A DNA stretch of 64,000 bases. Source: an uncultured Bifidobacteriaceae bacterium (lineage in GTDB: Bacteria; Verrucomicrobiota; Verrucomicrobiia; Limisphaerales; UBA11358). The position numbers were made by a program, and so were the translations under genes. Of this stretch, positions 1 to 64,000 are shown piece after piece. How positions within the stretch are numbered: position 1 is the first letter of the stretch; every line of letters starts with the position of its first letter. The stretch covers positions 2,885 through 66,884 of the forward strand of contig CAZUBG010000001.1 in the NCBI GenBank assembly GCA_964618545.1. Reading direction: 5' to 3'. The notes beneath the pieces are model-generated. The model worked only from the letters and a program-made list of their open reading frames with translations, was not told where the DNA came from and made no database searches.

Positions 1-620
1 AGACTTGAGTCCAGGGGCGGATTCACCACGGCATTCGTAAAATCGCTGCGCATGGATGAGCCGTCGACAAACATGAGTTCGGTGCCGGCCAGGGAAAAAT
101 CATTCGTGGCCAGCCGGAGCCGTAATTCCGGCATCATTTGGCGAGCGAAGGCGCTTTTGGGCTGGAGCGCGAACCGCCAGTCACCGTTCGTTTCGGTGAG
201 TGACAGCAGTTGAAACTGCGCTTCGAATTCCCGGCGGTCGTGCGGAAAACCGGCCTGCAACAGTGACATGGTGTCGCGCCATTGTTGGGGGGTATTGGTG
301 CCGAGCGAATAGCGTTCCGCCCGTTTGAGGAGTGGGTAAACCACGAACATTTCATCACCATTGCGCAGGGCCATGGTGCGGGCGGGCCGCCCCAGTTCCC
401 AGCGAAAATCATGCGGCGCGGCAAAGACCAGGCGGCCATTCACCACGAGGGGCTGGGTGAGCGTTTTCAACGTGCGGGTTTGCACAAAGTCCGCAGTCCA
501 GGTGTGCAAATTGGTTTGGGCGGCAAACCAAGCGTCCAGCACAGTGTTGGGGTCCGCCGCGCGACCGGGCAGGCACCCGGGACCAAGCGCCAAGCACCAT
601 AAAAAAACTCCAAATTTCAA
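1..620 (-). CDS. LolA-like outer-membrane lipoprotein carrier family protein (3' end runs off the window; not in the ORF track)
   Basis: My own minus-strand translation is open to the window edge: ...DPNTVLDAWFAAQTNLHTWTADFVQTRTLKTLTQPLVVNGRLVFAAPHDFRWELGRPARTMALRNGDEMFVVYPLLKRAERYSLG...VVNPPLDSS. The F-x-Q...G-x-L...P-x-x-F-R-W pattern is LolA-like. A hydrophobic N-terminus (KFGVFLWCLALGPGC) follows a TTG at 618-620. The start is uncertain. Confidence 0.5.
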   Translation of the reverse strand, partial: MKFGVFLWCLALGPGCLPGRAADPNTVLDAWFAAQTNLHTWTADFVQTRTLKTLTQPLVVNGRLVFAAPHDFRWELGRPARTMALRNGDEMFVVYPLLKRAERYSLGTNTPQQWRDTMSLLQAGFPHDRREFEAQFQLLSLTETNGDWRFALQPKSAFARQMMPELRLRLATNDFSLAGTELMFVDGSSMRSDFTNAVVNPPLDSS

Positions 621-790
621 GCTCCAGATTTCAAAGAAATTCCAAGGTCCAAGCCTCAAGCAGATGCATTTCAGCGGTTGACTGGTGCAAAGCGCGGCCA
701 CACAACTGTTGTAAGACGGCCGATTTTTGAAACTTGAAGTTTGAAGTTTCATTGAATTTCGGATTTTGGATTTTGCAGTTTCCCCGGCGT
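601..790. repeat. A/T-rich TCCAA/TTGGA-type imperfect inverted repeat element in the intergenic spacer
   Basis: Left arm 601-660 (ctccaaatttcaagctccagatttcaaagaaattccaaggtccaagc) faces right arm 721-790 (ttgaaacttgaagtttgaagtttcattgaatttcggattttggattttgcag). The same motif class recurs at 16361-16378 and 21441-21535. Confidence 0.5.
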
Positions 791-3700
791 CCATACTGGA
801 ACAAAATGAAACCATTGGGTGGCATGTTGCCGGATGACCGGCTCGAACGCACGCAGGATTTCCTGGGTCAACCCGAGCCGCGCCGCGCGGTTGCCGATGG
901 CGAGACGGTCATAGGCGATTTCCGGCAAAATTTGCGCTCGATACCCGCCCGTCGCGCGCACGATAAACACCGGCACGACGGCGCATCCGGTGGCGCGCGC
1001 CAGCTCGGCGGCGGCGATGGAGGCGGCGAATGGCCGACCGAATAAACTGACTTCCACCGCTGTCGAGGCTGGCGGACGATCCACGAGCAACGCCACGGTG
1101 GCTCCTTGATTCAGCCGTTTGATGATTTCGATGAAGGCAAAGGCATCTTCACCCACCACGAGGGTTTCAACCCCCCGGCGGGTGCGCGACGCCTCGCGCA
1201 GGGCGGTCAGGCCAGGATCAGGTTCGGTTTGCGTGAGCACCAGCAGTTTACAGCCGTGTTGCGCCATGAAAGCGCCCCCGAGTTCCCAGTTGCCCAAATG
1301 CGGAGTGACCAGCAGAACGCCGCGTCCGCGCGCCGCAGCGGCCTGGAAAATCTCCCAACCGCTCCAATTCACAAACCAATCGGTGGCGGTCTCCCCGCCC
1401 TCGTAGCGCCATAAATCCGCCAGCTTAAGCGCAAATTCCGTGATTAACCGGCGCGCCGCCTGCGCGGCCCGCCGGCGGTCGCCCGCAAAGACCGGCGTTA
1501 AATTTTGGATGACAATTTCGCGGCGGTGTGCGGCCAGATGCCAGTAGAGGGCGGCGGCGGATTTGGCGAGCGCATCGAAAAGCGGCTTGGGCAAAAACCG
1601 CGTCAAGACCAGGCCGGTCCGCCAGAGGCGCGCACAGTAAAATTGCGAGGGGGCGGAATGGCGGGCGGCCGGGGCGGACAGTTTCTTATTCTGGACCAAA
1701 TATTTCCACCAACCCGGCAGCAGGAAAACGGAAAACAGCATGTTGCCGGCGATGCCCACGGCACAAACCCGACCGAGGCTGGACATCCCGGCGTTGTTCG
1801 ACAAACCGAGCGAGCCGAAACCGGTGATCGCGGTGGCACCACAGAGCAGCAGGGCGCGGCCAACCGAACGGTGGGCCAGCCGCAGGTCGCCGCCATGCCG
1901 CCGCAAGGCGAGCTGCATGAAGATGCTGTAGTCCACCCCCGTGCCGAGAATCAGTGGCAGCGCCATGAGGTTAAGCAGATTCCACTCCCAGCCAAAAATC
2001 TTCATCACCGCGAGCAGGCACAACCCGCTCAATGCCAGCACCGCCAGGCTCGCGAAAACTTCTGTGAACCGGCGAAAGGCCAGCCAGAGGGACAACAAAA
2101 TCAGGGCGGCCATGGGCGGCAACAACTTCCAAAGGTTTTGTTTGACGGCCGCCAGAACCGTTCCGCCCAGCAATTCCCAGCCGGACAGGCAGACCCCGTC
2201 ATGAGTTAATTTTGAATCGAGTTCGGCAAAGGTGGTTGCCCCCCGGGGGGAAGGGTAAAGAAATCCGGCGGCGAAAAAGTGTTGCGGTTCCCGCGCCGCA
2301 ATTTTTTCAAAAATCCACGAACAGAGCGGATTGTCCGGCCAGTATACATTCGTCTGTGCGGCGGCGATTCGCCACGTTTCCAAAATGCCCCGGGTCAGGC
2401 CGAGCGCCTCTTCGGAAAAGCCGCTCGCCAGTGCGGCCGCGCGCAGGGTCTCCAGTTCTCCGGCCAGCCGCAGGGCGGTGGCGCGATTGGCCGACTGAAA
2501 TCCCGGTTGCGGCCAGAGCTGGTCGGGCAGCGTGAAGCCGGCCAGCGTTTGATTGGAAACCGCGGCCTCGAGCACCGGCAAAACCAACTGGAGTTTTTGG
2601 GCCACCTCGGTTTCATTGTGCCCGGAAATGATCAGCCAGAGGGGATCGCGCTTTTGTCCCAGGTTTTCCCTGATGGTGTTCAGCATGGCATAGGCCTGGC
2701 TGTCGCGGGGTTGCAGGGCGTTTGCGCTGGCATCCATTTGTGGCAGTCCCGAAAACAAAATCGCCACACCGGATAAAACCAAAATCCCCGTGGCCAGGAA
2801 GACGATTTGGAGATGCAGCGGATTGAGCGGGGCGGAGGGCCGGCCAACCATGGCCAACCCGGGGTCAGTCGCCTGGGACTGCACCCGGTTGGGAAACAGT
2901 GGCGGGAGAAAGGCGAAGATCATCACACACGCGGAAAGTGCCACCCCGATGCCCACGAGCGAACCGAGTTGGGCCAGACCGGGCAGACCTCCAAAATTTA
3001 AAATGAGAAAGGCCGAGATCGTGGTGACCGCCGCCCAAAAGATGCTGGGCGCAATGGCCCGGCGAATTTCAGGGATGGACAACCCCGGTTGCGCGAGGGC
3101 CTCCTGATAATGAACCACGGCATAATCCACCGCCAGCCCCAGCAGGATCGCGGCGAACCCCATGCTGATGACGTTGATGGCGCCAAAAATCAGTCCGCCG
3201 AGCCCCAGTGTCGCCGCCAGAATCAAGGCCAGCAGGGTCAGCAGCCAGAGCATGGGTTTCAACCGCCGGTGGGCCAGCCAGAATAAAACCGCGATGATGA
3301 CGGACGTGCCGCCCACGGACCACATGATGTCATGCCTCATGCTGCCGGAAATTTCCGCCACGAACGCCGGCCGGCCCGTGTAGCCAACGGTGACTTTTCC
3401 ATCGGCTGACAGGGCGGTGGTGGTGATTTTTTTCACCGTTTCAAACCAGTCGGTGCATTCGCGGTAACCCGCCAGTTCACCGCGCGCCTTCACAAAAATG
3501 ATTCGGAACGTGCCGTCGGCGGATGCGAATAATTCCTGTCCCCGCCCAAAGGAGGGGGCCGCTCCAACGACGTCTTCAGGCAGTTGCGTCAGGCCGAATG
3601 GATCGTAACTGGACTGGGCGATTTCGGCGGGCGACAACGAAACGGCGAGCTGATCGCGGGTGGCGGCCAGTACGCTGGCCAGATTGGTTTCTGAAAGCCG

Positions 3701-4066
3701 GGCGGCGAGTTGCGCAAATTTTTCCGGGGGTTGATTCAGCCAGAGAAATCCAATGAGTTCGGTGGTTTGGTCCGGATGCTCCAACCACGGCGGCCGCCAG
3801 GTTGCGTCGGCAACCAAGTTGGTTTCCAGCAACAAGGATTTGGCCACTGCGGACGCCGCTTGTTCGGCCGTGTCGCGATCCGGCGCGTGCAGGCCGACAA
3901 TCAGCTCCCGGGCGTTGGAGAAATGTTTCTGATACAGTTTAAGACCCTGCACGGCGGGAACATTCGCAGGCAGCAAATCCAGCACCTCGGCATCAAAGTG
4001 CAAGCGGGCAAGTCCGGCGATGATCGGGACGAGCAGCGCCAGCCACCACCAGCGAAACCATTTCAC
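749..4066 (-). CDS. MMPL/RND-type exporter fused to a C-terminal LpxL/HtrB-type lysophospholipid acyltransferase
   Basis: Track ORF is 749..4174. A GTG at 4064-4066 overlaps the upstream gene's stop (GTGA) and directly precedes the first TM helix (KWFRWWWLALLVPIIAG). There are two multi-helix hydrophobic blocks typical of MMPL exporters. The C-terminal ~290 aa carry the acyltransferase H-x4-E box (VTPHLGNWELGG). Confidence 0.7.
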   Translation of the reverse strand: MKWFRWWWLALLVPIIAGLARLHFDAEVLDLLPANVPAVQGLKLYQKHFSNARELIVGLHAPDRDTAEQAASAVAKSLLLETNLVADATWRPPWLEHPDQTTELIGFLWLNQPPEKFAQLAARLSETNLASVLAATRDQLAVSLSPAEIAQSSYDPFGLTQLPEDVVGAAPSFGRGQELFASADGTFRIIFVKARGELAGYRECTDWFETVKKITTTALSADGKVTVGYTGRPAFVAEISGSMRHDIMWSVGGTSVIIAVLFWLAHRRLKPMLWLLTLLALILAATLGLGGLIFGAINVISMGFAAILLGLAVDYAVVHYQEALAQPGLSIPEIRRAIAPSIFWAAVTTISAFLILNFGGLPGLAQLGSLVGIGVALSACVMIFAFLPPLFPNRVQSQATDPGLAMVGRPSAPLNPLHLQIVFLATGILVLSGVAILFSGLPQMDASANALQPRDSQAYAMLNTIRENLGQKRDPLWLIISGHNETEVAQKLQLVLPVLEAAVSNQTLAGFTLPDQLWPQPGFQSANRATALRLAGELETLRAAALASGFSEEALGLTRGILETWRIAAAQTNVYWPDNPLCSWIFEKIAAREPQHFFAAGFLYPSPRGATTFAELDSKLTHDGVCLSGWELLGGTVLAAVKQNLWKLLPPMAALILLSLWLAFRRFTEVFASLAVLALSGLCLLAVMKIFGWEWNLLNLMALPLILGTGVDYSIFMQLALRRHGGDLRLAHRSVGRALLLCGATAITGFGSLGLSNNAGMSSLGRVCAVGIAGNMLFSVFLLPGWWKYLVQNKKLSAPAARHSAPSQFYCARLWRTGLVLTRFLPKPLFDALAKSAAALYWHLAAHRREIVIQNLTPVFAGDRRRAAQAARRLITEFALKLADLWRYEGGETATDWFVNWSGWEIFQAAAARGRGVLLVTPHLGNWELGGAFMAQHGCKLLVLTQTEPDPGLTALREASRTRRGVETLVVGEDAFAFIEIIKRLNQGATVALLVDRPPASTAVEVSLFGRPFAASIAAAELARATGCAVVPVFIVRATGGYRAQILPEIAYDRLAIGNRAARLGLTQEILRAFEPVIRQHATQWFHFVPVWTPGKLQNPKSEIQ

Positions 4067-4524
4067 GGGATAAATACACCCTCCAACTTTTCTCCGGTGC
4101 GTGGATTCTCCAACCGCCACGACTCGTCGCCCAGCCGGGTAAAGCGCCAGGATCCAGGCGGGTTTAACCCGCACAGCGTGCGGGGCAATTGAAACCAGGC
4201 GAAGCGGTCCGGAGGCGCGCCTTGTCCCTGCCAGGCATGCTCGTCCGCGCCGAATTCAATCTGCCATCGGTCCCCGGAAATCTGCGCGGTCACCAGCGGG
4301 AAAGGCAGCTTGGAAAACTGAATGAAGCAGTTGCCATTGGCGTTGGTGGCCAGAAGCAGATCCCCTGCCAGTTCCGGACGGTTCGCCGGGGGATTCCAAA
4401 CCGCCTGGCCCGATTGGACTTTCCAGCCGGGCGTGGAAAAATCGGCGGGGGGCATCGGGCCTGTCGTGCGGCAGCCGGCGCAAATCAACAGCAGCAAGGC
4501 CGGTGAAAGGAGGTTCGAAAGCAT
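4063..4524 (-). CDS. lipoprotein of unknown function
   Basis: Internal ATG of track ORF 4063..4878. The N-terminus MLSNLLSPALLLLICAGC has a signal peptide plus lipobox-like Cys. The ATG at 4522-4524 overlaps the stop of the upstream gene (ATGA). Confidence 0.6.
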   Translation of the reverse strand: MLSNLLSPALLLLICAGCRTTGPMPPADFSTPGWKVQSGQAVWNPPANRPELAGDLLLATNANGNCFIQFSKLPFPLVTAQISGDRWQIEFGADEHAWQGQGAPPDRFAWFQLPRTLCGLNPPGSWRFTRLGDESWRLENPRTGEKLEGVFIP

Positions 4525-5807
4525 CAGGCAATTCTGGTTTTTCGGGGGCGGCGCGGCCCGAAGGAAATGCGCGGCACCAGTGGCCAGCGCTTTTGAAGCT
4601 TGACGAGCAGGAAAAAACATTCCAATCGCCAGCGCAGGCGCCAGCCGCCTTCGAGCTCCCCGGCCAGGACGGCGTTTAGCGCGGAAGGCAGGTCGTGGTG
4701 ATTGCGCGGCTGCAAAAACAATTCCATGAACGGCGTGGTGTAATAATTCTCCACCACGCGCCAGTAAAACATCAGGCCCTTGCGAACACGCTGTTCGTAA
4801 CCGGCAAAGAGCCGCCAGTTGGGTTTTCCCTGCGCGATGGATTGATCCACGGTCTCGGCGGCAATTTTTCCCGACCACATGGCGAGAAAAACACCGGCGG
4901 AAAAAATCGGGTCCATGAACCCCGCGGCATCGCCCACCCGCAACAGACGGTGGCTGATAAAACTGCGGTTGTAATAGCTGAAATCGGTGGTCGTCTGCAG
5001 GTTGTTAAGCAGCCGCGCCTTTTCCATGCGTTCGTTTACGGCCGAACTGGATTCAACCCAGTGTCGAAAGATTTCTTCGGGCGAACCGCTGGCTTGGGAG
5101 AATTCATCCTTGTCAATGACGAGGCCGACACTGGTCTTCCCCGCGGAGACCGGGATGATCCAAAACCACTTGTTTTCGAGGCGGACAATCACGGTGTCAC
5201 CATCGGCCTCCCCGGAATCACGCCGGACATTTTCAAAATGGCCGAAGACCGCGAGTTTTTTCCATTTCGGATGCATCTCCCGAAGATTCTCCTGGTTGCC
5301 GGTGAGATTGCCGCGTCCGCTGGCGTCAATCAGATAGCCGGCTTGGAAATGGTGGGTTTGGCCATCTGGATCGCGCGCCTCAACCTTCACTCCATCCGCG
5401 TGCGAATCAAATTTGACGACCGCCCAGCCTTCGCGCACGTCAGCCCCGCAGGTCCGGGCGTGTTTGAGCAGAATGTGGTCAAACTTCGAGCGCTCGACCT
5501 GGATGGCTTCCGGCTCCCGATTGAAACTGCCCTCCCGGAATACGAACCGTGTGGCGACGGATTCGTTGCCCAGTTCAAATCGAGCCCCCAATTTTCTCGG
5601 AAACCCCTCCGCCTGCAGTGCGGGCAGCACTCCCATTTCGCGAAAAAGGGTCATGTTGCACGGAAGCAGTGATTCACCAATGTGAAAGCGCGGAAAAACC
5701 TCCTTTTCCAGAACCAGCACGCGCCGGCCCGCTCGTGAAAGAAAAGTGGCCGCGCTGCTACCTCCCGGGCCGCAACCAATCACCAACACATCATAAACCA
5801 ATGTCAT
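4524..5807 (-). CDS. FAD-dependent oxidoreductase (flavin halogenase / geranylgeranyl-reductase-like family)
   Basis: Rossmann dinucleotide motif YDVLVIGCGPGGS sits next to the ATG at 5805-5807 (the track ORF starts at a GTG at 5861). It also has the HIGESLLP and GDAAGFMDPIFSAG motifs typical of this flavoprotein family. Confidence 0.75.
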   Translation of the reverse strand: MTLVYDVLVIGCGPGGSSAATFLSRAGRRVLVLEKEVFPRFHIGESLLPCNMTLFREMGVLPALQAEGFPRKLGARFELGNESVATRFVFREGSFNREPEAIQVERSKFDHILLKHARTCGADVREGWAVVKFDSHADGVKVEARDPDGQTHHFQAGYLIDASGRGNLTGNQENLREMHPKWKKLAVFGHFENVRRDSGEADGDTVIVRLENKWFWIIPVSAGKTSVGLVIDKDEFSQASGSPEEIFRHWVESSSAVNERMEKARLLNNLQTTTDFSYYNRSFISHRLLRVGDAAGFMDPIFSAGVFLAMWSGKIAAETVDQSIAQGKPNWRLFAGYEQRVRKGLMFYWRVVENYYTTPFMELFLQPRNHHDLPSALNAVLAGELEGGWRLRWRLECFFLLVKLQKRWPLVPRISFGPRRPRKTRIA

Positions 5808-5976
5808 CAGCAATAAAGTTTTATTTATGAAATGACAATTGGCAAGCTTTGAAAATGCCACCCGGTGGGGTGCTCACCCCCTGCGTGGTTTTGGCAAACC
5901 TCGTCAACGCCCAACCGGCGCGGGCCTTGCCAAATGGTTCCGCGCCAATGTCACCGTGCCCGGTGTGCGGGCCGGT

Positions 5977-6423
5977 TCACGGCGCAATTTTATCACTCAC
6001 CCATTGGCGGGCTTCGGTAAAACTGGCCTGCAGTGAGGCATAGGCTTTTTTCGTGCCGTCCTTGACGCTGTCCCAAGTGGATTCCGTGGCGTTCTGGGCA
6101 TCAACCAACTGCTGGTTTAATTTCGCCTCCTGGTCGCGCAAAGCTTGCAGTTTGGGTTTGGCTTCAGCCTTGAGCGAGTCGCTGGCGTTGTCAATTTTAG
6201 CCGAGAGTTTGTCCAAATCCTGATTCAAGGCCGTCAACTGATCCTGCATGGATTTGACAAACTCCGCCCTCTCAGCGTAGGTGTAATCCTTCATGTCCTG
6301 GGCGGCTTGTTTGGTTTCGGTTTGAACCTTGTCAAGCTGTTGCGAGGCGGTTTGGTCTTTGTCGCACCCCGCCACCAACGCGGTGGTGGTCAGGAACATG
6401 AGAAACAACAGTTTATTTTTCAT
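5977..6423 (-). CDS. coiled-coil lipoprotein, unknown function (paralog of 60930..61376)
   Basis: Signal peptide plus lipobox (LVAGC). Heptad-rich sequence. Shares a Y-x-Y-E-R-x-E-F-V ... KLQxLRDQ ... ATxxxW ... VK pattern with the 60930..61376 product. Confidence 0.7.
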   Translation of the reverse strand: MKNKLLFLMFLTTTALVAGCDKDQTASQQLDKVQTETKQAAQDMKDYTYAERAEFVKSMQDQLTALNQDLDKLSAKIDNASDSLKAEAKPKLQALRDQEAKLNQQLVDAQNATESTWDSVKDGTKKAYASLQASFTEARQWVSDKIAP

Positions 6424-6682
6424 GACTTCAAGGATAACCCGGGGATCTTCGGGAAACTATGGGGTGAAACCCGACCCGGCGGAAAGAGAGAAACGGGCAA
6501 CCCCGTGTGCCGCGCTGATCCGCTGTTTGCGCCCGGACGGCACCATCTGCCTGCACCAAGCCCCTAATCCAAAGGCCCGACCCAGCGTTCTTCTCCATTG
6601 TCCGGTCTTCTCATTAAAGTCCACTTTTGTTCAAACAAAAAAATCTCCTTTAAAAAACTCCACGACACGCGCTCAACCCAAG

Positions 6683-6709
6683 CTTGACGAACCGCGCGTT
6701 CGGCCCCAT
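6683..6709 (+). promoter_or_regulatory. possible heat-shock (sigma32-like) promoter of clpB
   Basis: CTTGAC (6683-6688), a 15-nt spacer, then CCCCAT (6704-6709), ending only 9 nt before the clpB ATG. This resembles the CTTGAA-N13-15-CCCCATnT consensus known from proteobacteria. Confidence 0.3.
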
Positions 6710-6718
6710 TGATAAGGT

Positions 6719-9325
6719 ATGCAATTGGAAAAGTTCACGCAAAAATCCCAGGAGGCGTTGACCGAGGCACAACGCCTCGCGCGCGACTATTCGCACCAGG
6801 AAATGGACGGCGAGCATCTGGCGCTGGCGCTCATCGGCCAGACGGACAGTCTGATCCCGGATTTGTTGGAGCGCATCGGGGTGCCGGTGGCCCGGCTCAA
6901 GCCGGATTTGGAGGCCGAACTGGCACGCCGGCACAAAGTGCAGGGTGCAGGCGACCCCTATGCCGGCGGTGATTTAACAAAGGCGCTGGAGGCGGCACAG
7001 TCCGAGGCCGTCAAACTCAAGGATGAGTATGTCAGCACGGAATTGTTGCTGCTGGGCCTGATCGAAGGCGGCGGATCCTCGCTGAAAAAGATTTTTGCCA
7101 AACACGGTTTAAAGCGGGATGCCGTCCTCAAGGCACTGGTGGAACTGCGCGGCAACCAGCGGGTGACGGACCCGCAGCCGGAAGCCAAGTTCCAGGCGCT
7201 GGACAAGTACGGGCGCGACCTCACGGCGCTGGCCCGGCAGGGCAAGATTGACCCGGTGATCGGGCGGGATGAGGAGATCCGGCGCGTGATGCAGGTACTA
7301 ACGCGCCGGACAAAGAATAATCCGGTGCTGATCGGCGAGCCCGGCGTGGGCAAGACCGCCATCGCGGAGGGCCTGGCCCGGCGCATTGTCAGTGGCGACG
7401 TTCCGGAGTCGCTCAAAAACAAGCGGTTGGTGGCGATGGACCTGAGCGCGATGATCGCCGGGGCAAAATACCGCGGCGAGTTCGAGGACCGGCTCAAGGC
7501 GTTTTTGAAGGAGATCACCGCCAGCGAGGGCAAGATCATTTTGTTCATTGATGAACTCCACACGATCGTCGGAGCCGGGGCGGCGGAAGGGGCCACGGAC
7601 GCGGCAAACATCATGAAACCGCAACTGGCACGGGGCGAGCTGCGCTGCGTGGGGGCCACCACGCTGGATGAATACCGCAAGCACATCGAAAAGGATCCCG
7701 CGCTGGAACGCCGGTTCCAACCCGTGCTGGTGGCGGAACCCACCGTGGAGGCCACCATCGCCATTCTGCGCGGGCTCAAGGAGCGGTACGAGGTGCATCA
7801 CGGCGTGCGGATTCAGGACACCGCCCTGGTGGCCGCCGCCACGTTATCGAACCGCTATCTCACCGACCGGTTTCTCCCTGACAAGGCCATTGACCTCGTG
7901 GATGAGGCGGCCTCGCGCATCAAAATGGAACTGGATTCCAAGCCCACGGAACTGGACCAGTTGGACCGGCAGAGCCTGCAATTGCAGATCGAACGCACCT
8001 CGCTGGCCAAGGAAAAGGACCCCGCCAGCAAGGAACGCTTGAAACGCATCGAGGCGGACCTGGCGAATTTGAAGGAAAAATCCGCCGCCCTGACCGCACA
8101 GTGGCAAAATGAAAAAGCCGCCATCCAGGCCGTCAGCATCGTGCAATCCCAGTTGGAAGCGGCACGCACGGAATTGGAGCAGGCCCGGCGCGCGGGCGAT
8201 TTGACCAAGTCCGCCGAAATCCAGTACGGCAAGATTCCCGATTTGGAAAAGAAACTGGCGATGGTGGAAAAGCAATCGGCGCAGAGTCCGGCGCGGAACG
8301 CGTTGCTCCGCCAGGAAGTCACAGCCGAGGACATTGCCAATGTGGTCTCCGCATGGACCCACATTCCAGTGACGCGGATGCTGGAGGGCGAACGCCAGAA
8401 ACTGGTCAAGATGGAGGAACGCCTGGCCCAACGAGTGGTGGGCCAGGCGGCCGCCATCAAGGCGGTTTCGGACGCCGTCCGGCGCGCGCGCAGCGGGTTG
8501 CAGGACCCGAACCGCCCCATCGGCTCGTTTATTTTCCTCGGCCCCACCGGTGTGGGCAAAACCGAGACGGCCCGCGCCCTGGCGGAATTTTTGTTCGACG
8601 ACGAAAACGCCCTGCTGCGCATTGACATGAGCGAATACCAGGAAAAGCACACCGTCGCCCGGCTCATCGGCGCGCCGCCCGGATATGTGGGCTACGAGGA
8701 GGGCGGCCAGCTCAGCGAAGCCGTCCGCCGCCGGCCCTATGCCGTGGTGCTGTTCGATGAAATTGAGAAAGCCCATCCCGATGTGTTCAACGTGCTGCTG
8801 CAAGTTTTGGATGACGGCCGGCTCACCGATGGGCAGGGACGGACCGTGGATTTTAAGAACACCATTGTCATCATGACCAGCAACCTGGGCTCGCCCATCA
8901 TCCAGGAATATTTTCTGGATTCACAGAAGACCATGGGGGCGCGGCAGACCATGGAGGACAAGGTGATGGCCGAATTGAAGCGCCATTTCCGTCCGGAATT
9001 TTTGAATCGCGTGGACGATGTCATCATCTTCCAGAGCCTGGATGAGGACGAATTGACCCAGATCGTGGATTTCCAACTCACCCGGCTGAGCGCGCGACTG
9101 GCACAACAACAACTCACGCTGGAACTCAATCCGGCCGCCAAGAAACTGCTGGCGCGGGAGGGATACGATCCGCAATTTGGCGCGCGCCCAATCAAGCGGG
9201 CGATTCAGGAGCAACTGCTCAACCCACTCTCCCTGCGCCTGCTGGAAGGGAGTTTCAAGCCCGGAGACAACATCCAGGTGGGGGTGAAGGGGGACGAACT
9301 GCGGTTTGATAAGAAAAACGGTTGA
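6719..9325 (+). CDS. clpB: ATP-dependent chaperone/disaggregase ClpB
   Basis: 868 aa. Clp N-domain, two AAA+ modules ([15 protein letters not shown] and [15 protein letters not shown]), and a long middle coiled coil between them. Confidence 0.97.
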
Positions 9326-9374
9326 ATGAACCGGCGGCGGTGGTAAAATCATCCACGGACGCAATAGTAAAACC

Positions 9375-9818
9375 ATGAAATCCACGCTCCTGCTTCTGAG
9401 TTTGTTCCTGCCCCTGGCCGGCTGGTCCCAAACCTACACCATTGATTGGTACAAGATCGCCGGGGGTGGCGGCACCAGCACGGGCGGGACGTATCAGGTC
9501 AGCGGCACCATCGGCCAGACAGAGGCCGGCGTGGCGATGACCGGCGGCAGCTATTCTTTAACCGGAGGATTTTGGAGTATTATTTCCGTGGTGCAGTCGG
9601 CAGGCGTGCCGAAACTGATCATCGTGCCCAATGGGTCGAACAGCGTGAAGATCCTCTGGCCGGACACCGGGACCTACACCCTGCAACAAAACAGCAATCT
9701 TTCCGTTTCGTCCGGGTGGACGGCGAGCAGTTACACCGTCACCCCCGCCAACGGCACGAACAGCGTCACCATCACGCCGCCGTCGGGGAACCTGTTCTTT
9801 CGCCTGTCCAATCCCTAA
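9375..9818 (+). CDS. secreted hypothetical protein
   Basis: Signal peptide MKSTLLLLSLFLPLAGWSQ, Gly/Thr-rich segments (GGGGTSTGGTYQVSGTIGQ, YSLTGGFW), and a C-terminal ...LFFRLSNP. Confidence 0.55.
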   Translation: MKSTLLLLSLFLPLAGWSQTYTIDWYKIAGGGGTSTGGTYQVSGTIGQTEAGVAMTGGSYSLTGGFWSIISVVQSAGVPKLIIVPNGSNSVKILWPDTGTYTLQQNSNLSVSSGWTASSYTVTPANGTNSVTITPPSGNLFFRLSNP

Positions 9819-9875
9819 CCCGGCCGTAGTTTCGGTGCTGGAAACGTTTGCCGGGGTTGGCAAAACAGCGTTTTT

Positions 9876-10469
9876 ATGTCCGAAGCAGCCACAAGCTCCT
9901 GGGTGAAGGCTTTTCTGCTCCTGCTGGAAAAGCATCATGATCTCGTTACTGTTCTGGCGCTGGTGCCAGCCGCGCTGTTTGCGGTTTACACCTATTGGAA
10001 ATCCAAGAAAAGCGAGGCCGCCGGCCGGTTGCAGGAATTGTTCAACCGCTTTTATCTGGATGCCGAGTTGCGCCCCCTCCGCTTGAATCTGGATTTCAAT
10101 TTCGACGACACCCTGCGGGCCTTGATCGAACGCATGGTCAAGGATGAGAAGTCGCCGTTCAGCACCGAAGAAAAGCAAACGCTCTGTCAACTGGACACCT
10201 TGCTAAAGTGCCTGGAGTTTGTGCTGCACTTGAAAAAACAGGGACACATTTCCCGGGACGATTGCGACGCCATTTTTAAATATTGGTTTGAGCTGCTCGA
10301 AAAACCCGACCGGGAGTGCCTGCGCGAATATATTCGAAAATTTGGATTTAAAGCCGTGGCCCGGCAAATTGCCACGGATATGCACCCCTCCATCAAACAC
10401 GGTTCCGGCACCACTACAACTCCCGCTTCATCCTCCCCGGGACCGGGGAATCCTCCGTCGTCACCGTGA
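9876..10469 (+). CDS. hypothetical protein with N-terminal TM helix
   Basis: Intact 197-aa ORF with a hydrophobic helix (LVTVLALVPAALFAVYTYW). I recognised no family. Confidence 0.45.
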   Translation: MSEAATSSWVKAFLLLLEKHHDLVTVLALVPAALFAVYTYWKSKKSEAAGRLQELFNRFYLDAELRPLRLNLDFNFDDTLRALIERMVKDEKSPFSTEEKQTLCQLDTLLKCLEFVLHLKKQGHISRDDCDAIFKYWFELLEKPDRECLREYIRKFGFKAVARQIATDMHPSIKHGSGTTTTPASSSPGPGNPPSSP

Positions 10470-10591
10470 AGTTTTGTCCTCGGCGGACAGGGACAGTCTT
10501 TCCTTCGTCGTCCGCTTGAGCCCCTGCCCTGCCCATTCTCCCTCATCCACTGCAAAACTCAGGGCATTTAGACTTCGGTCTCTGTCAAATC

Positions 10592-10999
10592 TCATGGCGG
10601 CAGATTAAATGCCTTCTCCAAAACGGCGATGGAGCGCGGGTCAGTGGCCATCAGCACCAAGGCGGTCAGGCGTTTGTCCGGGCCCACCTCCACATCGCAA
10701 ATGAACCCCCCTTGAAACATGGCGCGCGCGGCCAGTTTGGGGAGTGTCGTTTGCTTCCAATTGAACGTGGATCGTTTCGTCAGCCGGAATTTTTTTTTCG
10801 CCTGGGCGATCTCATGTTCCCCGGTCAGGCAAAAGGCCAGGACGTGGCGGGGGCCGTTTTGCGTCCGCAGCGAGACAAACGAGGTGCCGTTCAATTCTTT
10901 CGCCGCTTCATTGCGAAACTCGGACAGAGTCTTCGCCCCCCAGGCGTCGGCCAACTGTGCGGCGATTTCTTCAGTGTTTGTCATGCGCATGTCTCCCAA
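10592..10999 (-). CDS. hypothetical protein
   Basis: 135-aa ORF with non-repetitive, coding-like composition. No recognised motifs. The start may be one of several nearby Met codons. Confidence 0.4.
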   Translation of the reverse strand: MGDMRMTNTEEIAAQLADAWGAKTLSEFRNEAAKELNGTSFVSLRTQNGPRHVLAFCLTGEHEIAQAKKKFRLTKRSTFNWKQTTLPKLAARAMFQGGFICDVEVGPDKRLTALVLMATDPRSIAVLEKAFNLPP

Positions 11000-11223
11000 T
11001 CTGACTCGGCGGCGGCAAAGATATTTTCAGGGCCGCAATCAATTTTTGACTATATCATGGCCCTCCCGGAGGTTCAATTCAGTTTTTTAACCAGTTCATC
11101 TTTTTTTAAACATCATAAAGCCTGAAAATCCGTTCCGCAGCGTTTTCCGCCCACTGCTGAACCGGTCTTAGCCGGGGCAAATTTAACTTGAAACGAACGG
11201 CCAATCATGCTGTCTAATCACAC

Positions 11224-11975
11224 ATGAAACCGCGACCAGCCTTCACATTGATCGAATTGTTGGTGGTCATCGCCAGCATCACCATTCTGGCAGCCATGCT
11301 GTTGCCGGCGCTTTCCGCCGCCAAAAAAAAGGCTGGCCAGACCACCTGCCTCAACAATCAAAAACAGCTCGGTACGGGCATGATGATGTATGTGGATGAG
11401 AACGGCGGCGCGTTCCCCGGCATGGCATCGCTGCACGCCGGGTTCAACGCCTCGGACTGGATCTATTGGCGCACCAACACCGCCCAGTATGCCCCATTCA
11501 AAAAAGCCCCATTGTCGCCCAGGTGGCCACTGCCAGCAGCGAGCTGTTCCGGTGCCCGCTGGACACCAGTGACGCCGACCGGATCGCCCAGTCCAGCCCG
11601 CCGGACGGCCCGTACCTTTACAGTTACAGCATGACCGGTTACGGGGAGGGCCCCTACCCTGATCTTGAATCCGACCCCGCCGTGAACCTGGGAATGTCCT
11701 CCGTATTAACCGGCGACACCCCGGCCCTTTTCAAACAATCCTCGGTCCGCAATCCGGCGCTCAAAATCATGCAGGCGGAGGAAGTGGCCACCACCAGCAG
11801 CACCGAAAACCCCACCGATGCCACCGTCATCAGCGACGGTCGCTGGATGCCGGGCCAGGACATCCTAACCGCCCGCCACAGTGGCCGGGCGGATGTGACC
11901 TTTGCCGACGGCCACGCGGAGGCCGTGCCCTGGGAGTTTGGCAATGACTACACCAATTCGCTGCCCCGTTTATAA
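11224..11975 (+). pseudogene. prepilin-type N-terminal cleavage/methylation protein with C-terminal H-X9-DG motif, split by a frameshift
   Basis: The N-terminus [26 protein letters not shown] lies in the frame of 11224..11634. The C-terminus with HSGRADVTFADGH (H-X9-DG) lies in the frame of 11466..11975. Sense is lost and regained around the A6 run (11500-11505), which is flanked by C4 runs. Confidence 0.7.
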
Positions 11976-12068
11976 GACCCGCCCCACCGGCGTTGCGGCC
12001 CCCCAAACCATCGTAATGCCCCCGGCTTGACGCCCGCAAACAACACTTCACCGGAGGAGTGGCTTTCC

Positions 12069-12312
12069 GGACATCCCCATGAAGCGGGCATCCACCGTCA
12101 CAACCTCACCACCACCAAGTTTGCGGAACTAGCTGAAGGCCTGGGTAGGAAGGCCAATCATTGACCAAACCGGACTGGCCGGGAATTATGATTTTATCAC
12201 CCCCTCCTTTGCTCCCACGGAAATAAATCAAGTTTTTCTCAGTCAACTTGGCCTTGAACTCGTGCCCGGCCGCGAGCCCGTTGATATGCTCGTCGTCGAA
12301 AAGGCGGAATAG
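12069..12312 (+). pseudogene. decayed C-terminal remnant of a TIGR03435-like ('soil-associated') domain protein
   Basis: My own translation gives ...HNLTTTKFAELAEGLGRK in one frame, then RPIIDQTGLAGNYDF...QLGLELVPGREPVDMLVVEKAE* in another. It has no start codon and contains an internal frameshift. The family assignment is from memory of the GL-x-G-x-YDF ... QLGLKL ... motif. Confidence 0.4.
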
Positions 12313-12432
12313 CCAGAAGTTGGTTGTCCAGGGTTGCGGTTCAGAAGCATTGAACTGACAGAATATTGAATCCCGCCCCCGTGCTGAAATAAGTTTGCTC
12401 GCTTTCCGCGACCATGTACATGTATTGGATCA

Positions 12433-13186
12433 ATGATGACCAACGAGATGGATTTGGTGCGGGATTACGCCGCCCGCCAGTCCAAACCCGCGTTTGAAGC
12501 GCTGGTCACCCGATACGTCAGCCTGGTGTATTCCACGGCGCTGCGGCAGACGGGCGATCCGCATCCGGCGGGGCATGTCACGCCGGCGGTGTTCATCATG
12601 CTGGCGCGCAAGGGAGTCGCGTTCGGCCAAAACCATTTTCACCGTTGCGTTTGCCAAAGGCGCGACGGCAGGCGGTTCAACCTTCGCTTTGGCCAAAGGA
12701 GCAATGAAACTTATGGCTTGGACTAACGCAAAGACGGCGATCGTGGCCGGCGTCGCCGTATTGCTGACCGCCATAAGCGTCGCCGTCATAACCGAAGGAA
12801 TTCACGAGCGGCGGACCGCCACAGCCAGACAGACGGCCGTTGCCGAACAACCACCGGCGTCCGGCCCGATCAGGGCAATCACTGGGATCGGGATTCTTCT
12901 TCGCTTTGACGAGAAAATCGGAGCGCCAATCGTCATGAATGTTCTCCCCAATTCGCCGGCAGCGGATGCCGGGGTTGCCAATGGCGTGATTGTGAGCAGA
13001 ATTGACAATCGTCCAACGGAAGGCATGAAACTTAGGGAATGCATTGACCTTATCCGTGGGGCCGTTGGCACAAAGGTCAGGCTGGAATTGGTGACGCCAA
13101 CCACACATGAGACCAACCAGATCGAGCTGACCAGACAAATCATCAGGCTCCAACCCTTGCCACGCGCCACCCAACCTTTACCGTAA
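12433..13186 (+). pseudogene. ECF sigma-factor paralog with an internal deletion and frameshift; the downstream part encodes a TM helix plus PDZ domain
   Basis: The first ~60 codons are near-identical to the 13245 gene. The ~420 bp encoding the rest of region 2 through region 4 is missing. The reading frame then changes (track ORFs 12433..12726 and 12494..13186). The tail has a TM helix (IVAGVAVLLTAISVAVI) and a PDZ-like block (GIGILLRFDEKIGAPIVMNVLPNSPAADAGVANGVIVSRID). Confidence 0.65.
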
Positions 13187-13244
13187 GGGTCTTTCAACAA
13201 ATAAGTTTGTTCGCTTTTCGCGGCCATGTACATGTATTGATTAA

Positions 13245-15236
13245 ATGATGACCGACGACATGGAATTGGTGCGGGAATACGCCGCCCGCCAGTCCGAACC
13301 TGCGTTTGAAGCGCTGGTCGCCCGGTATGTCAACCTGGTGTATTCCACGGCGCTGCGGCAGACGGGCGATCCGCATCTGGCCGAGGATGTCACGCAGGCG
13401 GTGTTCATCATGCTGGCGCGCAAGGCGGGCACGCTCGGCCCCCAAACCATTCTCCCAAGCTGGCTGCACCGCGCTGCCGGCTTTGCCGCCGCCAACGCCC
13501 GGAGAGCCCGTTACCGCTCCGCGCAGCGCGAACAGGAGGCGTCTATGCAATCACCATCCGAGGAACCCGCCGCCGGCACGGACGAGGTCTGGCTGGAAAT
13601 CGCTCCCCTGCTCGATCAGGCCATCGCCCGGTTGACGGAACCGGACCGGCACGCCATCGTCCTCCGCTTTTTTGAAAACCGCAGCCTGGGCGAGGTGGGC
13701 CGGGCGCTGGGCATCCGTGAGGACGCCGCCCGCATGCGCGTGAACCGGGCTTTGGAAAAACTGCGGTGCCTGCTGGTGAAACGCGGCGTGAGTTCCACCA
13801 CCGCCCTCATTGCCGGAAGCATTTCCGCCCATTCCGTGTACGCCGCGCCGGCCGCCCTGGCCCAAACCATTTCCACCGTCGCGCTCGCCAAAGGCGCGAC
13901 GGCGGGCGGTTCAACCTTCGCTTTGGCCAAAGGAGCATTGAAACTTATGGCTTGGACCAAAGCAAAAGCCGCCCTCATCGCCGGGGTCGTGGTGCTGCTG
14001 GCGGTCGGCACCACCACCGTCACCGTTCGGAAAATGCAAGCCCGCCAATTTTATGACTGGCAGCAACGCTGGGATTTTTCCCTGGTGGACAAGGTGCCGC
14101 CGCAGGTCACCCTCCGGCCCGCCCGGTCCACCCGCAGCGCCAGCGTGAATAACTGGGCCATGTGGGGTGGAAAATCGCTGGGGCTGGGACTGACCGTCCC
14201 GGAGATGATGCAGGCGGTCAATTTTGCCGATGCGGAACGGCTCGTCTTGGCCACCCCGGTCCCCGCCGGGAAATACGACTTCCTCTCCAATCTTCCCGAA
14301 GGCGCGTTTGACGCCCTGCGCCAGCAAATCCGCAGGCAACTCGGCTTGGAAGTCAGACGCACCCTGATCGAGACCAACGCGCTGATTCTCACCCTCCAAA
14401 CCACCAACGCTCCGGGGCTGAAGCCCGCTTCCGAAGCTGACAAAAAGAATGCCTCCCTGTGGAAAACCCCCAATTCCTTCACTGCCACCGACCTGGACGG
14501 CCTGTGGGTCCTGGTTCAGTATCTGGAAGATCACTTTGGGACCCTCGTCGTTGACCGGACCGGAAATCCCCGCAATCTGGACGTGGACTTAAAATGGGAC
14601 GGCACCCCCGACGGCTTGAAACAGGCGCTGCGCGACCAACTCGGCCTGAAGCTCGCTCCCAGTGATCAACCGGTTCCCGTGATCATGCAGGTGGTGGAAC
14701 CGGCCGCCAGTTCTCCCACCCTGAACCAAGACATGGTGGCCGACCTGCAACCGGATGGCTCTGTCCGTTACCGGGCCACCGTGGAGGAAATCAACCGCAC
14801 GGGGGCCATGCTCACGGAGGATTCCATGAGTTTCGCCGTCAACTGTGATCAGGTGACCGACGAGTCCGGTCAGCCGGTGAAATCCACCCTGCAACAGGAC
14901 GGCTTCCCCTTCTGCGTGCTGACCCTCAACCAACCCGTGCCCCCCAACGGCAGATATTCCCTCCACCTCAGTCTGACCTTCACGAACATGTGCGAACCCA
15001 CCCTGAAACCAGGCGAGTTTGTGTATCAAATGGCGGATTATCCCGGCGACGATGGATTGACGCACAGCCAGGAGGAGTACCGCCTGCCACCCGGCGCGGT
15101 TCTGCTGTCAAAACAGCCCGCCGATTTGAAATCATCCACCAGCGGGGGAAGAACGGTCTTGCGGATTGACCGGACCATTCCACCGGGTGGCCTCCGGAAC
15201 ACCACTTTCCGCTACCGCCTCGCCGCCGCCCAATAG
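13245..15236 (+). CDS. ECF sigma-70 family factor fused to a TM segment and a ~400-aa extracytoplasmic C-terminal domain
   Basis: Region 2 ([40 protein letters not shown]), region 4 ([31 protein letters not shown]), a TM helix ([17 protein letters not shown]), then a large C-terminal domain that includes a G-K-YDF ... QLGLEV segment. Confidence 0.8.
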
Positions 15237-15308
15237 AGCTCGGTGATGATTCTTAAAAATAATTCAAAGAATTTCGTTGCGACATCCGTCTGATGGATGG
15301 AATGGACG

Positions 15309-16037
15309 ATGAAACGCCGTCCCTTCATTACCTGCCGAGCCAGCCAAACGGGTTTTACCTTGGTGGAAATGCTGCTGGTAATCGCCGTCATTGCCATTCT
15401 GGTGGCGCTGCTGCTGCCGGCGCTGTACCAAGCCAAGGCCTCCGCCCGCCGGTCCCTGTGCCTGAACAACGAACGGGAGATTGACCTGGCCACCCGGCTC
15501 TATGCGGATGATCACGCCGATGTGATCAGTTATTACACCAACGAAATCTATTTTTGCTTCAAGGAGAACATCCTGCCCTGCCTCGGAGCCAGCCAAAACA
15601 CCTTCACCAACCATCCGATCTTCATCTGCCCGGCGGATGATTTCAACCTGAACGGACCCATTGGCTCTTGGTTTGGCAACGGGAGCAGTGGCCGGGGGGT
15701 TTACACCCAGGCTTGGACGCACTACTCGAGTTATGGTTTCAACGGCCTGGCCCGCGCGGGACAAACCAACGACTTGGGCATGGCCGAAAAACCGTTCACC
15801 ACGGTGCGCCACCCGTCGCGGACGGTGCTGGGCGGGGAGATTTCCGGTGCCATTGGGGTGAGCGCCCATGTCCGCCTTCAACCCTTGCAGTTTCAGGACG
15901 CGAAGAATGTCGGAGGTTTTGTGGACGGCCATGTGAGCCTCACCAGAATGTATTGGAATGGCGTGGTTGGTTCGGATGGCTTCCCCGTGTATTATGAGCC
16001 GCCAGCCGGCTATGATTACCAGTGGACGGGGAATTGA
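15309..16037 (+). CDS. prepilin-type N-terminal cleavage/methylation domain protein
   Basis: [25 protein letters not shown] after [14 protein letters not shown], and a C-terminal FVDGHVS motif resembling the H-X9-DG family tail. Start placed at the ATG at 15309, inside track ORF 15297..16037. Confidence 0.75.
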
Positions 16038-16134
16038 AGTACCCCGGCAACCCCATGAATCAAGGTTAATGGCCGTTCATAAATTTTCCCAAGGAACTGT
16101 TGGAAAAGGTTTTCGGCCGTGCTAGATTGGTCTC

Positions 16135-16344
16135 GTGAAGCAATTTTTCAGGCCGAACATCAACCATCGGGGGCGGATGGCCCGCGGGGTGGTTGGGAGT
16201 CTCTGTCTGATTACGGGAATTGTCATTGTGGACTTCCAACTCACCGTGGGCTTGATCTTCGTTCTCGCCGGGTTGTTTGCCATTTTTGAAGCCGTGCGCG
16301 GCTGGTGCCTTGCCCGCGCCTGCGGCATCAAAACCAAGGTCTGA
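16135..16344 (+). CDS. DUF2892 (YgaP-like) small membrane protein
   Basis: 69 aa with two TM helices and the terminal GWCxxxxxxGI signature (RGWCLARACGIKT). GTG start. Confidence 0.7.
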   Translation: MKQFFRPNINHRGRMARGVVGSLCLITGIVIVDFQLTVGLIFVLAGLFAIFEAVRGWCLARACGIKTKV

Positions 16345-16406
16345 AGGACGGGTGCGAACTTTGAATTTTGGATTTCAGTTCTTCCACCTTCTGCTATCCT
16401 GCCCTC

Positions 16407-18140
16407 ATGAATCTGTTGCCTTTTGGAAAACTGACCGCCCACAAGCCGCGCACCTTCGTCCCCCAAAATCTGGACCTCGGCGTCTGGTCGCAAATCGCCG
16501 CCTTGTTTGACCAATTGGAAACCCGCGCCGGCCTGGCCGCCTCCCCCGCCGCCCTCGAACAATGGCTGCTCGACTGGAGCGAACTCAACGCCGCCCTCGA
16601 TGAGGAATCCTGCCGCCGCAATATCGCCATGACCTGCCACACCGACAGCGCCGAGGCGGAAAAAGCCTACCTCGATTTTGTGGAAAACATCGAGCCCCGG
16701 CTCAAACCACGCCAGTTCGCCCTCGAAAAGCTTTGCGTCGCCCATCCGCACCGCGCCCAACTGCCCCCCGCCCGCTTCGCGGTCTTTGACCGGGACCTCA
16801 CCAACCACGTCGCTCTGTTCCGGCCCGAAAACATCCCCCTGGAAACCGAGGAAGCCCGCCTCGGCCAGCAATTCCAAAAACTCAGCGGCGCCCTCATGGT
16901 CAATTTTCGCGGCGAGGAAAAAACCCTCGTTCAAATGGGCCGTTACCTCGAGGAACCCGACCGCGCCCTGCGCCAGGAAGCCTGGGAAAGCGTCGCCCGC
17001 CGCCGGTTGCAGGAGGCCGACAAATTTGACGACCTCTTCGACGCCCTCATCAAACAGCGCCATCAAATCGCCCTCAACGCCGGTTTTGCCAACTACCGCG
17101 ATTACATGTTCCGCCGCATGGGGCGCTTTGATTACACCCCGGAGGATTGCACCCAATTCCATGCCGCCGTCGAGCAGGTGGTCATGCCCGCCGTCCGCGA
17201 ATTGCAGGCCGAACGCCGCCGCCAGTTGCAATTGGACCCCCTGCGCCCCTGGGACCTTGCCGTGGACCCCAAAAATCGCCCGCCCCTGAAACCTTTTGGC
17301 GAAGTCGCCGAAATGGTCTCGCGCACCCAGAAAATCTTCAATCATCTCGACAGTGAACTGGCCGGCGGTTTCCAGTTGATGCAGGACCTGCACCTGCTGG
17401 ACCTCGACAACCGCAAAGGCAAGGCTCCCGGCGGTTATCAATCCACCCTGTCCGAAGCCCGTGTCCCCTTCATCTTCATGAACGCCGTCGGTCTGCAACG
17501 CGACGTCGAAACCATCCTGCACGAGGCCGGCCATGCCTTCCACGCCCTGGCCACGCGCGATGAGGATTTGTATTCCTACCGCAACGCCCCCATTGAATTC
17601 TGCGAAGTCGCCTCCATGTCCATGGAACTGCTCGGCAACGAATTCATTGAGGAATTTTACCCCTCCGCCGGGGCCAGTCGCGCCCGCCGCACCCATCTGG
17701 AGGGCATCATCGGGTTTTTCCCGTGGATGGCCACCGTGGACGCCTTCCAACATTGGATTTACACCCATCCCGACCACACCCGAACTGAACGCGCCGCCGC
17801 CTGGCTCGCGCTGATGGACCGTTTCGGCGGCGCGGTGGATTGGACCGGTTACGAGCCCAACCGGGCTTCCCACTGGCAGCGGCAGCTCCACATCTTCCTG
17901 TATCCCTTCTATTATGTGGAATACGGCATTGCCCAGCTCGGCGCCCTGCAAGTCTGGGCCAATTCAAAACGCGATCAAGTGAAGGCCTTGAAGGATTACA
18001 AACACGCGCTCACTCTGGGCGGCTCCCGTCCCCTGCCCGAACTGTTTGCCGCTGCCGGCTGCCATTTTGACTTCAGCAGTCAAACCATCCAACCCCTGAT
18101 CCAGCTCGCCCGCACCCAGCTCGCCGCCCTGCCGGGATGA
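16407..18140 (+). CDS. M3-family oligoendopeptidase (PepF-like)
   Basis: Zinc motif HEAGHAFH with a downstream E (EVASMSME), and length and layout typical of M3B peptidases. The ATG at 16407 is preferred over the TTG at 16368. Confidence 0.85.
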   Translation: MNLLPFGKLTAHKPRTFVPQNLDLGVWSQIAALFDQLETRAGLAASPAALEQWLLDWSELNAALDEESCRRNIAMTCHTDSAEAEKAYLDFVENIEPRLKPRQFALEKLCVAHPHRAQLPPARFAVFDRDLTNHVALFRPENIPLETEEARLGQQFQKLSGALMVNFRGEEKTLVQMGRYLEEPDRALRQEAWESVARRRLQEADKFDDLFDALIKQRHQIALNAGFANYRDYMFRRMGRFDYTPEDCTQFHAAVEQVVMPAVRELQAERRRQLQLDPLRPWDLAVDPKNRPPLKPFGEVAEMVSRTQKIFNHLDSELAGGFQLMQDLHLLDLDNRKGKAPGGYQSTLSEARVPFIFMNAVGLQRDVETILHEAGHAFHALATRDEDLYSYRNAPIEFCEVASMSMELLGNEFIEEFYPSAGASRARRTHLEGIIGFFPWMATVDAFQHWIYTHPDHTRTERAAAWLALMDRFGGAVDWTGYEPNRASHWQRQLHIFLYPFYYVEYGIAQLGALQVWANSKRDQVKALKDYKHALTLGGSRPLPELFAAAGCHFDFSSQTIQPLIQLARTQLAALPG

Positions 18141-18394
18141 ATCCAGCGCGGCTGTCCACGGCCGCAGCACGTTGAAATCCGACCAAGCCGGGCGGGAGAC
18201 TTTCATGAGTTTATTCATGGTGACCCTGGGGGCAACCGTCCTGATTGAAACCCCTGGGGAAAGAACGGAAAAATTTGCGGAATATTGTTCGGTTTTTTGC
18301 AGGGCAGTCATTTAATGGATGAAGGCAAGCAACCGACGACTCAGCGCTGCTGCGGGAATTCGCCGCCAACCATTCCGAGCCGGCGTTTGAGGCC

Positions 18395-19948
18395 TTGGCC
18401 TCACGGTACGCTCCTTTGGTTTGTTCGGCGGCCCGGCGGCAGTTGGGCGACCCGCATCTGGCGGACGAAGTCACGCCGGCGGTTTTTATCATCCTTTCAC
18501 AAAAGGCCGGACGGATCGGCGACGCCACGGTTCTTTCCGGCTGGCTTTTCAAAACCACCCGCTTCGTCGCCCTGGCGCAAACCCGGGCCGCCGTCCGGCG
18601 ACACCGATACGAGCAGGAGTCCGTCATGCAATCCGAGGCCCACCCCACACCACCCGATCCGCTGTGGAAACAAATATCGCCCCTGTTGGACGAAGCCCTG
18701 ACGCAACTGGGCGAAAAAGACCGGCAAGCCGTGTTGTGGCGCTATTTTGAAGACAAAAGTCTGGCGGAAGTCGCGGGGACCGCAGGCACCAGCGAAGACG
18801 CCGCCCGCATGCGAATCAGCCGGGCGCTCAACAAGATGCACCGCTACTTTGAACGACGCGGCATCTCCTCAACCACGGCCATGCTCGCCGGGGTGATTCC
18901 CACCCATTCCCTGCAGGCCGCACCAGTTGAACTGGTCAAAACGCTCACGCTGGTGGCGGCGGCCAAAGGGGCGGCGGCCAGCACCCATGTGGTGTTGAAG
19001 CTGACGAAAACCAGGACCGGACACCTCGCGACCACCGATTGGATTGAAATGGGCCGGAAAGATGTCCCGATGGGCCGGGTGGTTTACGATTACCCGTCGC
19101 TCCACCTGGAATGGAATCCCAGGGACATCTGGAACCTGCGGGTGAATGCGGCGGCGACGCAAATGATTTTGGATCATTCGATTCACTTCATCCAGCCCGA
19201 TCCGGTGCCCCTGACGCACACCCCCACGCCCGACGCAGTACCCGACCCGTTGGATGAAGGCGATTTTGCACCGCGAACCGGCGCGAATTTGCAGGGTTAC
19301 TGGAAGGGGGCCATCGGCGCCGGGGCGGACGCAGTGCCGGTGAATTTGAAAATCTCCGGGCAGGCGGATGGAACCTTTCGCGCTGAAGGGGATGATCCGA
19401 TGCACGGCGTCTATGGGCAACCGCTCAACGTAAGCTGCCACCCGCCGACGGTGAAGATGACCCGCGCATCGGGTGCCGGATTGTTCCAAGGGGAAATCAA
19501 TCAGGCCGGCACGGAAATTTCCGGTTCGTGGGTTCAAGGAGGCCAATCCATGCCGGCGAGGGTCAGACGTGCGGATTATCAGGCGGAACACGCACAGGAT
19601 GCGGAGCAGGATTACACCTTCACCTCGGGAAATGATTTGCAGGAACATTGGAGAGGATCATGGATTGTGTCCATCGGAAAACTCAAGGTGCCCATCCGCA
19701 TGGCGCTCAACATTGCCAAACTGCCGAAGGGTGCAGATTCCGCCACGATTGCCAATGTGGACCAATTTGGCCAGGACGGCCCCGTCCCCGCCTCGAGTTT
19801 TCCATACTCGCCGCCTCATCTTCACTTGGAATGGGGATGGGCCGGCGGCGCTTTTGAAGGCCGGTTGGAAAACGGCAAACTGGCGGGCGCCTGGTTTGAG
19901 GGCGGTGGCGGCTTCCCGCTGGTTTTTGAACGCACTGGACCGCGCTGA
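18395..19948 (+). CDS. ECF sigma-70 family factor with C-terminal extension (third paralog; the 5' end is problematic)
   Basis: It has regions 2 and 4 (DKSLAEVAGTAGTSEDAARMRISRALNKMHRY). The conserved N-terminal codons ([22 protein letters not shown]) lie upstream of the track's TTG start, in the same frame but with no ATG. The nearby ATG at 18315 is out of frame. Confidence 0.7.
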   Translation: MASRYAPLVCSAARRQLGDPHLADEVTPAVFIILSQKAGRIGDATVLSGWLFKTTRFVALAQTRAAVRRHRYEQESVMQSEAHPTPPDPLWKQISPLLDEALTQLGEKDRQAVLWRYFEDKSLAEVAGTAGTSEDAARMRISRALNKMHRYFERRGISSTTAMLAGVIPTHSLQAAPVELVKTLTLVAAAKGAAASTHVVLKLTKTRTGHLATTDWIEMGRKDVPMGRVVYDYPSLHLEWNPRDIWNLRVNAAATQMILDHSIHFIQPDPVPLTHTPTPDAVPDPLDEGDFAPRTGANLQGYWKGAIGAGADAVPVNLKISGQADGTFRAEGDDPMHGVYGQPLNVSCHPPTVKMTRASGAGLFQGEINQAGTEISGSWVQGGQSMPARVRRADYQAEHAQDAEQDYTFTSGNDLQEHWRGSWIVSIGKLKVPIRMALNIAKLPKGADSATIANVDQFGQDGPVPASSFPYSPPHLHLEWGWAGGAFEGRLENGKLAGAWFEGGGGFPLVFERTGPR

Positions 19949-19986
19949 GGCTTGATTTCAGCGACCCATGGCTGCCCGCCAAGCCC

Positions 19987-20018
19987 GCGCACGGAGCCGT
20001 GCGCAACCCGCTTTTTTT
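19987..20018 (+). terminator. possible intrinsic terminator after the third ECF gene
   Basis: Stem gcgcacg/cgtgcgc (19987-20004) with a 4-nt loop. A T7 run at 20012-20018 follows after a 7-nt gap. Confidence 0.4.
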
Positions 20019-20059
20019 GACTGGCACATCAAAGCGGCAAAGGCGCGTTGAACCGCCGT

Positions 20060-21442
20060 TCAAAAATGGTCCGGCGTCCGTTTTAAAAACTGGCCGCGTC
20101 CGGGTTGGCCCACAAATTTTCCCCCGCGCACGACCACCTGGCCGCGCACTGTCACGGTCTCCGGGCGGCCCTCCACAGGCCAGCCTTCAAACGCGCTGTA
20201 ATCCACGTTCATGCTCTGGGTTTTCACAGAAAGCGTCCCGCGATATTCAGGGTCGAACACCACCACATCGGCATCCGCGCCGGGTTGGATGGCGCCTTTG
20301 CGCGGGAACAGGCCGAACAGCTTCGCCACCTGGGTGCTCGCGCTGTTCACCATCGTGTGCAGGTCAATCTTGCCGGTCTTCACCCCATAAGTGTAAAGCA
20401 GCTTGATGCGTTCTTCCAGGGAGGGAATGCCATTGGGGATTTTGGTGAAATCATTGCGCCCCAGGGTCTTTTGCGTTTTGAAATCAAACGGCGCATGGTC
20501 GGTGGCCACGGTTTGAATCAGACCGTCGCGCAGGCCGTTCCACAAAACTTCATGGTTCCGGCGGTCGCGCAACGGCGGGGACATCACAAATTTTGCGCCC
20601 TCAAAATCAGGCCGTTCGGCGTGGGTCTTGTCGAGCGTGAGATGTTGAATCAGGGTTTCCACCGCCACCCGCACCCCGCGCTGGCGGGCGGCCATGGCTT
20701 CCGCCAGGGCTTCCTGACAGCTCAGGTGGACAATGTAGGTGGCCGCCCCGGTGAGTTCGGCGAACGTCATCAGATGATGCACCCCCTCGGCCTCCACACC
20801 AGGCGGCCGGCTTTCGTGATGTTCACCGGGACCAGTGCGTCCGGCGGCCAGCAATTCGCGGGAGCGCTCGGTCACCAGGGTTTCATTTTCGCAATGGACG
20901 GCGACAATCACGCCGAGTTCCTTCGCCAGTTTGAGCGCACGATACAGTTCGGTGTCGTCAATGCCAAACGCGCCCTTGTACGCCAGGAAAATCTTGAAGG
21001 AACTGATGCCGCGCCGGACGATCTCGCGGAGTTGGGCGCCGGTCTGCTCGTCAAAGCGGGTCACGCCCATGTGAAAGGTGAAATCACAGGCGGAGTGGCC
21101 GGCGGCCTTGCCCATCCACAGTTCAAAGCCGGCCAGGGCGTCGTCCTGCCGGGGCGGACAGCACATCTCGATCAGGGTGGTGGTGCCCCCCAAAAGTGCG
21201 GCCCGGCTGCCCGTCTCGAAGGTGTCCTTGGCAAACGTGCCCATGAACGCCATGTAAATATGCACATGCGGATCAATAAAACCGGGGAAGACATATTTCC
21301 CGGTGGCGTCAATGACCTCCGTCCCCGGCGGCGGCGCGATGTCGCGCGCAATGCGGGTGATGGTTTCGTTTTCGCAATAGATGTCAGCGGTGTAACGTGA
21401 ATCGGCGGTGACAATTTCGCCATCTTTAATTAGCAGGCTCAT
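20060..21442 (-). CDS. dihydropyrimidinase / D-hydantoinase (cyclic amidohydrolase)
   Basis: 460 aa. FPGFIDPHVHIYMAFMGT metal-binding motif, GGTTTLIEM, VAVHCEN and VATDHAPF, all typical of D-hydantoinases. Confidence 0.9.
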   Translation of the reverse strand: MSLLIKDGEIVTADSRYTADIYCENETITRIARDIAPPPGTEVIDATGKYVFPGFIDPHVHIYMAFMGTFAKDTFETGSRAALLGGTTTLIEMCCPPRQDDALAGFELWMGKAAGHSACDFTFHMGVTRFDEQTGAQLREIVRRGISSFKIFLAYKGAFGIDDTELYRALKLAKELGVIVAVHCENETLVTERSRELLAAGRTGPGEHHESRPPGVEAEGVHHLMTFAELTGAATYIVHLSCQEALAEAMAARQRGVRVAVETLIQHLTLDKTHAERPDFEGAKFVMSPPLRDRRNHEVLWNGLRDGLIQTVATDHAPFDFKTQKTLGRNDFTKIPNGIPSLEERIKLLYTYGVKTGKIDLHTMVNSASTQVAKLFGLFPRKGAIQPGADADVVVFDPEYRGTLSVKTQSMNVDYSAFEGWPVEGRPETVTVRGQVVVRGGKFVGQPGRGQFLKRTPDHF

Positions 21443-21535
21443 TTTCTATAAAAATCAAATTCCAAAATACAAAATCCAGGGAAAAATCAAATTCCAAACT
21501 CCAAGCTTGAATTTTGGACTTTCGATTTTGATCCT
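21441..21535. repeat. A/T-rich TCCAA/TTGGA-type imperfect hairpin element between two co-oriented genes
   Basis: aaaatcaaattccaaaatacaaaatccagggaaaaatcaaattccaaactccaagcttgaattttggactttcgattttgat. The two halves are imperfect reverse complements around aagctt. Confidence 0.5.
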
Positions 21536-22639
21536 TCATTGTTGTGAGAGTTCGTCCGTTTGTCTGACCAACTCATCCCCTTTCCAGTCCCCATCCTTCA
21601 TCCCAATTCGCGCCGCCTTGCGTTCCGCCTGCCGCCTCACCAAATCCGCATGCGTCGTCATGTAATCCAAACTCCGTCCCTTGAAATCGGCCGGCGTCTC
21701 GAATTGGTGTTTGGCCATGAAGGCGAGCAGGGCTTCCTTCATGGGCTTGACACATTCGTAGCCGTGCTTCATCACCCCGGTGCAGACTTGCACCGTGTCC
21801 GCGCCGAGCAGGATAAATTGCGCGGCGTCCGCACCGGTTTCAATGCCCCCCAGACCGGAGAGGGAGCGGTCCGGAAATTCCCGGCGCATCATGGTCGCCA
21901 CTTCCATCACCATGCGCAGGGCGATGGGCCGGATGGCCTGGCTCGAATAACCGCCGGCGGTGCTGTAACCCTCCACGGTGGGTTCGGGGCGCAGGGTGTC
22001 CAGGTTCACCCCCATCACGCAGCGGATCGTGTTGATGGCGCTGATCCCGCTGGCCCCTCCGCGCAACGCCGCGCGGCTGGGGTCTTCAATGTGGGTGATG
22101 TTGGGCGTCATCTTCGCCCAGAACGGTTTCCGGGTGGCGGCTTTCACCCAGCCGCAAACGGTTTCGAGAATCTCCGGGTCTTCTCCCATGGCCGAGCCCA
22201 TCTTGCGTTCGGTCAGGCCGTGCGGGCAGGAAAAGTTCAGCTCAAACCCGTCCACGCCCGCAGCCTCGCAGCGCTGGATGATTTCGATCCAGGCATCCTT
22301 GCGATATTCCTCCATCACGGAGGCCAGCAGCACGCCCTGGGGGAACCGGGCCTTGCAGAGCTTAAACTCCTCCTCCCAAATTTTCAGCGGGCGGTCGCTG
22401 ATCAGCTCGAGGTTTTCCCAGCCAACGACATCGCCCTGCCCGGACAACAACTTCGCATAGCGCGGGGTGACATTAATGACTTTCGCGGCGTCCAGGCTCA
22501 CCGTCTTGGCAATGACGGCGCCCCAGCCCTCCTGAAACGCCCGGGTGATCACGTTCAGGTTCGTCCCCGGCGGACCCGAGGCGATGACAAACGGATTGGG
22601 CAGCGCCAGCCCGTCAATATGTGTGGCTAATGTCGGCAT
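21536..22639 (-). CDS. dihydroorotate/dihydropyrimidine dehydrogenase family protein (PreA-like catalytic domain, no ferredoxin tail)
   Basis: LALPNPFVIASGPPGTN, FELNFSCPHG and GGIETGADAAQFILLGADTVQVCT motifs of class-1 DHOD/DPD flavoenzymes. The C-terminus has no Cys clusters. The ATG at 22637-22639 is preferred over the TTG at 22717. Confidence 0.75.
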   Translation of the reverse strand: MPTLATHIDGLALPNPFVIASGPPGTNLNVITRAFQEGWGAVIAKTVSLDAAKVINVTPRYAKLLSGQGDVVGWENLELISDRPLKIWEEEFKLCKARFPQGVLLASVMEEYRKDAWIEIIQRCEAAGVDGFELNFSCPHGLTERKMGSAMGEDPEILETVCGWVKAATRKPFWAKMTPNITHIEDPSRAALRGGASGISAINTIRCVMGVNLDTLRPEPTVEGYSTAGGYSSQAIRPIALRMVMEVATMMRREFPDRSLSGLGGIETGADAAQFILLGADTVQVCTGVMKHGYECVKPMKEALLAFMAKHQFETPADFKGRSLDYMTTHADLVRRQAERKAARIGMKDGDWKGDELVRQTDELSQQ

Positions 22640-22848
22640 AAATTTTTCCCGAACGCGGCGGAGCGCCGGCTTGCGGCCGGCTTTGGACATCCCTGCCGGC
22701 GGCGGCGTTCTCATCAACCAAAGCTCATCTCCGGCGATCTCCTGACACAGACCGGAGCGCGGCGCTCACGCCGCTTCAACGTCCAAACGCGGGCAGCCCA
22801 ATTAGCCAGTCCTGCCCGCCCGTGGCAGGAAGCGGCCCCGGCGCAAAA

Positions 22849-22985
22849 CGAAGTTGTTGGCGTTTTTCAGGCCGAAGGCATTTGGGAGTGCGGCCACACG
22901 TCGCCGCTTTTGGACGAGACGACACGTCGTCGAGTTCCAAAGCGCGCACCTGTCCGATCTCACCAACCACTTCGGCATGCACGGG
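22849..22985. repeat. interspersed repeat, copy 1 ('AATCRRTPK'-type element)
   Basis: cgaagttgttggcgtttttcaggccgaaggcatttgggagtgcggccacacgtcgccgcttttggacgagacgacacgtcgtcgagtt... is near-identical to the two halves of the copy at 25626..25975. Confidence 0.75.
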
Positions 22986-23061
22986 GGCGCCCGTTTTTTA
23001 TTTTTAACTCGCTTTCGTGGCCATGGCGATAATATTTTCAATCTATCGGGGAAAGATCATC

Positions 23062-24321
23062 ATGATACACAGAAATGCTTCGGTGAATCCGCCGCGGACC
23101 ATTGCCGAATTAAAGGAATTACGGGCGTTGACGGGAAATGAACAGGGCGCACAACGGGTGGCGTTTACGCCGGTTTGGGTCCAAGCCGGCCAGTGGCTGC
23201 GGCAAAAACTCGCCGGCCTGCCGGTGGAAATCCACACCGACGCCGCCGGTAATTTCTGGGCGACGCTGCCGGGCGAATCCGAACGCGCGCTGCTGCTGGG
23301 CGGCCACCTGGACTCCGTGCCCAACGGCGGCTGGCTGGATGGCTGCCTGAACGTGCTCGCGGGCGTCGAGGTCTTGCGGCGCATCCATGACCAATACCAG
23401 GGCCGTCCGCCGGTCACCGTGCGGCTGGTGGGCTGGGCGGATGAAGAGGGGGCGCGCTTTGGCAAAAGCCTGTTTGGCTCCTCCGCCTGTTCCGGCCACC
23501 TTAATCTGGACGAGGCGCGCGGGCTGCGGGATCGGGACGGGACATCGTTGCCCGAGGCGTTGCGGACCGTCGGGGTGGATTTTGAACGGGTCAGGGAAAG
23601 CGGCGCGGAACTTAAGAACGCGGCGGCTTATTTGGAGCTGCACATTGAGCAGGGACCCGTGTTGCTCGACTTGGATTTGCCCCTGGGCGCGGTCCTGGGC
23701 ACGTTCGGCGTGGAGCGGCACGCCCTCACCTTTCACGGTCAGGCGGCGCACTCCGGCAGCACCCCGATGAACCGGCGCCGGGACGCCCTGCTGGCCGCCG
23801 CCAAAATGTGCCTTGAGATATACGACATTGCCGCGCGCAGCCAGGGCGGCGTCTGCACCATCGGCTCCTGCACCACCCAGCCCGGGGTGGTCACCAGCGT
23901 GGTGGAAACATGCCGTCTGACCCTTGACCAGCGCCATTTGAACCCGGCGGCGCTCGCGCGCATGCTGGCGGAAGCCCGGGCCGCCAGTGAACGTTTCGCC
24001 GCCGGGGGCGGCGTCACGGTCACCTGGGAACGCCTGCAGCAAATCGCCCCGCTGCCATTCCATGAAGAGTTGATCGCGCTGACCGATGAAGCCATCCGCG
24101 AGACCTGCGGAAAGACACACCGTCTGCCCTCCGGTCCGCTGCATGACGCCGCCGAAATGGCGCGCGCCGGCGTGCCGACGGCGATGATGTTTGTGCAAAG
24201 CCTGCGCGGCCTCAGCCACAATCCGCTGGAGGACACCCGCGAGGAACATTTGGAATTATGCGTGAAAGCGTTTGACAGGCTGGCCGACAAAACGATGCAG
24301 TGGATGCAACCGGTCCACTGA
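23062..24321 (+). CDS. M20-family Zn amidase of the hydantoinase/carbamoylase group (allantoate amidohydrolase or N-carbamoyl-amino-acid/beta-alanine amidohydrolase)
   Basis: LLLGGHLDSVPNGGWLDG, WADEEGARFG and LELHIEQGPVL motifs. The ATG at 23062 (MIHRNASVNPPRTIAELKEL) is preferred over the start of the track ORF. Confidence 0.85.
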   Translation: MIHRNASVNPPRTIAELKELRALTGNEQGAQRVAFTPVWVQAGQWLRQKLAGLPVEIHTDAAGNFWATLPGESERALLLGGHLDSVPNGGWLDGCLNVLAGVEVLRRIHDQYQGRPPVTVRLVGWADEEGARFGKSLFGSSACSGHLNLDEARGLRDRDGTSLPEALRTVGVDFERVRESGAELKNAAAYLELHIEQGPVLLDLDLPLGAVLGTFGVERHALTFHGQAAHSGSTPMNRRRDALLAAAKMCLEIYDIAARSQGGVCTIGSCTTQPGVVTSVVETCRLTLDQRHLNPAALARMLAEARAASERFAAGGGVTVTWERLQQIAPLPFHEELIALTDEAIRETCGKTHRLPSGPLHDAAEMARAGVPTAMMFVQSLRGLSHNPLEDTREEHLELCVKAFDRLADKTMQWMQPVH

Positions 24322-24365
24322 ATTTCGAGCCTGACAAATGCGGTCCTGTGGATCAAAGTCCAAAC

Positions 24366-24635
24366 ATGCGTGCGATGGTAAGCATAAAGGCCATGAATGG
24401 TCTGAGCGAAGCGCAAAGGCGGCGGGCTCTCCGGCTTCAGACGCAGATCCAAACCATGGCCGCCGAGTTGGAAACGATCTTGCCTGAGTCCGCAGTCCAA
24501 CCCGAAGTCGTGGAATTGCATGACCGGAAAATGGGTGAAGCCCAGGCTGCGGATCTGCAGGTCAGACTGAAAACTTTCTCCGAGGACTGGGACCGGCCCG
24601 AGGCTGACATTTATGATCAATCCCCGGCGCGGTGA
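24366..24635 (+). CDS. putative antitoxin-like small protein
   Basis: 89 aa ending ...FSEDWDRPEADIYDQSPAR. Its stop overlaps the start of a MazF/PemK-like fragment. Assigned by position only. Confidence 0.4.
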   Translation: MRAMVSIKAMNGLSEAQRRRALRLQTQIQTMAAELETILPESAVQPEVVELHDRKMGEAQAADLQVRLKTFSEDWDRPEADIYDQSPAR

Positions 24636-24717
24636 TGTGGTGCTGGTGCTGTTTCCCAATTCCGACCTCAAGACGGCCAAACGACGCCCGGCTTTGATGC
24701 TTCAGCGGGATAATTAA
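24613..24717 (+). pseudogene. N-terminal remnant of a PemK/MazF-family toxin gene
   Basis: My own translation is MINPRRGDVVLVLFPNSDLKTAKRRPALMLQRDN*. This matches the conserved start of PemK/MazF toxins (RGDVVLVxFP...KxRPALVL) but stops after 34 codons, where ~110 are expected. Confidence 0.6.
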
Positions 24718-24722
24718 CCCTC

Positions 24723-25478
24723 TCACGCCATCGGGTCGCGGTTGGCGTCCTTGTAGAAAATGTAGCTGGCCGGGGTTTTGCCCATCGCCACAAACCACTG
24801 CGGACAATACGGGGCCATCCAAATGGTGTCGCCGGCTTTCACAGGATGATGGTCGGCATCCAAACGAAACACGCCCTGACCCCGGAGCATCAGGAGGCCG
24901 TGTTCCATCACATGGGACTCCACAAAAGGCAGCGGCGCGCCGGGCTGGCAGGTCAGAATGTTCACGGCCAGATCGTACTCCGGTTCATCCGGCACCAGGC
25001 GTTGCAGGCGGATGTCGGCATCACCGGCCAGTGGTTCACCCTTGATCTCACGCTCGTGGGCGATGATCGGACGGGGTGCCTCCACGCCGCCCACCGGCTC
25101 GTAAATTTTCTGAAAAATCAAGACCGACAGGCTGGTGCCGCCGCTCTTGATCTGCATATCCCGGCCCGGCGGCACAAAGACAAAGCTGCCCGCCTCCAAC
25201 CGGTGGCGTTTGATGTCCAACAGGATGCTTCCGCTGCCTTCGAGCACAAAAATGAAAAACTCATGCGCGCCGGTGTTGCCTTCGCCAGTTCCGTCTTTGC
25301 CGAGGTTGATTTGCAATTGAACGAAGCGCGCCCCCATGGCCGGTGAGATGTTCACCACCGCCCGGACATTTTTCCAGCCCGGCAGGTGGCTCGGCACATG
25401 GCCGTCCTGGGTGAGCAGGGCATAGCGCCCCTTGACCACCGTCCGCGAAGATCCAAATAATTCAGCCATAGGGTTCAA
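24723..25478 (-). CDS. allE: bicupin (S)-ureidoglycine aminohydrolase-like protein (YlbA/AllE family)
   Basis: 251 aa with two cupin barrels. Collinear with what I recall of E. coli YlbA, including the tail ...SYIFYKDANRDP (YlbA: SYIYSKDCNRD). Confidence 0.7.
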   Translation of the reverse strand: MNPMAELFGSSRTVVKGRYALLTQDGHVPSHLPGWKNVRAVVNISPAMGARFVQLQINLGKDGTGEGNTGAHEFFIFVLEGSGSILLDIKRHRLEAGSFVFVPPGRDMQIKSGGTSLSVLIFQKIYEPVGGVEAPRPIIAHEREIKGEPLAGDADIRLQRLVPDEPEYDLAVNILTCQPGAPLPFVESHVMEHGLLMLRGQGVFRLDADHHPVKAGDTIWMAPYCPQWFVAMGKTPASYIFYKDANRDPMA

Positions 25479-25625
25479 CCATCAACGCTGCATGCATTTG
25501 ATAGGGCCTGATGGCAGCGCAACCATCCGGCCGTACTTAAACTCAGTTAATTCGTCTCCAGCATGGTCGGCCCGGCGGCGTCCGTCAAGTTTCCCGGAAA
25601 GCGGCGGTCGGCCTTGCGGCCATCA

Positions 25626-25975
25626 CGAAGTTGTTGGCATTTTTCAGGCCGAAGGCATTGGGAAGTGCGGCGACACGTCCTGCACCTCATCGGCATTTCA
25701 TGTCTTTCATATCCGACGGCGGGGCCGAGGCGGTTTTTTCGTACCGCAGGCTTCCAAGCCTGCCGTATCGCGGGTTTCCCAACCCGCAGACCCTTCGCCA
25801 ACCTGGCGCGCCCGCCCCACGGACAGGCCCGCCGAATGGGATAACGGCCATCCGCCCGCACAAGCTGCCTGTCAGTTGCAGGACACCTCGCCACTTTTGG
25901 ACGAGACGACACGTCGTCGAGTTTAAACCAACACACTGGTCCGGCCTCGCCATCAACTTCGGGATGCACCCCCGG
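25626..25975. repeat. interspersed repeat, copy 2, split by a ~200-bp nested insertion carrying twin hairpins
   Basis: 25626-25679 and 25890-25975 match copy 1. The insert is bracketed by gacacgtc (25672-25679) and gacacctc (25882-25889). It contains the hairpins caggct-tcca-agcctg (25747-25762) and gcgggtt-tccc-aacccgc (25770-25787). Confidence 0.75.
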
Positions 25976-26192
25976 CCTTATCCTTCCCAGCCCCGGCGGG
26001 GCGGAATGCCACCTCCAGGCCACCTCCCCGGCTGCGAGGCTTGGAGTTTGATTTTTCCACCGGAGCAGGTGCGCTTCATGCCAGGTTGTAATGGGACACC
26101 GCCCTCCGTGGTCTCATACAAATATATGAGGCCCAAACCAGCCAAAGACAGTTGACGCGGTCTCGTTTCAATCCCATGCTTTTTATCAAACC

Positions 26193-27512
26193 ATGATTGG
26201 CAAATTCATTCTCGGCCTGACTTTAATCATCGCCTGTGGCTCCTCACTGGCGGCGGACGACCAAACCTTTAATGTCCGCAAGTACGGTGCCAAAGGCGAT
26301 GGCCAGACCAAGGACACCGCCGCCCTTCAGCGTGCGTTGGACGCCTGCGCCACCAACGGCGGCGGCACCGTCATCATCCCGGAGGGCGTTTATCTCACCG
26401 GCAGCCTCCTGCTCGGCTCACACACCTCCTTGGAACTGCAGAAAAAGTCTTGTCTCGTCGGCAGCCCGGACATCGCCGATTATCCCCTCCAACAGGTCCG
26501 TTGGGAGGGTGAATTCCGCGGCGGCCACCGCGCCCTGCTGTCCGCCACCCAGACCGACCACCTCGCCATTACGGGCCCGGGTGTCATCTTTGGCCCCCCC
26601 ATCAACATCAGCAATTTGCGCAATCCGCGCGGACCGGTCCTGATTGAGCTGACCGATTGCACCAACACCGTCCTTGAAAACTTCACCACCCAATACGAGC
26701 GACTCTGGTCCATCCACCTCCTCTTCTGCCAGAACCTCACCGTCAACGGACTGATCATCCGCACCGTCAGCGACAACGGCGACGGCATTGACGTGGATTC
26801 CTGCCGCGACATCCTCATTGAACACACCACCATTGACACCGGCGATGACGCCATCTCCCTCAAATCCGGCCGCGGCCTCGCCGCCGAACAACTCGGCCGT
26901 CCCACCGAAAACATCACCATTCGCGACTGTTCCCTCAACAGCAGCATTGATGCCGGCCTCGGTATCGGCACCGAAATGTCCGGTGGCATCCGCAACGTCC
27001 GCTTGGAAAACTGCACCATCTCCGGCCACCAAAACGCCATCTACTTCAAAAGCCGCGACGGGCGCGGCGGTTTCATGGAAAACATCACCGGGGACAACCT
27101 CGTCATCAACGACTCGCCCACCTTCATCGGCATTGATCTCCTCAAAAAGGGCATCCAGGCCACCGATCCCGTCCCGGGCGATGTCGCCAAATGGTCCGTC
27201 GTCAAAAACCTCTCCTTCCGGCATGTCCAGCTCAACCACGTCGCCGAAATCGTCGCCGGCAAAAACATTCCCCCCCAGCGCATCTTGGACGGTTTGACCC
27301 TCACCGACATCGCGGGCACCTGCAGCCGGGGCATTTCACTGGCCAACATGACCAACGTAAAAATCGCCAACCTCAATGTCACCGGCTTTTACGGCCCGTT
27401 GATCAACACGGAAAATGTCAAAGGGGACGGCCTGGGCAAAGGTCAATGGGCCGCCAATCTCAGCGGCGGAAAGTCCGGGCACCGAATAGACGTCACCGCC
27501 TGTTCCAATTGA
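26193..27512 (+). CDS. glycoside hydrolase family 28 (polygalacturonase-like, right-handed beta-helix)
   Basis: Signal peptide, FNVRKYGAKGDGQTKDTAALQRALDAC, and the catalytic-region motifs NGDGIDVDS and GDDAISLKSG. Confidence 0.85.
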   Translation: MIGKFILGLTLIIACGSSLAADDQTFNVRKYGAKGDGQTKDTAALQRALDACATNGGGTVIIPEGVYLTGSLLLGSHTSLELQKKSCLVGSPDIADYPLQQVRWEGEFRGGHRALLSATQTDHLAITGPGVIFGPPINISNLRNPRGPVLIELTDCTNTVLENFTTQYERLWSIHLLFCQNLTVNGLIIRTVSDNGDGIDVDSCRDILIEHTTIDTGDDAISLKSGRGLAAEQLGRPTENITIRDCSLNSSIDAGLGIGTEMSGGIRNVRLENCTISGHQNAIYFKSRDGRGGFMENITGDNLVINDSPTFIGIDLLKKGIQATDPVPGDVAKWSVVKNLSFRHVQLNHVAEIVAGKNIPPQRILDGLTLTDIAGTCSRGISLANMTNVKIANLNVTGFYGPLINTENVKGDGLGKGQWAANLSGGKSGHRIDVTACSN

Positions 27513-27580
27513 CCGGTCGCGCCCGTGCCCGGCAAACGACCGGAGGCAGGCCGCCACCCATCCTGCTCGACTGAGAAGAA

Positions 27581-27835
27581 TCACGGAAGATCGTTCAGAA
27601 TTCGGGCCCAGCGCAGTTGCAATTCGGCGTGCAGCCAGTGCTCCTCCGCCCGATCCGCCGGACGCCCTTCCTGCTCCCACAGGTAATGGGCATAACTCGC
27701 GATTTCCTCACGCGAAACCGCCCCGGCCGGGGACCTCTCCGGCCGTCTCGCCCGTGGACGCCGGACCGTTCGCGCCTGCTGGCCTCGAAAGTTGTGCGCG
27801 GGATGCGCCATAATTTCCATGATCATTGTTAACAA
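27581..27835 (-). CDS. DUF2934 domain protein
   Basis: C-terminal EEIASYAHYLWEQEGRPADRAEEHWLHAELQL matches the DUF2934 pattern (IAxxAYxLWexxGRPxGRxxedWlxAE). The start is ambiguous (several Met codons). Confidence 0.65.
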   Translation of the reverse strand: MLTMIMEIMAHPAHNFRGQQARTVRRPRARRPERSPAGAVSREEIASYAHYLWEQEGRPADRAEEHWLHAELQLRWARILNDLP

Positions 27836-27905
27836 CGCGGGCGGGGAGAAGTTCCACCGCCCGCGTCATGCTCCTTTGGTTTGACAATCTAACGCCGCAG
27901 AAAGT

Positions 27906-28130
27906 TCATCGGCCTCCATCGGCCAAATCAACCCGGGCGGCCGACAGTGCCGACAAAAGCTCGGCGGAATCCTCCGGCCGAACGGCCGCACCAACCCCCC
28001 CCTCATGACCCGGACCGGACGCGGGAAAATTCCAGGTGCGCTGACGGTAATCAAACCGGCAATGCAGCAGGATCCGTCGGTGGCCCGACAACAGAGTTTG
28101 ACCTTGAACGAGTTTATGGTTGGCTGACAT
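27906..28130 (-). CDS. small hypothetical protein
   Basis: The internal ATG at 28128-28130 is preceded by a strong SD-like aaaggagaacaaa. No family recognised. Confidence 0.35.
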   Translation of the reverse strand: MSANHKLVQGQTLLSGHRRILLHCRFDYRQRTWNFPASGPGHEGGVGAAVRPEDSAELLSALSAARVDLADGGR

Positions 28131-28458
28131 TTTGTTCTCCTTTTGATAACTGCTTCCAGTAGCCCGGTCAGCGGCTGTGTTAATACGATAGACTGAATCG
28201 TTTATTGCATCAAATTTATGTGAACAAACGATCGTCACGTTTGATCCTATTGTTTGACTCTCCGTTGATGTTTTTAAATACGTTAATACGACTTAACATG
28301 TCGTTATTTAACCACTATTTTTTAACTCTGTCAAATGGATTCTTTAATTCTTCCCCTTCACTGGGTGCATCCGCGCCCCGGAGCGCGGCTCTGTGAGCCG
28401 CAGCGCGTGGAATTCAGTTAAAATCCTGGAATCGGCTTTTGGCTACTCTCGGCGCATC

Positions 28459-28962
28459 CTATGCTGTCGGCCATCGGCCATCGACGTTCCGGCCCCCCTT
28501 GTTGTTGGGATCATTCGTGAGTGTCAACCCATCCAGGCGCAGCGGCCGGACGGACTTGGCTTTGCCCTGCGAATTCAGAAGCCGGAGATCCGCCGGATCG
28601 TATTCCGTGCTGAAAAACCGATAATCGCCTCCGTCCACCGCCGGCTTGCCCGTGTTCGTCCAGCGAATCCGGCCATAATACCCATCCGCCCGATTTTCCA
28701 ACTTCGTCAACCAGCCATAAGCGGTCGTCTCTTTGTCGGCGTCATGCTTGAAATGCTCATGGTCAATCAGCATCTCGATCCCGTGTGACAACTGGCCGGC
28801 CTCGGCATCGGCGTTGAACCGGTTGACGATGGCCACGCAGGCTTCATCGTCAATAACCTGCACCACGCCGGCGGCGCGGTTGGGATGGTTGCCCTTCACT
28901 TCGATCTGGTACCAGCCGTCCGTGGGATGTTGAAAATCGCGGTTGAGTATTTTTGGGTTCAT
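28459..28962 (-). CDS. phage Mu gpI-like protease/scaffold family protein (prophage remnant)
   Basis: PTDGWYQIEVKG...LIDHEHFKHD...AYGWLTKLENRADGYYGRIRWTNTGKPAVDGGDYRFFSTEY matches the Mu-like prophage I protein pattern (DGW..., iDyEH, aGWi..le.r.dGLw..v.WT....i..g.YRY.SP). Confidence 0.75.
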   Translation of the reverse strand: MNPKILNRDFQHPTDGWYQIEVKGNHPNRAAGVVQVIDDEACVAIVNRFNADAEAGQLSHGIEMLIDHEHFKHDADKETTAYGWLTKLENRADGYYGRIRWTNTGKPAVDGGDYRFFSTEYDPADLRLLNSQGKAKSVRPLRLDGLTLTNDPNNKGGRNVDGRWPTA

Positions 28963-29108
28963 GGTAGGTTAGGGGTGCTGGCGGCAACCATTCGTGAGTC
29001 GCGCCACCCAAGCGACAGCAAGTGTGTAGAACGCGGGATTCGCACCCCGCCGACAACTGCCTTCTAACGGCCAACTCCGGTTGGCCGTGTTTTTTTGCCG
29101 GGGTGAGT

Positions 29109-30152
29109 TCATGATTTTAATGGTTCAAAACTGGTGACCACATAGGCGCTTTCGGAATTTTTCCGCTGCAAGATGGCCTGCTGTCCGCCATGGGTGATGT
29201 AGAGCCGGTCCTCCTCTTGATGCGGGGTGATCTTTCCCCGGGCGATTACCTCCGGCAAATTGAGGGCGGTCGCCTCACCATGCTTGGCAACAATGTGGCT
29301 GACGCCATACCCATCGGCGTGCGTCGCGCCAGATTTATTGGGAGCCGGAGTGCCGGGCCGTCCCCATTCAAAATCAATCTGTCCGACCCCCTTCCGGTGC
29401 ATGGCTTTTTGCACGTCGGCTTTTTGCCGCAGAGCGCGGTTCATGGCTTTTTTCCCGCGTTGCAAATTGTCATCAATGGAAAGTCCGCCGCCATTTTCAT
29501 CCACCCATCTGCCCAGGCTGTCGCGGGGCTGTTCCCCGCGATTACACACCGCTTGCCCCAACTCCCCGGCGATGTAGCCTTCAATGGCGGCGGTCAGTGA
29601 ACTGTCCGCGAGGACATTTGCCTGGAGGGTGTTCAGGTCGCCTTCCAAGGCCAGCAGTTGGCGGCGCTGTTCAATGGCATCGGTGATTTTGCCAATAACC
29701 GCCAAGCGGTTGCGCAACGGGTCCAGATCAATCAGCGCCGCCGCGACCGGCGTGTGCAGCCGGTTCAGCAGGCGGTTGCGCACGGCGGAATTGACGTCCG
29801 ACCGGTCAATGTGCTGGTCCGCCTTTTGGGCGGGATCGCCCTGCCCGGTGAGCGGGTCGAGTTTGATGCGCGTCAATTTGTAGCCCGTCCGTTCCGAGAT
29901 TTCATGCTCGTCGGTTTGCAGGCCCACCCCCTCCAATTTCACAACCGTGTCAGCCACCTCGTTGACATCTTCATCATCCTGCACCGCCATGGTGAATTGC
30001 ACACAAATGGGCTGGCCGGGGAATTGGGCCGCCAGTTCCACCGCGTCAAAATCCCGTGGCCGGTGTTTTCGCAATCGCATCGCCGCATAAACCGCTTCGT
30101 TGATCCCATCGCCGTGTGCATTGTCGGATTCGTTGCCCTTGCGGTGAGCCAC
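29109..30152 (-). CDS. chimeric ORF: C-terminal end of a Mu gp29/DUF935-type portal joined to a module with a GYGVSHIVAKHG motif
   Basis: The N-terminal ~110 aa resemble only the tail of DUF935 portals (...VKLEGVGLQTDEHEISERTGYKL...). The ~400 aa normally upstream are absent. The C-terminal ~130 aa read (IDFEWGRPG...THADGYGVSHIVAKHGEATALNLPEVIARGKI...AYVVTSFEP). Confidence 0.5.
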   Translation of the reverse strand: MAHRKGNESDNAHGDGINEAVYAAMRLRKHRPRDFDAVELAAQFPGQPICVQFTMAVQDDEDVNEVADTVVKLEGVGLQTDEHEISERTGYKLTRIKLDPLTGQGDPAQKADQHIDRSDVNSAVRNRLLNRLHTPVAAALIDLDPLRNRLAVIGKITDAIEQRRQLLALEGDLNTLQANVLADSSLTAAIEGYIAGELGQAVCNRGEQPRDSLGRWVDENGGGLSIDDNLQRGKKAMNRALRQKADVQKAMHRKGVGQIDFEWGRPGTPAPNKSGATHADGYGVSHIVAKHGEATALNLPEVIARGKITPHQEEDRLYITHGGQQAILQRKNSESAYVVTSFEPLKS

Positions 30153-30221
30153 TTGCTTGGCCTGTGGCTTGAAGTGGCCGCCCTGTTCCTGTATGTGTAT
30201 GAGCAGCAGCTTTACGAGGCC

Positions 30222-30596
30222 ATGCTAAACCATGACCTGGATATCCTCGACGGCCTCATTGCGTCCGAAGTGCAGGGCGAAACGGTGAAGCACTTCCAGC
30301 AGGCCCAGCCGGAGGATAAAGTCCGCTCCATTGACGACACCGCAGGTATCCCGACCGGCGTTGCGCCGGACATTGAACGGCTGGTGGCCCAGCGTCAGGC
30401 GGAATTCAATGCCGCTTACGCGGCATCCAAAGCCCCGGACAACTTGGCGACGGACACGCCGCCGCCCGCCGCGCCATTCACACCGGCAAGTCCGGGGACG
30501 CCGCCACTTGATGCACCGCCATCGCCGCAACCGTCAAAAGGGCCGGATAATCTGGCCTCAGATGAACCGCCGACAGGTCCGGCGAATCCTGCGTAG
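30222..30596 (+). CDS. Pro-rich hypothetical protein (weak call)
   Basis: An in-frame ATG at 30222 lies within track ORF 29658..30596. Only the part beyond 30152 does not overlap the minus-strand gene. The tail is low-complexity and proline-rich. Confidence 0.25.
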   Translation: MLNHDLDILDGLIASEVQGETVKHFQQAQPEDKVRSIDDTAGIPTGVAPDIERLVAQRQAEFNAAYAASKAPDNLATDTPPPAAPFTPASPGTPPLDAPPSPQPSKGPDNLASDEPPTGPANPA

Positions 30597-30608
30597 TTTG
30601 GCGGGGAC

Positions 30609-30638
30609 TTTGACAGTCGCCCGATTTTACGGTATTAT
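30609..30638 (+). promoter_or_regulatory. sigma70-type promoter of vapB (near-leaderless)
   Basis: TTGACA (30609-30614), an 18-nt spacer, TATTAT (30633-30638). The vapB ATG is at 30646, only 7 nt after the -10 box. Confidence 0.55.
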
Positions 30639-30645
30639 CCCCCAC

Positions 30646-30888
30646 ATGCAGACAACGATTCAGCTTGATGATGCCCTGCTTGCGCAAGCCACCGAACTGG
30701 CCCGCGAGAAAGGCTACGACCTGTCGCATCTCATTGAGGAGACGCTACGCGATAAGATTGCACCCATGTTGCCCGTTGCACCGCGGCCTTTCCGTCACCT
30801 GACCACATTCACTGGCGACGGTGTCCACCCCGGCGTGGATTTGAATAATTCCGCTGCTTTGCTTACCCTGATGGAACAGGGTGAATGA
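30646..30888 (+). CDS. vapB: VapB-type antitoxin
   Basis: 80 aa starting MQTTIQLDDALLAQATELAREKGYDLSHLIEETLRDKI. The stop overlaps the PIN gene ATG (ATGA at 30885-30888). Confidence 0.7.
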   Translation: MQTTIQLDDALLAQATELAREKGYDLSHLIEETLRDKIAPMLPVAPRPFRHLTTFTGDGVHPGVDLNNSAALLTLMEQGE

Positions 30889-31336
30889 TTCTTCCCGACG
30901 TTAACATCCTCGTCTGCGCGTATCGCGGGGATGCCGTGGATCACCTCCTTTACAAGCAATGACTTGAAGGCATTATCCGAAGCGGCCAGCCCTACGGTAT
31001 CAGCGACCATGTGTTGAGCGGTTTCCTGCGCATCGCCACGAATCGGCGCATTTTCCCAACGCCGCAACGCCGAGCCCGATCCTTTCCGTGCTTGAGTTTG
31101 TGCGCGAGCTTCGCGAGCAGCCCAACTGCCGCATCATTGCGCCCGGTTCCCGCCACTGGCAAATCTTCACCGATTTGTGCAAATCGCAATCGGCCACCGG
31201 CAATCTGATTCCCGACATCTGGTTTGCCGCACTGGCCATCGAATCCGGCTGCGAATGGATCACCACCGACGGCGATTATGAAAAAATCCCCGGCTTGCGC
31301 TGGCGGCACCCTGTCACCGGCAAAGCCTCCAAGTAG
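30885..31336 (+). pseudogene. vapC: VapC (PIN-domain) toxin gene disrupted by a stop and two frame changes
   Basis: Three collinear pieces in three frames: MILPDVNILVCAYRGDAVDHLLYKQ*, then ...GISDHVLSGFLRIATNRRIFPTPQ..., then LEFVRELREQPNCRIIAPGSRHWQIFTDLC...NLIPDIWFAALAIESGCEWITTDGDYEKIPGLRWRHP. Confidence 0.8.
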
Positions 31337-31392
31337 TCGTAGGCAGCGTGTTTTTGTCCATATGGCACCTTTCGCCTGATTGCCCCGACGGC

Positions 31393-31425
31393 TTGCCATC
31401 GGTGGCAAGAGGGGTGTTTTTTGGC
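31393..31425 (+). terminator. possible intrinsic terminator after the vapBC remnant
   Basis: Stem cttgcca/tggcaag with a tcgg loop (31393-31410), followed by aggggtgttttttgg. Confidence 0.45.
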
Positions 31426-31674
31426 CGGAAATGTTTGCAGGGTGTCAGCATGAATCACCCCTTGGGTGTTTGTCATGCGCACCAACGCGGACGTTCTGAT
31501 GGGCACCGTGAAGTCCCCGCCAGTCCCCGCAATCAAAAAATCGGTTCCCCCCGAGGTCTCCCCCAATTTTCCGCTTTGCGTGGGCTGCGTTCCGCCCTGG
31601 CATCAAGGGACTTCCAGTTTTGTGCCATCAGGCCGCGAGTGGCGCAGCCTGCAAACTCAAAAAGGAGATTCACC

Positions 31675-31875
31675 ATGACTGACACGCAAACCACTTCCAA
31701 AACGCCCAGCCATATTGCCTGCCACGTCAAGGACGGCAATACCGGCAAAGGCTACTGGACTCGCATCGGTGCCGCTTGGGCACACGCTGACGGCAACGGC
31801 TTCAATATCCAGACGGACCTGTTGCCCCCGGACGGGCGCATCACGATCCGCACCACTTCCGAAAAGCCTGAATAA
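31675..31875 (+). CDS. small DUF736-like protein (mobile-element-associated type)
   Basis: Strong SD (aaaaggagattcaccATG). 66 aa with ...GKGYWTRIGAAWAHADGNGFNIQTDLLPPDGRITIR. The IGAAW...G-x-G-F/Y...D motif recalls DUF736. Family assignment is from memory. Confidence 0.5.
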   Translation: MTDTQTTSKTPSHIACHVKDGNTGKGYWTRIGAAWAHADGNGFNIQTDLLPPDGRITIRTTSEKPE

Positions 31876-31928
31876 CCCCTCAACCGGGCGGGTGTCACAG
31901 CCCCCCCACCATCCAAAGGAGATTTGCT

Positions 31929-32303
31929 ATGACCGACATTATTTACGCCTACACCCGCAAACAAGCCATTGAGGACGGCGAACAGGTGGACGTTTCCACC
32001 ACTGCCGCAGAGGCGGGCATCCGCTTCCCGGTGTTTCTAACCCGCCGAGTCTTTGACGAATACGTCACCGTTCCCGAAAACGTCAGTTTTCAGGACGAAG
32101 CTGGGCGGCTCTGGGACCTCGTCTGGATGCTGCGCTCCGCCATCAAAAGCGGCCGCAGCGACGGCGACCGCATCGCGTATTCGCTTTATGTCCGCAACGA
32201 CAACCGCCGCCCCCGGCTTGTGCAACTGGTTGCTGCCTGTGGCGCACTCGACATGGACGCCCCGGAACCGGCCATCACCGTTATGATGCCGGGCGAGGAT
32301 TGA
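31929..32303 (+). CDS. hypothetical protein of a type common on conjugative elements (DUF6573-like)
   Basis: SD aaaggagatttgctATG. YTRKQAIEDGEQVDVS...GRLWDLVWML...PAITVMMPGED*. The family name is recalled, not verified. Confidence 0.45.
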   Translation: MTDIIYAYTRKQAIEDGEQVDVSTTAAEAGIRFPVFLTRRVFDEYVTVPENVSFQDEAGRLWDLVWMLRSAIKSGRSDGDRIAYSLYVRNDNRRPRLVQLVAACGALDMDAPEPAITVMMPGED

Positions 32304-32401
32304 AGCTGGAACAACAAACGCTTCACTCGCAGTCACGACGGTGGGTGGTGCGTCCCGATTGCTCGGTTGCGAAGCTTTGTCAACTTTGCTACCCTCAATT
32401 C

Positions 32402-33889
32402 ATGTCAAACGCGGTCATAACAGAATCAGCAGCCCGTAGGCGGCAAGGGGAACTTGGACAGTTCCTCACGCCTGCGCCTGTGGCTGATTTTATGGCTTCG
32501 TTGTTTGAACCGCTTCCCAATGCGGTTCGACTGTTGGATGCCGGAGCAGGTGCGGGCGCACTCACGGCAGCTCTTATTTCACGCTTGTGTGAAAAAAAGA
32601 ACGACGTTCGCAGCATCGAAGCAACCCTTTACGAGCTTGACCCACTCATTCAGGATGCCCTTTTGGAAAGAATGCAGGATTGCCAGCACCTTTGCTCTGA
32701 GGTGGGCATTCGATTCAGCTTTAGCATCCATGCGACCGACTTCATCCAGGAAATGTCGGCACGCCTTGACGATAATTTATTCGCCACAAAGCCCCCCATT
32801 TTCGATGCCGCCATAGTGAATCCGCCTTACCGCAAAATCGGCATGGCGTCTGCAGAAAGGCGCAGCCTGCGCCACATTGGGGTTGAAACGAGCAATCTTT
32901 ACGCCGGATTCATTGCACTTATTCAACGTTTGCTCACCCCAGGCGGGCAGCTTGTGGGCATCACCCCAAGAAGCTTTTGCAACGGCCCTTATTTCCGCTC
33001 CTTCCGCGAAGATTTTCTCGCCAACTTGGAGGTTCACCGGTTGCATGTTTTTGAATCACGCGGAGCAGCATTTCGCGATGATAGCGTGTTGCAGGAGAAC
33101 ATTATTTTTCACGCCATCAAGGGCCGCAAGCAGCCCCGCGAGTTGGTGATTTCAAGCAGCAGCGGTGAGCATGGCGACATTGTCACCGAGAAGGCGGTGC
33201 CCTTTGCCGAAGTCGTTCACAAGCATGACGCAGAAAAGTTTATTCATATCCCCTCGGCATCGTGCCATGCGGTCGCTAAAAAAGCGATGGACGGCCTCCA
33301 CACAAGTCTTGCGTCTCTTGGCCTGACCGTGTCAACCGGGCCGGTTGTTGATTTCCGGCTGAAAGACGCTATTCGGTCGCAGCCGGAAAAGGGGACAGTG
33401 CCACTACTGTATCCCTGCCATTTCAACGGCGGCACCGTTCATTGGCCGAAACCGGATGCCCGCAAACCCAACGCCATTCTGGACAACGAGGAAACTCGTC
33501 GCTGGCTCGTTAGGTCCGGCATCTATCTGCTGACCAAACGATTCACGTCCAAAGAGGAACGTCGCCGCCTGGTCGCCTGCTTATTCGACCCGAAAGACCT
33601 GGATGCACGATGGCTCGGTTTTGAAAATCACCTTAACTATTTCCATGAAAACGGGCATGGGCTTGAAAGAAATCTCGCCGTCGGCCTTTTCGCATTCCTG
33701 AATTCCACAATTGTTGACCAGTATTTCAGACGTTTCAGCGGCCACACGCAAGTAAACGCCACCGATCTTCGCAAATTGGTTTATCCCGACCGCCAAACCC
33801 TGCAGGCGATGGGAAAAGAGATTCAGGAACTTGACCAACCGCAGGCCGCCATTGACGAACTAGTCGCGAAATATCTTCATGCCCACTAA
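32402..33889 (+). CDS. type II N6-adenine DNA methyltransferase (Eco57I/PstI-BsuBI M family)
   Basis: AdoMet motif LLDAGAGAGALT and catalytic NPPYRKI. Size (~495 aa) and adjacency to a BsuBI/PstI-type endonuclease support the call. The ATG at 32402 is preferred over the start of the track ORF at 32300. Confidence 0.9.
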   Translation: MSNAVITESAARRRQGELGQFLTPAPVADFMASLFEPLPNAVRLLDAGAGAGALTAALISRLCEKKNDVRSIEATLYELDPLIQDALLERMQDCQHLCSEVGIRFSFSIHATDFIQEMSARLDDNLFATKPPIFDAAIVNPPYRKIGMASAERRSLRHIGVETSNLYAGFIALIQRLLTPGGQLVGITPRSFCNGPYFRSFREDFLANLEVHRLHVFESRGAAFRDDSVLQENIIFHAIKGRKQPRELVISSSSGEHGDIVTEKAVPFAEVVHKHDAEKFIHIPSASCHAVAKKAMDGLHTSLASLGLTVSTGPVVDFRLKDAIRSQPEKGTVPLLYPCHFNGGTVHWPKPDARKPNAILDNEETRRWLVRSGIYLLTKRFTSKEERRRLVACLFDPKDLDARWLGFENHLNYFHENGHGLERNLAVGLFAFLNSTIVDQYFRRFSGHTQVNATDLRKLVYPDRQTLQAMGKEIQELDQPQAAIDELVAKYLHAH

Positions 33890-34868
33890 TAATCAAAACC
33901 GTCTGGAAGAATCCAAAAAGCAGAAGCTAGCCGAGACGGTTGCAATCCTGACCGCCTTGCAGTTTGACCCGAGGCAAAAGAATGAAACAGCCGCCTACAG
34001 CTTGCTTGCCTTGCTTGACCTGCACCCGGAGATTTCTTGGGCCGAGGCCCAAGCGCCACTTCGCGGCATCACGCCGGTCATTGATTTCATCGCCGAAGCT
34101 TATGGGGTTCGCTACGCACCCAACACCCGCGAAACGATTCGTGACGACGCAGTGAAGTTTTTCGTCGAGGCTGGGTTGCTGCTTCGCAACCCCGACGATC
34201 CGAATCGCCCAACCAACAGCGGAAAGACGGTCTATCAAATTGAGCCGTCAGCACTCGCATTACTCCGAACATTTGGAACTAAGGGATGGACGCCTGCGCT
34301 GGGAAAATATCTCGCCAGCCGCGAAAGCCTGAAGCACGAAATAGCTCGAAAGCGAGACTTGGCACGCGTGCCGGTAACTCTTCCCGATGGTTCAAAAGTA
34401 GCACTTTCGCCAGGAGGCCAGAATCCTCTCATTAAAGCAATCATTGAACAATTCTGCCCCGCATTCGCTCCTGGTGGTGTTGTCATCTATATCGGCGATA
34501 CGGAAAATAAATTTGTTCATCTTGAGGTTGAAGGCCTCAAATCCCTCGGCGTCGCGTTGGACTCAGCCGCAAAAATACCCGATGTCATTGTTCACTATAC
34601 CGCAAAGAATTGGTTATTATTGATTGAAGCAGTCACCAGTGCTGGACCGGTGGACGGCAAGCGTCGCAAGGAACTCAAAGGTTTGTTTGCAGGCTGCAAA
34701 GCGGGCTTGGTTTTTGTCACTGCGTTTGAAACTCGCCGCACCATGCAATCTTTTGTATCTAATATCGCCTGGGAATCTGAAGTATGGATTGCAGAAGACC
34801 CCGACCACATGATTCATTTCAACGGCGAGCGGTTTTTGGGACCATACCCTGACGTGTTACCAAAATGA
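33879..34868 (+). CDS. BsuBI/PstI-family type II restriction endonuclease
   Basis: 329 aa. The N-terminal domain pattern (...AAYSLLALLDL...GITPVIDFIAEAYGVRYAPNTRETIRDDAVKFFVEAGLLLRNPDDPNRPTNSGKTVYQI) matches the conserved YAPNTRET...NPD.P.RP.NS signature of this family. It overlaps the methyltransferase gene by 11 nt. Confidence 0.85.
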   Translation: MPTNNQNRLEESKKQKLAETVAILTALQFDPRQKNETAAYSLLALLDLHPEISWAEAQAPLRGITPVIDFIAEAYGVRYAPNTRETIRDDAVKFFVEAGLLLRNPDDPNRPTNSGKTVYQIEPSALALLRTFGTKGWTPALGKYLASRESLKHEIARKRDLARVPVTLPDGSKVALSPGGQNPLIKAIIEQFCPAFAPGGVVIYIGDTENKFVHLEVEGLKSLGVALDSAAKIPDVIVHYTAKNWLLLIEAVTSAGPVDGKRRKELKGLFAGCKAGLVFVTAFETRRTMQSFVSNIAWESEVWIAEDPDHMIHFNGERFLGPYPDVLPK

Positions 34869-34972
34869 AATTGCCTTTCGGACGCTGCCACTGCGAAAAC
34901 CTTATCGTAAGTAGGGCGACCGTGATTTAACCATCACGTGTGCACAACGGTAACGAATTTGCTTTTAGCAGC

Positions 34973-35947
34973 TTACTGGGCGGGAGTTATGACCCAAGCT
35001 AAAACGGCGGGAGACAAAACAGGAAGTTCAATTTCAAGAGGAACGAAAATTGAACGGTTGTTCTTTACATGGCCAAGCGGTTGAAAAAGTGTGGCTCCGC
35101 GTTCCAATACAAGAGATTCTAGGATCGCCCCATAGGGCGACAAATTAAGAGTCTTTGCCCCACGTCCGGCAGCGCTCCCAGCATCTAGAGACCTCCATAC
35201 ATCGGAGATGTCCAGTCGTAGCGTTCGCGCGAGGTCGATGACATTCTGAGCCAACCCTAAGATGTTGTTCGGCAGAATGCCAGGTTCGTGCCATCGCGAT
35301 TTAATGTCAGTGATGGCTTCGTTCACAATGCGAGTCTGCTTATCGCCCCTGTCCAGGAGCACGGAATCCGTGAGCCGTTTGGCCTGAGTAATGCTCAACT
35401 CGGCATTTTCCAACATAGCTTTAACTTGAAAAGCGACACGACTTGTTCCCCAACTGATTTCGTCTGCTTTATAAATGAGATCGTGTGTCGCGATTCCCCA
35501 CGCATGCTGAAGGAATGTTTTGATTTGTACCTCGAAAAGCAAGTCCCGACAAATCGTTGGAGGAAGTGCATCATCATCCTTCCAACAAACATACAACCGA
35601 AGGTCATCGAACGCGAAACTGTGAGACAACAAGCTGGTGATTTTTGGGTCGGCGGGACGGCGATACTCTTCTCGAAATAATTCTGTGATCAAAGCTGCTG
35701 CGTCAAATATTTTGGAGTGGTTCTCCACAACAATTGTGCAGCCAAACATATCCTCCGGGCGTCCGGGATGCGTCTCACGCCCAGTTTCGAGTTTAAGAGC
35801 GTAACTCTCCAATTCTTTAACTCGGCTTTCATAATGCCAGCGTGATGACCTTTTACCCGTGAGCTTCGCGTCAACGAGACCCTTGAGTTCGACATATTTC
35901 GGGCGTATCTCGTCGTAGCGATTACGAACAGACAACGGGATCTTCAT
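34973..35947 (-). CDS. RelA/SpoT-domain nucleotidyltransferase (stand-alone synthetase fold, no HD hydrolase) with an uncharacterised ~130-aa C-terminal region
   Basis: Motifs WHYESRVKELESYALKL, PEDMFGCTIVVEN and LLFEVQIKTFLQHAWGIATHDLIYK (the EvQirT..q..W....H...YK signature). The ATG at 35945-35947 overlaps the stop of the DUF262 gene. Confidence 0.8.
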   Translation of the reverse strand: MKIPLSVRNRYDEIRPKYVELKGLVDAKLTGKRSSRWHYESRVKELESYALKLETGRETHPGRPEDMFGCTIVVENHSKIFDAAALITELFREEYRRPADPKITSLLSHSFAFDDLRLYVCWKDDDALPPTICRDLLFEVQIKTFLQHAWGIATHDLIYKADEISWGTSRVAFQVKAMLENAELSITQAKRLTDSVLLDRGDKQTRIVNEAITDIKSRWHEPGILPNNILGLAQNVIDLARTLRLDISDVWRSLDAGSAAGRGAKTLNLSPYGAILESLVLERGATLFQPLGHVKNNRSIFVPLEIELPVLSPAVLAWVITPAQ

Positions 35948-37023
35948 GTAACATGCATTGCCTGCAAGAGAGCTTGCAGGCGGGCTGCGCGCGGAGTCAG
36001 ATCGGTGTGTGCTCCTTGAAGCGCTCTGACATAGTTGGTGGCTGGCTCAAGCCATGATTGCTGATCCTGCAAGTTGAGTTGAGTTGTATCTTGGTCGCGG
36101 ATTCTAGCGGCGAGCCCAACAAAAGAAGCGTAATGCTTTGCGAGGTCACTAGCGGCTCCGATTAGATTCCGGTGCAGGGTGACCAGGGACCAGAGGGTGT
36201 AAAACGCGCCGACTGTGGCGGCTGTCGCCTTGACGCAATTGTTCACCTCATTCATTTCGCTCAGGAATGATTTAGTATCGGTAAGCCGGGTCGTGAACGA
36301 CTCGGTATCAAGTTCGGCACCTTCATCATCAGGGTCATCATATTTGGCGTAGGCTTCGTCTAAGTGTTGCTGGTCAAACCCGGCTTGTTGGTTCTCGATT
36401 AGGACTAGCAGAAGCTCAGAAATAAACTGTGCATCCTTCATCCGCTTTGCCCTAGCGTTTGTCACGATACCCAGCGTTCGCCAAAGCGGGGACTGGCATT
36501 CATCTTCCACAGTCTTAATAAACCATCCATCGAACCGCGCATGGCGAAGTTCCTGAGGTTCAAGCTTTCTTGAATTTCTATTCAGACGGTCAAATGCGTC
36601 ATTGACGGCACTGGTCTCATCGGTTTCAAAATCCAGAAGTTCTACGGGAAGGACATAGTTCCAAAAGCGTTTGCGCTCAGCCTCTCCCAAGTCCTGCCAC
36701 TTTTTTCCCGCGATGCTCGACTCATCGAAATCCGATGGCATGGAGAGTTGATTCTGGGAGAACATAAGAATTGTCTCCAGTCGTTGCTTTCCGTCAACAA
36801 CGTCATATATTGCGCGGCCATCGACGGACATGCGCTTGTGGAGAAAAATGGCGGGGCATGGGTAGCCTTTGAAAATGGTGTCGAGAAAAAAGCGCCGATC
36901 CTTATTAGTCCAAACTGATCGTCGCTGATAACTTGGCGTCAATTGAAGCTGACTGTTTCTGGATTGATCCAGAAACCAAGTGATATCTTGAATTGTTACG
37001 CGTCTTCGCATGGTTTGGAACAT
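35944..37023 (-). CDS. DUF262 (ParB/Srx-like NTP-binding) domain protein lacking a DUF1524/HNH nuclease tail
   Basis: LTPSYQRRSVWTNKDRRFFLDTIFKGYPCPAIFL, VVDGKQRLETIL (the DGQQR motif) and AFDRLNRNSRKLEPQELRHARF. The C-terminal ~170 aa are helical and unassigned. Confidence 0.85.
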   Translation of the reverse strand: MFQTMRRRVTIQDITWFLDQSRNSQLQLTPSYQRRSVWTNKDRRFFLDTIFKGYPCPAIFLHKRMSVDGRAIYDVVDGKQRLETILMFSQNQLSMPSDFDESSIAGKKWQDLGEAERKRFWNYVLPVELLDFETDETSAVNDAFDRLNRNSRKLEPQELRHARFDGWFIKTVEDECQSPLWRTLGIVTNARAKRMKDAQFISELLLVLIENQQAGFDQQHLDEAYAKYDDPDDEGAELDTESFTTRLTDTKSFLSEMNEVNNCVKATAATVGAFYTLWSLVTLHRNLIGAASDLAKHYASFVGLAARIRDQDTTQLNLQDQQSWLEPATNYVRALQGAHTDLTPRAARLQALLQAMHVT

Positions 37024-37348
37024 TAATAGCGTTTTGAGCCAAGCGCAAGCTCAACGAATGATGCATATTCTCGATGGCTACCACCTTTAATTGAAGCTGC
37101 TATCAGTTCGCGATGTTCATTCTAGGAGCCACCCACCCCGCGACCCGGTTTGAGCCTTCGGCGACTCTGCGAGGCCAGAGGGTTTTGGTTGGTGTTTTTG
37201 ACATGGCGCGTTTTGTTTTTAGCGGACGCCTTCTCAGGTCTCACCGTATGCCGCTTGCTGCTACGCCATCTTTTTCAAACTTCTGATTCCCGCTCTCGCG
37301 GGGCGTTTTATTTCCTGCGACGAAGAGCATGGGGACACGCCAGCGACC

Positions 37349-37546
37349 GGGGCTACCGCAGCCGCCGCCCTGATAGTCATGCACAACCACCCCAGCGGGG
37401 AAAGCGCACCGTCAGACGCAGATATTAAGGTGACACGGGATTTAATCCGCGCCGGGCAGCTTTTGAAAATCGAAGTGCTTGACCATGTCATTATCGGCAA
37501 CGGCAACCGCACCAGCTTGCGCGAGCAGGGTTTCTTTTACTCATGA
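37349..37546 (+). pseudogene. RadC-like JAB/MPN domain remnant (C-terminal fragment only)
   Basis: My own translation is ...[59 protein letters not shown]. The HNHPSG...S..D JAMM motif is present. The sequence upstream in the same frame is not RadC-like and has no plausible start. Confidence 0.75.
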
Positions 37547-37672
37547 ACTGTCAGCAACTGTCAGTGAAAGTGCAAGTAACCGGGGTGAAAAGTTCACCAA
37601 AATACTGGCAGGTTTTAGCGAATAAACCTTGATTTTACAGGGGTTTTTGATAAATTACAGCTATTCTGATTC

Positions 37673-37900
37673 ATGCAACAGACCGTGCTTATCGGTGAAG
37701 AAAATGATTACTTGAGTTTTCTTTATGTGACCATTCAGGCGGATAATGTATTTGATGGACCGGCCGGCCTTTCATCAGCCGCACAGCCAGCCGTGATGTC
37801 CGATCTCCAGAAATGGATGCAGGAGCAAAGCGAACCAAAAAAGGCCGAACCCAACCCGGGCCAGGAAGAGGCCGTCCAATACATGCCCAAGATCCGGTGA
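37673..37900 (+). CDS. hypothetical small protein (weak)
   Basis: 75-aa ORF in the AT-richer junction region. No motifs recognised. Confidence 0.25.
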   Translation: MQQTVLIGEENDYLSFLYVTIQADNVFDGPAGLSSAAQPAVMSDLQKWMQEQSEPKKAEPNPGQEEAVQYMPKIR

Positions 37901-37964
37901 ACGTGGGGGGGGCCGGACGCTGGGGACGCGCCTTCCTTGCAAAATTCACCCACCACCCCGCCCC

Positions 37965-38090
37965 CGTTACCTAGTAACGAAAAACGGCTCATTTTGACAT
38001 TCTCCCTTGACACACTCTAAACCACTCAATTCCAACGCGTTACCAATCTTGTCAACCCAAATCTGCACCCCACCCCGTTACTAGGTAACG
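37965..38090. promoter_or_regulatory. pair of inverted 15-bp palindromic sites flanking a TTGACA-rich spacer (locus A)
   Basis: cgttacctagtaacg at 37965-37979, and its reverse complement cgttactaggtaacg at 38076-38090. The spacer contains ttgaca twice plus cttgtcaaccc. Confidence 0.5.
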
Positions 38091-38170
38091 AGAATTACCG
38101 AAGAATTTTTATTTTCCGCCCCCATCCCGCCGTTGCCCCCCTGCCCCTGTCGGCCGCACCAGCCGGCACG

Positions 38171-38204
38171 AAAAACCCCGCCCACCAGCCGGTGGGCGGG
38201 GTTT
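38171..38204 (-). terminator. intrinsic terminator of the transketolase-family gene
   Basis: Perfect 11-bp stem ccccgcccacc/ggtgggcgggg (38176-38201) with a 4-nt loop. On the minus strand it is followed by TTTTT (38171-38175), 16 nt after the stop codon. Confidence 0.7.
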
Positions 38205-38220
38205 GAAGAGTCCTTGCGGC

Positions 38221-40293
38221 CTACTTTCCGAGCAGCGCCAGCGCGGCTTCCGCCATCTTCGGCGCGGTGAGCCCGTGCTGCACATACAACTCCTCGGCCA
38301 GGTAGGCGGACTGGCCGAATTCGCCGTGGATGCCGAGCGTTTTGAGGGTGTGGGCAATCCCGGCATTGGAGAGCGCGTGCGACACCTGCGCCCCCATCCC
38401 GCCGATGAACTGGTGGTCTTCGATGGTCACCACCCGGCCGCCGCAGTTTTTGACCGCTTCGCCAATCGTCCCCAGGTCCACCTGGTTCACAAAGGGGTTG
38501 CTGATGACCGTGGCTTTGACGCCCTGGGCGGCCAGAAGTTTCCCGGCTTCAATCGCTTTGTTCACCAGCACCCCGCAGCCGATGAGCACCACGTCGTTGC
38601 CCGTGGAGAGAACTTGCGCCTTGCCCCAGGGATATTGGGCGCCTGCTATCCACGTCAGCGGATAGTTTTCGCGGCCCACAAAGAAGAGGTAGCTGTGGCC
38701 GTCCTCGCCGGCCGCCCGGTCGGCGGCGAACTGATGGATGGCCTGCAGCATCAGGGACTCGGCTTCGTCAGAGCAACTCGGCGCGATGACCAGGGTGTGG
38801 GGAATCGCACTGGTGGCGGCAAAGTAGGTCGTGGCCTGATGGCTCGCGCCATCCGCCGCGTCCTGAAAGCCGACATGCGAAAAAATCGCAATGACCGGCG
38901 CCTGCGAAAGGGCGGACATGGTGAGGGGGAGGTTGCCCTTGGTCACCCCAAACTGGCCGAACGTGTCCACAATCGGGATGAATCCCGCTTTGGACAGGCC
39001 GGCGGCGGTGCTGATCATGTTCGCTTCCGCAATGCCCACCTCGATCCAGCGGTCCGGAAAACTCTTGTGAAACAGGCTGATGCCGGTGGATCCCTGAACG
39101 TCGGCGGAGACTGAAAAGACCGGCAGACCTTCGATGGCCGCGCGGACGGCGGCCTTGGCCAGACCGGTTTGGACCTTCTCCTTTTTCACGGCCGGCGGGG
39201 GATTTGCCGGGGCGCTGGCAGCCTTGGCTTTCTTGGCGGCCTCCTTGATTTCCCATTCGGTGCGGAACGCCCGGGCCCAGGTCGAAAACTCGGCGGGGGC
39301 TTGTCCGCCCCAGATTTCTTCCACGAACTCAATAATCTTCTCACCGTTGGCGAGCGGGAAACCGTGGCCGCCGGAGGCGCTCTCCATGGTGGCTTTCACG
39401 CCAAAGCCTTTGATGGTTTTCGCGATGATGGCGACGGGCCTGGTGGCGTCGGCCCTGGCCAGGGCAAGGGCCTTTTCCAGCGCGAGAAAGACCTCCTGAA
39501 GATCATTGCCGTTGGCAACCGGGATGACGTTCCAGCCCAGCACCGCCAGGCTGGCCAGGGAGGGCTCCATGCTGAAGGCGTCTACCGAGATGCGTCCGGA
39601 AAGCTTGGTGTTGTTGTCGGAGATGATCAGCACGAAGGGATTCAACCGGCCCTTGGCCGCGAGGCCGGGAATCGCCGAGAAGGCTTCCTTGGCTTCGCCT
39701 TCCATGCTCGCGCCGTCACTGACCGTGCAAATCGTGACGCGGTCGTTTCCGGTGAGCCGGTCGCCGATGGCCAGACCCTGCGCCTGCGGCAGCGAACTGC
39801 CGAGCGGACCGTTGCTGAGCAGCACGCCTTCGGGATTCAAATGTGATTCACCATGACCGGTCAGCTTGCTGTGAATACTGCGGAAGCCTTTGAGCGTTTC
39901 ATCGGTCATCCCGTCAAAGCCATACAGCGAACGCACCGCGTAGACGCCGTTTTCACAGTGCCCCGCGTCGTTGGCGAAATGGTAGGCCTCATGCCATTCG
40001 CGGCCCCGCGTGGCGAACATCACGCCGTGAATGGCGGACATGATTTCCGCGAAGGCCGCCGGCCCGCCCCAGTGCGAGGCCGCCCCGCCGATGACCGCGT
40101 GCAGGTCCATCAGCGCCACCAGCGCGCGGCTGGCGCGCGGGTCCGCCAGCGTGACCTCCGCGCCGGCGGCATTCCTGACCGTCACCGAATATTTCGGCGC
40201 GGTCCGGGGCGTGGGTGCGAGTTTGGATTGGAGCTTGAGCGGTGCCAGCGGGGGGGCGGCGACGGCTTTGACGACAGAAGTATCAGCGGCCAT
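38221..40293 (-). CDS. transketolase-family thiamine-diphosphate enzyme (fused N- and C-terminal halves)
   Basis: 690 aa with SHWGGPAAFAEIMSAIH, the TPP-binding VSDGASMEGEAKEAF, and a pyrimidine-binding half (FPDRWIEVGIAEANMIS). It has a ~60-aa Ala/Pro-rich N-terminal extension. Confidence 0.8.
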   Translation of the reverse strand: MAADTSVVKAVAAPPLAPLKLQSKLAPTPRTAPKYSVTVRNAAGAEVTLADPRASRALVALMDLHAVIGGAASHWGGPAAFAEIMSAIHGVMFATRGREWHEAYHFANDAGHCENGVYAVRSLYGFDGMTDETLKGFRSIHSKLTGHGESHLNPEGVLLSNGPLGSSLPQAQGLAIGDRLTGNDRVTICTVSDGASMEGEAKEAFSAIPGLAAKGRLNPFVLIISDNNTKLSGRISVDAFSMEPSLASLAVLGWNVIPVANGNDLQEVFLALEKALALARADATRPVAIIAKTIKGFGVKATMESASGGHGFPLANGEKIIEFVEEIWGGQAPAEFSTWARAFRTEWEIKEAAKKAKAASAPANPPPAVKKEKVQTGLAKAAVRAAIEGLPVFSVSADVQGSTGISLFHKSFPDRWIEVGIAEANMISTAAGLSKAGFIPIVDTFGQFGVTKGNLPLTMSALSQAPVIAIFSHVGFQDAADGASHQATTYFAATSAIPHTLVIAPSCSDEAESLMLQAIHQFAADRAAGEDGHSYLFFVGRENYPLTWIAGAQYPWGKAQVLSTGNDVVLIGCGVLVNKAIEAGKLLAAQGVKATVISNPFVNQVDLGTIGEAVKNCGGRVVTIEDHQFIGGMGAQVSHALSNAGIAHTLKTLGIHGEFGQSAYLAEELYVQHGLTAPKMAEAALALLGK

Positions 40294-40467
40294 AAATAAT
40301 GTGTGCGTTGGTTTAAATGAGCGGACATTTTAAAATAGCACGGTCCAAATGAAAGATTTTTGTTCTGAGAATCACGCACTCCGCCAAACGGCCGCCCGGC
40401 GGTTCAGCGTTCCACCAACAACCCAGTGCGGGTTTGACAGGCGGATGGACGGGGTTAGCATGGACTG

Positions 40468-40896
40468 ATGAAAAACGAAACCGTCACGCGCTTCAGCATT
40501 TCCCTGGCGCCGTCGTTGTTGAAACAGCTCGATCAGATGTCGGCGGAGAAAGGGTATGTCAACCGTTCGCTGGCGGTGGCGGACATGATTCGCAACCAAC
40601 TCGTGGAGCACCAGCAGAAGACCGGTACGGAGGACATCGCCGGCACGATCACGCTGGTCTATGATCACCACAAACCCCACTTGCAGGCGACGCTGACCGG
40701 CATTCAGCATGACCACCACGACGTGATTTTATCCACCGTGCATGTCCACCTGGATCATCACAACTGCCTGGAAGTGCTGCTGGTGCGGGGCCGGGCCGAT
40801 GTCATCCGCAGGATCGCGGATGAATTGATCACGGCCAAAGGCGTGAAACACGGCAAACTGACGGTCACCACCACGGGCCGGGAGTTTGCCGCATAG
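40468..40896 (+). CDS. nikR: nickel-responsive transcriptional regulator NikR
   Basis: Ribbon-helix-helix N-terminus (VTRFSISLAPSLLKQLD) plus a His-rich C-terminal metal-binding domain (GTITLVYDHHKPHL...IQHDHHDVILSTVHVHLDHHNCLEV). Confidence 0.85.
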   Translation: MKNETVTRFSISLAPSLLKQLDQMSAEKGYVNRSLAVADMIRNQLVEHQQKTGTEDIAGTITLVYDHHKPHLQATLTGIQHDHHDVILSTVHVHLDHHNCLEVLLVRGRADVIRRIADELITAKGVKHGKLTVTTTGREFAA

Positions 40897-40939
40897 CCGG
40901 CGGCAAAATGGGCGGCCGTCGCCTCCGGGGGTCCGGCGT

Positions 40940-42307
40940 TTATTGCGCGGTGATTTTCAGCGCATGCGTCACGGGCACAAAAGCCGCCTGGACGGCGGCC
41001 ACCAGGGCATCGTGTTGCTTTTCCGCCGCGCCCGCCACCTCATCGGTGTGGGCGGTGATTTGCGCCATGGATGGGTGGGACGCGCCGGTTTGGCGGAATA
41101 ATTTCTTCACCTCGCCAGTCTCAAAGGCCTGCTTGGCGGCAACGGCCGCGTCCACTTTGGCAAAGGCTTCACTGAACGGGTTGGCGGGGAATTCCGCCGC
41201 CAGATTGATGCCCTTGGCCAACTGATCCGCCGGGAAGGATTTGCTCTCCCCGCCCCAAGCGACTTGGCATTGGGCGGCCGTGGCGTTTTTCACCACGAGA
41301 GTCAGCCGGTTCAGTTCCTGATTAAAGGGAACGAGGGTCATGCCCGAGCTGATGCTGTTGTCCGAATCAAGGCCATCGCGACCGCAGACCGGGTAGGTTT
41401 TGGCCGCCCGGCCCTCCGGCTCACAAGGACAGAACGGATAAAGATGGCTTTCAATTGTGTACTCCCCGCTCCCGGTCGAAACCACTTGATGACCTTTGGA
41501 GACTTTGATCTTGTTCCGCTTCAAATCCACCGTGAAGGTTCCCAGGTCGCCGTTCAAACCCAGAGCCTTCAGATAGGCATAGGCCATGATCAAATGTCCC
41601 GCCCAATGAGGATGCACGCCGTCATTGCCGGGGATGGCATAAGCGGGGCCATAGCGTTGTTGCCCGGCATATCCGCCGGTGAGCATCGGCCAAAAAACAT
41701 CGGCAAATCCCACATGCTCATTTCCGGCAATCATGACATCCAGGTTGCGCAGCCGGCACAAACTCACGTTCAAATCCTCCACGGTGCCGCTGGCCGTCTT
41801 CACCCACCCGGGTGTTTTGCTGACGTCACCGGGCGAACCGAGAATCACCCGAATGTGGTGGGTTTTGAAGGTTTCGACCATTTTCAGCGAATTGGTCTGA
41901 TAAGTCTGGCCGATGCGGTCTTCATAGGGGCGGTACTCAAAGTCGTTCATGCCATAACAGGTCGTGGCGATGGTCGGCTGGAAGCGCAGACAATCATTGG
42001 TCATGCGTGCCAAAAACCCCGGCACGGTTTCCCCGCTCCAGCCGTACTGCCGCACCGAGACTTTCAGTTGCGGAACGCACATCGTGAGGTAATCCTCAAT
42101 GAGGCGGGAATACATCTTCTGCTCGGTGATGGAGTCCCCGCAGATCGCCAGGCGGTCGCCCGTCTTCAGCCACAATTTCGCGGCGGCGGGCGCCTTGAGG
42201 GGCTGAAATTTTTCAAAATAGGCGGCGTCTGGCTTGGTCTCCAGCGCCGGGGCGGCAATCAGGGTCCACTGAGTGAGGCTCAACAGAACGAGGAGTATTG
42301 CCCGCAT
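40940..42307 (-). CDS. secreted SGNH/GDSL-family hydrolase with an additional C-terminal domain
   Basis: Signal peptide, GDS block (LAICGDSITEQ), and GVHPHWAGH near the catalytic His region. Confidence 0.7.
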   Translation of the reverse strand: MRAILLVLLSLTQWTLIAAPALETKPDAAYFEKFQPLKAPAAAKLWLKTGDRLAICGDSITEQKMYSRLIEDYLTMCVPQLKVSVRQYGWSGETVPGFLARMTNDCLRFQPTIATTCYGMNDFEYRPYEDRIGQTYQTNSLKMVETFKTHHIRVILGSPGDVSKTPGWVKTASGTVEDLNVSLCRLRNLDVMIAGNEHVGFADVFWPMLTGGYAGQQRYGPAYAIPGNDGVHPHWAGHLIMAYAYLKALGLNGDLGTFTVDLKRNKIKVSKGHQVVSTGSGEYTIESHLYPFCPCEPEGRAAKTYPVCGRDGLDSDNSISSGMTLVPFNQELNRLTLVVKNATAAQCQVAWGGESKSFPADQLAKGINLAAEFPANPFSEAFAKVDAAVAAKQAFETGEVKKLFRQTGASHPSMAQITAHTDEVAGAAEKQHDALVAAVQAAFVPVTHALKITAQ

Positions 42308-42323
42308 AAAATGAATTTACGGT

Positions 42324-43295
42324 CTAATCCGGATAACCGGCGGGGTGTTTCAGATGCCACGCCCAGGCGGTCGCGACGATGTCGTCCAGTTTCGGATACC
42401 GCGGTTTCCAGCCAAGTTCGCCAATCGCCTTGGTGGCGGAGGCGACCAGCCGGGGGGGATCTCCGGGCCGACGGGGTTTCTCCACGGTCGGGATTTTTTT
42501 GCCGGTGACTTTTTCGCAGGTCTCGATCACCTGGCGCACGGAATAGCCGTCGCCGTTCCCGAGATTGTAGAATCCGGTTTTGCCGGGCTGCAAGCCGAGC
42601 ATGTGGGCCTGGGCGAGGTCGCGGATGTGAATGTAATCGCGGATGCAGGTGCCGTCCGGCGTGGGATAATCGGTGCCGAAAATGTCGCAGTGCGTTTTCT
42701 GGCCGAGGGCGACCTGGAGGACGTTCGGGATGATGTGGCTCTCAATCCGGTGGTGTTCGCCGAATTTTTCGCTCGCCCCGGCGGCGTTGAAATAACGGAA
42801 GGCGATGAAGTCCAGCTTGTAAACCTGACGGTACCAGAGGAGGACTTTTTCAAACATGAGCTTGGCCTCGCCATAAGGGTTGATGGGGCGCTGGGGCAAA
42901 TCCTCCGTCATGGGGATGCGGTCCGGTGGGCCGTAGGTGGCGCAGGTGGAGCTGAAAACAAATTTTTTAACGCCGCATTCCACGGCGGCATCGGCGAACT
43001 TGAGGGCGTTGACGAGGTTGTTGTGGAAATACTTCTTCGGGTTGGTCATGGATTCGCCCACCAGCGCGCTGGCGGCGAAGTGCATGATGGCGTCGGGCTG
43101 GAAGTTCTTGACGGCGTTCAGCACGTCGCCCTCCTCCTCCGGACGTCCGAAAACGAAGGCGGCCCGGGAATCCACCGCCGAGCGGTGGCCTTCCGTGAGA
43201 TTGTCATAAACGGTGACGGCATGGCCCGCATTCAGGAGCTCTTCCGTGCAAATGGAGCCAATGTATCCCGCACCGCCGGTCACAAATACTTTCAT
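42324..43295 (-). CDS. galE: UDP-glucose 4-epimerase
   Basis: MKVFVTGGAGYIGS, the YGEAK catalytic motif (PINPYGEAKLMFE), and RDYIHIRDLAQAH. 323 aa. Confidence 0.92.
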   Translation of the reverse strand: MKVFVTGGAGYIGSICTEELLNAGHAVTVYDNLTEGHRSAVDSRAAFVFGRPEEEGDVLNAVKNFQPDAIMHFAASALVGESMTNPKKYFHNNLVNALKFADAAVECGVKKFVFSSTCATYGPPDRIPMTEDLPQRPINPYGEAKLMFEKVLLWYRQVYKLDFIAFRYFNAAGASEKFGEHHRIESHIIPNVLQVALGQKTHCDIFGTDYPTPDGTCIRDYIHIRDLAQAHMLGLQPGKTGFYNLGNGDGYSVRQVIETCEKVTGKKIPTVEKPRRPGDPPRLVASATKAIGELGWKPRYPKLDDIVATAWAWHLKHPAGYPD

Positions 43296-43391
43296 GACAA
43301 CACTATGAGGGGAAGGAGGCGGGGTGAAAAGTTCAAAAATTCACGGCCGGGTGCAAAAACCGGCCTTGGGTTTTTTATTTTCCGCCAATCC

Positions 43392-43527
43392 CGTTACCTA
43401 GTAACGCGGTTTTTCACCCGCCGCGCCAACCGGAATCGTCAACCCCTTGATTCCATTGGTGTTTTTAGATGTTTTTGTCAAGTAATATTATTTTTTGCGG
43501 TTGCTCATTTTCCGTTACTAGGTAACG
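43392..43527. promoter_or_regulatory. second pair of the same inverted 15-bp palindromic sites (locus B) in the galE / histidine-kinase divergent region
   Basis: cgttacctagtaacg at 43392-43406 and cgttactaggtaacg at 43513-43527. The spacer contains tcgtcaacccc and ttgtcaagtaatatta. Confidence 0.5.
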
Positions 43528-43965
43528 AGTGTTTTTCCCCAACGGCGGCATGATAAAATCATAAAAACACATGAACACCACCCGAACCCGAAAAATCGTG
43601 GTCTGGCTCAACCGCCCCGCCAGCCTGCACAGCCTCCTTAAGCACGAATTGGGCGGCCACCCCGGCCGAACCGAACCTGTCCGTCTTGGATTTCCTCCTC
43701 GCCGGCTGCCTCCGCAGTCCAGGATAAGCCGGAGTCCAACACCGCAGGAAACGGAAAGAACCGGAAAAGAACAATTAAACACAATTAAAAAATCCAACCC
43801 GCCGTTCCGCCCCGGCGGCTTGCGCTTTACACTCTTTTCCCGGGAGCGTAGATTCTGACGACCTCCAAAATCGGATCGGGCCGGTTTTTGCCCGACGGCA
43901 GAAACCCGGAGGGAGACGGCAGCCATGGCGTGAGATCACCAAGCAAATTCAACCGACGGCGACGG

Positions 43966-46900
43966 ATGGGCGTTGGAACCTTTCAACTCGCCCTGCTGGC
44001 GTGGTTTTTTCTGATCCCGGCGGCCTTTGGGCGAGGCCCCGGCCCTCAATACCTGATTGACGTTTGGACGGCGGACAACGGACTGCCGGACAGCTCCGTC
44101 ACCGCCATCACGCAGACCCCCGACGGTTATCTCTGGGTCGGAACGTTCAACGGACTGGTGCGCTTTGACGGCTCCCGGTTTGTCACGTTCGATCCGGCGA
44201 ATGTTCCGGCCCTGGCCCATGCCCGGGTGCGCAAACTTTCGGTGGATGACCAGGGCACCCTGTTCATCAACACTTATGACGGTTCCCTGACCTCGTACCG
44301 GCGGGGGGTGTTCACGCGTGAATGGACGGGCCATGATGAAAAGGATCCGGATGTCAGTTTGATTTCATCGGGCTCCAATGAAGTCACGTTTCTGCTGCAC
44401 CGCGGATCGTTCCGCCGCCGGGCGCAAAATGTCGTGGCCGGCACCAATTGGGAGGACGTCGCGGTTTCCAGCCGGGTGGTTGCACCGCTGTGTCTGGCGG
44501 ATGGCAGCGGGACGATTTGGTATCGCGGTCTGGACCGGTCCTTATGGCGGCTGACCGGCAGTCAGTTCGCGTTGTTGCCCCCGGACGCCGGACTGGCGGG
44601 CCGCCAGATCAGTTGTCTGACCACGGATGCGACCGGACGTTTATGGGCGGGCACGGATCAGGGGATCGCGCGCTGGTCAGGCACGCGGTTTGAGACCGTC
44701 ACGCCCACCAACGGCGAACCGGTGCAGGACGTCAGCGTCCTGTCCATCAATGAGGACGGTTCTTATTGGGCGGTGGTCAATGGCGGTGTGTGGCGGGCCC
44801 GGGACCGCCGCTGGCTGCTGGAGGCGACGGCCCTGCGCAATGTGCTGACCGGCAGCCTGACCCAGATGGGCGCGCAACCGGACCACCAGGGCGGGGCGTG
44901 GTTCCACGAATATCAACGCGGTTTGTTCCATGTGGATGACCGGGGACAGGTGCGGCATTTCGATGCCGACCTGGGGTTCCCGGGCGACCGGATCAATTGT
45001 TTTTTTGAGGATCATGAGGGCAATTGGTGGGCGGGTCTGGATGCCGGCGGCCTGGTCCGGATCCGGGAGCGGCGGTTTCAAACGGTGGCGGAGGGGCAGG
45101 AATTGTCATTCAAACCGGCCAAGTCGGTGTGTGAGGACGCCCAAGGGACGGTCTGGATTGGAACGCTGGGGAACGGTTTGGAATCATTGTCAAGCGAAGG
45201 GACGCTCAACACGCTGCCGATCCCCGGGGACCAGAGCGCGGCGTTTGTCTTCAGCGTTTATCCGGATGCGGCGGGGCGGTTGTGGGTGAGCGCGGGGCTG
45301 GAGGATTTGTTTGTGCTGACTGCGGGTGGAATCGAACGCGTCTCTCCGGTGGTGCATGGGGTGAAAACCATTTTGGCGGATCATGCCGGTGACGTCTGGG
45401 TGGGAACCAAGAATGGTTTGTTTGTCTCCAATCCCGATGCGCCCATGGATTTCAACCTGATCGAGGGGGTCGGACGGGTGGATGTGCGGGCGCTGGCGGA
45501 AGACCGGCGGGGCGTGCTGTGGGCGGGGTCGGAGGACGGCACATTGTTTCTGATCACCAACGGGGTGGTCACGCCCTTTCAGCCGACGGATGCCCCGGCC
45601 TCGTCGCAAGCCATTTGGTCGCTGTTGCCCGATGAGGATGGGAGCGTTTGGGCGGGAACATCGCGGGGCGGGCTGCTGCGGTTCCAAAACGGACGGTTCA
45701 CCCGTTTCGGGAAGCGCGAGGGGCTGCCGGACAACGTTATTTCCCAGATCCTTGATGATGGCAAGGGAAACCTGTGGCTGGGATCCTATCAGGGAATCTT
45801 CCATGTGGCCAAGGCGGCGCTGAGAGAGGCCGGCACCAATTTGATCCCTTGCACCGTCTATGGCCATTCCGACGGTTTGCCCTCCCTAGAGTGTTCCGGC
45901 GGTTACCAACCGGCGGCCTGGCGGGGACAGGACGGGCGTTTGTGGTTCACCACGCTCAAGGGGGTGGTTTCCGTCCAACCCGCCGATTTGCACACCAACC
46001 TCCTGCCGCCGCCCGTGGTCATCGAAGACGTGTTGTTGGACGGTCACAGCCTGCTGTCCTCCACGTCAACGCAGATTCATCCCGAAAACGCGGCCGGCGG
46101 CATTGATCCCGCGCAGCCATGGGTGATCCCACCCGGCAAACATCAGTTCGTCTTCCAATACACAGGCATCAGCCTGGTGTCCTCGGAACGCGTCAAATTT
46201 CGTTACCAGCTTGAAAACGAGGATGCCGGCTGGATTGAGGCCGGCAACCGGCGGTCGGCCCAGTACAGTTATCTGCCCCCCGGGGCCTACCGGTTTCATG
46301 TCATCGCCTGCAACAGCGATGGAATCTGGAATCTGACCGGGGACGCGGTGAAGCTGAAAGTGCTGCCGCATTTTTACGAGTTGGGGTGGTTCCGGCTGCT
46401 GTCGGGAATCTTCATCATCGGAGTGGTCTCGGGCATCCTCCGGCACCTGGCGATGCTGCGCCTGGGCCGGAAAATGGAGCAGTTGGAACGGCAGCATCTG
46501 CTGGAGCGCGAACGCACCCGCATTGCCAAGGACATACACGATGATCTGGGCGCCAGTCTGACGCTCATTGCCGTGCTGGGGGATCTGGCCCGGAAGGAAA
46601 AAACCGGCGACCGGATTGAGAAAATGTCGGGCATGGCGCGCCAGGCGGTGAAGTCGTTGGACGAAATAGTTTGGGCGGTGAATCCGCGCAACGACACACT
46701 GGCCCATCTGATTGATTACACCGGACAATTTGCCACGGATTATCTGCGGGACGCGGGCATCCGCTGCCTGCTGGATGTGCCGGAACAAACGCCCGCGCGC
46801 GAAGTGCCCGCCAATATGAGGCACAACCTTTTTCTGACCGTCAAGGAAGCGCTGCAAAACATCGTGAAACACGCCCGTGCCACCGAGGTCTGGCTGCGGG

Positions 46901-47100
46901 TTTGCGCCACGGATCAAAGCCTGAAGATCGTGGTGGAGGACAATGGCTGCGGTTTTGAGAATCCACCGGAAAACGCGCTGGCAGACGGGCTGCGCAACAT
47001 GCGCCAGCGGTTGGAGGAGATCAAGGCGCATTATCAGATACAAAGCCGCCCGGGGGCGGGCACGGTGATCACCATTGAAGTTTGCTGGCCGTCCGCCTGA
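43966..47100 (+). CDS. sensor histidine kinase with periplasmic beta-propeller/Y_Y_Y-type sensor domain and HisKA_3 + HATPase core
   Basis: Repeated ...LW(V/A)GT..GL... propeller blades, one TM helix (WFRLLSGIFIIGVVSGIL), an H-box RIAKDIHDDLGASLT, and an ATPase region (GCGF...GLRNMRQRL). The ATG at 43966 precedes the signal/TM segment. Confidence 0.85.
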   Translation: MGVGTFQLALLAWFFLIPAAFGRGPGPQYLIDVWTADNGLPDSSVTAITQTPDGYLWVGTFNGLVRFDGSRFVTFDPANVPALAHARVRKLSVDDQGTLFINTYDGSLTSYRRGVFTREWTGHDEKDPDVSLISSGSNEVTFLLHRGSFRRRAQNVVAGTNWEDVAVSSRVVAPLCLADGSGTIWYRGLDRSLWRLTGSQFALLPPDAGLAGRQISCLTTDATGRLWAGTDQGIARWSGTRFETVTPTNGEPVQDVSVLSINEDGSYWAVVNGGVWRARDRRWLLEATALRNVLTGSLTQMGAQPDHQGGAWFHEYQRGLFHVDDRGQVRHFDADLGFPGDRINCFFEDHEGNWWAGLDAGGLVRIRERRFQTVAEGQELSFKPAKSVCEDAQGTVWIGTLGNGLESLSSEGTLNTLPIPGDQSAAFVFSVYPDAAGRLWVSAGLEDLFVLTAGGIERVSPVVHGVKTILADHAGDVWVGTKNGLFVSNPDAPMDFNLIEGVGRVDVRALAEDRRGVLWAGSEDGTLFLITNGVVTPFQPTDAPASSQAIWSLLPDEDGSVWAGTSRGGLLRFQNGRFTRFGKREGLPDNVISQILDDGKGNLWLGSYQGIFHVAKAALREAGTNLIPCTVYGHSDGLPSLECSGGYQPAAWRGQDGRLWFTTLKGVVSVQPADLHTNLLPPPVVIEDVLLDGHSLLSSTSTQIHPENAAGGIDPAQPWVIPPGKHQFVFQYTGISLVSSERVKFRYQLENEDAGWIEAGNRRSAQYSYLPPGAYRFHVIACNSDGIWNLTGDAVKLKVLPHFYELGWFRLLSGIFIIGVVSGILRHLAMLRLGRKMEQLERQHLLERERTRIAKDIHDDLGASLTLIAVLGDLARKEKTGDRIEKMSGMARQAVKSLDEIVWAVNPRNDTLAHLIDYTGQFATDYLRDAGIRCLLDVPEQTPAREVPANMRHNLFLTVKEALQNIVKHARATEVWLRVCATDQSLKIVVEDNGCGFENPPENALADGLRNMRQRLEEIKAHYQIQSRPGAGTVITIEVCWPSA

Positions 47101-47176
47101 AACCAGAAGTCATATCTTTATCCGATGGCCGTCATGAAAATCTGTCCTAAACTTGAAGAAAGCAGTCAGCCGTCAA

Positions 47177-47806
47177 ATGAGCATTAAAATATCCATCGTG
47201 GAAGACCAGCCGGACATGCGTCAAAGCCTGGTCGAGTGGCTGGATCATGCCCACGGGCTGCGTTGTGTGGGGTCACACGCCTCGGCGGAGGAGGCGTTGG
47301 AACTCATCCCTGCGGAGAATCCAGACGTGGTTTTGATGGATATCAACCTGAACGGCATGAGCGGCATCGAATGCGTGTCCCGGTTGAAGGACAAATCGCC
47401 CGCCATCCAGGTGCTGATGCTGACGACCTATGAGGACGGGGACACGATTTTCGACTCCCTGCGGGCCGGGGCCAACGGTTACCTGCTCAAAAACATGCCG
47501 CGCGAGGAGTTGGTGCAGGCGGTCGAACAGGTGCATTTGGGCGGATCGCCGATGTCGCTGCAGATTGCCCGCAAGGTGATCAATTATTTTCACCGCGACA
47601 GCAAGTCAGCTTCTGAATTGGAACATCTCACGGCGCGGGAACTGGAGATTTTACGATTGCTCGCGAAGGGCTACATGTACAAGGAGATTGCCGACCAACT
47701 GACCATCAGCATGAGCACGGTGCGGACGCATGTCAGCGCCATCTACGAGAAACTGCACGTGCAGTCCCGGACGGCGGCGGCGATGAAGCTGATCGGCCGG
47801 GAATAG
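47177..47806 (+). CDS. NarL/LuxR-family response regulator
   Basis: REC domain (ISIVEDQPDMRQ...DVVLMDINLNGMSG) plus a GerE/LuxR HTH (LTARELEILRLLAKGYMYKEIADQLTISMSTVRTHVSAIYEKL). Confidence 0.9.
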   Translation: MSIKISIVEDQPDMRQSLVEWLDHAHGLRCVGSHASAEEALELIPAENPDVVLMDINLNGMSGIECVSRLKDKSPAIQVLMLTTYEDGDTIFDSLRAGANGYLLKNMPREELVQAVEQVHLGGSPMSLQIARKVINYFHRDSKSASELEHLTARELEILRLLAKGYMYKEIADQLTISMSTVRTHVSAIYEKLHVQSRTAAAMKLIGRE

Positions 47807-47994
47807 GCAAAAGTCCGCCAAAACCTGCCGGCAAAAAAACAAATCCGGGTCGTTCCCGTTACCCAGTCAGGCCCCCGGGATCACCACCGGGCAAATTGCA
47901 CACTCCGGGCGCGTTGACTTGCAAAACGATCAGCGGTTTGGCCGGCAGGCGGTGAAAAGGGGCCGGATTTCGGACAAACCGCCGGTGAACGGGC

Positions 47995-48010
47995 TGGCAC
48001 AGAAACGGCT
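47995..48010 (+). promoter_or_regulatory. sigma54-type -24/-12 promoter upstream of the otsA-otsB fusion
   Basis: TGGCACagaaacgGCTA with canonical GG/GC spacing. The ATG is at 48028. Confidence 0.5.
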
Positions 48011-48027
48011 AAGACCACGCCAGGATT

Positions 48028-50268
48028 ATGAGGCTGGTCGTTATTTCCAACCGGTTGCCATTCACGGTGACGTTACAGGACAACTCGCCGCAGTTCAAGC
48101 CCAGCGCGGGCGGTTTGGCCACCGGCTTGTGGAGTTATCTGGATCGCAAGCCGGCCCACGGCGCGGTGCCACAGGAGCACCTTTGGATGGGCTGGCCCGG
48201 CACCGACATTCCGGCCGAGCACGAGGCGGCGGTGCGGGCGCATGCCGAACAGGAATTTAAGGCCAGCCCGGTGTTCGTCCCGGCGGAGAAGATGGACCGG
48301 TTTTATCTTGGTTTTTGCAACAAGACGCTCTGGCCGCTGTTTCATTACTTTCCTACTCTGACGCATTACGATGAGCAGTACTGGCAGGAGTACCGGCAGG
48401 TGAACCGGATTTTTGCGGAGGCGGCGGTCAAAGTTCTGAAGCCGGACGATTTGCTTTGGGTCCATGATTACCATCTGATGCTGGCGCCCAGAATGGTGCG
48501 GGAAAAATTCCCGGAACTGCTGATCGGATTTTTCCCGCACATCCCCTTTCCGTCCTGGGAAATCTTCCGGATGCTGCCGCGTCCCTGGCGCGAGGAAATC
48601 ATCGAAGGGCTCCTGGGGGCCAGTCTGGTTGGCTTCCACACGCACGATTATGTCCAGTATTTTCTGACCTCGGTGCTGCGCACGGTTGGCCATGAACATC
48701 AACTCGGGAGTCTGGCGCTGCGCGACCGCGCGGTGAAGGCGGACACGTTCCCGATGGGGGTGGAGTTTGATCGTTTTGCACAGGCGGCGGCGTCCAAGGA
48801 GACCGAACTACAGATGGAAAAGCTGCGGCAGACGTGCCTCGGGCAGAAGGTGATTTTTTCCGTGGACCGGCTGGATTACACCAAGGGACTGATCAACCGG
48901 CTGCGGGGGTACGAATTATTCTTGGAGCTTAATCCGCAGTGGCACGGCCGGGTGGTGTTCATCATTTCGGTGGCCCCGTCGCGGATCGGGGTGGACAGCT
49001 ACCAGACGATGAAGCTGGAACTGGAGCAGACGGTGGGCCGGATCGCCGGGAATTTCGGCAACGTGCATTGGACGCCGTTGATTTACCAGTACCGCAACCT
49101 GACCTTTGAGGAAATCGTGCCGCTGTACCGCCTGTGCGACGTGGCGCTCATCACACCGTTGCGCGACGGGATGAACCTGGTGGCGAAGGAATTCGTGGCG
49201 TCGCGTCCGGATCAGACCGGGGTGTTGATTCTGAGCGAGATGGCGGGGGCCGCGAAGGAAATGGGCGAGGCGCTGATCGTCAACCCGTTTCACCGTGAGG
49301 ATTTTGCAAAAATGCTGGAACAGGCGCTGACGATGCCGCGGGAGGAGCAAATCCGGCGGAACCAACTGATGCGGGAACGACTGCGCCGTTACAATGTCGT
49401 GCGCTGGGCGGAGGATTTTGTGCAGGCCCTGTGGGCCACGCAGAAGGCGGAGGCGGCCCGGCGGGCGCGAGCGCTGACAGGGGGGGCGCTGGCGACTTTT
49501 ATCCGGCAGTACCACGCGGCCGCAGAGCGGGCGTTGCTGCTGGATTATGACGGGACGCTGGTGCCATTTGCGACTGAGCCGCGACTGGCCCAGCCGGATC
49601 GGGAACTGATCGAGCTGCTCACTGCGTTGGGCTCTGATCCCGCAAATCAAGTGGCCATCGTCAGCGGCCGGCCCCGAAACACGCTGGAGGAATGGTTCGG
49701 CGGGCTGCCCATTTCCCTGATTGCCGAACACGGGGTCTGGCTGCGGAAGCAAGACTCGGACTGGCGCCTGTTGAAAAGCATGAGCGGTGACTGGAAGGAA
49801 GGGGTGCGTCCCCTGCTTCAGCTTTTCGTGGACCGGCTGCCGGGCGCGTTGCTGGAGGAGAAGGAATTTTCACTGGCATGGCACTACCGGCGCGCCGATC
49901 CGGAGCAGGCTTCGCTGCGCGCCAAGGAGCTGCTGGATGATCTGGCGGGTTACACGCGGAACATTGATGTGCAGGTCTTTAATGGCAAGAAGGTGGTGGA
50001 AGTGCGAAACTCGGGGATCAACAAAGGCAGCGCCGCGCTGGAATGGCTGGCCGGCCGGACCCCGGAGTTCGTTCTCGGCATCGGGGACGACTGGACAGAC
50101 GAGGATTTGTTCCGGGCGCTGCCGCCGACCGCCTTCACGGTGCGCGTGGGCGCGGCGGCCACGGCGGCAAATCATTATCTGGCCACGCACACCGCCGTGC
50201 GGCGGCTGCTCCGGGAATTAAGCGAAGCTCCTCGTGCAAAAGTCCATGAAGCCATCCCGGTCAAGTAA
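48028..50268 (+). CDS. otsA: bifunctional trehalose-6-phosphate synthase / phosphatase (OtsA-OtsB fusion)
   Basis: GT20 N-terminal region ([14 protein letters not shown]..., [28 protein letters not shown]) plus a HAD phosphatase C-terminus ([12 protein letters not shown]...[10 protein letters not shown]). Confidence 0.9.
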
Positions 50269-53200
50269 TGGATCGGCCGCGCCCAACGGGGAACGGTTCT
50301 GGTATAAAAGCGGGGTGATTTACGAGGTGCATGTCCGGGCGTTTTACGATGCGAACGGGGATGGCACCGGGGATTTTCGCGGGCTCATCGAGAAGCTGGA
50401 CTACATTCATGACCTCGGGGTGACGGCGATCTGGCTGCTGCCGTTTTATCCGTCACCGCTGAAGGACGACGGCTATGACATCGCCGACTACTGCAACGTG
50501 CATCCGATGTACGGCACCCTGGCCGATTTCAAACAGTTTCTGGCCGGGGCGCATGAGCGAGGGCTGCGGGTCATCACGGAACTGGTGTTGAACCACACTT
50601 CGGACCAGCATCCCTGGTTCCAGCGCGCGCGCCGGGCGAAACCGGGCAGCCGCCGGCGGAATTTTTATGTCTGGAGCGATGACCCGCACCGGTTCAAGGA
50701 CGCCCCGGTGCTGTTCAACGGGGTGGAAGTTTCCAATTGGACGCTCGACCCGGTGGCGGGCACGTATTTCTGGCACCGATTTTTTTCGCATCAACCGGAT
50801 TTGAATTTTGACGAGCCCGCGGTGCGCGCGGCGATTTTAAAGGCGGTGGATTTCTGGCTCGACCTGGGGGTGGATGGGCTGCGGCTGGACGCGGTTCCGT
50901 ATCTTTATGAGCGCGAGGGCACTCCCTGCGAAAACCTGCCGGAGACCCACGCTTTTCTGAAAACGCTGCGGGCCCATGTGGATGAAAAATACGGAAACCG
51001 GATGCTGCTGGCGGAGGCGAACTTGTGGCCGGAGGACGCGGTTTCGTACTTTGGCCGGGGCGCGGGGGATGAGTGTCACATGGCGTTTCACTTTCCACTG
51101 ATGCCCCGATTGTTCATGGCGCTGCGCATGGAGGACCGGCTGCCCATCGTGGAAATTCTGGAGCAGACGCCGGCGATCCCGGAGACCAGCCAGTGGGCGC
51201 TGTTCCTGCGCAATCATGACGAGCTGACGCTGGGCACGGTTTCGGACGAGGAGCGCGACTACATGTACCGGATGTATGCGCGGGTGCATCAGGCGCGCCT
51301 GTATCTGGGCATCCGCCGCCGGCTGGCCCCGCTGTTGAACAATGATCGCAAAAGCATTGAACTGCTCAACGCGCTGCTGTTTTCCCTGCCCGGCACGCCG
51401 GTGCTGTATTATGGGGATGAAATCGGGCTGGGGGACAACATCTACCTGGGCGACCGGGACGGGGTGCGCACGCCAATGCAATGGAGCGCGGATAAGAATG
51501 CGGGTTTTTCCCGGGCGAACCCGCAGAGCCTTTACCTGCCGATCATCCTCGAACCAGCCTACCATTACGAGGCGAACAACGTGGAAGTGCAACTGGACAA
51601 CCCGCACTCGCTGTTGTGGTGGATGCGCCGGCTGCTGGCGCTGCGCAAGCGCTGGCGCGCGCTGGGGGAAGGGAAGTGCGAATTTCTGCAACCGGGCAAC
51701 GACAAGATCATCAGCTACATTCTGCGCCACGAACAGGAGGTCATTCTGGTGGTGGCCAATCTTTCCCGCTTCGCCCAACCGGTGGAACTGGAGCTGGCGG
51801 CGTTCCGACACCTGACCCCCACCGAACTGTTTGGCCGGATGAAATTCCCGGTGATCACGGAGGCGCCGTATTCCCTGACGCTGGGGCCGCACAATTTTTT
51901 CTGGTTTTCGTTGGAAGCCAAACCTTCGTCCCCACCGACGATGGCCGCGCCGACGGGGGCGGAGCCGCCGCCCGAGCTGACCGTCAATGAGGAATGGAGG
52001 GAGATCTTCACCGGCTCCGCCCGGTTAAAACTGGAGCTAATCCTGCCCGACCGCCTGAAAGCGCAGCCGTGGTTTTCCGGCGGAGCCAGGACCATCAAGC
52101 TGGTCACGATCAAAGAAGCCTTCAGTGTGGCCCTGCCGGAGTCTCAAACGGCGGTGCTGGCCTTTCTTCAGGTCGAATATGTGGAGACCAATCCGGAGTT
52201 GTATGTGCTGCCCATGGCTTTTGCACCCGGACAAGGTACGCAGCGATTGCAGTCCGGGGGCATTGCCCGGCTGACGCGGCCGGATGGCAGCCCGTTCGGG
52301 ATGCTGGGGGACGCCTTTGCCGTCCCGGCGTTTGCCCGGGCGCTGCTCGGACAGGTCCGGAACCGTGGGCGTTTGCGCAACGCGCATGGAGAAATCGAGG
52401 CCACCCGCACGACGGCGCTGCGACAGACCATCGAGGGCGAGAATCCGCCCGATCCGGTCGTCCACCAGACCTCCGAGGGCAACGTCACGCTGCTTTTTGG
52501 CGATCAAATGGTCGTGAAGTTTTTCCGACGCATCAGTCCCGGGGTGAATCCAGAACTGGAAATTGGAAATCTGCTCACCGGAAAACATTTCCCGAACAGC
52601 CCGCCGCTGCTGGGGGCGCTGGAATACCACGGAGCAGACCAGAGTCCCATGACGCTCGCGGTGGCCCGGGCTTTTGTCCCGCACGCCCGGAATGGCTGGG
52701 AATTCACGTTGGAGGCCATTGGACGGTATTACGAGGGCGTGGTCGCCGAGGTGGCCCAAGGGCATGGCCCCCCCGCCGACCCCGCTGAAGACTCCGAATT
52801 GATCGGAACTTATCTGGAATCGGCACGGCTGCTGGGGGTGAGGACGGCCGAACTCCACCTGGCCCTGGCGTCCGGCCCGCCGGGGGGCGAGTTTTCCATC
52901 GAACCCATGACGCTGCAATACCTCCGGGGACTGTTTCAATCCATGCGCTCACTGGCGCTGAAGAACCTGCGCCGGTTGCGGAAACAAATAAAAACCCTGC
53001 CGGCGGACCTGGCACCGGTCGCCCAGCGGGTGCTGGAACTGGAACCAGTCATCCTGCGGTACTATCACGAATTGGTGGGACAACGCCTCAGCGCGGGCCG
53101 CATCCGTATCCACGGTGACTTTCATCTTGGCCAGGTGCTGTGGACGGGCCGGGATTTCATGTTTCTGGACTTTGAAGGCGACGTGAAGCTGCCCATCAGC

Positions 53201-53632
53201 GAACGCCGCATCAAACGATCGCCGCTGCGTGATGTGGCGCGCATGCTGCGTTCGTTTCATCACGCCACCTATGCCGGGTTCCATCAGCAGGCGGAATGCG
53301 GGGTGATTTCCCGGGAGAACCCGCCGCATTTCGAGCCGTGGGTACGGCATTGGAACCGGGCGGTGAGCCGCGCTTATGTTCAGTCCTACTGCCAGAGTCT
53401 GGCCCCCTCGGGGATCCTCCCGGGTGAGGAGGACAAGCTCCACCTGATCCTGGTGGACTATCTGCTCAATCAGGTGCTCGGGGAACTGGGCGAGGAATTG
53501 CAGCGCCGCTCCGACCAAGTGCGCGCCCCGTTGCAGGCCATCATCCACCTCACCGATGAGCAGATGCTGCGGCACATCACCGGCACCCATGGCGGAAAAC
53601 CCGCCGGACCGCCTAAACCATCAACCGGTTAG
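50234..53632 (+). CDS. treS: trehalose synthase (maltose alpha-D-glucosyltransferase) fused to maltokinase
   Basis: GH13 TreS motifs (WYKSGVIYEVHVRAFYDANGDGTGDF, GLRLDAVPYL, FLRNHDELTL), then a C-terminal ~450-aa kinase-like region (RIHGDFHLGQVLW, FLDFEGD). The start may be the ATG at 50246. Confidence 0.9.
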   Translation: MQKSMKPSRSSNGSAAPNGERFWYKSGVIYEVHVRAFYDANGDGTGDFRGLIEKLDYIHDLGVTAIWLLPFYPSPLKDDGYDIADYCNVHPMYGTLADFKQFLAGAHERGLRVITELVLNHTSDQHPWFQRARRAKPGSRRRNFYVWSDDPHRFKDAPVLFNGVEVSNWTLDPVAGTYFWHRFFSHQPDLNFDEPAVRAAILKAVDFWLDLGVDGLRLDAVPYLYEREGTPCENLPETHAFLKTLRAHVDEKYGNRMLLAEANLWPEDAVSYFGRGAGDECHMAFHFPLMPRLFMALRMEDRLPIVEILEQTPAIPETSQWALFLRNHDELTLGTVSDEERDYMYRMYARVHQARLYLGIRRRLAPLLNNDRKSIELLNALLFSLPGTPVLYYGDEIGLGDNIYLGDRDGVRTPMQWSADKNAGFSRANPQSLYLPIILEPAYHYEANNVEVQLDNPHSLLWWMRRLLALRKRWRALGEGKCEFLQPGNDKIISYILRHEQEVILVVANLSRFAQPVELELAAFRHLTPTELFGRMKFPVITEAPYSLTLGPHNFFWFSLEAKPSSPPTMAAPTGAEPPPELTVNEEWREIFTGSARLKLELILPDRLKAQPWFSGGARTIKLVTIKEAFSVALPESQTAVLAFLQVEYVETNPELYVLPMAFAPGQGTQRLQSGGIARLTRPDGSPFGMLGDAFAVPAFARALLGQVRNRGRLRNAHGEIEATRTTALRQTIEGENPPDPVVHQTSEGNVTLLFGDQMVVKFFRRISPGVNPELEIGNLLTGKHFPNSPPLLGALEYHGADQSPMTLAVARAFVPHARNGWEFTLEAIGRYYEGVVAEVAQGHGPPADPAEDSELIGTYLESARLLGVRTAELHLALASGPPGGEFSIEPMTLQYLRGLFQSMRSLALKNLRRLRKQIKTLPADLAPVAQRVLELEPVILRYYHELVGQRLSAGRIRIHGDFHLGQVLWTGRDFMFLDFEGDVKLPISERRIKRSPLRDVARMLRSFHHATYAGFHQQAECGVISRENPPHFEPWVRHWNRAVSRAYVQSYCQSLAPSGILPGEEDKLHLILVDYLLNQVLGELGEELQRRSDQVRAPLQAIIHLTDEQMLRHITGTHGGKPAGPPKPSTG

Positions 53633-53748
53633 TGCAGGATGCAACCCATCCCGATCGCATCTTGCGGATTGCAGGCTGAGCCGCCGGCAACGCCCGCCTC
53701 CGCCCGCCGAATGTCCCGGTTTCACCGGTCGGACGCGACTGAGGCCAT

Positions 53749-53764
53749 TGGCACGAAGCGAGCT
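53749..53764 (+). promoter_or_regulatory. sigma54-type -24/-12 promoter upstream of the small membrane protein gene
   Basis: TGGCACgaagcgaGCTA. The ATG is at 53848. Confidence 0.5.
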
Positions 53765-53847
53765 AGGTTAATACACCCTATGCCAAATCACCGATTGAAC
53801 AGTCTGGCTGGCCAGCTTGGACTAACCATCACAACGGGGAACCAACT

Positions 53848-53994
53848 ATGCTCTACACCCTCGCCTTAATCCTGATCATTGCCTGGCTGCTGGGATTTGT
53901 TTCATCCTACACCCTGGGCGGCTTCATCCACATACTGTTGGTCATCGCCCTCATTTTGGTCCTTGTGCGGCTGATTCAGGGCCATAGACTATGA
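53848..53994 (+). CDS. lmo0937-family small membrane protein (not in the ORF track, 48 aa)
   Basis: My own translation is MLYTLALILIIAWLLGFVSSYTLGGFIHILLVIALILVLVRLIQGHRL*. It matches the family pattern WLLGF...YTLGG.IH.LLVIA......RLIQG.R. Confidence 0.75.
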   Translation: MLYTLALILIIAWLLGFVSSYTLGGFIHILLVIALILVLVRLIQGHRL

Positions 53995-54116
53995 GAAACT
54001 GAGAAAAATTGAATTCACTCAGCGTGGTCGGTTTTTAGGGTTGTGAAATTGTAACGGCGGCCTTTCGGCATTCAGGCCACCGCTCAATATTGGACAATGC
54101 CAGGATGATCTCAGTC

Positions 54117-54680
54117 CTAATCGTTAATTCCCCAGCCATACAGGCTGGAATCCCGGGGAACCACATCATTCCACGCGGCAAAGTCATCCCGGTTTTGAGA
54201 CAGGTGGGGCGGGTTGACCGTGGCTGAGCGCGGTTCAGCGGGCGGTTCAGAGCGCGGTGGTTGTTCGCCTTGGTTGCAGAAGAAGGCCAGGCCGGATGTC
54301 TCCGCCAGCTTCCGCAGATAATGAGCCAGGCGCGGCACCTCGTGGTCGGAGCGCGGTTCCCAATTTAACAGCGCCACGATGGCAGCCTCGCGATCCTGCC
54401 GCTGGGACAGAACGCCTTCAATCCAGCTTTTTACGTATTCTGGCAACTCCCCGGCACCGTCGGTGGAGATCATAATCATATTGGCCTCGCGGATGCGGGA
54501 AGTCGCCTGTTCGCGGACCTCGGGGTGCTTCAACACCTCAAATTTCCACATCGCGGTGTCCAATTTGTCGCACTCTTCCTGCATCTGTCCGGCCAGTCGT
54601 TCCAAGACGGAGGTGCCACGCACGGCGGAAACGGGGTCATCATGAAGCAGGACAATTTTAAAATCAGCATCGGGGTTCAT
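54117..54680 (-). CDS. hypothetical protein
   Basis: The internal ATG at 54678-54680 (MNPDADFKIVLLHDDPV...) is preferred. The track ORF's upstream 112 aa are Gly/Arg-rich and non-coding-like. Confidence 0.5.
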   Translation of the reverse strand: MNPDADFKIVLLHDDPVSAVRGTSVLERLAGQMQEECDKLDTAMWKFEVLKHPEVREQATSRIREANMIMISTDGAGELPEYVKSWIEGVLSQRQDREAAIVALLNWEPRSDHEVPRLAHYLRKLAETSGLAFFCNQGEQPPRSEPPAEPRSATVNPPHLSQNRDDFAAWNDVVPRDSSLYGWGIND

Positions 54681-55125
54681 AACACTGTTCAGAAAAGGGG
54701 GTTCGGAATGTCTAAAATGACGGTTGGCGGCACCGGATGATTTTTCCCCATCCATGGGCTCATCCCGTGCCAACTTGAAAATCACATTGTTTCGCGGTCT
54801 CGCCCGCGAAATGCATTGCCCTGTGCAAATCCCGGCCCGGCCACTGCCGGTCTGCCGTCCGGCCCAATGGGCCGTGATTGCTGCGCCCAGTCTGGCGGCT
54901 CCGATCTGTCCGCCGCCAAAGCCTGCGGCCTGAGGGCCGCCACCATCCATGCCAGTGTATCCACGCAACATCCATTCGTCCCGGCGTCCCTGCCATTCCG
55001 TCCGGCCACTGAGCATCGAACAACCAAGGGTCTTCTGAAGTCAAAAGAGCTTTCCCAAGTTCTATCTTCATGATAACTCGCCAGTTTTAGTAGTCAATAT
55101 TATTTGGCTTATTATTCAGATAATT

Positions 55126-55653
55126 TTATTTTGGTGTCGAACCCGGATCACGGCGCCGCCGGTCCGACGGGGCGATTGGATTTTCAGCCTGGACGGACTC
55201 CGCTTGCCGGGGCGTGGGATGCACGCGGAACGTCTTCGGCTCCTCCGCGAGATGTTCAAGGACTCTTAAGGCCAGTTCCTCATGGTCGGTGCGGACCGCC
55301 AAATCCCGCAGGGAAATGATGCCCACCAAATGTTCATGCCGATCCAAAACCGGCAGCCGGCGAACATGATGCGATTCCATCATGCTGGCGGCCTCCTCCT
55401 GCTCCTGATCCGCAAAGCAGTACAGGATCAGCCGGCTCATCACCCGGCGAACCACCGTCTTGTCCGGATCCAGCCCGTTGGCGACCGCCCGAATGGCAAT
55501 ATCCCGGTCGGTCAGCACACCCACCAACCGGTTTTCCTTTAAGACGGGCAAAATCCCCACGTTCCGCGCCTTCATCTGTCTGGCCGCCTGCTGCAGCGTC
55601 TCCTCCGGACCGATCCATTGCGGATCAGGGGTCATGATCTCAATGTTTTTCAT
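55126..55653 (-). CDS. CBS-domain pair protein
   Basis: Two CBS repeats (IMTPDPQWIGPEETLQQAARQMKARNVGILPV...GVLTDRDI and ...AASMMESHHVRRLPVLDRHEHLVGIISLRDL). Confidence 0.85.
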   Translation of the reverse strand: MKNIEIMTPDPQWIGPEETLQQAARQMKARNVGILPVLKENRLVGVLTDRDIAIRAVANGLDPDKTVVRRVMSRLILYCFADQEQEEAASMMESHHVRRLPVLDRHEHLVGIISLRDLAVRTDHEELALRVLEHLAEEPKTFRVHPTPRQAESVQAENPIAPSDRRRRDPGSTPK

Positions 55654-55832
55654 GGTGTTTTCACATGATGAATCTTGGTCCGGACCTGCCCGGTTCGTCG
55701 CTGAATGCGCCCGATCAATTCATCCTCCTTGCCCTTTATAAACTGCCGGTCGTCGTGGGTGAACCGGGCCAACTGCTGTTCCAAGCGGCCTTTGGCAATG
55801 TACCAGATTCCTTTGGCTTGGAGCATGTTCAT
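55650..55832 (-). CDS. CsbD-like general stress protein
   Basis: 60 aa starting MNMLQAKGIWYIAKGRLEQQLARFTHDDRQFIKGKEDELIGRIQRRTG, which fits the CsbD pattern. The stop overlaps the CBS gene ATG (ATGA). Confidence 0.65.
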   Translation of the reverse strand: MNMLQAKGIWYIAKGRLEQQLARFTHDDRQFIKGKEDELIGRIQRRTGQVRTKIHHVKTP

Positions 55833-56099
55833 ACGTTTGTCAGCAACCCTGGTCAACTGGCCCATCGGCGTGCGGATCCGGGTGATGCCAGTTCCTTTTA
55901 GCAAAGACCGCGCCAACCCGGACCGGCCCCTGATTCCAATCGAAATCACCGCAAACTGACTCCACGGGGTCCGATGCAAACTGCAATCTGCAACCGCGCG
56001 GGGGAGCATATTTTGCAATCTGCAACCCGCCCGGTCCGCCCGATTTGACACGCCATCAAGCCATGCTTATTGTGACCATGAGACGGATTATTGCCCGGC

Positions 56100-56128
56100 T
56101 GGACAAACCGGATGAAGAGCGCTATAAT
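56100..56128 (+). promoter_or_regulatory. sigma70-type promoter of the CHASE3 kinase operon
   Basis: TGGACA (56100-56105), a 17-nt spacer, TATAAT (56123-56128), 54 nt before the ATG at 56183. Confidence 0.45.
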
Positions 56129-56182
56129 CAGGTGCATCCGCCATCCGGGGACGGGGATGGCTTCAGGGCAGGCGGGTGGACG

Positions 56183-58318
56183 ATGCTTAAAGAACCCAAC
56201 AAGCAAATTTATAAGGCAGTGGTGGTCGTGTGGCTGACCCTTTCACTGGGGAGCGTGTTGTTGGCGGCGGCCAACTGGTCGCAACTTTCCCGACTGGTCA
56301 TTGCCGGCCGGCAGGAGACTGGCGTTCGGGAAAACCTGGAACAAATCCTCAAGCTGCTGCTGGACGCCGAAACGGCGGCGCGGGGCTACGTCATCACCGG
56401 CGACAAGAAATTCCTCGGACCGTTGAATGAAACGGAGACGAATCTGCCAGCTTGTTTTGACGCCCTGGCCCAGGCCGCCCCGGAGGAAACCGAACTGCTG
56501 GAAAAGTTTACGGTTCTGCACACCCAGGCCGTGGTGTGCCTGAGCTGGCAATTCAAACTCACCGCCACCCGGGACCGCAGTTTTGGCCGGGCCTCCGACC
56601 TGATGATGACGGGCGAGGGGAAAACGCTGATGGACGGCATCCGCGATCAGGTGGCGAATCTTGGCAAAATCCTGCAAGAACGGCAGGCGAAGCTTCGCGG
56701 GGAAGTGGGAACCCAGTTGTTTCGGGTCGGCCTGACGAGTCTGTGGGCGGGGATTCTGGCCATTGGCTTCGGAGTCTATGCCTTCTGGCTGTCGCGCCTG
56801 ACCTTGAAACATCAAAAGCGGGAGGGGGAGTTAATGGAGGACAAGTTGCGGGCGGAGCACAGCAACAAGGAAAAGAATGTGTTTTTGGCCAATATGAGCC
56901 ATGAAATCCGCACGCCGATGAACGCCATCCTCGGTTTCAGCGAACTGCTGCTGGAGGATTTGCGCGAGCCCCGGCAGCGCCAGTACCTCCAATCCATCCA
57001 GACCAGCGCGAACTCACTGCTCCTGCTCATCAACGACATTCTGGACGTGTCAAAAATCGAGGCCGGGGTCATGCAATTACGCCCCGAACCGACCGATCCG
57101 CGTGAGATCAGTGATCTCATCCGAACCCTGTTTGCCGAACCGGCCGCCAAGAAAGGCATCCGGTTGGAGTGCCAGGTGGCGCCGGATTTGCCCCGGGCCC
57201 TGCTGGTGGATCGCATCCGGCTCCGCCAGATTCTCGTCAATCTGGTTGGCAACGCGGTCAAATTCACGGACGTGGGGATGGTGGAAACGCGGGTGACGTG
57301 GATCAAACAAGCGAATGGCGGCCATCTGACGCTGGTCATTGAAGTGCAGGACACCGGGGTCGGCATTCCACCGGACAAGCTGGCCGTCATTTTCCAGCCG
57401 TTCACCCAGGTGGGCAACCATCGGGAAAAGGAAACCCAGGGGACGGGGCTGGGTCTGGCCATCGTCAAACGCCTGGTCGAACTCATGGGGGGGACGGTGA
57501 CCGTGGCAAGCGTGCCGGGCCAGGGATCGGTGTTTCACCTGCGCATTCCGGACGTGGCCATTTCGGCGCGCCTGGCCAGCGCCGAGAAAGTCCATTCCCG
57601 GGCAGAGGTCAATTTTGATGAACTCGCCCCGGCCACCCTGCTCGTGGTGGATGACTATGAGTTGAACCGCCAGTTGATCGCCGGCATGTTCGCCGACACG
57701 CATCACCGCCTGTTGTTTGCCGCCAGCGGCGAGGAAGCCCTGATCCAGGCGCGCGCCGACAAACCCGACCTCCTGCTCATGGACCTCCGACTGCAGGGCA
57801 TGAGCGGACAGGAGACGCTGGTGGAAATTCGCAAAATCAACGGCCTGGAATTGATGCCCGTCCTGGCCGTGACCGCCGCCAGCCTGACGGAGGCCGAAAA
57901 CTCATTGCCGGAGCACTTCAGCGGTTATGTGCGCAAGCCCTTCACCAAGCGTGAACTCTTTGAGGAACTCGCCGGATTCCTGCCCACCCGGACGGCGGCG
58001 GAAGCCGCGTGGATTCCACCCGCGCCCGGAACCTCCCTGGAATACTCCGCCCCGGTTCCCCGGGAATTGCTCGCCCAATTGCGCCAGCAGCTCATCCACC
58101 CCTGGCCGTCCCTGCGCGACAGCGTCGCGGTCAACGACAGCCGCGTCTTTGCCCAGGGATTGGAAGGCCTGGGCCGGCGCTGGCAATGTCCGGCCCTGAT
58201 CGGCTACGCGCAAACCCTGTTGAGTGACGTGGAGAATTACGCGGTGGCGGATTTGGAAACCCACCTGGGCCAATTTGCCGCCTTGGTCGAAGAACTGGTC
58301 CGCCACACCCCTGAATGA
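56183..58318 (+). CDS. hybrid sensor histidine kinase (CHASE3 sensor, HisKA, HATPase, REC, degenerate Hpt-like tail)
   Basis: CHASE3-like N-terminal region (LLLDAETAARGYVITGDKKFLGP), H-box FLANMSHEIRTPMNAILGF, G-boxes (DTGVGIP, GTGLGLAIVKRLV), and a REC domain (LLVVDDYELNRQ...LLLMDLRLQGMSG). Confidence 0.85.
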   Translation: MLKEPNKQIYKAVVVVWLTLSLGSVLLAAANWSQLSRLVIAGRQETGVRENLEQILKLLLDAETAARGYVITGDKKFLGPLNETETNLPACFDALAQAAPEETELLEKFTVLHTQAVVCLSWQFKLTATRDRSFGRASDLMMTGEGKTLMDGIRDQVANLGKILQERQAKLRGEVGTQLFRVGLTSLWAGILAIGFGVYAFWLSRLTLKHQKREGELMEDKLRAEHSNKEKNVFLANMSHEIRTPMNAILGFSELLLEDLREPRQRQYLQSIQTSANSLLLLINDILDVSKIEAGVMQLRPEPTDPREISDLIRTLFAEPAAKKGIRLECQVAPDLPRALLVDRIRLRQILVNLVGNAVKFTDVGMVETRVTWIKQANGGHLTLVIEVQDTGVGIPPDKLAVIFQPFTQVGNHREKETQGTGLGLAIVKRLVELMGGTVTVASVPGQGSVFHLRIPDVAISARLASAEKVHSRAEVNFDELAPATLLVVDDYELNRQLIAGMFADTHHRLLFAASGEEALIQARADKPDLLLMDLRLQGMSGQETLVEIRKINGLELMPVLAVTAASLTEAENSLPEHFSGYVRKPFTKRELFEELAGFLPTRTAAEAAWIPPAPGTSLEYSAPVPRELLAQLRQQLIHPWPSLRDSVAVNDSRVFAQGLEGLGRRWQCPALIGYAQTLLSDVENYAVADLETHLGQFAALVEELVRHTPE

Positions 58319-59481
58319 ATCCTGATTTATACCCAAACGACCCCCGGCCCGACCGGCCGGAGGAATGGCCGCGCACCGTTTTCGCCGAGGCCGGCCCGGC
58401 GTGCATTCTGGTGGTGGACGACCAACCGTCCAATATTCAGATGGTGGGGTCCGTGCTGGGGCGGCTGGGGCATGAAATCCTCCCGGCGTTTGACGGGGAA
58501 ACCGCCCTGAAGCGAGTGGCGGTGCGCCCTCCGGATTTGATCCTGCTCGACCTGCTGATGCCCGAGATGGACGGTTTTGACGTTTGCCGGCAGTTGAAGG
58601 CCAGTCCGGCCTGGCGGGACATCCCCATCATTTTTCTCTCCGCCGCCGACGACAAGGATCTGATCGTGCGCGCGTTGAACGCCGGCGGCGTTGACTACAT
58701 CACCAAACCGTTCAACCAGGCGGAGCTCGTCTCCCGCGCGCGCACGCAACTGGCGCTGAAAACCGCGCGCGACCAGCTCCGGCAACTGGCGGAAGACAAG
58801 GACGAACTGCTGGGAATTCTGGCCCATGATTTGAAAAATTACCTGGGCGGCATGAACCTGACCGCCCAGTTGTTGTTCGACCGCATCAAATCCGGTCCCG
58901 ACGCGCGGCTGGCCCACCTCGCGGAGAACATCCTGCGTTCGAGCGATCAATCCCTGACCTTTGTGAAGAAATTCCTCGCCAATGCGGCGGCCGAGCACCG
59001 CCTGGCCGTCAAACCGGGCGTCTTCAATCTCACCGAGGTCGCCGCCGGGGTCATCCGGCAGTACCAGGATGCCGCCCGGCGGAAACAATTGCAAATCCGG
59101 ACCGATTTTCCAACGGAACCGGTTCTGGCGCTGGGGGACGTCTCGGCACTCGACCAGGTGCTGGACAACCTGCTGTCCAACGCGCTGAAGTTTTCTCCGC
59201 CGGGGAAAAAGGTGCAGGTCAGCATCCGGCCGGCCGGCCGGCGGGTCGAGTGCCTTGTCCGGGATGAAGGCCCCGGTTTCACGGTTGAAGACCAGGCCGC
59301 CATGTTTCACCGTTACAAACGACTTTCGGCCCGGCCGACCGGGGGGGAGCCGTCCACGGGCCTGGGTCTGAGCATTGTGCGCAAACTGGTGCTGGCCATG
59401 AACGGGGAGTTGTCGTGTGAGAGTGAACCGGGAAAGGGGGCAAGCTTCACCATCCGCCTGCCGGGTTCGGAGGCAAACTGA
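58315..59481 (+). CDS. response-regulator receiver fused to a histidine kinase core
   Basis: REC domain (ILVVDDQPSNIQ...LILLDLLMPEMDG), H-box LGILAHDLKNYLGG, and an ATPase region (DEGPGF, GLGLSIVRKLV). The ATG overlaps the upstream stop (ATGA at 58315-58318). Confidence 0.85.
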   Translation: MNPDLYPNDPRPDRPEEWPRTVFAEAGPACILVVDDQPSNIQMVGSVLGRLGHEILPAFDGETALKRVAVRPPDLILLDLLMPEMDGFDVCRQLKASPAWRDIPIIFLSAADDKDLIVRALNAGGVDYITKPFNQAELVSRARTQLALKTARDQLRQLAEDKDELLGILAHDLKNYLGGMNLTAQLLFDRIKSGPDARLAHLAENILRSSDQSLTFVKKFLANAAAEHRLAVKPGVFNLTEVAAGVIRQYQDAARRKQLQIRTDFPTEPVLALGDVSALDQVLDNLLSNALKFSPPGKKVQVSIRPAGRRVECLVRDEGPGFTVEDQAAMFHRYKRLSARPTGGEPSTGLGLSIVRKLVLAMNGELSCESEPGKGASFTIRLPGSEAN

Positions 59482-59490
59482 ACTGAGTTT

Positions 59491-60855
59491 ATGATGAATT
59501 TTTTGGTGGTGGATGACGAGCAGACCTTTCGGGAGGCCACTTGCTTTCTCATCGGAGAGACCGGACACATGGCGGAGGGCGCGGCGGCCGGCCCGCCCGC
59601 CCTGGCGGCGCTGAAGCAGGAGACCTTTGACGCCGTGCTGCTGGATCTGAACCTCGGCCAGGAAAGCGGCCTCGACCTGCTGGTGACCCTGCAAAAACAG
59701 TTTCCCCAGATCCCCGTGGTCATGTGTACCGCCCAGGGCAGCGTGAAAAACGCCGTGGAAGCCATGCGGCGCGGGGCGGTTGATTTTCTTGAAAAGCCCT
59801 TCCAGCGCGAACAGTTCCTGACGGTGCTGGCCCGGTTGCAGCGGCTGGGCCAGTTGAACCGGCAAATCGAGCAACTGGCGCGGCAGGTCAATGAAAACAA
59901 AACCCAGAGCCTCGAGCCCATTTTTGACTTCACCTCCCCCGCCATGCGCGACGTGATGGACCTGCTCCTGCGCGCTGCCAAAACGCCCGCCTCCATCATG
60001 ATTCTGGGGGAGACCGGCACCGGCAAGAGCGTCGCCGCGCGCGCGGTTCACGATCAAAGCCATCTGGCCGAGAAGCCGTTTGTCACGGTGAGCTGCCCAA
60101 GCCTCTCACGCGAGTTGCTGGAAAGCGAACTGTTTGGTCATGTCAAGGGTGCCTTCACCGGCGCCATCAAGGATCATTGGGGCAAAGTCCGGGCCGCCGA
60201 CGGAGGCACCCTGTTCTTGGACGAGATCGGCGATTTGCCCATGGAAATTCAGCCGAAACTGCTGCGTCTGCTGCAGGAGCGCGAATACGAGCGGTTGGGG
60301 GAAAATGTCACCCGCACCGCCACTCTGCGCGTCATCGCCGCGACGAATCGCGATTTGAAAAAACGCGTGGCCGAGGGCGGGTTCCGTGAGGATCTCTATT
60401 TTCGCCTCAATGTCATCACCGTTGAAATGCCGCCCCTGCGCATGCGGGACGGGGATTTGCTTCGCCTGGCCGCGCATTACGAGGAGTTTTTCGCCCGGCA
60501 ATGCGGCCGGCGCCCCGGCGGACTTTCGCCCGGGGCGATCGCCTGCCTCCAGGCATACGGGTGGCCGGGCAACCTGCGGGAATTGCGGAACGTCATGGAG
60601 CGGGCCGTGATTCTCGCCCGCGGGGAGCAACTCATGCCGGAGGATTTCCCCGCCGAACTGCGCCTTCCGCCGCCCGCCGCCCGGGCCGCAGCCGATCCGC
60701 TCCCACCCGGTGCCATGGTCTCCCTGGAAACATTGGAGGAGGCTCATTTGCGAAAAGTCCTGGAACAAACCAAAAACCTGTCTGACGCCGCCGCCGTGCT
60801 CGGCATTGACCAGGCCACCCTGTACCGGAAACGCAAGAAACTGGGCCTGGAATGA
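59491..60855 (+). CDS. sigma54-dependent (NtrC-family) response regulator
   Basis: REC domain, an AAA+ module with GETGTGKS, ESELFGHVKGAFTGA (GAFTGA loop) and GGTLFLDEIGDL, and a C-terminal Fis-type HTH (AAAVLGIDQATLYRKRKKLG). Confidence 0.92.
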   Translation: MMNFLVVDDEQTFREATCFLIGETGHMAEGAAAGPPALAALKQETFDAVLLDLNLGQESGLDLLVTLQKQFPQIPVVMCTAQGSVKNAVEAMRRGAVDFLEKPFQREQFLTVLARLQRLGQLNRQIEQLARQVNENKTQSLEPIFDFTSPAMRDVMDLLLRAAKTPASIMILGETGTGKSVAARAVHDQSHLAEKPFVTVSCPSLSRELLESELFGHVKGAFTGAIKDHWGKVRAADGGTLFLDEIGDLPMEIQPKLLRLLQEREYERLGENVTRTATLRVIAATNRDLKKRVAEGGFREDLYFRLNVITVEMPPLRMRDGDLLRLAAHYEEFFARQCGRRPGGLSPGAIACLQAYGWPGNLRELRNVMERAVILARGEQLMPEDFPAELRLPPPAARAAADPLPPGAMVSLETLEEAHLRKVLEQTKNLSDAAAVLGIDQATLYRKRKKLGLE

Positions 60856-60863
60856 ACGAGGGG

Positions 60864-60898
60864 GGCGGACGCGCTGATCTCATTCAGGCGCGTCCGCC
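60864..60898. terminator. possible bidirectional terminator hairpin between convergent genes
   Basis: 11-bp stem ggcggacgcgc/gcgcgtccgcc with a 13-nt loop. The T tract (ctttggttattt) is weak. Confidence 0.4.
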
Positions 60899-60929
60899 CT
60901 TTGGTTATTTAGGGTAAAGCGTTGTCAAA

Positions 60930-61376
60930 TCAATTGGCCATCGCGGCGTGCCAGGCATCCCGGAAGGAATCCTTCACATCCTCCCAGGTGCTCTGGAAGT
61001 TCGTCTTCACTCCCTCCCAGTCCGCCGCCGTCGCGTCTTTGACGCTGGCGAATTTCTGCTGCAGCACGGCGCGCTGATCCCGGAGATTTTGCAGTTTTGT
61101 TTGAATGCTGGCTTTTGCGGTCTCGTCGGCATTGGTGGCCTTGTCCGACAAATCCTTGATTCGGGTGTCGAGCGCGGCCAGGTCCGCCCGGGCCTTGGCC
61201 ACAAACTCATCCTTGCGCTCATAGCTGTAATCCACCGCCGCCGCCAGGGATCCGGCGTTGGACACCACGTTGGTGTTTTTCAACGCCGGGCTGTCCACCG
61301 GCGACTTGATCGGCTGACACCCGGTCAGCAGGCCGGCGAGGCCGAGGACGGTAAGCAGGGCGGTTTTGTCATTCAT
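60930..61376 (-). CDS. coiled-coil lipoprotein, unknown function (paralog of 5977..6423)
   Basis: Lipobox LLTGC. Shares the YSYERKDEFV...KLQNLRDQ...ATAADWEGVK pattern with the 5977..6423 product. Confidence 0.7.
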   Translation of the reverse strand: MNDKTALLTVLGLAGLLTGCQPIKSPVDSPALKNTNVVSNAGSLAAAVDYSYERKDEFVAKARADLAALDTRIKDLSDKATNADETAKASIQTKLQNLRDQRAVLQQKFASVKDATAADWEGVKTNFQSTWEDVKDSFRDAWHAAMAN

Positions 61377-61433
61377 AAACGGGCGACCGGTTGACGCTGC
61401 TTTCTATTAACATCAACGGAACCAAGGGGTTTT

Positions 61434-61449
61434 AGCACGCTCCATGCCA
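61434..61449 (-). promoter_or_regulatory. sigma54-type -24/-12 promoter of the lipoprotein gene
   Basis: The minus strand reads TGGCATggagcgtGCTA. The ATG is at 61376. Confidence 0.55.
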
Positions 61450-61510
61450 GCGCTTTGAAAGGCCAAAATCAACAATCCGGGGTCCGGGATTCATGCGAAA
61501 TGCAATTCCC

Positions 61511-61529
61511 GGGTTGCCGCTTGCAACCC
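61511..61529. promoter_or_regulatory. inverted repeat GGGTTGC-N5-GCAACCC, candidate enhancer (UAS) shared by the divergent sigma54 promoters
   Basis: Perfect 7-bp arms centred at 61520, the midpoint between the two -24 boxes (61449 and 61591). It is flanked by further TGCAAT (61501) and GGTTGC (61532) half-sites at ~10-bp phasing. Confidence 0.4.
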
Positions 61530-61590
61530 CCGGTTGCTCCCGCCTCTCGTAAACCGCTCAAACTCACCCCGGGCGGGCGCCCCCCGGGAC

Positions 61591-61606
61591 TGGCATGGCC
61601 CAAGCT
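61591..61606 (+). promoter_or_regulatory. sigma54-type -24/-12 promoter of the repeat-protein gene
   Basis: TGGCATggcccaaGCTA. The ATG is at 61647. Confidence 0.55.
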
Positions 61607-61646
61607 AAATTTCCGTTTAACAAATGAAACCAAATAAAGGAAACAT

Positions 61647-62501
61647 ATGAAAATAACTGCGTATCCCTTTTGCACGGCGGTCTGCATGTCAGTCTTGAGT
61701 TGGTCCCCGGCCACCCAGGCACGGGCGGATCAGGCGGTCGCCGCCGCCAAGCCGGAACAGACTTACACGGGCACGGTTCAGGCCGTTGACCCCCAGGACC
61801 ACACCCTGAACGCCAGGCACTGGCTGCAAACCAGAAAATTCAACCTCGGCGACGATTGCGTCTATATCTTGTCGGACCAAATTCCCGGCACGGTCAATGA
61901 CCTGCGCCCGGGCCAAAAAGTCCGCGTCAGCTACCAGACCTCCCAGGGCGTGCGGGTGGCCGACCGCATCGAGCAGGTGCCGTTGCGCATCGAAGGCATG
62001 GTGAAGGCCGTTGATCCCGCCAACCACACCCTCACGCTCCATCGCCGGGCGCTGGACAAGGACTTTCAGATTCCCGGCGATTGCCGCATCGAGTTGCTGA
62101 ACAATCATCCGGGCACCATGGCCGACATTCAAGTCGGCGACCATGTGACTGTGACCTACGAAACGCCCGGCGATAAATTCACCGCCCGGCAGATTGCGCT
62201 GACCAGCCAGATGTTCACCGGTTCCCTGGTCGCCATTGATTTGCCGGAGCGAACCATTAAGGCCACCGGCGAATTCAGCACCAAAAAATTCGTCCTCGCC
62301 GATCAGTGCGCCATCGTGATCAACGGGAAACCAGCCGGACGACTGGAGGACCTCAAACCCAATGACAAGCTGGTCTTTAACTACGACAACATCAATGGCG
62401 TCAACGTCGTCAACCGGATCGCCCCGACGCCGGAGACGCCGGCGGCGCCCAATTCCGCCATGACCGCCCCCGGCCCGAACCTGCCCGGCATGGGTTACTA
62501 A
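61647..62501 (+). CDS. secreted protein with ~3-4 internal beta-rich repeats, unknown function
   Basis: Signal peptide (...SPATQARA). A ~65-70-aa unit recurs: G-x-V-x-AVD-x3-x-TL ... F-x-hydrophobic-x-D-C ... DL-x-PG-x-KV-x-V-x-Y. Confidence 0.65.
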   Translation: MKITAYPFCTAVCMSVLSWSPATQARADQAVAAAKPEQTYTGTVQAVDPQDHTLNARHWLQTRKFNLGDDCVYILSDQIPGTVNDLRPGQKVRVSYQTSQGVRVADRIEQVPLRIEGMVKAVDPANHTLTLHRRALDKDFQIPGDCRIELLNNHPGTMADIQVGDHVTVTYETPGDKFTARQIALTSQMFTGSLVAIDLPERTIKATGEFSTKKFVLADQCAIVINGKPAGRLEDLKPNDKLVFNYDNINGVNVVNRIAPTPETPAAPNSAMTAPGPNLPGMGY

Positions 62502-62550
62502 TGAGCGGCCGCAAGGACCAGAGAATCAACCACGCACCCTGTCCTGAATT

Positions 62551-62901
62551 ATGAAAAACACGACAACCCTCCTCATCACCCTGCTCACCGGCGCCACCCT
62601 GGGCTGGACCGTCGGCTGCACCGTTCAACCCGTGCAACCCGTGCAACCCGCGCCACCGCCCGGCGCGGTGGCGGGGGAAGTCGAGGTCCCGATGGATCCC
62701 CCGGCGGACATCATGCAATCCCCCCCTTCGTCTCCCGGTTTGGCCTATGTCTGGGTGGGCGGTTCCTGGGTGTGGAATGGCGCCTGGGTTTGGGAGCCCG
62801 GACGCTGGCAAATTCCGCCGCATCCCGGGGCGGTGTGGGTTCCCCACCGCTATGAGAATCGCAACGGCCGGCATGTCTTCATTCGGGGCGGCTGGCGTTG
62901 A
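62551..62901 (+). CDS. YXWGXW-repeat lipoprotein
   Basis: Lipobox (TVGC), a Pro-rich linker, then YVWVGGSWVWNGAWVWEPGRWQIPPHPGAVWVPHRYENRNGRHVFIRGGW. Confidence 0.7.
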   Translation: MKNTTTLLITLLTGATLGWTVGCTVQPVQPVQPAPPPGAVAGEVEVPMDPPADIMQSPPSSPGLAYVWVGGSWVWNGAWVWEPGRWQIPPHPGAVWVPHRYENRNGRHVFIRGGWR

Positions 62902-63050
62902 GGCGGGAGGAGCCGCCGGCTGACCGGGCGGCCCGGACGATTTTCCGCGCCAGCACTGGCGCGGGGAATTCCGGGCCGCCGGCGGCCGGGGTTGCAAAAT
63001 TGGAAAGATGTGCTAGGGTCAAAGGTCCGCTGTTTTCAAGGATTAACAGC

Positions 63051-63467
63051 ATGAAAATACACATTCTCATCAGTCTCGTGACCTGCGTCCTTTTGGGGTG
63101 GTCGGGCCCGGGGGCGGTTCCGGTGCTGGCCATGGACCGCTGGTCGGCGCTTTCATTGATTGAATCCGGAAACAACGATGCCGCCGTCGGTCGCGCCGGG
63201 GAGGTCACCCGGTACCAGATCAAGCCGCTGCTCTGGGCCAGGTATTGCCAGCCCTATCCGGTCACGGCCCGAACCGATCCGCAGGCGGCTCTGCGGGCGG
63301 CTCAACTCATCATGAGCGCGCGCTGCCGGAAGTTTGAACACCACTTCAACCGGGCCCCGACGGATTTTGAATATTATATTTTGTGGAACGCCCCGGCGCA
63401 GGTTCGGAATCCAAACCGGATCGTTTCGGACCGCGCCAACCGGTTTTGCAACCTGGTGAGCGGGTGA
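63051..63467 (+). CDS. lytic transglycosylase (SLT-like) domain protein
   Basis: Signal peptide, then LIESGNNDAAVGRAGEVTRYQIKP, resembling the SLT catalytic E-S-G...G..Q motif. The ATG at 63051 lies inside track ORF 62898..63467. Confidence 0.65.
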   Translation: MKIHILISLVTCVLLGWSGPGAVPVLAMDRWSALSLIESGNNDAAVGRAGEVTRYQIKPLLWARYCQPYPVTARTDPQAALRAAQLIMSARCRKFEHHFNRAPTDFEYYILWNAPAQVRNPNRIVSDRANRFCNLVSG

Positions 63468-63497
63468 CCCCGACCGGGGGTTACTGGCGCTGGCTCC

Positions 63498-64000
63498 TCA
63501 GCCGGGCAACTGCATCGCCTCGTTTAACATCCGTTGAACAATGCTGTTGACCGGCTCGGGCAGTGGTTTTTCCTTCTGCAACAGTGCCAGCTTGTCCTTG
63601 AATTCCGGGGGGATGGCCGGGCGGACTTTTTTCATCGCCAGCAGCGTCTGCACCAGCAGAATGCGCGTCGCGGCGTTCTCCGGGCACGCCAGGCACAACT
63701 CGAGATTCCCGCGAATGATCTCCCGTTCGCCGCTCAGAAAATCGGTCTTCACCCCCTCCATGCCGGCACAGCGGATGGCCAGCAGTTGCTCCAGGCGGAG
63801 CAGGTAATTGGAAAAATTCCGCCCGGCGGGCGCTTGATAAATGCGCGGGTCCGGCTGGCGGTCCACCCCGGCTTCCCGCGCCAGCAAATCCTGCAATTGC
63901 CGCGCCAGTTCCGCCAGCGCCTCCCCGGGGTCGGCGGCGCGAAACTCCGCCGGGAGAGTGCCCAGGCACCGGGCGTCAATCGTTCGGGTCAGGCGCAATT
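63498..64000 (-). CDS. hypothetical protein (5' end probably beyond the window edge)
   Basis: Open frame to the window edge (the track starts it at a TTG at 63998). No family recognised. Confidence 0.35.
   Translation of the reverse strand, partial: LRLTRTIDARCLGTLPAEFRAADPGEALAELARQLQDLLAREAGVDRQPDPRIYQAPAGRNFSNYLLRLEQLLAIRCAGMEGVKTDFLSGEREIIRGNLELCLACPENAATRILLVQTLLAMKKVRPAIPPEFKDKLALLQKEKPLPEPVNSIVQRMLNEAMQLPG

Follow-up and report, generated by a model that had tools for sequence, protein, structure and literature searches.

A methylase-linked DUF262/RSH-like gene cassette recurs across bacterial phyla and probably serves defence within an eroded mobile-element remnant

PD-T4-2 of E. coli ECOR65 is a two-gene system (DUF262 + HEPN) that protects E. 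coli against T4 (PMC9519451, PMC10952713). PANGU aborts infection with a sensor that binds DNA and a pppGpp-producing toxSAS (bioRxiv 10.64898/2026.04.06.716658); in PANGU type I these are the YejK-like nucleoid protein Pag1A and the toxSAS GRel Pag1B. NsnA of Menshen (NsnA-NsnB-NsnC) has been proposed to sense DNA, and methylases are sometimes neighbours of Menshen (PMC12065111). GmrSD, BrxU and SspE are type IV-like DUF262-DUF1524 enzymes, and classical PstI/BsuBI type II restriction-modification (R-M) systems consist of two genes. DUF262-type ParB/Srx-fold NTPases sense the state of DNA in GmrSD, BrxU, SspE and Menshen.

The window (the whole stretch of verrucomicrobial DNA analysed, 64 kb) carries at 32.4-37.0 kb a methylase gene and a PstI-type nuclease gene, convergent with a coupled operon of a DUF262 gene and a RelA/SpoT-homologue (RSH)-like gene. 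No published description of a PstI-type R-M + DUF262 + RSH-like combination was found. The features of the region are as follows.

27906..28238, minus strand: small ORF, 110 aa, with an alternative 74-aa version after a strong AAGGAG
28240-28392: AT-rich spacer next to this ORF
28459-28962, minus strand: N-terminal half of a Mu gpI-type head maturation protease/scaffold, 167 aa vs about 330-340 aa
29109-30152, minus strand: C-terminal half of a Mu-type portal + PBECR1 protein, 5'-truncated, ~335 residues missing
30646-30888, plus strand: vapB-like RHH antitoxin gene, intact, weak profile matches
30885-31336, plus strand: vapC (PIN) pseudogene, ATGA overlap with vapB
31675-31875, plus strand: 66-aa SD-led gene of a plasmid-borne family (tblastn)
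31929-32303, plus strand: DUF6573 protein of a plasmid/conjugative-element family (Pfam DUF6573 1.1e-21)
32402..33889, plus strand: N6-adenine DNA methyltransferase, Eco57I/PstI type, intact, 495 aa as called in public contigs
33879..34868, plus strand: BsuBI/PstI-family type II restriction endonuclease, intact, 11-bp overlap with the methylase gene
34973-35947, minus strand: RSH (small-alarmone-synthetase fold), 324 aa, Pfam RelA_SpoT 29.5 bits
35944-37023, minus strand: DUF262 protein (GmrSD_N, ParB/Srx-fold NTPase), 359 aa, Pfam GmrSD_N 4.1e-23
37189..37546, plus strand: RadC remnant, last ~65 JAB-domain codons readable from about 37340 (HNHPSG)
37673..37900, plus strand: 75-aa ORF, GC 0.51, still low

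Profile searches and translations recovered every item of gene content listed in the first-pass annotation. The methylase ORF opens at 32300, upstream of the called start, and its product matched Pfam Eco57I (1.2e-10) and PADLOC MTase_II (1.6e-163, profile 17-488 of 494). The nuclease matched Pfam BsuBI_PstI_RE (1.7e-61) and BsuBI_PstI_RE_N (3.6e-43), both over the full profile, and PADLOC REase_II (1.3e-121). With end-to-end family matches and overlapping genes, the pair is like PstI/BsuBI type II R-M systems. The window shows no avoidance of CTGCAG (16 observed vs 14.7 expected), which we counted against the composite reading proposed below.

The DUF262 and RSH-like genes overlap by 4 bp and are translationally coupled; they encode proteins of 41.5 and 36.6 kDa. 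The RSH-like protein has an N-terminal synthetase domain (residues ~1-195) and a helical C-terminal domain. Residues R42, K44, S48, D66, E139, Q141, H155, Y159 and K160 are invariant in its family (1626 proteins), and the best Foldseek matches of its AF2 model (pLDDT 90) were RelQ, RelP, CapRel, FaRel2 and Tas1. In the DUF262 protein the motifs Q33-R34..V37-W38 and D77-G-K-Q-R81 are invariant, and the top fold matches of its AF2 model (pLDDT 85), to BrxU, SspE and ParB, were weak. Its C-terminal domain is helical and strongly acidic (net charge about -10). Such a charge would be unfavourable to direct DNA binding by the domain and speaks against the composite reading. We propose that the RSH-like protein is the effector and the DUF262 protein a sensor or regulator.

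Like PD-T4-2, the pair is a two-gene operon headed by a DUF262-only protein, Pfam detecting no DUF1524 nuclease in it, and this protein matched PADLOC PD-T4-2_A (2.9e-22). A Psychrobacter plasmid has the layout of the window, with a PD-T4-2-like DUF262 + HEPN pair, the HEPN nuclease replacing the RSH-like gene, convergent with a PstI-type R-M. However, the second gene in the window encodes an RSH/alarmone-synthetase fold, not a HEPN RNase, and its product gave no match to PADLOC PD-T4-2_B; a near-obligate methylase neighbour also lies outside the published definition of PD-T4-2. The logic that we propose is that of PANGU type I, in which abortive infection follows activation of the enzyme by its partner. 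Nevertheless, the partner in the window is DUF262/ParB-fold and not YejK-like, the RSH C-domain (net charge about 0) is neither acidic nor DNA-mimicking, and PANGU has no methylase link. NsnA of Menshen was the best PADLOC match of the DUF262 protein (7.8e-31), but the acidic C-terminal domain is not of the DNA-binding ParBDB type, and neither the NsnB ABC ATPase nor the NsnC inPIN effector is present at the window locus. The RSH-like protein shares the SAS fold and the synthetase motifs with toxSAS toxin-antitoxin systems and CapRel, with CapRel, FaRel2 and Tas1 as structural matches. However, its sequence similarity is just at the Pfam threshold level, and its partner is a large NTPase rather than a small antitoxin, a SAH hydrolase or a fused pseudo-ZFD. 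GmrSD, BrxU and SspE likewise have an N-terminal DUF262 NTPase domain with the DG(Q/K)QR motif, whereas the window protein is without the DUF1524 His-Me nuclease and the effector is a separate RSH-like protein.

The R-M + DUF262/RSH combination recurs across bacterial phyla. In a non-redundant set of 29 loci with at least 1.5 kb of flank on both sides, DUF262 was present at 28, an N6-methylase within 4.5 kb at 27 and a PstI-type nuclease at 19; identical seeds and thresholds gave 0 matches in control loci totalling 546 kb. Of the 74 loci whose upstream sequence runs to 500 bp or more, 73 have the DUF262 gene immediately upstream of the RSH-like gene, and at one locus the two form a single fusion ORF. 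Planctomycetes, Verrucomicrobia, Rhizobium plasmids and IMG/VR contigs all show the association, with five or more gene orders among the loci; the cassette is present on conjugative plasmids and in unrelated genomic contexts of other Limisphaerales and other phyla. The metagenome loci are the best-scoring 80 of 203 and are therefore skewed to relatives of the query; most of the contigs are short. Nuclease-less three-gene operons (methylase-DUF262-RSH) also occur, with a methylase of a different, shorter family in tight operon directly upstream of DUF262. At two loci (L117 and L122) the RSH-like gene stands without a recognisable methylase. The R-M and DUF262/RSH pairs had been listed as separate tenants of the region; they are better described as one recurrent methylase-linked cassette.

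Pairwise identities co-vary strongly within the pairs (rho 0.81 for methylase and nuclease, 0.83 for DUF262 and RSH) and weakly between them (rho 0.25-0.43), indicating that the two pairs reassort yet remain neighbours. At locus L051 the R-M genes are 76-81% identical to those of the window and the DUF262/RSH pair only ~52%. We took both results as support for the association, although the looser co-variation between than within the pairs also counts against the composite reading. A plasmid census detected PstI-type nucleases on 181 plasmids and the RSH-like gene on 5, so the R-M can do without the DUF262/RSH pair; in this, most plasmid copies differ from the window locus.

The cassette lies in the compositionally foreign part of the region. 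GC is 0.514 at 32300-38000, the lowest 5.7-kb value in the whole window; 5.7-kb windows outside the region have a mean of 0.600 (sd 0.010) and a minimum of 0.577. Flanking genes have a GC3 of 0.72-0.80 and the four cassette genes one of 0.50-0.58, a gap of ~0.2. At 27850-32299 GC (0.580) and GC3 (0.60-0.75) are near host values, the exception being a spacer at 28.1-28.4 kb (GC 0.42, 28100-28399). The AT-richer composition ascribed to the whole island by the first-pass annotation therefore holds for 32.3-38.0 kb but not for 27.85-32.3 kb. Its right edge (37.6 kb) was ~350 bp short, since low GC runs on to ~37.95 kb; we place the right boundary of the foreign block near 37950, and the left boundary of the island is somewhere within 27840-28240. 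The small ORFs near the two edges, 27906..28238 and 37673..37900, gave no match in Pfam or PHROG. As noted earlier, there is no tRNA gene in the 64-kb window, no convincing direct repeat at the island edges and no integrase among the genes called over 16.2-50.3 kb.

The left 4.4 kb is debris of near-host composition: 1.7 kb from the interior of a Mu-like head module that has lost both ends, a dead-toxin vapBC and two plasmid/ICE-type genes. The protease fragment matched Pfam Mu-like_Pro (E 1.3e-12) only over profile positions 37-127 of 330, and PHROG head maturation protease phrog_328 (7.3e-15) over 20-151 of 339. The portal fragment has a weak Portal_Mu end match (residues 44-90) and, at its C-terminus, a match to the nuclease-like domain PBECR1 (6.8e-09, residues 250-343). 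Its homologues are Portal_Mu + PBECR1 proteins of 640-690 aa that align over their C-terminal half (residues ~335-680). The supposed fusion of a portal tail to another module is thus the natural architecture of the family, in a gene that is merely 5'-truncated. VapB matched VapB_antitoxin, RHH_1 and DUF6364, each under the curated cut-off, and is preceded by a sigma-70-like promoter (30610-30638, TTGACA-17-TATTAT, 11/12 matches). Sequence and translation show that vapC is broken twice, by a nonsense codon (TGA, 30960) and by a frameshift around 31062-31088. Its C-terminal half as it stands covers PIN profile positions 56-119 of 120; after in-silico repair the match extends over 1-119 of 120 (44.5 bits). 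The two plasmid/ICE-type genes have a common SD/start lead, AAAGGAGATT..ATGAC.GACA. Homologues of the 66-aa gene were found by tblastn on 28 plasmids, mostly of Rhizobiales, and those of the DUF6573 protein on 216 plasmids, of which 136 are typed conjugative.

The right 5.7 kb comprises one intact cassette followed by the RadC stump and the small ORF. The data support a region built of decayed parts from mobile or selfish elements of three or more kinds (the Mu-like head module, vapBC, and the plasmid/ICE-type genes with the RadC fragment), in which the sole clearly intact multi-gene unit is predicted to be defensive. The 27.9-38.0-kb region is best explained as non-core DNA deposited in layers. 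The earlier interpretation, an old, heavily eroded integration hotspot now working mainly as a defence island, is partly supported: the eroded remnants and the predicted defensive nature of the intact unit stand, but the region is not uniformly old, with a host-like left part and a foreign right 5.7 kb.

We consider that the region is probably an eroded mobile-element remnant bearing a methylase-linked composite defence cassette, and we infer the defence function, trigger and chemistry from the observed gene integrity, composition, folds, catalytic motifs and cross-phylum association. By analogy, the cassette appears to resemble a PD-T4-2 in which HEPN has given way to an alarmone-synthetase-type effector. 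The methylase would mark host DNA and the nuclease would cut unmarked incoming DNA, as is established for the family. The DUF262 protein would control the RSH-like enzyme which, once triggered, would pyrophosphorylate nucleotides or tRNA and arrest the infected cell, so that abortive infection would form a second line of defence. Silence of the DUF262-RSH arm on self may depend on the methylation mark or on the methylase itself, because the methylase, and not the nuclease, is the near-universal partner.

It is possible, but rather unlikely, that the R-M and the DUF262/RSH pair are independent and adjacent only through clustering of defence genes. The weak co-variation between the pairs, the differing order and orientation among loci, the many plasmids with PstI-type R-M alone and the function of PD-T4-2, the nearest validated system, as two genes (PMC9519451) are all consistent with independence. 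Generic clustering, however, predicts varied neighbours, whereas a methylase was found near nearly every non-redundant locus and never in control DNA; the partner is specifically a methylase even where the nuclease is missing, and the link outlasts a swap of methylase family. We regard as improbable a toxin-antitoxin or addiction module in which a toxSAS is neutralised by DUF262 and which stabilises the R-M/methylase cassette on mobile elements, rather than sensing phage. Toxins of the RSH fold encoded beside an antitoxin are familiar, the structural matches include FaRel2/ATfaRel2 and CapRel, the two genes are coupled and tightly co-evolving, the cassette is carried by conjugative plasmids and the acidic DUF262 C-domain could serve as a protein-binding neutraliser. 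Nevertheless, known toxSAS antitoxins are small or are hydrolases, whereas an NTPase of 359 aa in which DGKQR and QR..VW are invariant suggests regulated sensing. PANGU shows that the partner of a toxSAS may activate it and not serve as its antitoxin, and addiction leaves the specific methylase link unexplained.

Similarly doubtful is a type IV-like arm for sensing phage DNA that carries modifications (hypermodified or foreign-methylated); it would complement the type II R-M, which acts on unmodified DNA, as BrxU does BREX. DUF262 in GmrSD, BrxU and SspE reads DNA modifications (PMC10952713), and BrxU and SspE are top fold matches, though weak; against this, the DUF1524 nuclease is missing, and nuclease complementarity fails to account for the nuclease-less operons. 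There is very little likelihood that the region is no island but ordinary lineage-specific chromosome with a GC dip due to gene-specific constraints. The lack of integrase, tRNA and flanking repeats and the near-host left half would suit this explanation, and absence from relatives proves little because synteny is poor throughout the lineage. However, the GC of the right 5.7 kb is far under the outside minimum, with GC3 also lowered; the region holds phage, plasmid, toxin-antitoxin and R-M genes, several of them truncated, and the cassette recurs in unrelated contexts.

The only contigs with the same flanks come from the same population, and in these the island is identical. In the next relatives synteny is absent from both flanks (identity of 70-83% for the transketolase-like gene and 72-77% for GH28). 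Assembly forks in other samples at 27672, 30048 and 37350-37492 are the only hints of variability. The RadC fragment matched phrog_10276 (3.4e-19, profile 101-151 of 153), and its readable codons are preceded by in-frame stops and a terminator-like hairpin (37288-37303). Four contigs from three samples end or diverge inside 37189-37492, and in the source community the RadC stretch occurs as a repeat of multiple copies.

Between ∼27.9 and 38.0 kb the DNA is indeed a mosaic of mobile-element debris, of an ordinary kind, and its intact core, judged from sequence, appears to be a recurrent, methylase-linked composite defense cassette that is apparently undescribed. The first-pass annotation had proposed an eroded mosaic that works as a defense island; the debris mosaic stands, as do all of the gene calls, and the intact core is recast as this cassette. 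The features of the region and its flanks are as follows.

Left flank: M20 peptidase, cupin protein, GH28 polygalacturonase, DUF2934 protein
28459-28962 (-): Mu gpI-type protease, N-terminal half
29109-30152 (-): portal-PBECR1 protein, C-terminal half, with the PBECR1 domain at the end
30646-30888 (+): vapB, intact, with a good promoter in front; RHH/VapB matches under the curated cut-offs
From 30885: vapC pseudogene, ATGA overlap with vapB, TGA at 30960, frameshift near 31062-31088
31675-31875: small SD-led gene with homologues on 28 plasmids
31929-32303: small SD-led gene, DUF6573, with homologues on 216 plasmids
32402-33889 (+): methylase, full length (Eco57I 1.2e-10; PADLOC MTase_II 1.6e-163)
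33879-34868 (+): BsuBI/PstI nuclease, full length, overlapping the methylase gene by 11 bp
34973-35947 (-): RSH-like gene (RelA/SpoT homologue), 324 aa
35944-37023 (-): DUF262 gene, 359 aa
Right flank: transketolase-like protein, NikR, GDSL lipase, epimerase

The stretch 32300-38000 had a GC content of 0.514, the lowest of any 5.7-kb stretch of the window, compared with a mean of 0.600 (sd 0.010, minimum 0.577) for 5.7-kb windows outside the region. The GC3 values of the four cassette genes were 0.50-0.58 versus 0.72-0.80 in the flanks. The shift toward AT that had been noted by eye is therefore genuine for 32.3-38.0 kb but uneven, with a GC content of 0.580 and GC3 values of 0.60-0.75 over 27850-32299. 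Low GC extends to ∼37.95 kb, and so the true right edge lies ∼350 bp past the 37.6 kb originally proposed. Deviant composition, confined to 32.3-38.0 kb, was the only classical sign of a genomic island that was found. As already stated in the first-pass annotation, an integrase (called genes, 16-50 kb), a tRNA (whole window) and clear repeats at the edges, where only short, low-identity chance pairs occurred, were all absent, and no other att target was recognized. An Rfam search over 26-40 kb detected nothing above noise.

The decayed pieces lie mostly to the left of the cassette. The gpI half and the portal-PBECR1 half together make up 1.7 kb from the interior of a Mu-like head module; these two half genes are all that is present of the complete head, tail, and transposition modules of a Mu-like prophage. 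In an exhaustive search, the product of 29109-30152 corresponded to the C-terminal half of proteins of 640-690 aa, a family in which Portal_Mu is followed by PBECR1. The portal fusion reported previously is thus present but is a natural architecture with a 5' truncation, and we rejected the idea that a portal tail was joined to a foreign module by rearrangement. Against the phage collection the fragment gave weak PBECR1-domain matches only. Between it and vapB, public annotations place a 147-aa ORF (30153-30596, +) with a Pro-rich, low-complexity tail; it had no family match and may be spurious. The vapBC locus does not have an intact PIN toxin 3' of its RHH/VapB antitoxin, as vapC carries both a nonsense codon and a frameshift; when repaired, it spans the entire PIN profile.

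The window belongs to an uncultured Verrucomicrobiota population of Limisphaerales type, with identical contigs in JGI 3300041809 and 3300042090 and in ENA ERZ27250145. The flanking genes are housekeeping or glycan genes. The nearest relatives of the transketolase-like gene in genome collections were Limisphaerales or subdivision 3 MAGs (70-83% identity). A scan of genome contigs found conserved synteny around this gene, on either side, in none of 32 Verrucomicrobial loci (47-90% identity), and the nearest relatives of the GH28 gene (77 and 72% identity) likewise did not show synteny. Exact-protein look-ups matched the same population only. Within sample 3300042090, one contig of a pair (L006/L002) stops at window position 27672 and the second departs at 30048 into 45 nt absent from the window, suggesting that the Mu-remnant segment has a structural variant. 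Such assembly forks are the only, indirect, signs of strain-level variation of the island.

At the right edge, ∼65 C-terminal codons of RadC are left, around the motif HNHPSG. Contigs of three samples either stop (at 37366, 37377, and 37492) or fall to ∼83% identity between 37189 and 37350, indicating that the RadC stump, together with the hairpin upstream of it, is part of a multi-copy repeat in the community. A pair of perfect palindromes, GTTACCTAGTAAC and GTTACTAGGTAAC, lies at 37966-37978 and 38077-38089 and occurs again at 43393-43405 and 43514-43526 (spacing 111 and 121 bp; four matches versus 0.02 expected). Conservation between the copies is limited to the boxes and a central TTGTCAA, and no gene lies downstream of the first pair. 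We rejected these palindromes as att sites because of their recurrence; from their sequence the pair looks like the paired-operator promoter of a host regulator.

Decayed mobile-element debris around defense genes fills bacterial chromosomes, and the interest of the region lies in the cassette. The two full-length genes of the PstI/BsuBI-like restriction-modification (R-M) pair were as first called. The nuclease has both the BsuBI_PstI_RE catalytic domain (1.7e-61, profile positions 1-154 of 154) and the N-terminal HTH domain (3.6e-43, 2-139 of 140) of PstI/BsuBI type II enzymes, and the N6-adenine (Eco57I/N6_Mtase) methyltransferase adjoins it. Recognition of CTGCAG with m6A protection, the hallmark of this type, is a candidate specificity for the pair; CTGCAG shows no avoidance across the window (16 sites versus 14.7 expected), a count that is uninformative on the recognition site.

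The DUF262/RelA-SpoT pair noted at the outset is present as an operon on the minus strand, its genes overlapping by 4 bp. With 1626 clusters of ∼320 aa, the family of the RSH-like protein is large and uniform; the protein of the window scored 29.5 bits with Pfam RelA_SpoT (cut-off 27). Residues ∼1-195 of its structural model (pLDDT 90) matched RelQ, RelP, CapRel, FaRel2, and Tas1, with a Foldseek probability of 1.0 for RelQ, RelP, and CapRel; the helical domain that follows had no structural match. The motifs R-x-K-x3-S, D-x2-G, E-x-Q-I-[RK]-T, and H-x3-Y-K, which we take to be the RSH synthetase motifs, were invariant in 32 family sequences. The protein thus has the fold and conserved motifs of small alarmone synthetases and toxSAS enzymes; the defining pyrophosphotransfer, and a toxicity neutralized or licensed by a partner, are putative for it. 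The DUF262 protein retains QR..VW and DGKQR. Pfam detected GmrSD_N alone, with no DUF1524 domain, and the model (pLDDT 85) gave weak matches to BrxU, SspE, ParB, and sulfiredoxin, with a helical C-terminal half. Residues 166-359 are strongly acidic family-wide (net charge ∼-10), not what one would expect of a protein presumed to sense DNA. A PDB sequence search with the two proteins returned zero matches, the PANGU structure 9UFP included, and no homologue of the RSH-like protein was found in the phage collection.

The arrangement recurs widely. In all four distant genomes compared, the RSH-like gene lies directly 3' of DUF262 with an Eco57I-type methylase adjoining, and three of the four have the PstI-type nuclease; Rhizobium plasmids have the same arrangement. 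A metagenome scan with the RSH-like family supplied 80 further loci, the best 80 of 203. Of the 74 listed loci that extend 500 bp or more upstream of the RSH-like gene, 73 had DUF262 there. Requiring at least 1.5 kb on each side left 29 non-redundant listed loci, of which 28 had DUF262, 27 an N6-methylase, and 19 the PstI-type nuclease; across control loci totaling 546 kb, the same seeds gave no matches. The pattern also holds on three IMG/VR contigs. Gene order varies: methylase-nuclease-DUF262-RSH on one strand is commonest, the convergent layout of the window was found again elsewhere, and further arrangements exist. In a nuclease-less subset, a shorter methylase (∼440-aa N6_Mtase) stands directly upstream of DUF262 and the RSH-like gene in a three-gene operon (L081, L093, L115, L087, L095, L113, L120, and others). 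Identities co-vary strongly within the two pairs (0.81 and 0.83) and weakly between them (0.25-0.43). At locus L051, for example, the R-M genes are 76-81% identical to those of the window and the DUF262/RSH pair just ∼52%. These patterns indicate that the two modules reassort yet remain together.

The cassette was compared with the known systems that it resembles. PD-T4-2 consists of DUF262 plus HEPN (PMC10952713). The window has its DUF262-only A protein (PADLOC PD-T4-2_A 2.9e-22, residues 22-235), but the downstream gene has a RelA_SpoT/SAS fold and no PD-T4-2_B match in place of the HEPN B protein. A Psychrobacter cryohalolentis plasmid (L131, NZ_CP022042.2, 4587-8785) carries genes for DUF262 and a HEPN nuclease (MAE_28990 family) that converge on those for a BsuBI/PstI nuclease and an Eco57I-type methylase: the layout of the window with another effector. 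The pair of the window can thus be read as a relative with a swapped effector, and PD-T4-2-like pairs may also be R-M-linked. The DUF262 protein is likewise NsnA-like (PADLOC NsnA 7.8e-31), as in Menshen, but neither the NsnB ABC ATPase nor the NsnC effector is encoded between 27.5 and 38.2 kb. GmrSD type IV systems differ in that DUF262 is accompanied by a DUF1524 His-Me nuclease, in the same protein or encoded next to it. The cassette thus lacks at least one defining feature of each of Menshen, GmrSD, and the classical toxSAS toxin-antitoxin systems.

The closest working analogue is PANGU type I, in which a DNA-bound, YejK-like partner, on release, activates a toxSAS with an acidic DNA-mimic domain, leading to pppGpp and aborted infection (bioRxiv 10.64898/2026.04.06.716658). 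Membership was rejected, as the partner in the window is GmrSD_N/DUF262 rather than a YejK-like nucleoid-associated protein and the RSH-like protein has no acidic C-terminal domain (residues 196-324, net charge 0; family mean 0.4). PADLOC has no model for the RSH-like protein beyond a motif-level match to PDC-S33, NCBIfam has none for either protein, and no description of the family was found in these resources or in the searchable literature. The pairing of DUF262, RSH, and methylase was likewise not found described in that literature, which most subscription journals lie outside.

The association of the methylase with the DUF262-RSH pair is an observation; how it might work we infer from the genes. 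It is conceivable, though we think it rather unlikely, that the methylase-DUF262-RSH core constitutes an R-M-like immune system in its own right. In such a system the epigenetic mark would be read by the ParB-fold NTPase (DUF262) and not by a nuclease, and the NTPase would license the alarmone-synthetase-type (RSH-like) enzyme. Discrimination of self from non-self by methylation would in this way be linked to the pyrophosphorylation of nucleotides or tRNA and to abortive infection, with the PstI-type nuclease as an optional first-line add-on. The pairing family comprises about 1,600-2,000 protein clusters, almost always with an N6-adenine methylase adjoining, in several phyla, on plasmids, and on a few viral contigs. 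Should the link prove functional, DUF262 sensor systems of the PD-T4-2/Menshen/Dazbog group would acquire a new effector class, PANGU would be joined by a second example of a toxSAS under the control of a partner other than an antitoxin, and methylation-gated abortive infection would have a testable case.

Several loci show variant gene content. A single 683-aa ORF at L059 (344-2395) fuses DUF262 to the RSH-like protein, and methylase and nuclease form single ORFs at L053 (114-2669) and L096 (3793-6363); these could reflect natural fusion or errors in sequencing. Genes for DUF4365, a restriction-endonuclease-like family that may be an alternative nuclease partner, adjoin the cassette in two unrelated loci (L093, 5101-6390; L045, 1-792). 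One of the two methylase-less loci (L117, 5913-6716) has, directly upstream of DUF262-RSH, a gene for a protein of 267 aa that matches HEPN weakly. Where the pair is most similar to that of the window (L135-L137, Limisphaerales, 64% identity), a small HTH_17 gene resembling an R-M controller protein precedes the methylase, a position held in the window by DUF6573.

Follow-up and report, generated by a model that had tools for sequence, protein, structure and literature searches.

Putative sigma-54 promoters upstream of trehalose and stress genes near an NtrC-family activator in Verrucomicrobiota

Introduction

In the Enterobacteria, the glnAp2 promoter carries GG at -24 and GC at -12, and its activator NtrC consists of a receiver domain (REC), an AAA+ domain with a GAFTGA motif and a Fis-type helix-turn-helix. 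In this classical layout, 2 activator sites of the form TGCACC-N5-GGTGCA are located about 3 helical turns apart, roughly 100 to 140 nt upstream of the transcript start, and the regulon serves nitrogen control. General stress regulons are instead governed by alternative sigma-70-family factors under proteolysis or partner switching, such as sigma-S in E. coli, sigma-B in Bacillus and Listeria, and EcfG in the Alphaproteobacteria, and their genes include otsBA-type genes, CsbD/YjbJ, DUF883 (ElaB/YqjD), BON (OsmY), Dps, DUF892 (YciE/F) and YflT. The general stress pathway of Bacillus cereus is headed by a hybrid sensor kinase, RsbK, which carries a CHASE3 domain, and its output is a PP2C phosphatase acting on the sigma-B partner-switching module. 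PspF lacks a receiver domain, and its control is limited to the psp genes of an envelope-stress regulon. A paper on the RsbKY system describes RsbK-RsbY as controlling sigma-B in B. cereus (PMC9912610), and another links osmotolerance in Listeria to sigma-54, or SigL (PMC3162934). In Listeria, sigB mutants have less lmo0937 transcript (PMC7690807), and Sll1863 is among the top salt-induced general stress proteins in Synechocystis (PMC8670252).

The locus described here, in a stretch of 64,000 nucleotides (the window), resembles NtrC and glnAp2 in promoter type, activator domains and the placement of paired upstream elements. It differs in that the paired element is TTGCA-N2-TTGCA, the genes concern stress and trehalose, and the -12 box is often AGCTA, not TTGCA. 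The gene content overlaps strikingly with the sigma-S, sigma-B and EcfG regulons, whereas the promoters are of the -24/-12 type and would depend on an ATP-driven activator. As in the RsbK-RsbY pathway, a hybrid sensor kinase would stand at the head, but the output would be a sigma-54 activator. A sigma-54-dependent stress response would also be shared with PspF/psp and with SigL osmotolerance, although the locus has no psp genes.

Results

Copies and placement of the motif

The pattern TGGCAY-N7-GCTA (TGGCAYNNNNNNNGCTA) had exactly 4 matches on the 2 strands of the window, at 47995-48011 (+), 53749-53765 (+), 61449-61433 (-) and 61591-61607 (+), as compared to 0.11 expected by shuffling; none of 100 shuffles reached 4. 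All 4 copies were intergenic and oriented toward the next gene downstream. A sequence-only reading of this DNA had proposed a single promoter type before the trehalose genes and an lmo0937-family gene, 4 correctly oriented intergenic sites ending in GCTA, and a chance expectation well under one, all of which was borne out. Its end coordinates were each one base short, since the motif is 17 nt long. The looser pattern TGGCAY-N7-GC gave 15 matches versus 8.9 expected, and the additional matches were mostly located within coding sequence, as had been noted for 3 looser matches; one of them is an intergenic site at 5860-5844 (-) that ends in GCTT. The extended GCTA, which had been noted as shared by the 4 intergenic sites, was present in only 15 of 36 sites. 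It is a preference and not a defining feature.

The distance from GG to GC was exactly 10 nt at all sites, a regularity with some circularity because the sites in relatives were partly chosen by a regular expression that presupposes a GG-N10-GC core. The canonical TT was missing from the -12 half in 4 of the 5 window sites (the fifth is described below), the -12 box of many csbD promoters was the canonical TTGC(A/T), and the -24 box in relatives was often CGGCA rather than TGGCA. A position weight matrix (PWM) trained only on 23 sites from other genomes ranked the sites at 53749 (17.7), 61433 (17.5) and 61591 (15.0) as the top 3 in the window, but shuffled windows reached a maximum of 15.1 on average, so the matrix alone is not very discriminating. 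No Rfam family matched at the motif sites, and rpoN was not found within the 64-kb window.

A paired upstream element

The sites were accompanied by an enhancer-like upstream element (UAS), TTGCA-N2-TTGCA, usually in 2 copies 29 to 32 bp apart and centered about 81 to 93 and 110 to 123 nt upstream of -24 across the 36 sites. With at most one mismatch, TTGCNGATTGCA had 5 matches in the window, all 5 of which were located 60 to 110 bp upstream of sigma-54-like sites. For TTGCANNTTGCA, 7 of the 12 merged matches fell within 20 to 200 nt upstream of the 5 sites, a space that makes up 1.2% of the window; the binomial p of 3e-11 for this placement serves only as an illustration, since those sites are where the motif first came to attention.

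Promoters and their genes

The putative promoter of the DUF5670 gene (53749-53765, +; TGGCACGAAGCGAGCTA) is preceded by a paired UAS at 53633-53673, with copies TTGCATCCTGCA (53633-53644, -) and TTGCGGATTGCA (53662-53673) whose centers lie 110 and 81 nt before the -24 box. The gene (53848-53994, +) encodes a small membrane protein of 48 amino acids, and its earlier assignment to the lmo0937 family was upheld by Pfam DUF5670 (E = 4e-16) and NCBIfam lmo0937_fam_TM (62.4 bits, cut-off 30). A fifth sigma-54-type site, at 55915-55899 (-; TGGCGCGGTCTTTGCTA), has one mismatch to the pattern and a canonical TTGC -12 box, and it passed the joint UAS-plus-promoter test, with a UAS cluster at 55975-56025 (-) comprising TTGCAGATTGCA (56025-56014) and TTGCAGATTGCAGTTTGCA (55993-55975). 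Downstream are a csbD-like gene of 60 amino acids (55832-55650, -) and a tandem-CBS gene (55653-55126, -) that overlaps it via ATGA. The stress-type neighbors named in the sequence-only reading were correct for treS-mak, the CsbD-like gene and CBS, and incorrect for DUF2934, which lies about 20 kb away as an ORF at 27581-27835.

Two divergent sites share a UAS at 61494-61525, composed of TTGCATTTCGCA (61505-61494, -) and TTGCCGCTTGCA (61514-61525). The site at 61433-61449 (-; TGGCATGGAGCGTGCTA) faces a gene for a 148-amino-acid lipoprotein of the sll1863 stress response family (61376-60930, -; NCBIfam 62.6 bits, cut-off 35), and the site at 61591-61607 (+; TGGCATGGCCCAAGCTA) faces a gene for a secreted CusF/DUF5666/DUF1344-like protein of 284 amino acids (61647-62501, +). 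The latter is followed by ORFs of 116 and 189 amino acids without assigned function, in a stretch ending at 63467 (+), and the 3 probably form one operon. In the relative L117, the lipoprotein promoter was kept, the second promoter appears as TGGCATGGGGCCAGCTA, and the UAS blocks AAATGCAA and CTTGCAA were retained. The additional intergenic site at 5844-5860 (-; TGGCATTTTCAAAGCTT) is correctly oriented and separated by about 63 nt from the true ATG of a FAD-dependent halogenase-like gene. No TTGCA UAS was found at this site, which may answer to a different activator.

The trehalose operon

The site at 47995-48011 (+; TGGCACAGAAACGGCTA) precedes an otsA-otsB fusion gene for trehalose-6-phosphate synthase/phosphatase (48028-50268, +; Pfam Glyco_transf_20, E = 7e-143, and Trehalose_PPase, E = 1e-50). 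The end of this gene is overlapped by a treS-mak-like fusion (50234-53632, +, with a start at 50246 in the JGI gene call; Pfam Alpha-amylase, Malt_amylase_C and a weak Mak_N_cap), for which reason the 2 genes are probably one operon. The site is located just before the ATG at 48028, as had been noted, with 16 nt between GCTA and the ATG, and an in-frame TAA within GCTAA rules out any earlier start codon. The transcript is predicted to start at about 48021, which gives a leader of about 7 nt and an AGGA separated from the ATG by just 2 nt.

This site is the weakest of the 5. Its PWM score of 10.9 was the lowest among them, ranked 11 in the window and fell within the shuffled range, and it carries a G before GC, a base absent from that position in all 23 training sites. 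A degenerate UAS at 47890-47926 (+) consists of GGCAAATTGCAC (47890-47901) and TTGACTTGCAAAA (47914-47926), which precede the T of the -24 box by about 99 and 74 nt; it has 2 mismatches, and the site therefore failed the joint test. The UAS block aligns with an intact TTGCAAATTGCA element in the close relative L118, whose OtsAB is 84% identical. There the enhancer block is retained, as are the CTGGCACA...GCT boxes, with a different spacer. In L118, an ORF of 67 amino acids is located between promoter and otsAB. That gene is absent from the window, and the promoter abuts the ATG because about 290 bp with the small lipoprotein gene, kept in L118, is missing here. The 221-bp intergenic region before otsAB yielded no sigma-70-like promoter.

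Activator, kinases and relatives

Amid the promoter sites is a gene for an NtrC-family sigma-54 enhancer-binding response regulator (59491-60855, +) with REC, Sigma54_activat (AAA+) and HTH_8 domains and an intact GAFTGA motif (ESELFGHVKGAFTGA). Directly upstream are genes for a CHASE3 hybrid histidine kinase (CHASE3-HisKA-HATPase-REC; 56063-58318, +) and a REC-HisKA-HATPase kinase (58315-59481, +). The activator matched no NCBIfam equivalog (361 bits versus a cut-off of 559 for NtrC, 364 versus 714 for AtoC), and belongs to a large family of orthologs, 74% to 82% identical, in Verrucomicrobiota MAGs. This activator, the fifth site at 55915-55899 (-) and the UAS had all been overlooked in the sequence-only reading, and they provide the strongest evidence.

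To the extent covered by loci with activator orthologs (L111-L117 and L120) and the otsAB locus L119, the UAS-plus-promoter module was found upstream of genes for CsbD, lmo0937/DUF5670, DUF883/holin_3_6, ferritin, Dps, BON, PRC-BON, DUF892, DUF3185, DUF4142 and YflT, as well as trehalose genes and others. A UAS with a sigma-54-like site 20 to 200 nt downstream occurred at 0.169 per kb in these 9 loci. In 80 control loci the rate was 0.005 per kb, and in another 28 it was 0. In L119 and L120, otsAB-treS ends gene strings that start with a sigma-54 csbD promoter, and the L120 string adjoins the activator and kinase genes. In distant Verrucomicrobiota (TreS at most 65% identical), no such site or UAS was found near otsAB or treS.

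Discussion

Very probably, the 4 motifs are genuine sigma-54 promoters within a gene set conserved in Verrucomicrobiota, a reading for which the 10-nt GG/GC spacing, the local NtrC-family activator, the paired enhancer-like elements and the module in relatives all argue. We further consider it likely that these sites and the one at 55915-55899 are -24/-12 promoters of one regulon served by the local activator. On adjacency and co-conservation, that activator is most probably the response regulator at 59491-60855, and other activators may be encoded in these genomes.

It is highly improbable that the motif is an ordinary transcription factor operator or a chance repeat unrelated to sigma-54. 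The missing TT in 4 of the 5 window sites would suit such an origin, but GG and GC are invariant in 36 of 36 sites (partly chosen by that core) while the spacer varies, orientation always agrees with the downstream gene, and the sites are conserved together with an activator that contains GAFTGA. Moreover, the role of factor binding is already filled by a separate element at enhancer distance, and the low chance expectation and lack of Rfam matches point the same way. A doubtful but less remote proposition concerns the otsAB site only, which would be a decayed, non-functional remnant, with the sites near 53.7, 55.9 and 61.5 kb being the true sigma-54 promoters. Deletion of the small upstream gene would have left the promoter too near the ATG and the enhancer degraded, and the trehalose genes would be expressed by read-through or from an unrecognized promoter, perhaps under the LuxR-type two-component system at 43888-47806, whose histidine kinase and response regulator genes are directly upstream in the same orientation. 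The low PWM score, the mismatched UAS, the short predicted leader and the lack of a sigma-54 promoter of its own at otsAB in L119 and L120 agree with decay. Against it, L118 shares the -24/-12 boxes with the window, as well as the enhancer core GCAAATTGCAC, while the intervening sequence has diverged, no sigma-70-like alternative was seen, the trehalose genes of L119 and L120 belong to sigma-54-headed stress clusters, and YGGCAY-N7-GCTW would occur there in that orientation by chance with a roughly estimated probability of 2e-3.

What the regulon responds to is a separate matter, and osmotic or envelope stress is only one possible stimulus. The stress reading is supported by gene content only (trehalose, CsbD, lmo0937 and sll1863, with DUF883, BON, Dps, DUF892 and YflT in relatives), and the targets look like those of a general-stress, osmotic or desiccation response. 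It is conceivable, if less likely, that the sigma-54 promoters serve a stationary-phase, starvation, desiccation or dormancy program, or that several activators each control a subset. In agreement with this, the sensor is a CHASE3 domain, and the genes fit general stress sets like those of sigma-S and sigma-B better than a dedicated osmotic set; yet classic salt or osmotic responders are present in trehalose synthesis and the sll1863 family. The site at 5860 without a TTGCA UAS would fit several activators, but nearly all promoters are accompanied by one type of UAS.

For the single regulon that we favor, the activator would probably be phosphorylated through the CHASE3 hybrid kinase and the REC-kinase, and would bind the paired TTGCA-N2-TTGCA elements and oligomerize there. 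By DNA looping it would reach the closed sigma-54 complex and use ATP to open it. The predicted targets are otsAB-treS/mak, lmo0937/DUF5670, csbD-CBS, the sll1863-family lipoprotein, and the CusF/DUF5666-like gene with its 2 ORFs. If this is true, one local activator drives trehalose and general-stress genes that are governed elsewhere by different sigma factors.

Sigma-54-type promoters and the genes downstream

The pattern TGGCAYNNNNNNNGCTA had four matches in the window, at 47995-48011 (+), 53749-53765 (+), 61449-61433 (-), and 61591-61607 (+), against a chance expectation of 0.11, and none of 100 dinucleotide-preserving shuffles gave four. The sequence-only reading had estimated that the motif should occur well under once by chance, and had described all four copies with the GCTA extension as intergenic and correctly oriented. 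Both statements held, each copy facing the next gene, and the sites themselves were as reported, although their end positions had been placed one base short. The looser core TGGCAY-N7-GC gave 15 matches in the window versus 8.9 expected, with the surplus mostly within coding sequence.

The first copy precedes a fused otsA-otsB gene with Glyco_transf_20 and Trehalose_PPase domains, the ATG of which is located at 48028, leaving 16 nt between the end of the motif and the start codon. The second copy is followed by a 48-aa ORF of the Pfam family DUF5670, the lmo0937 family of NCBIfam. Its product scored above the cut-off on both NF033488 (62.4 bits, cut-off 30) and PF18919 (59.2 bits, cut-off 23.5), in agreement with the family previously proposed for it. 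The third copy precedes the gene for a 148-aa lipoprotein that was identified as an sll1863-family stress response protein (NCBIfam NF052504, 62.6 bits, cut-off 35), and the fourth the gene for a secreted CusF/DUF5666-like protein of 284 aa.

When one mismatch was allowed, a fifth site was found, TGGCGCGGTCTTTGCTA at 55915-55899 (-), in which the -12 box is the canonical TTGC. It is located 66 nt upstream of a 60-aa csbD-like ORF that overlaps a tandem-CBS gene, which bears out the CsbD-like and CBS genes among the stress-type neighbors suggested earlier, whereas the DUF2934 ORF also suggested was rejected as a neighbor, being located 20 kb away (27581-27835). Like the other sigma-54-type sites in the window, it is intergenic and oriented toward the downstream gene. 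The csbD-like gene is absent from the JGI gene calls and is over-called by the longest ORF, of 133 aa (55650-56051, -), in which the CsbD likeness is limited to the last 60 aa (55832-55650). Both the csbD promoter and its enhancer fall inside the over-called portion.

The GG of the -24 box and the GC of the -12 box were invariant and separated by exactly 10 nt in all five window sites and in 36 of 36 sites from 11 loci. Relative to the extended consensus TGGCAC-N5-TTGCW, the -24 half agrees, reading TGGCAY or CGGCAY, and CGGCA instead of TGGCA was frequent in relatives. A TT precedes the GC in 12 of the 36 sites, mostly csbD promoters, and in one of the five window sites. After the GC, T was found in 25 and TA in 15 of the 36 sites; thus, the GCTA extension is shared by the four window copies, as had been noted from the sequence, but it is a preference rather than a general rule. 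A position weight matrix built from the sites of relatives only (23 training sites) had its three best window matches at 53749, 61433, and 61591. Because shuffled windows also reached scores of about 15, the matrix cannot call sites unaided, and a joint criterion of promoter plus upstream enhancer-like element (UAS) was needed. As for an RNA element as the alternative explanation, an Rfam search gave no match at the promoter sites.

An enhancer-like element upstream of the promoters

The csbD site is preceded by tandem TTGCAGATTGCA repeats. When up to one mismatch was tolerated, TTGCNGATTGCA matched five times in the whole window, and all five matches sit 60-110 bp upstream of sigma-54-like sites. 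For the 12-mer TTGCANNTTGCA, 7 of 12 merged matches fell in the zones 20-200 nt upstream of the five promoters, which make up 1.2% of the window. Since these zones are where the motif had first been spotted, the nominal binomial p for this placement (3e-11) serves as an illustration only. The stricter 13-mer TTGCAANTTGCAA was not enriched in the window at up to two mismatches (7 matches versus 4.2 expected), and the window copies are better described by the 12-mer than by the 13-mer.

Paired TTGCA-N2-TTGCA elements precede four of the five window sites, with the copy upstream of otsAB being degenerate. Measured upstream from the -24 T, the UAS centers of the 36 sites cluster at about 81-93 nt and at 110-123 nt, with neighboring copies 29-32 bp apart; classical NtrC enhancers have this geometry. 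A joint test, which required a sigma-54-like core to be preceded by a UAS at 20-200 nt, returned exactly four sites in the window: 53749, 55915, 61449, and 61591.

A candidate activator and its kinases

The gene at 59491-60855 encodes a protein with REC, Sigma54_activat (E = 3.5e-65), AAA lid, and HTH_8 domains in Pfam, and contains both the Walker A sequence GETGTGKS and the sigma-54 contact motif GAFTGA. It is an NtrC-family enhancer-binding response regulator. Its best scores on NCBIfam equivalogs, 364 bits for AtoC (cut-off 714) and 361 bits for NtrC (cut-off 559), were below the cut-offs, as were all others, so that it does not qualify as an NtrC, AtoC, or AlgB equivalog; the name "AlgB" that JGI gives to the orthologous clusters is no more than a KO label. 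Located directly upstream are the genes for a CHASE3-HisKA-HATPase-REC hybrid kinase (56063-58318) and a REC-HisKA-HATPase kinase (58315-59481), so that the genes for the two kinases and the activator come after the 53.7-kb site and before the 61.5-kb sites. The window matches a JGI metagenome contig (Ga0455670_0004538, JGI 3300041809), and no rpoN gene was found within its 64 kb.

The family of activator orthologs is very large and tightly conserved: the best 120 clusters were 74-100% identical and mostly labeled Verrucomicrobiota, Verrucomicrobiae, or Limisphaerales. A search of metagenome contigs with the CHASE3 kinase recovered distant kinases only, of at most 37% identity, and no orthologs.

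Conservation of the module in other genomes

For comparison, we used seven loci around activator orthologs (L111-L117) and three around close OtsAB orthologs (L118-L120). In these loci, a CHASE3 kinase and a REC-kinase again precede most of the activator orthologs. The genes nearby encode CsbD, DUF5670, CBS, DUF883 with Phage_holin_3_6 (YqjE-like), ferritin/Dps, BON, PRC-BON, and DUF892 proteins, along with YflT, DUF3185, CBM48, DUF4142, and apolipoprotein-like or sll1863-like proteins, and also include GH57/amylase genes and otsAB-treS.

These genes are preceded by the same two-part module, in the form of YGGCAY-N7-GC after one, or more often two, TTGCA-N2-TTGCA elements. In nine of the loci, the arrangement defined by the joint test had a frequency of 0.169 per kb; the 80 control loci gave 0.005 per kb, and a further 28 loci gave none. 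Furthermore, the divergent region at 61.4-61.6 kb aligns with its counterpart in L117, with both promoters and UAS blocks kept. It was also noted that the promoter ends just 12-13 nt before the annotated start codon of the DUF5670 gene in L113 (6438 +) and of the PRC-BON gene in L111 (16903 -), which would imply leaderless or near-leaderless transcripts, or mis-called starts.

The probable promoter of the trehalose genes

The site upstream of otsAB is the weakest of the five. Its matrix score of 10.9 is inside the shuffled-sequence range, it has a G before the GC where none of the 23 training sites has one, and its UAS, GGGCAAATTGCA, contains two mismatches. The start of transcription is predicted at about 48021, leaving a leader of only about 7 nt. 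A different otsAB start codon was excluded because of an in-frame TAA within the GCTAA of the motif and the conserved N-terminus MRLVVISNR.

Three observations nevertheless speak for this site, namely the comparison with L118, the placement of otsAB-treS in L119 and L120, and the lack of a sigma-70-like promoter. In L118, from the same metagenome, OtsAB is 84% identical and the upstream region is homologous to that in the window. An intact TTGCAAATTGCA in L118 aligns with GGGCAAATTGCA in the window, and CTGGCACA...GCT has been kept while the spacer has diverged. In L118, about 290 bp (3024-3321) carrying a 67-aa lipoprotein-like ORF separate the promoter from otsAB; their absence from the window (48011-48028) explains why the promoter is so unusually close to the otsAB ATG there. 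In L119 and L120, otsAB-treS end strings of csbD-CBM48-(CBS) genes headed by a sigma-54 csbD promoter, and in L120 the activator and kinase genes adjoin the string; hence, the trehalose genes are recurrent members of this neighborhood. No sigma-70-like promoter was found in the 221-bp intergenic region upstream of otsAB. A search of genome contigs with TreS-Mak gave 80 loci, which we used as negative controls and to assign the organism to the Verrucomicrobiota. The members of this phylum closest to the window among them did not exceed 65% identity and had a different synteny and no conserved site or UAS. Nothing comparable was thus found near otsAB or treS in these more distant Verrucomicrobiota, which indicates that the link between sigma-54 and otsAB is specific to this clade. 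We consider it fairly probable, although slightly less so than for the regulon as a whole, that otsAB has a genuine sigma-54-type promoter.

Directly upstream of otsAB, in the same orientation, a two-component pair is encoded at 43888-47806, made up of a histidine kinase of the Reg_prop/Y_Y_Y type and a response regulator of the LuxR type. The trehalose genes could receive a second input from this pair.

Additional features of the window

Another intergenic sigma-54-like site, TGGCATTTTCAAAGCTT at 5860-5844 (-), was found about 63 nt before the real ATG of a FAD-dependent halogenase-like gene; an MMPL/lipid-A-acyltransferase fusion (749-4174) follows this gene. No TTGCA enhancer was found at this site, which may be under a different activator. 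A weak sigma-54-like core, TGGCACGGGATGAGCCC at 54756-54772 (-), has ATGCATTTCGCG a few tens of nt upstream; if this core is real, the flavodoxin-like ORF starts at the ATG at 54679 and not at 54755 (JGI call) or 55016 (longest ORF). Where a 189-aa ORF (62898-63467) begins, the Rfam gabT RNA gave a weak, palindromic match on each strand (62927-62980, 34 bits against a gathering score of 45), which is probably due to chance.

Two ECF-like sigma proteins with Sigma70_r2/r4 domains and long C-terminal extensions, one of which contains DUF3738, are encoded at 13245-15236 and 18395-19948. The segment at 28000-37100 has a GC content of 0.50-0.56, versus about 0.60 elsewhere, and contains genes for a Mu-like prophage protein, a PBECR1 nuclease, an Eco57I-type methylase, a BsuBI/PstI restriction endonuclease, and a GmrSD_N protein, as well as a RelA_SpoT-like ORF. 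The segment resembles an integrated mobile or defense island.

Discussion

The proposal that the sites belong to a sigma-54 stress regulon was supported and extended by the identification of an activator with a GAFTGA motif, of the UAS, and of a module conserved across genomes. From the observed sequence architecture, gene families, and cross-genome conservation, we infer dependence on sigma-54 and binding of the activator to the UAS, and consider it likely that the sites form an activator-dependent, stress-type regulon. In the proposed relay, the CHASE3 kinase would sense the signal, and the receiver domain of the activator would probably obtain phosphoryl groups from it, directly or via the REC-kinase. 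The activator would then bind the paired TTGCA-N2-TTGCA elements, oligomerize, and remodel the sigma-54 holoenzyme at YGGCAY-N7-GC(T)W, thereby turning on the target genes.

As to the stimulus, gene content points to a general stress, osmotic, or desiccation program. The sigma-S genes of Escherichia coli include otsBA, osmY (BON), elaB/yqjD (DUF883), yciE/F (DUF892), and dps, and the sigma-B genes of Bacillus include csbD and yflT. The lmo0937 transcript was reduced in sigB mutants of Listeria (PMC7690807), and Sll1863 was among the top salt-induced general stress proteins in Synechocystis (PMC8670252).

Sigma-54 promoters and NtrC-type activators are textbook knowledge, and the mechanism considered here is ordinary sigma-54/NtrC-type activation; what is unusual is the genes controlled, and the content of the regulon looks new. 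Elsewhere, trehalose synthesis, CsbD, lmo0937, sll1863, DUF883, BON, Dps, and DUF892 belong to the regulons of sigma-S, sigma-B, or EcfG, whereas here such general-stress-type genes appear under an enhancer-dependent, all-or-none sigma-54 switch with a dedicated, highly conserved activator. RsbK of Bacillus cereus carries a CHASE3 domain. The CHASE3 kinase at the head of the system echoes the RsbK-RsbY-sigma-B pathway of that species (PMC9912610). A full-text literature search retrieved no description of such a regulon in Verrucomicrobia, and a broad comparative study of sigma-54 (PMC3162934) mentions neither trehalose nor Verrucomicrobia.

We suggest, tentatively and as the less secure part of our interpretation, that the general stress response in a large clade of Verrucomicrobiota (Limisphaerales/Pedosphaera-like) may be driven by sigma-54 and a single dedicated NtrC-type activator, itself highly conserved and receiving its input from a CHASE3 kinase cascade, and not by an alternative factor of the sigma-70 family (sigma-S, sigma-B, or EcfG, for example). 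If true, this would represent a further, enhancer-dependent wiring of the bacterial general stress response, with a cis-code that would already be available: TTGCA-N2-TTGCA elements in pairs, near -105 and -135, together with YGGCAY-N7-GCTW. The analysis supplies a testable model, in which promoter, enhancer motif, candidate activator, and sensor kinase are all specified, for a phylum that is abundant in soil and freshwater and little studied genetically. With the paired motif, the stress regulon could be predicted across hundreds of uncultured genomes.

Follow-up and report, generated by a model that had tools for sequence, protein, structure and literature searches.

A candidate bidirectional sigma-54 control region with a two-dyad enhancer beside an NtrC-type activator operon in Verrucomicrobiota

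Introduction

The intergenic region at 61377-61646 of the window (the whole stretch of DNA analysed, 64,000 nucleotides) separates two genes that point away from each other and lies close to the gene of an NtrC-type activator. It raises the question of whether two divergent sigma-54 promoters are served here by one enhancer, and whether the neighbouring activator binds it. There is precedent for one enhancer shared by two divergent sigma-54 promoters: in E. coli and Salmonella, ZraR controls zraP and zraSR, whose sigma-54 promoters diverge (PMC4987338). A first-pass annotation of the window had proposed the same arrangement for this locus, with the adjacent regulator cascade controlling a set of envelope proteins. 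From the comparisons described below, 61377-61646 is read as a bidirectional sigma-54 control region with two divergent promoters, one two-dyad enhancer and an adjacent NtrC-type activator; the probability of this reading is put at roughly 0.75.

Results

Target genes and promoters

The leftward gene (60930..61376, minus strand) encodes a 148-aa lipoprotein of the sll1863 family (NCBIfam NF052504, 62.6 bits against a cut-off of 35) with an LTGC lipobox. The rightward, plus-strand operon begins with a gene for a secreted protein of 284 aa with CusF_Ec/DUF5666/DUF1344-like repeats (61647..62501), followed by genes for a YxWxxGxW-repeat lipoprotein of 116 aa (62551..62901) and for a 139-aa protein (63048..63467) with a weak RpfC-like match below the cut-off. 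Both lipoprotein genes, the repeat-protein gene and the regulator cascade at 56183-60855 are as the first-pass annotation had described them.

A sigma-54-type -24/-12 element facing each flank was found by direct reading. P3, TGGCATGGAGCGTGCTA, lies at 61433..61449 on the minus strand and has the sll1863-family lipoprotein gene as its target; P4, TGGCATGGCCCAAGCTA, lies at 61591..61607 on the plus strand and faces the operon of the repeat protein, the YXW lipoprotein and the 139-aa protein. GG-N10-GC spacing is present in both and each points at its flanking gene, so the earlier claim of divergent sigma-54-type promoters holds; the elements themselves stand and their ends needed correction, the 17 letters reaching 61433 and 61607 rather than 61434 and 61606. 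P3 reads TGGCAT-GGAGC-GTGCT and P4 reads TGGCAT-GGCCC-AAGCT. Compared with TGGCAC-N5-TTGCW the -24 halves are near-perfect; the -12 halves (GTGCT, AAGCT) keep GC(T), lack TT and differ from the textbook TTGCW. They fit the lineage pattern (A/T)GCT, the consensus of 66 modules being TGGCAYG-N4-(A/T)(A)GCTA. From the GC of the -12 half to the ATG there are 58 nt for P3 and the lipoprotein gene and 41 nt for P4 and the repeat-protein gene. Transcription starts are predicted at ∼61422-61424 (minus strand) for P3 and ∼61616-61618 (plus strand) for P4.

Counterparts of P3 are TGGCATGAGGTGTGCT in loci L052-54, TGGCCTTGAGTATGCT in L068, TGGCCTGGCATATGCT in L135 and TGGCGCGAAGTATGCT in L132. The P4 pattern CTGGCAYG-N4-nAGCTA is kept in L068, L132, L133 and L135, and P4-like elements lie upstream of homologs in L007, L009, L010 and L028. 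In GG/GC spacing, orientation, distance to the gene and conservation in orthologs, P3 and P4 have the features of sigma-54 promoters. TGGCAY-N7-GCW occurred 9 times in the whole window against 3.6 expected, and the window holds one divergent pair of -24/-12 elements 80-300 bp apart, of which none arose in 300 Markov simulations. An RpoN-box ORF (rpoN) was found neither in the 64,000-nt window nor in the fetched loci of relatives; sigma-54 is assumed to be present in the source genome on the basis of the GAFTGA domain of the activator.

Two dyads between the promoters

The palindrome GGGTTGC-N5-GCAACCC was read directly at 61511-61529, with its centre at 61520. After reverse complementation of the left arm, CTGGCATGG and GCTAAA line up exactly with the right arm, and because of this register the GG of P3 and the GG of P4 each lie 72.5 bp from the palindrome centre. 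The earlier placing of the palindrome midway between the promoters is thus exact. This palindrome, GGGTTGCCGCTTGCAACCC (61511..61529, core TTGCCGCTTGCAA at 61514-61526), is termed dyad 2. Dyad 1, ATGCGAAATGCAA (61493..61505), fits the dyad consensus; its distance to the GG is 51.5 bp for P3 and 93.5 bp for P4. Both are putative activator-binding sites of the type TTGCA-N3-TGCAA (also TGC-N4-TGCAACC), separated by 21 bp. Distances of 72.5/72.5 bp and 51.5/93.5 bp, together with the two-turn separation, would set both dyads on about the same helical face toward both closed complexes.

In alignments of five loci CATGCnAAATGCAA of dyad 1 is nearly invariant and TGCCnCTTGCAA of dyad 2 is kept. The half-sites listed in the first pass are present (TGCAAT at 61501, GGTTGC at 61512, TGCAAC at 61522 and GGTTGC at 61532); the putative enhancer is better described as two full dyads 21 bp apart. 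The GGG/CCC flanks and the half-site at 61532 were discarded as parts of the site, being not conserved in relatives, and a TGC-N5-TGCA version of the motif was dropped as it was without enrichment (12 found, 13 expected). The block GCCAAAATC at 61462..61470, between P3 and dyad 1, is also kept in the alignments. An IHF-like site within it is a half match by eye only and is not claimed.

Conservation of the layout in orthologous loci

In alignments of orthologous intergenic regions the conserved blocks are P3, dyad 1, dyad 2 and P4, and the spacers diverge; elements rather than spacers are kept across orthologs that are 59-67% identical. Both -24/-12 elements and both dyads are kept in L068, L132 and L135. 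The distance from dyad 2 to the left and right GG is 72.5/72.5 bp in the window and in L068, 73.5/73.5 bp in L135 and 73.5/71.5 bp in L132, and the GG-to-GG distance is 145-147 bp in four loci. L052-54, with the leftward gene and P3 only, still contain dyads 1 and 2 (50.5/71.5 bp). In L133, where the lipoprotein gene has been lost, the two dyads remain, 72.5/95.5 bp away from P4, the promoter on the right. As a purely rightward case L133 served only partly, as a minus-strand -24/-12-like element lies at 70.5/93.5 bp and is followed by an 11-codon remnant. The proposal of one enhancer common to both promoters is supported on two counts: the distance from dyad 2 to GG varies only within 71.5-73.5 bp on either side despite diverging spacers, and the one-sided loci L052-54 and L133 retain both dyads.

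The gene order repeat protein, ∼110 aa, ∼138 aa is kept in L068, L132, L133 and L135. The 47 repeat-protein loci do not show strict synteny of lipoprotein and repeat protein throughout: most homologs have other surroundings, and many belong to operons that include a paralogous activator and have another upstream motif.

Dyad-promoter modules in related loci

The 84 loci with activator orthologs (69-91% identical) contain 134 dyads where 16 would be expected (∼8-fold), and dyad-then-promoter modules numbered 43 against 0.25 expected (>100-fold); the shuffles kept mononucleotide content only, and many loci are from related metagenome populations, so the counts are of non-independent events. In the 131 fetched loci and the window, dyads lay upstream of sigma-54-like sites in 54 cases and downstream in 2. 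The fetched loci and the window together gave 66 distinct dyad-promoter modules, in 55 of which the unforced position 5 of TGGCA is A. Within these 66 modules the dyad-to-GG distances cluster at ∼50.5, 61.5, 72.5, 83, 93, 105, 114 and 126 bp, with helical phasing at periods of 10.5-10.7 bp (Rayleigh p 4e-9 to 2e-10) and none of significance at periods of 7-9.5 or 12-14 bp. Such phasing is, at the level of base-pair distances, a statistical signature of face-of-helix dependence. Dyads recurring upstream of -24 elements in helical phase are the sequence-level features of a bacterial enhancer (UAS). Single-direction modules normally have two dyads 21-32 bp apart, most modules 30-33 bp, and other divergent promoter pairs have varied geometries. 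Some repeat-protein loci that lack an activator ortholog within 7 kb (L008-L011, L028) contain dyads as well, which is expected if the factor is trans-acting, yet does not fix its identity.

Two further modules in the window

Seven dyads lie in three promoter regions of the window, and all 4 copies of exact TGCNNNNTGCAACC in the window fall in the three intergenic regions with -24/-12 elements. The P1 module (53632..53764, plus strand) consists of the dyads GTGCAGGATGCAA (53632) and TTGCGGATTGCAG (53662) followed by the -24/-12 element TGGCACGAAGCGAGCT (53749-53764). Its target (53848..53994, plus strand) encodes a 48-aa small membrane protein of the lmo0937/DUF5670 family (NCBIfam NF033488, 62.4 bits against a cut-off of 30), and a P1-type module is present in L052 too. 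The P2 module (55900..56025, minus strand) comprises the promoter TGGCGCGGTCTTTGCT (55915..55900) and the dyads ATGCAAACTGCAA (55974), CTGCAATCTGCAA (55981) and TTGCAATCTGCAA (56013). It faces a CsbD-like gene (55865..55650) and a CBS-domain gene (55653..55126), which together span 55126..55865 on the minus strand. In many loci with activator orthologs, the CsbD gene and the kinase operon diverge from one another.

The regulatory operon and its activator

The operon at 56183-60855 is preceded by sigma-70-like promoters at 56045-56073 and 56100-56128. Its plus-strand genes encode a CHASE3-HisKA-HATPase-REC hybrid kinase (56183..58318), a REC-HisKA-HATPase kinase (58315..59481) directly 5' of the activator gene, and an NtrC-family enhancer-binding protein (59491..60855), the proposed binder of the dyads. 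Pfam matches of the latter are Response_reg (6e-25), Sigma54_activat (3.5e-65), AAA_lid_14 and HTH_8 (2.7e-8), and its translation contains GETGTGKS, LFLDEIGD and GAFTGA (Walker A/B and GAFTGA loop). Receiver, AAA+ domain with GAFTGA and Fis-type HTH are those of NtrC-family (group I) proteins. Its best NCBIfam scores lie below the cut-offs of the named equivalogs AtoC (364 bits, cut-off 714), NtrC (361, 559) and ZraR (306, 760); judged by these profiles, the activator belongs to an uncharacterised subfamily and is none of the named regulators.

The REC-kinase gene is directly 5' of the activator gene in 51/60 ortholog loci, and the CHASE3 kinase gene is 5' of the REC-kinase gene in 35/37. Across 116 activator orthologs the recognition helix is invariant and the HTH is at least 95% invariant. 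Loci of paralogous activators carry a different upstream motif. The suggestion that the adjacent cascade is the regulator gains from these observations and from the enrichment of dyads near activator orthologs; the "envelope-protein set" named as its target proved too narrow, the envelope genes falling within a wider general-stress-type set with two more promoters in the window.

Discussion

Proposed mechanism and alternatives

Under the reading preferred here, the CHASE3 hybrid kinase and the REC-kinase of the same operon would phosphorylate the NtrC-type activator (59491-60855). Activator dimers would bind the dyads and then assemble an AAA+ ring, which by DNA looping would remodel the sigma-54 holoenzyme at P3 or P4. 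The same activator and dyad pair would drive P1 (the lmo0937-type gene) and P2 (the CsbD-CBS genes) as well. Sigma-54 dependence, the identity of the binding protein, the phosphorelay and the signal are predictions of this scheme. The 51.5 bp from dyad 1 to P3 leave little DNA for a loop unless a bending protein assists, which counts against the scheme.

The promoters may be genuine sigma-54 promoters with the dyads bound by some other protein (an enhancer-binding protein encoded elsewhere, a repressor or a nucleoid protein), the neighbouring activator being only syntenic. Dyad modules at loci that lack an activator ortholog within 7 kb are in line with this, as are the several NtrC-type paralogs in Verrucomicrobiota (matches at 37-40% identity). 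It is nonetheless considered unlikely in view of the enrichment around activator orthologs, ∼8-fold for dyads and >100-fold for modules. The dyads are moreover orientation-specific (54 upstream, 2 downstream) and phased to the -24 element, as for an activator touching the sigma-54 holoenzyme, paralogous-activator loci have a distinct motif, and the invariant HTH of the activator parallels an invariant motif. Private sites, with dyad 1 for P3, dyad 2 for P4 and both sharing and symmetry a matter of incidental packing, are harder to reconcile with the orthologs and are judged quite improbable: L052-54, with the leftward gene only, retain both dyads (50.5/71.5 bp), and so does L133 without its lipoprotein gene (72.5/95.5 bp from P4). 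Two dyads 21-32 bp apart are normal even in single-direction modules, and GG-to-GG is constant at 145-147 bp in four loci. In favour of private sites, dyad 1 is proximal to P3 at 51.5 bp, a typical proximal distance in other modules, and other divergent pairs differ in geometry.

Chance matches, or a non-promoter element such as an RNA hairpin or terminator with the genes expressed from unrecognised sigma-70/ECF-type promoters, would account for the non-canonical -12 elements and for a moderate RNA fold of the region (-19.8 kcal/mol, z = -2.45, modestly better than shuffles). Perfect 7-5-7 inverted repeats are also not rare, with 5 in the window against a simulated mean of 6.4, and the palindrome was not considered noteworthy by itself; what gives it weight is that it recurs and is conserved, rather than its palindromic form. 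A terminator or hairpin was rejected because both flanking genes start here and face outward, so that no transcript ends at the palindrome. A scan of the intergenic region found neither a T-run or terminator nor a sigma-70-like promoter. With the divergent pair in 0/300 simulations, elements rather than spacers kept across 59-67% identical orthologs and the module seen 66 times, this explanation is regarded as very improbable.

A possible stress regulon

The genes downstream of the modules belong to general-stress families (CsbD, DUF883, BON, DUF1328, DUF5670, sll1863), and the activator and dyad pair appears to drive a general-stress-type regulon in related Verrucomicrobiota. The P3/P4 region would apparently belong to a so far undescribed sigma-54 stress regulon of this phylum; no earlier description of a Verrucomicrobiota or general-stress sigma-54 regulon was found in the literature, of which coverage was incomplete. 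That Verrucomicrobiota run their general/osmotic stress response through sigma-54, replacing RpoS, SigB and EcfG, is a tentative proposal, to which we give slightly less than even odds. Such a system would consist of the conserved CHASE3 hybrid kinase/REC-kinase/NtrC-type operon acting on TTGCA-N3-TGCAA dyads, often common to divergent promoters. Its targets would be CsbD, DUF5670/lmo0937, DUF1328, DUF883, BON, DUF4142, sll1863-type and CusF-like envelope proteins, and trehalose synthesis genes may be further members. The symmetric P3/P4 pair would then be one node of a regulon holding small general stress proteins that are placed under RpoS, SigB or EcfG in other phyla. The analysis yields a predicted binding motif, promoter consensus and strict geometry for a widespread, uncharacterised Verrucomicrobiota activator, and a testable hypothesis for the control of stress protection in a poorly studied, mostly uncultured soil/peat phylum. 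The conserved 72.5/72.5-bp layout would offer a natural case of one AAA+ ring serving two promoters.

Comparison with known systems

At glnAp2, the active oligomer of NtrC is nucleated on two tandem dyads separated by three helical turns. The locus described here likewise has, upstream of a -24/-12 promoter, two same-face dyads, separated by 21 bp (30-33 bp in most modules), and its activator shares the REC-AAA+-Fis-type HTH architecture of NtrC. It differs from NtrC in its motif (TTGCA-N3-TGCAA against TGCACC-N5-GGTGCA) and in its score (361 bits against the equivalog cut-off of 559), and from glnAp2 in the shorter distances of the sites from the promoter (∼50 and 72 bp) and in an enhancer that would serve both directions. 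The divergent hyc and hyp operons are controlled by FhlA, and a common upstream activator region between two divergent sigma-54 operons is shared with the present locus. Unlike the activator here, FhlA is a GAF-domain, formate-sensing protein and not a response regulator, and the motif (CATTTCGTACGAAATG) and physiology differ. FhlA is included in the regulon table of PMC4987338.

With ZraSR/zraP the locus has in common an NtrC-family response regulator, two divergent sigma-54 promoters with the sites in one short intergenic region, a periplasmic/envelope stress protein among the targets and a regulator gene that adjoins them. In the Zra system one promoter drives the regulator operon (autoregulation), whereas P3 and P4 would drive effectors and the operon here has sigma-70-like promoters. 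The activator reaches 306 bits against the ZraR equivalog cut-off of 760, a CHASE3 hybrid kinase with a second REC-kinase would act as the sensor, and motif and target families are different, with what would be a much larger regulon here.

General stress regulons under alternative sigma factors are those of SigB in Bacillus and RpoS in E. coli (PMC3162934). The gene families resemble those of these regulons, with CsbD, lmo0937/DUF5670, DUF1328, DUF883 (ElaB-like), BON (OsmY-like), DUF892 and trehalose synthesis genes; the genes of the present set would be controlled by sigma-54 with a phosphorylated enhancer-binding protein, in contrast to a stress sigma factor of the sigma-70 family. In Synechocystis, Sll1863 is a top salt-induced, general stress protein (PMC8670252).

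Predicted divergent promoters P3 and P4

Direct reading of 61300-61720 located two sigma-54-type elements, TGGCATGGAGCGTGCTA (61449..61433, minus strand; P3) and TGGCATGGCCCAAGCTA (61591..61607, plus strand; P4). Both carry GG-N10-GC, the sigma-54 spacing proposed in the first-pass annotation, whose sites were correct and whose end positions were each 1 base short. Each element faces a flanking gene, as had been stated: P3 a 148-aa lipoprotein gene (60930-61376, minus) and P4 a 284-aa repeat-protein gene (61647-62501, plus) preceded by a good ribosome-binding site, AAAGGAA. The window contains 9 matches to the relaxed pattern TGGCAY-N7-GCW, where 3.6 were expected. A divergent pair of elements 80-300 bp apart occurred once, and in 0 of 300 Markov simulations. 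Neither sigma-70-like promoters nor terminators were found in the P3/P4 intergenic region. Use of sigma-54 at P3 and P4 is a prediction that assumes rpoN in the source genome.

Identification of a recurring dyad

The palindrome GGGTTGC-N5-GCAACCC was confirmed at 61511-61529 (centre 61520). After reverse-complementing the left arm, CTGGCATGG and GCTAAA matched the right arm in exact register, so the GG of each -24 element lies 72.5 bp from the centre and the earlier description of the palindrome as exactly midway holds. By itself the palindrome is not remarkable; perfect 7-5-7 inverted repeats numbered 5 in the window against a simulation mean of 6.4. It represents one instance of the dyad TTGCA-N3-TGCAA, which recurs and consists of the self-complementary hexamer TTGCAA repeated with 1 base between. 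A second copy, ATGCGAAATGCAA (61493-61505; dyad 1, the palindrome being dyad 2), lies 21 bp to the left and accounts for what had been read as extra half-sites; those sequences are present. Exact TGC-N4-TGCAACC has 4 copies in the 64 kb, all within three dyad-bearing intergenic regions. An initial motif guess with a different spacing showed no enrichment and was dropped.

Two further sigma-54-like promoters in the window have upstream dyads. Dyads at 53632 and 53662 precede the plus-strand element TGGCACGAAGCGAGCT (53749), which is followed by a gene for a 48-aa lmo0937/DUF5670 membrane protein, and dyads at 55974, 55981 and 56013 lie upstream of the minus-strand element TGGCGCGGTCTTTGCT (55915..55900), followed by CsbD-like and CBS-domain genes. 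The sigma-54-like TGGCACAGAAACGGCT (47995-48010, plus) directly precedes genes for an OtsA-OtsB fusion and a TreS-like amylase (48028-53632), with no TTGCA-N3-TGCAA dyad found upstream at up to 2 mismatches. Likewise, no dyad was found near TGGCATTTTCAAAGCT (5860-5845, minus), a sigma-54-like element just 5' of an FAD-dependent halogenase/monooxygenase-like gene (4524-5861).

Orthologous intergenic regions

Repeat-protein homologs are common in Verrucomicrobiota. Four loci from relatives (L068, L132, L135 and L133) share the window's arrangement, lipoprotein gene on the left and repeat-protein operon on the right, or one derived from it; L052-54, where the activator is 91 % identical to that of the window, have the lipoprotein gene and lack the repeat-protein operon. 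Conservation in the alignments was limited to blocks, with diverged spacers between: the P3 -12 and -24 elements, GCCAAAATC, CATGCnAAATGCAA, TGCCnCTTGCAA, CTGGCAYG-N4-nAGCTA and the ribosome-binding site. Block GCCAAAATC (61462-61470, between P3 and dyad 1) is kept in L052, L068 and L135 and almost intact in L132; its likeness to an IHF site is only partial.

Geometry was measured from dyad centre to GG. In the window, dyads 1 and 2 lie 51.5 and 72.5 bp from P3 and 93.5 and 72.5 bp from P4, with 145 bp from GG to GG. The corresponding values are 50.5 and 72.5, 94.5 and 72.5, and 145 bp in L068; 51.5 and 73.5, 95.5 and 73.5, and 147 bp in L135; and ∼51.5 and 73.5, ∼93.5 and 71.5, and 145 bp in L132, where the dyad-1 distances were taken by hand from the alignment rather than scripted. 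Both dyads are retained where only one gene remains: in L052-54 (leftward gene only) at 50.5/71.5 bp, and in L133 (lipoprotein gene lost), where they lie 72.5/95.5 bp from P4. Within 3600-3800, L133 also contains a displaced minus-strand -24/-12-like TGGCATACAGTATGCG, whose distances from the dyads (70.5/93.5 bp) are in phase, and after this element an 11-codon remnant of the lipoprotein gene. Because dyads and distances are kept across these loci, including the one-gene L052-54 and L133, each promoter appears to use both dyads, which would be common to both where the genes diverge, and the symmetric spacing appears to be maintained by selection. This retention favours the earlier proposal of one enhancer for both promoters.

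Dyad-centred divergent promoter pairs with varying spacings also occur in L074, L083, L101, L125, L129 and L131. In L083 one perfect dyad, TTGCATTCTGCAA, lies nearly centrally (126.5/125.5 bp) between divergent sigma-54-like elements at 9568 (minus) and 9817 (plus), a symmetric layout with spacing unlike that of the window.

Association of dyads with the activator

Neighbouring genes were assigned with Pfam and NCBIfam. A CHASE3-HisKA-HATPase-REC hybrid kinase (56183-58318), a REC-HisKA-HATPase kinase (58315-59481) and a REC/Sigma54_activat/HTH_8 activator (59491-60855) form the regulatory operon, and GAFTGA and Walker motifs were seen in the activator translation. Orthologs sharing 69-91 % identity with the activator are numerous; the REC-kinase gene comes immediately before the activator gene in 51/60 loci, and the CHASE3 kinase gene precedes that of the REC-kinase in 35/37.

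Dyads and modules (a dyad with a sigma-54-like element 40-125 bp downstream) were counted in 84 activator-ortholog loci (705 kb) against shuffles keeping mononucleotide content only. Dyads with ≤1 mismatch numbered 134 (expected 16, largest shuffle value 24) and modules 43 (expected 0.25, largest 1), counts that overstate independent events because many loci are related. As an internal control, in 131 loci plus the window 54 sigma-54-like sites had dyads on their upstream side and 2 on their downstream side. Dyad-promoter distances in the 66 distinct modules of this set cluster approximately every 10.5 bp (Rayleigh p = 4e-9 at 10.5 bp, 2e-10 at 10.7 bp; not significant at 7-9.5 or 12-14 bp). 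Unforced positions are also sigma-54-like, with A at TGGCA in 55/66 modules and G after TGGCAY in 37/66. Paired dyads are mostly 30-33 bp apart, less often 21-23 bp. This enrichment, with the conserved operon, favours the adjacent cascade as the regulator, as had been suggested.

Across 116 orthologs the recognition helix of the activator, LGIDQATLYRKRK, shows at least 95 % invariance. The dyad is absent from repeat-protein operons beside a 37-40 % identical paralogous activator (L001, L003, L006, L014, L015, L020, L023, L025 and L043-L045), which instead have, 600-1800 nt 5' of the repeat-protein homologs, the conserved motif ..TGGTCA..TTGCCAGC..TGGAAAA..TTACCAC.. and an TGGCACGCTTTGCGCT-type promoter. 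Given these elements and this other motif, the repeat-protein family seems to be under sigma-54 control by at least two different activators. Identification of the activator as the dyad-binding protein rests on association.

Proposed mechanism and known systems

The CHASE3 kinase would sense a stress signal, relayed via the REC-kinase to the receiver domain of the activator. Activator dimers on two same-face dyads may then nucleate an AAA+ ring that contacts sigma-54 holoenzyme at either P3 or P4 through a DNA loop, leading to open-complex formation. Since two helical turns separate 51.5 from 72.5 and 72.5 from 93.5 bp, a single bound complex could be oriented towards both promoters.

The divergent promoters of zraP and zraSR, on which ZraR acts (PMC4987338), show the same design as that predicted computationally for the P3/P4 region. 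The FhlA-controlled hyc and hyp operons match this design, and the tandem-site logic of NtrC at glnAp2 resembles the two dyads. The shared enhancer is therefore an already known design; the activator, below every cut-off for named NCBIfam equivalogs, is outside all of them. The putative regulon revealed by the region is more interesting than the element itself. The literature searched for a sigma-54 stress regulon in Verrucomicrobiota yielded no description, and a broad comparative sigma-54 study mentions neither Verrucomicrobiota nor CsbD (PMC3162934).

Content of the proposed regulon and neighbouring genes

Genes 3' of modules or beside the operon belong to the CsbD, DUF5670/lmo0937, DUF1328, DUF883, BON, DUF4142, DUF892, YflT, sll1863, CusF-like repeat and trehalose families. 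The 148-aa lipoprotein is an sll1863-family stress-response protein; in Synechocystis, Sll1863 ranks among the top salt-induced and general stress proteins (PMC8670252). The trehalose-synthesis genes (OtsA-OtsB fusion, TreS-like amylase) lie just upstream of the regulatory operon at 48-53.6 kb, and in L050 and L051 the activator operon likewise has trehalose genes beside it.

Two strong sigma-70-like promoters (56045-56073 and 56100-56128, plus; 10/12 and 11/12 matches) precede the CHASE3 kinase operon; in the source genome the regulators probably do not control themselves. These promoters lie just downstream of the dyads serving the divergent CsbD promoter. Contrary to the window, modules directly upstream of the activator gene in L131 (706, plus) and of the CHASE3 kinase gene in L093 (2440, plus) suggest autoregulation in those lineages.

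In the P4 operon the second gene, encoding a YxWxxGxW lipoprotein, had no family match, and the third (63048-63467, plus; 139 aa) had a weak RpfC-like match (E = 3.6e-4), far below cut-off. Elsewhere, 18395-19948 (plus) encodes a 517-aa protein which, ahead of a long C-terminal extension without Pfam match, carries Sigma70_r2 and Sigma70_r4 within its first ∼150 residues.
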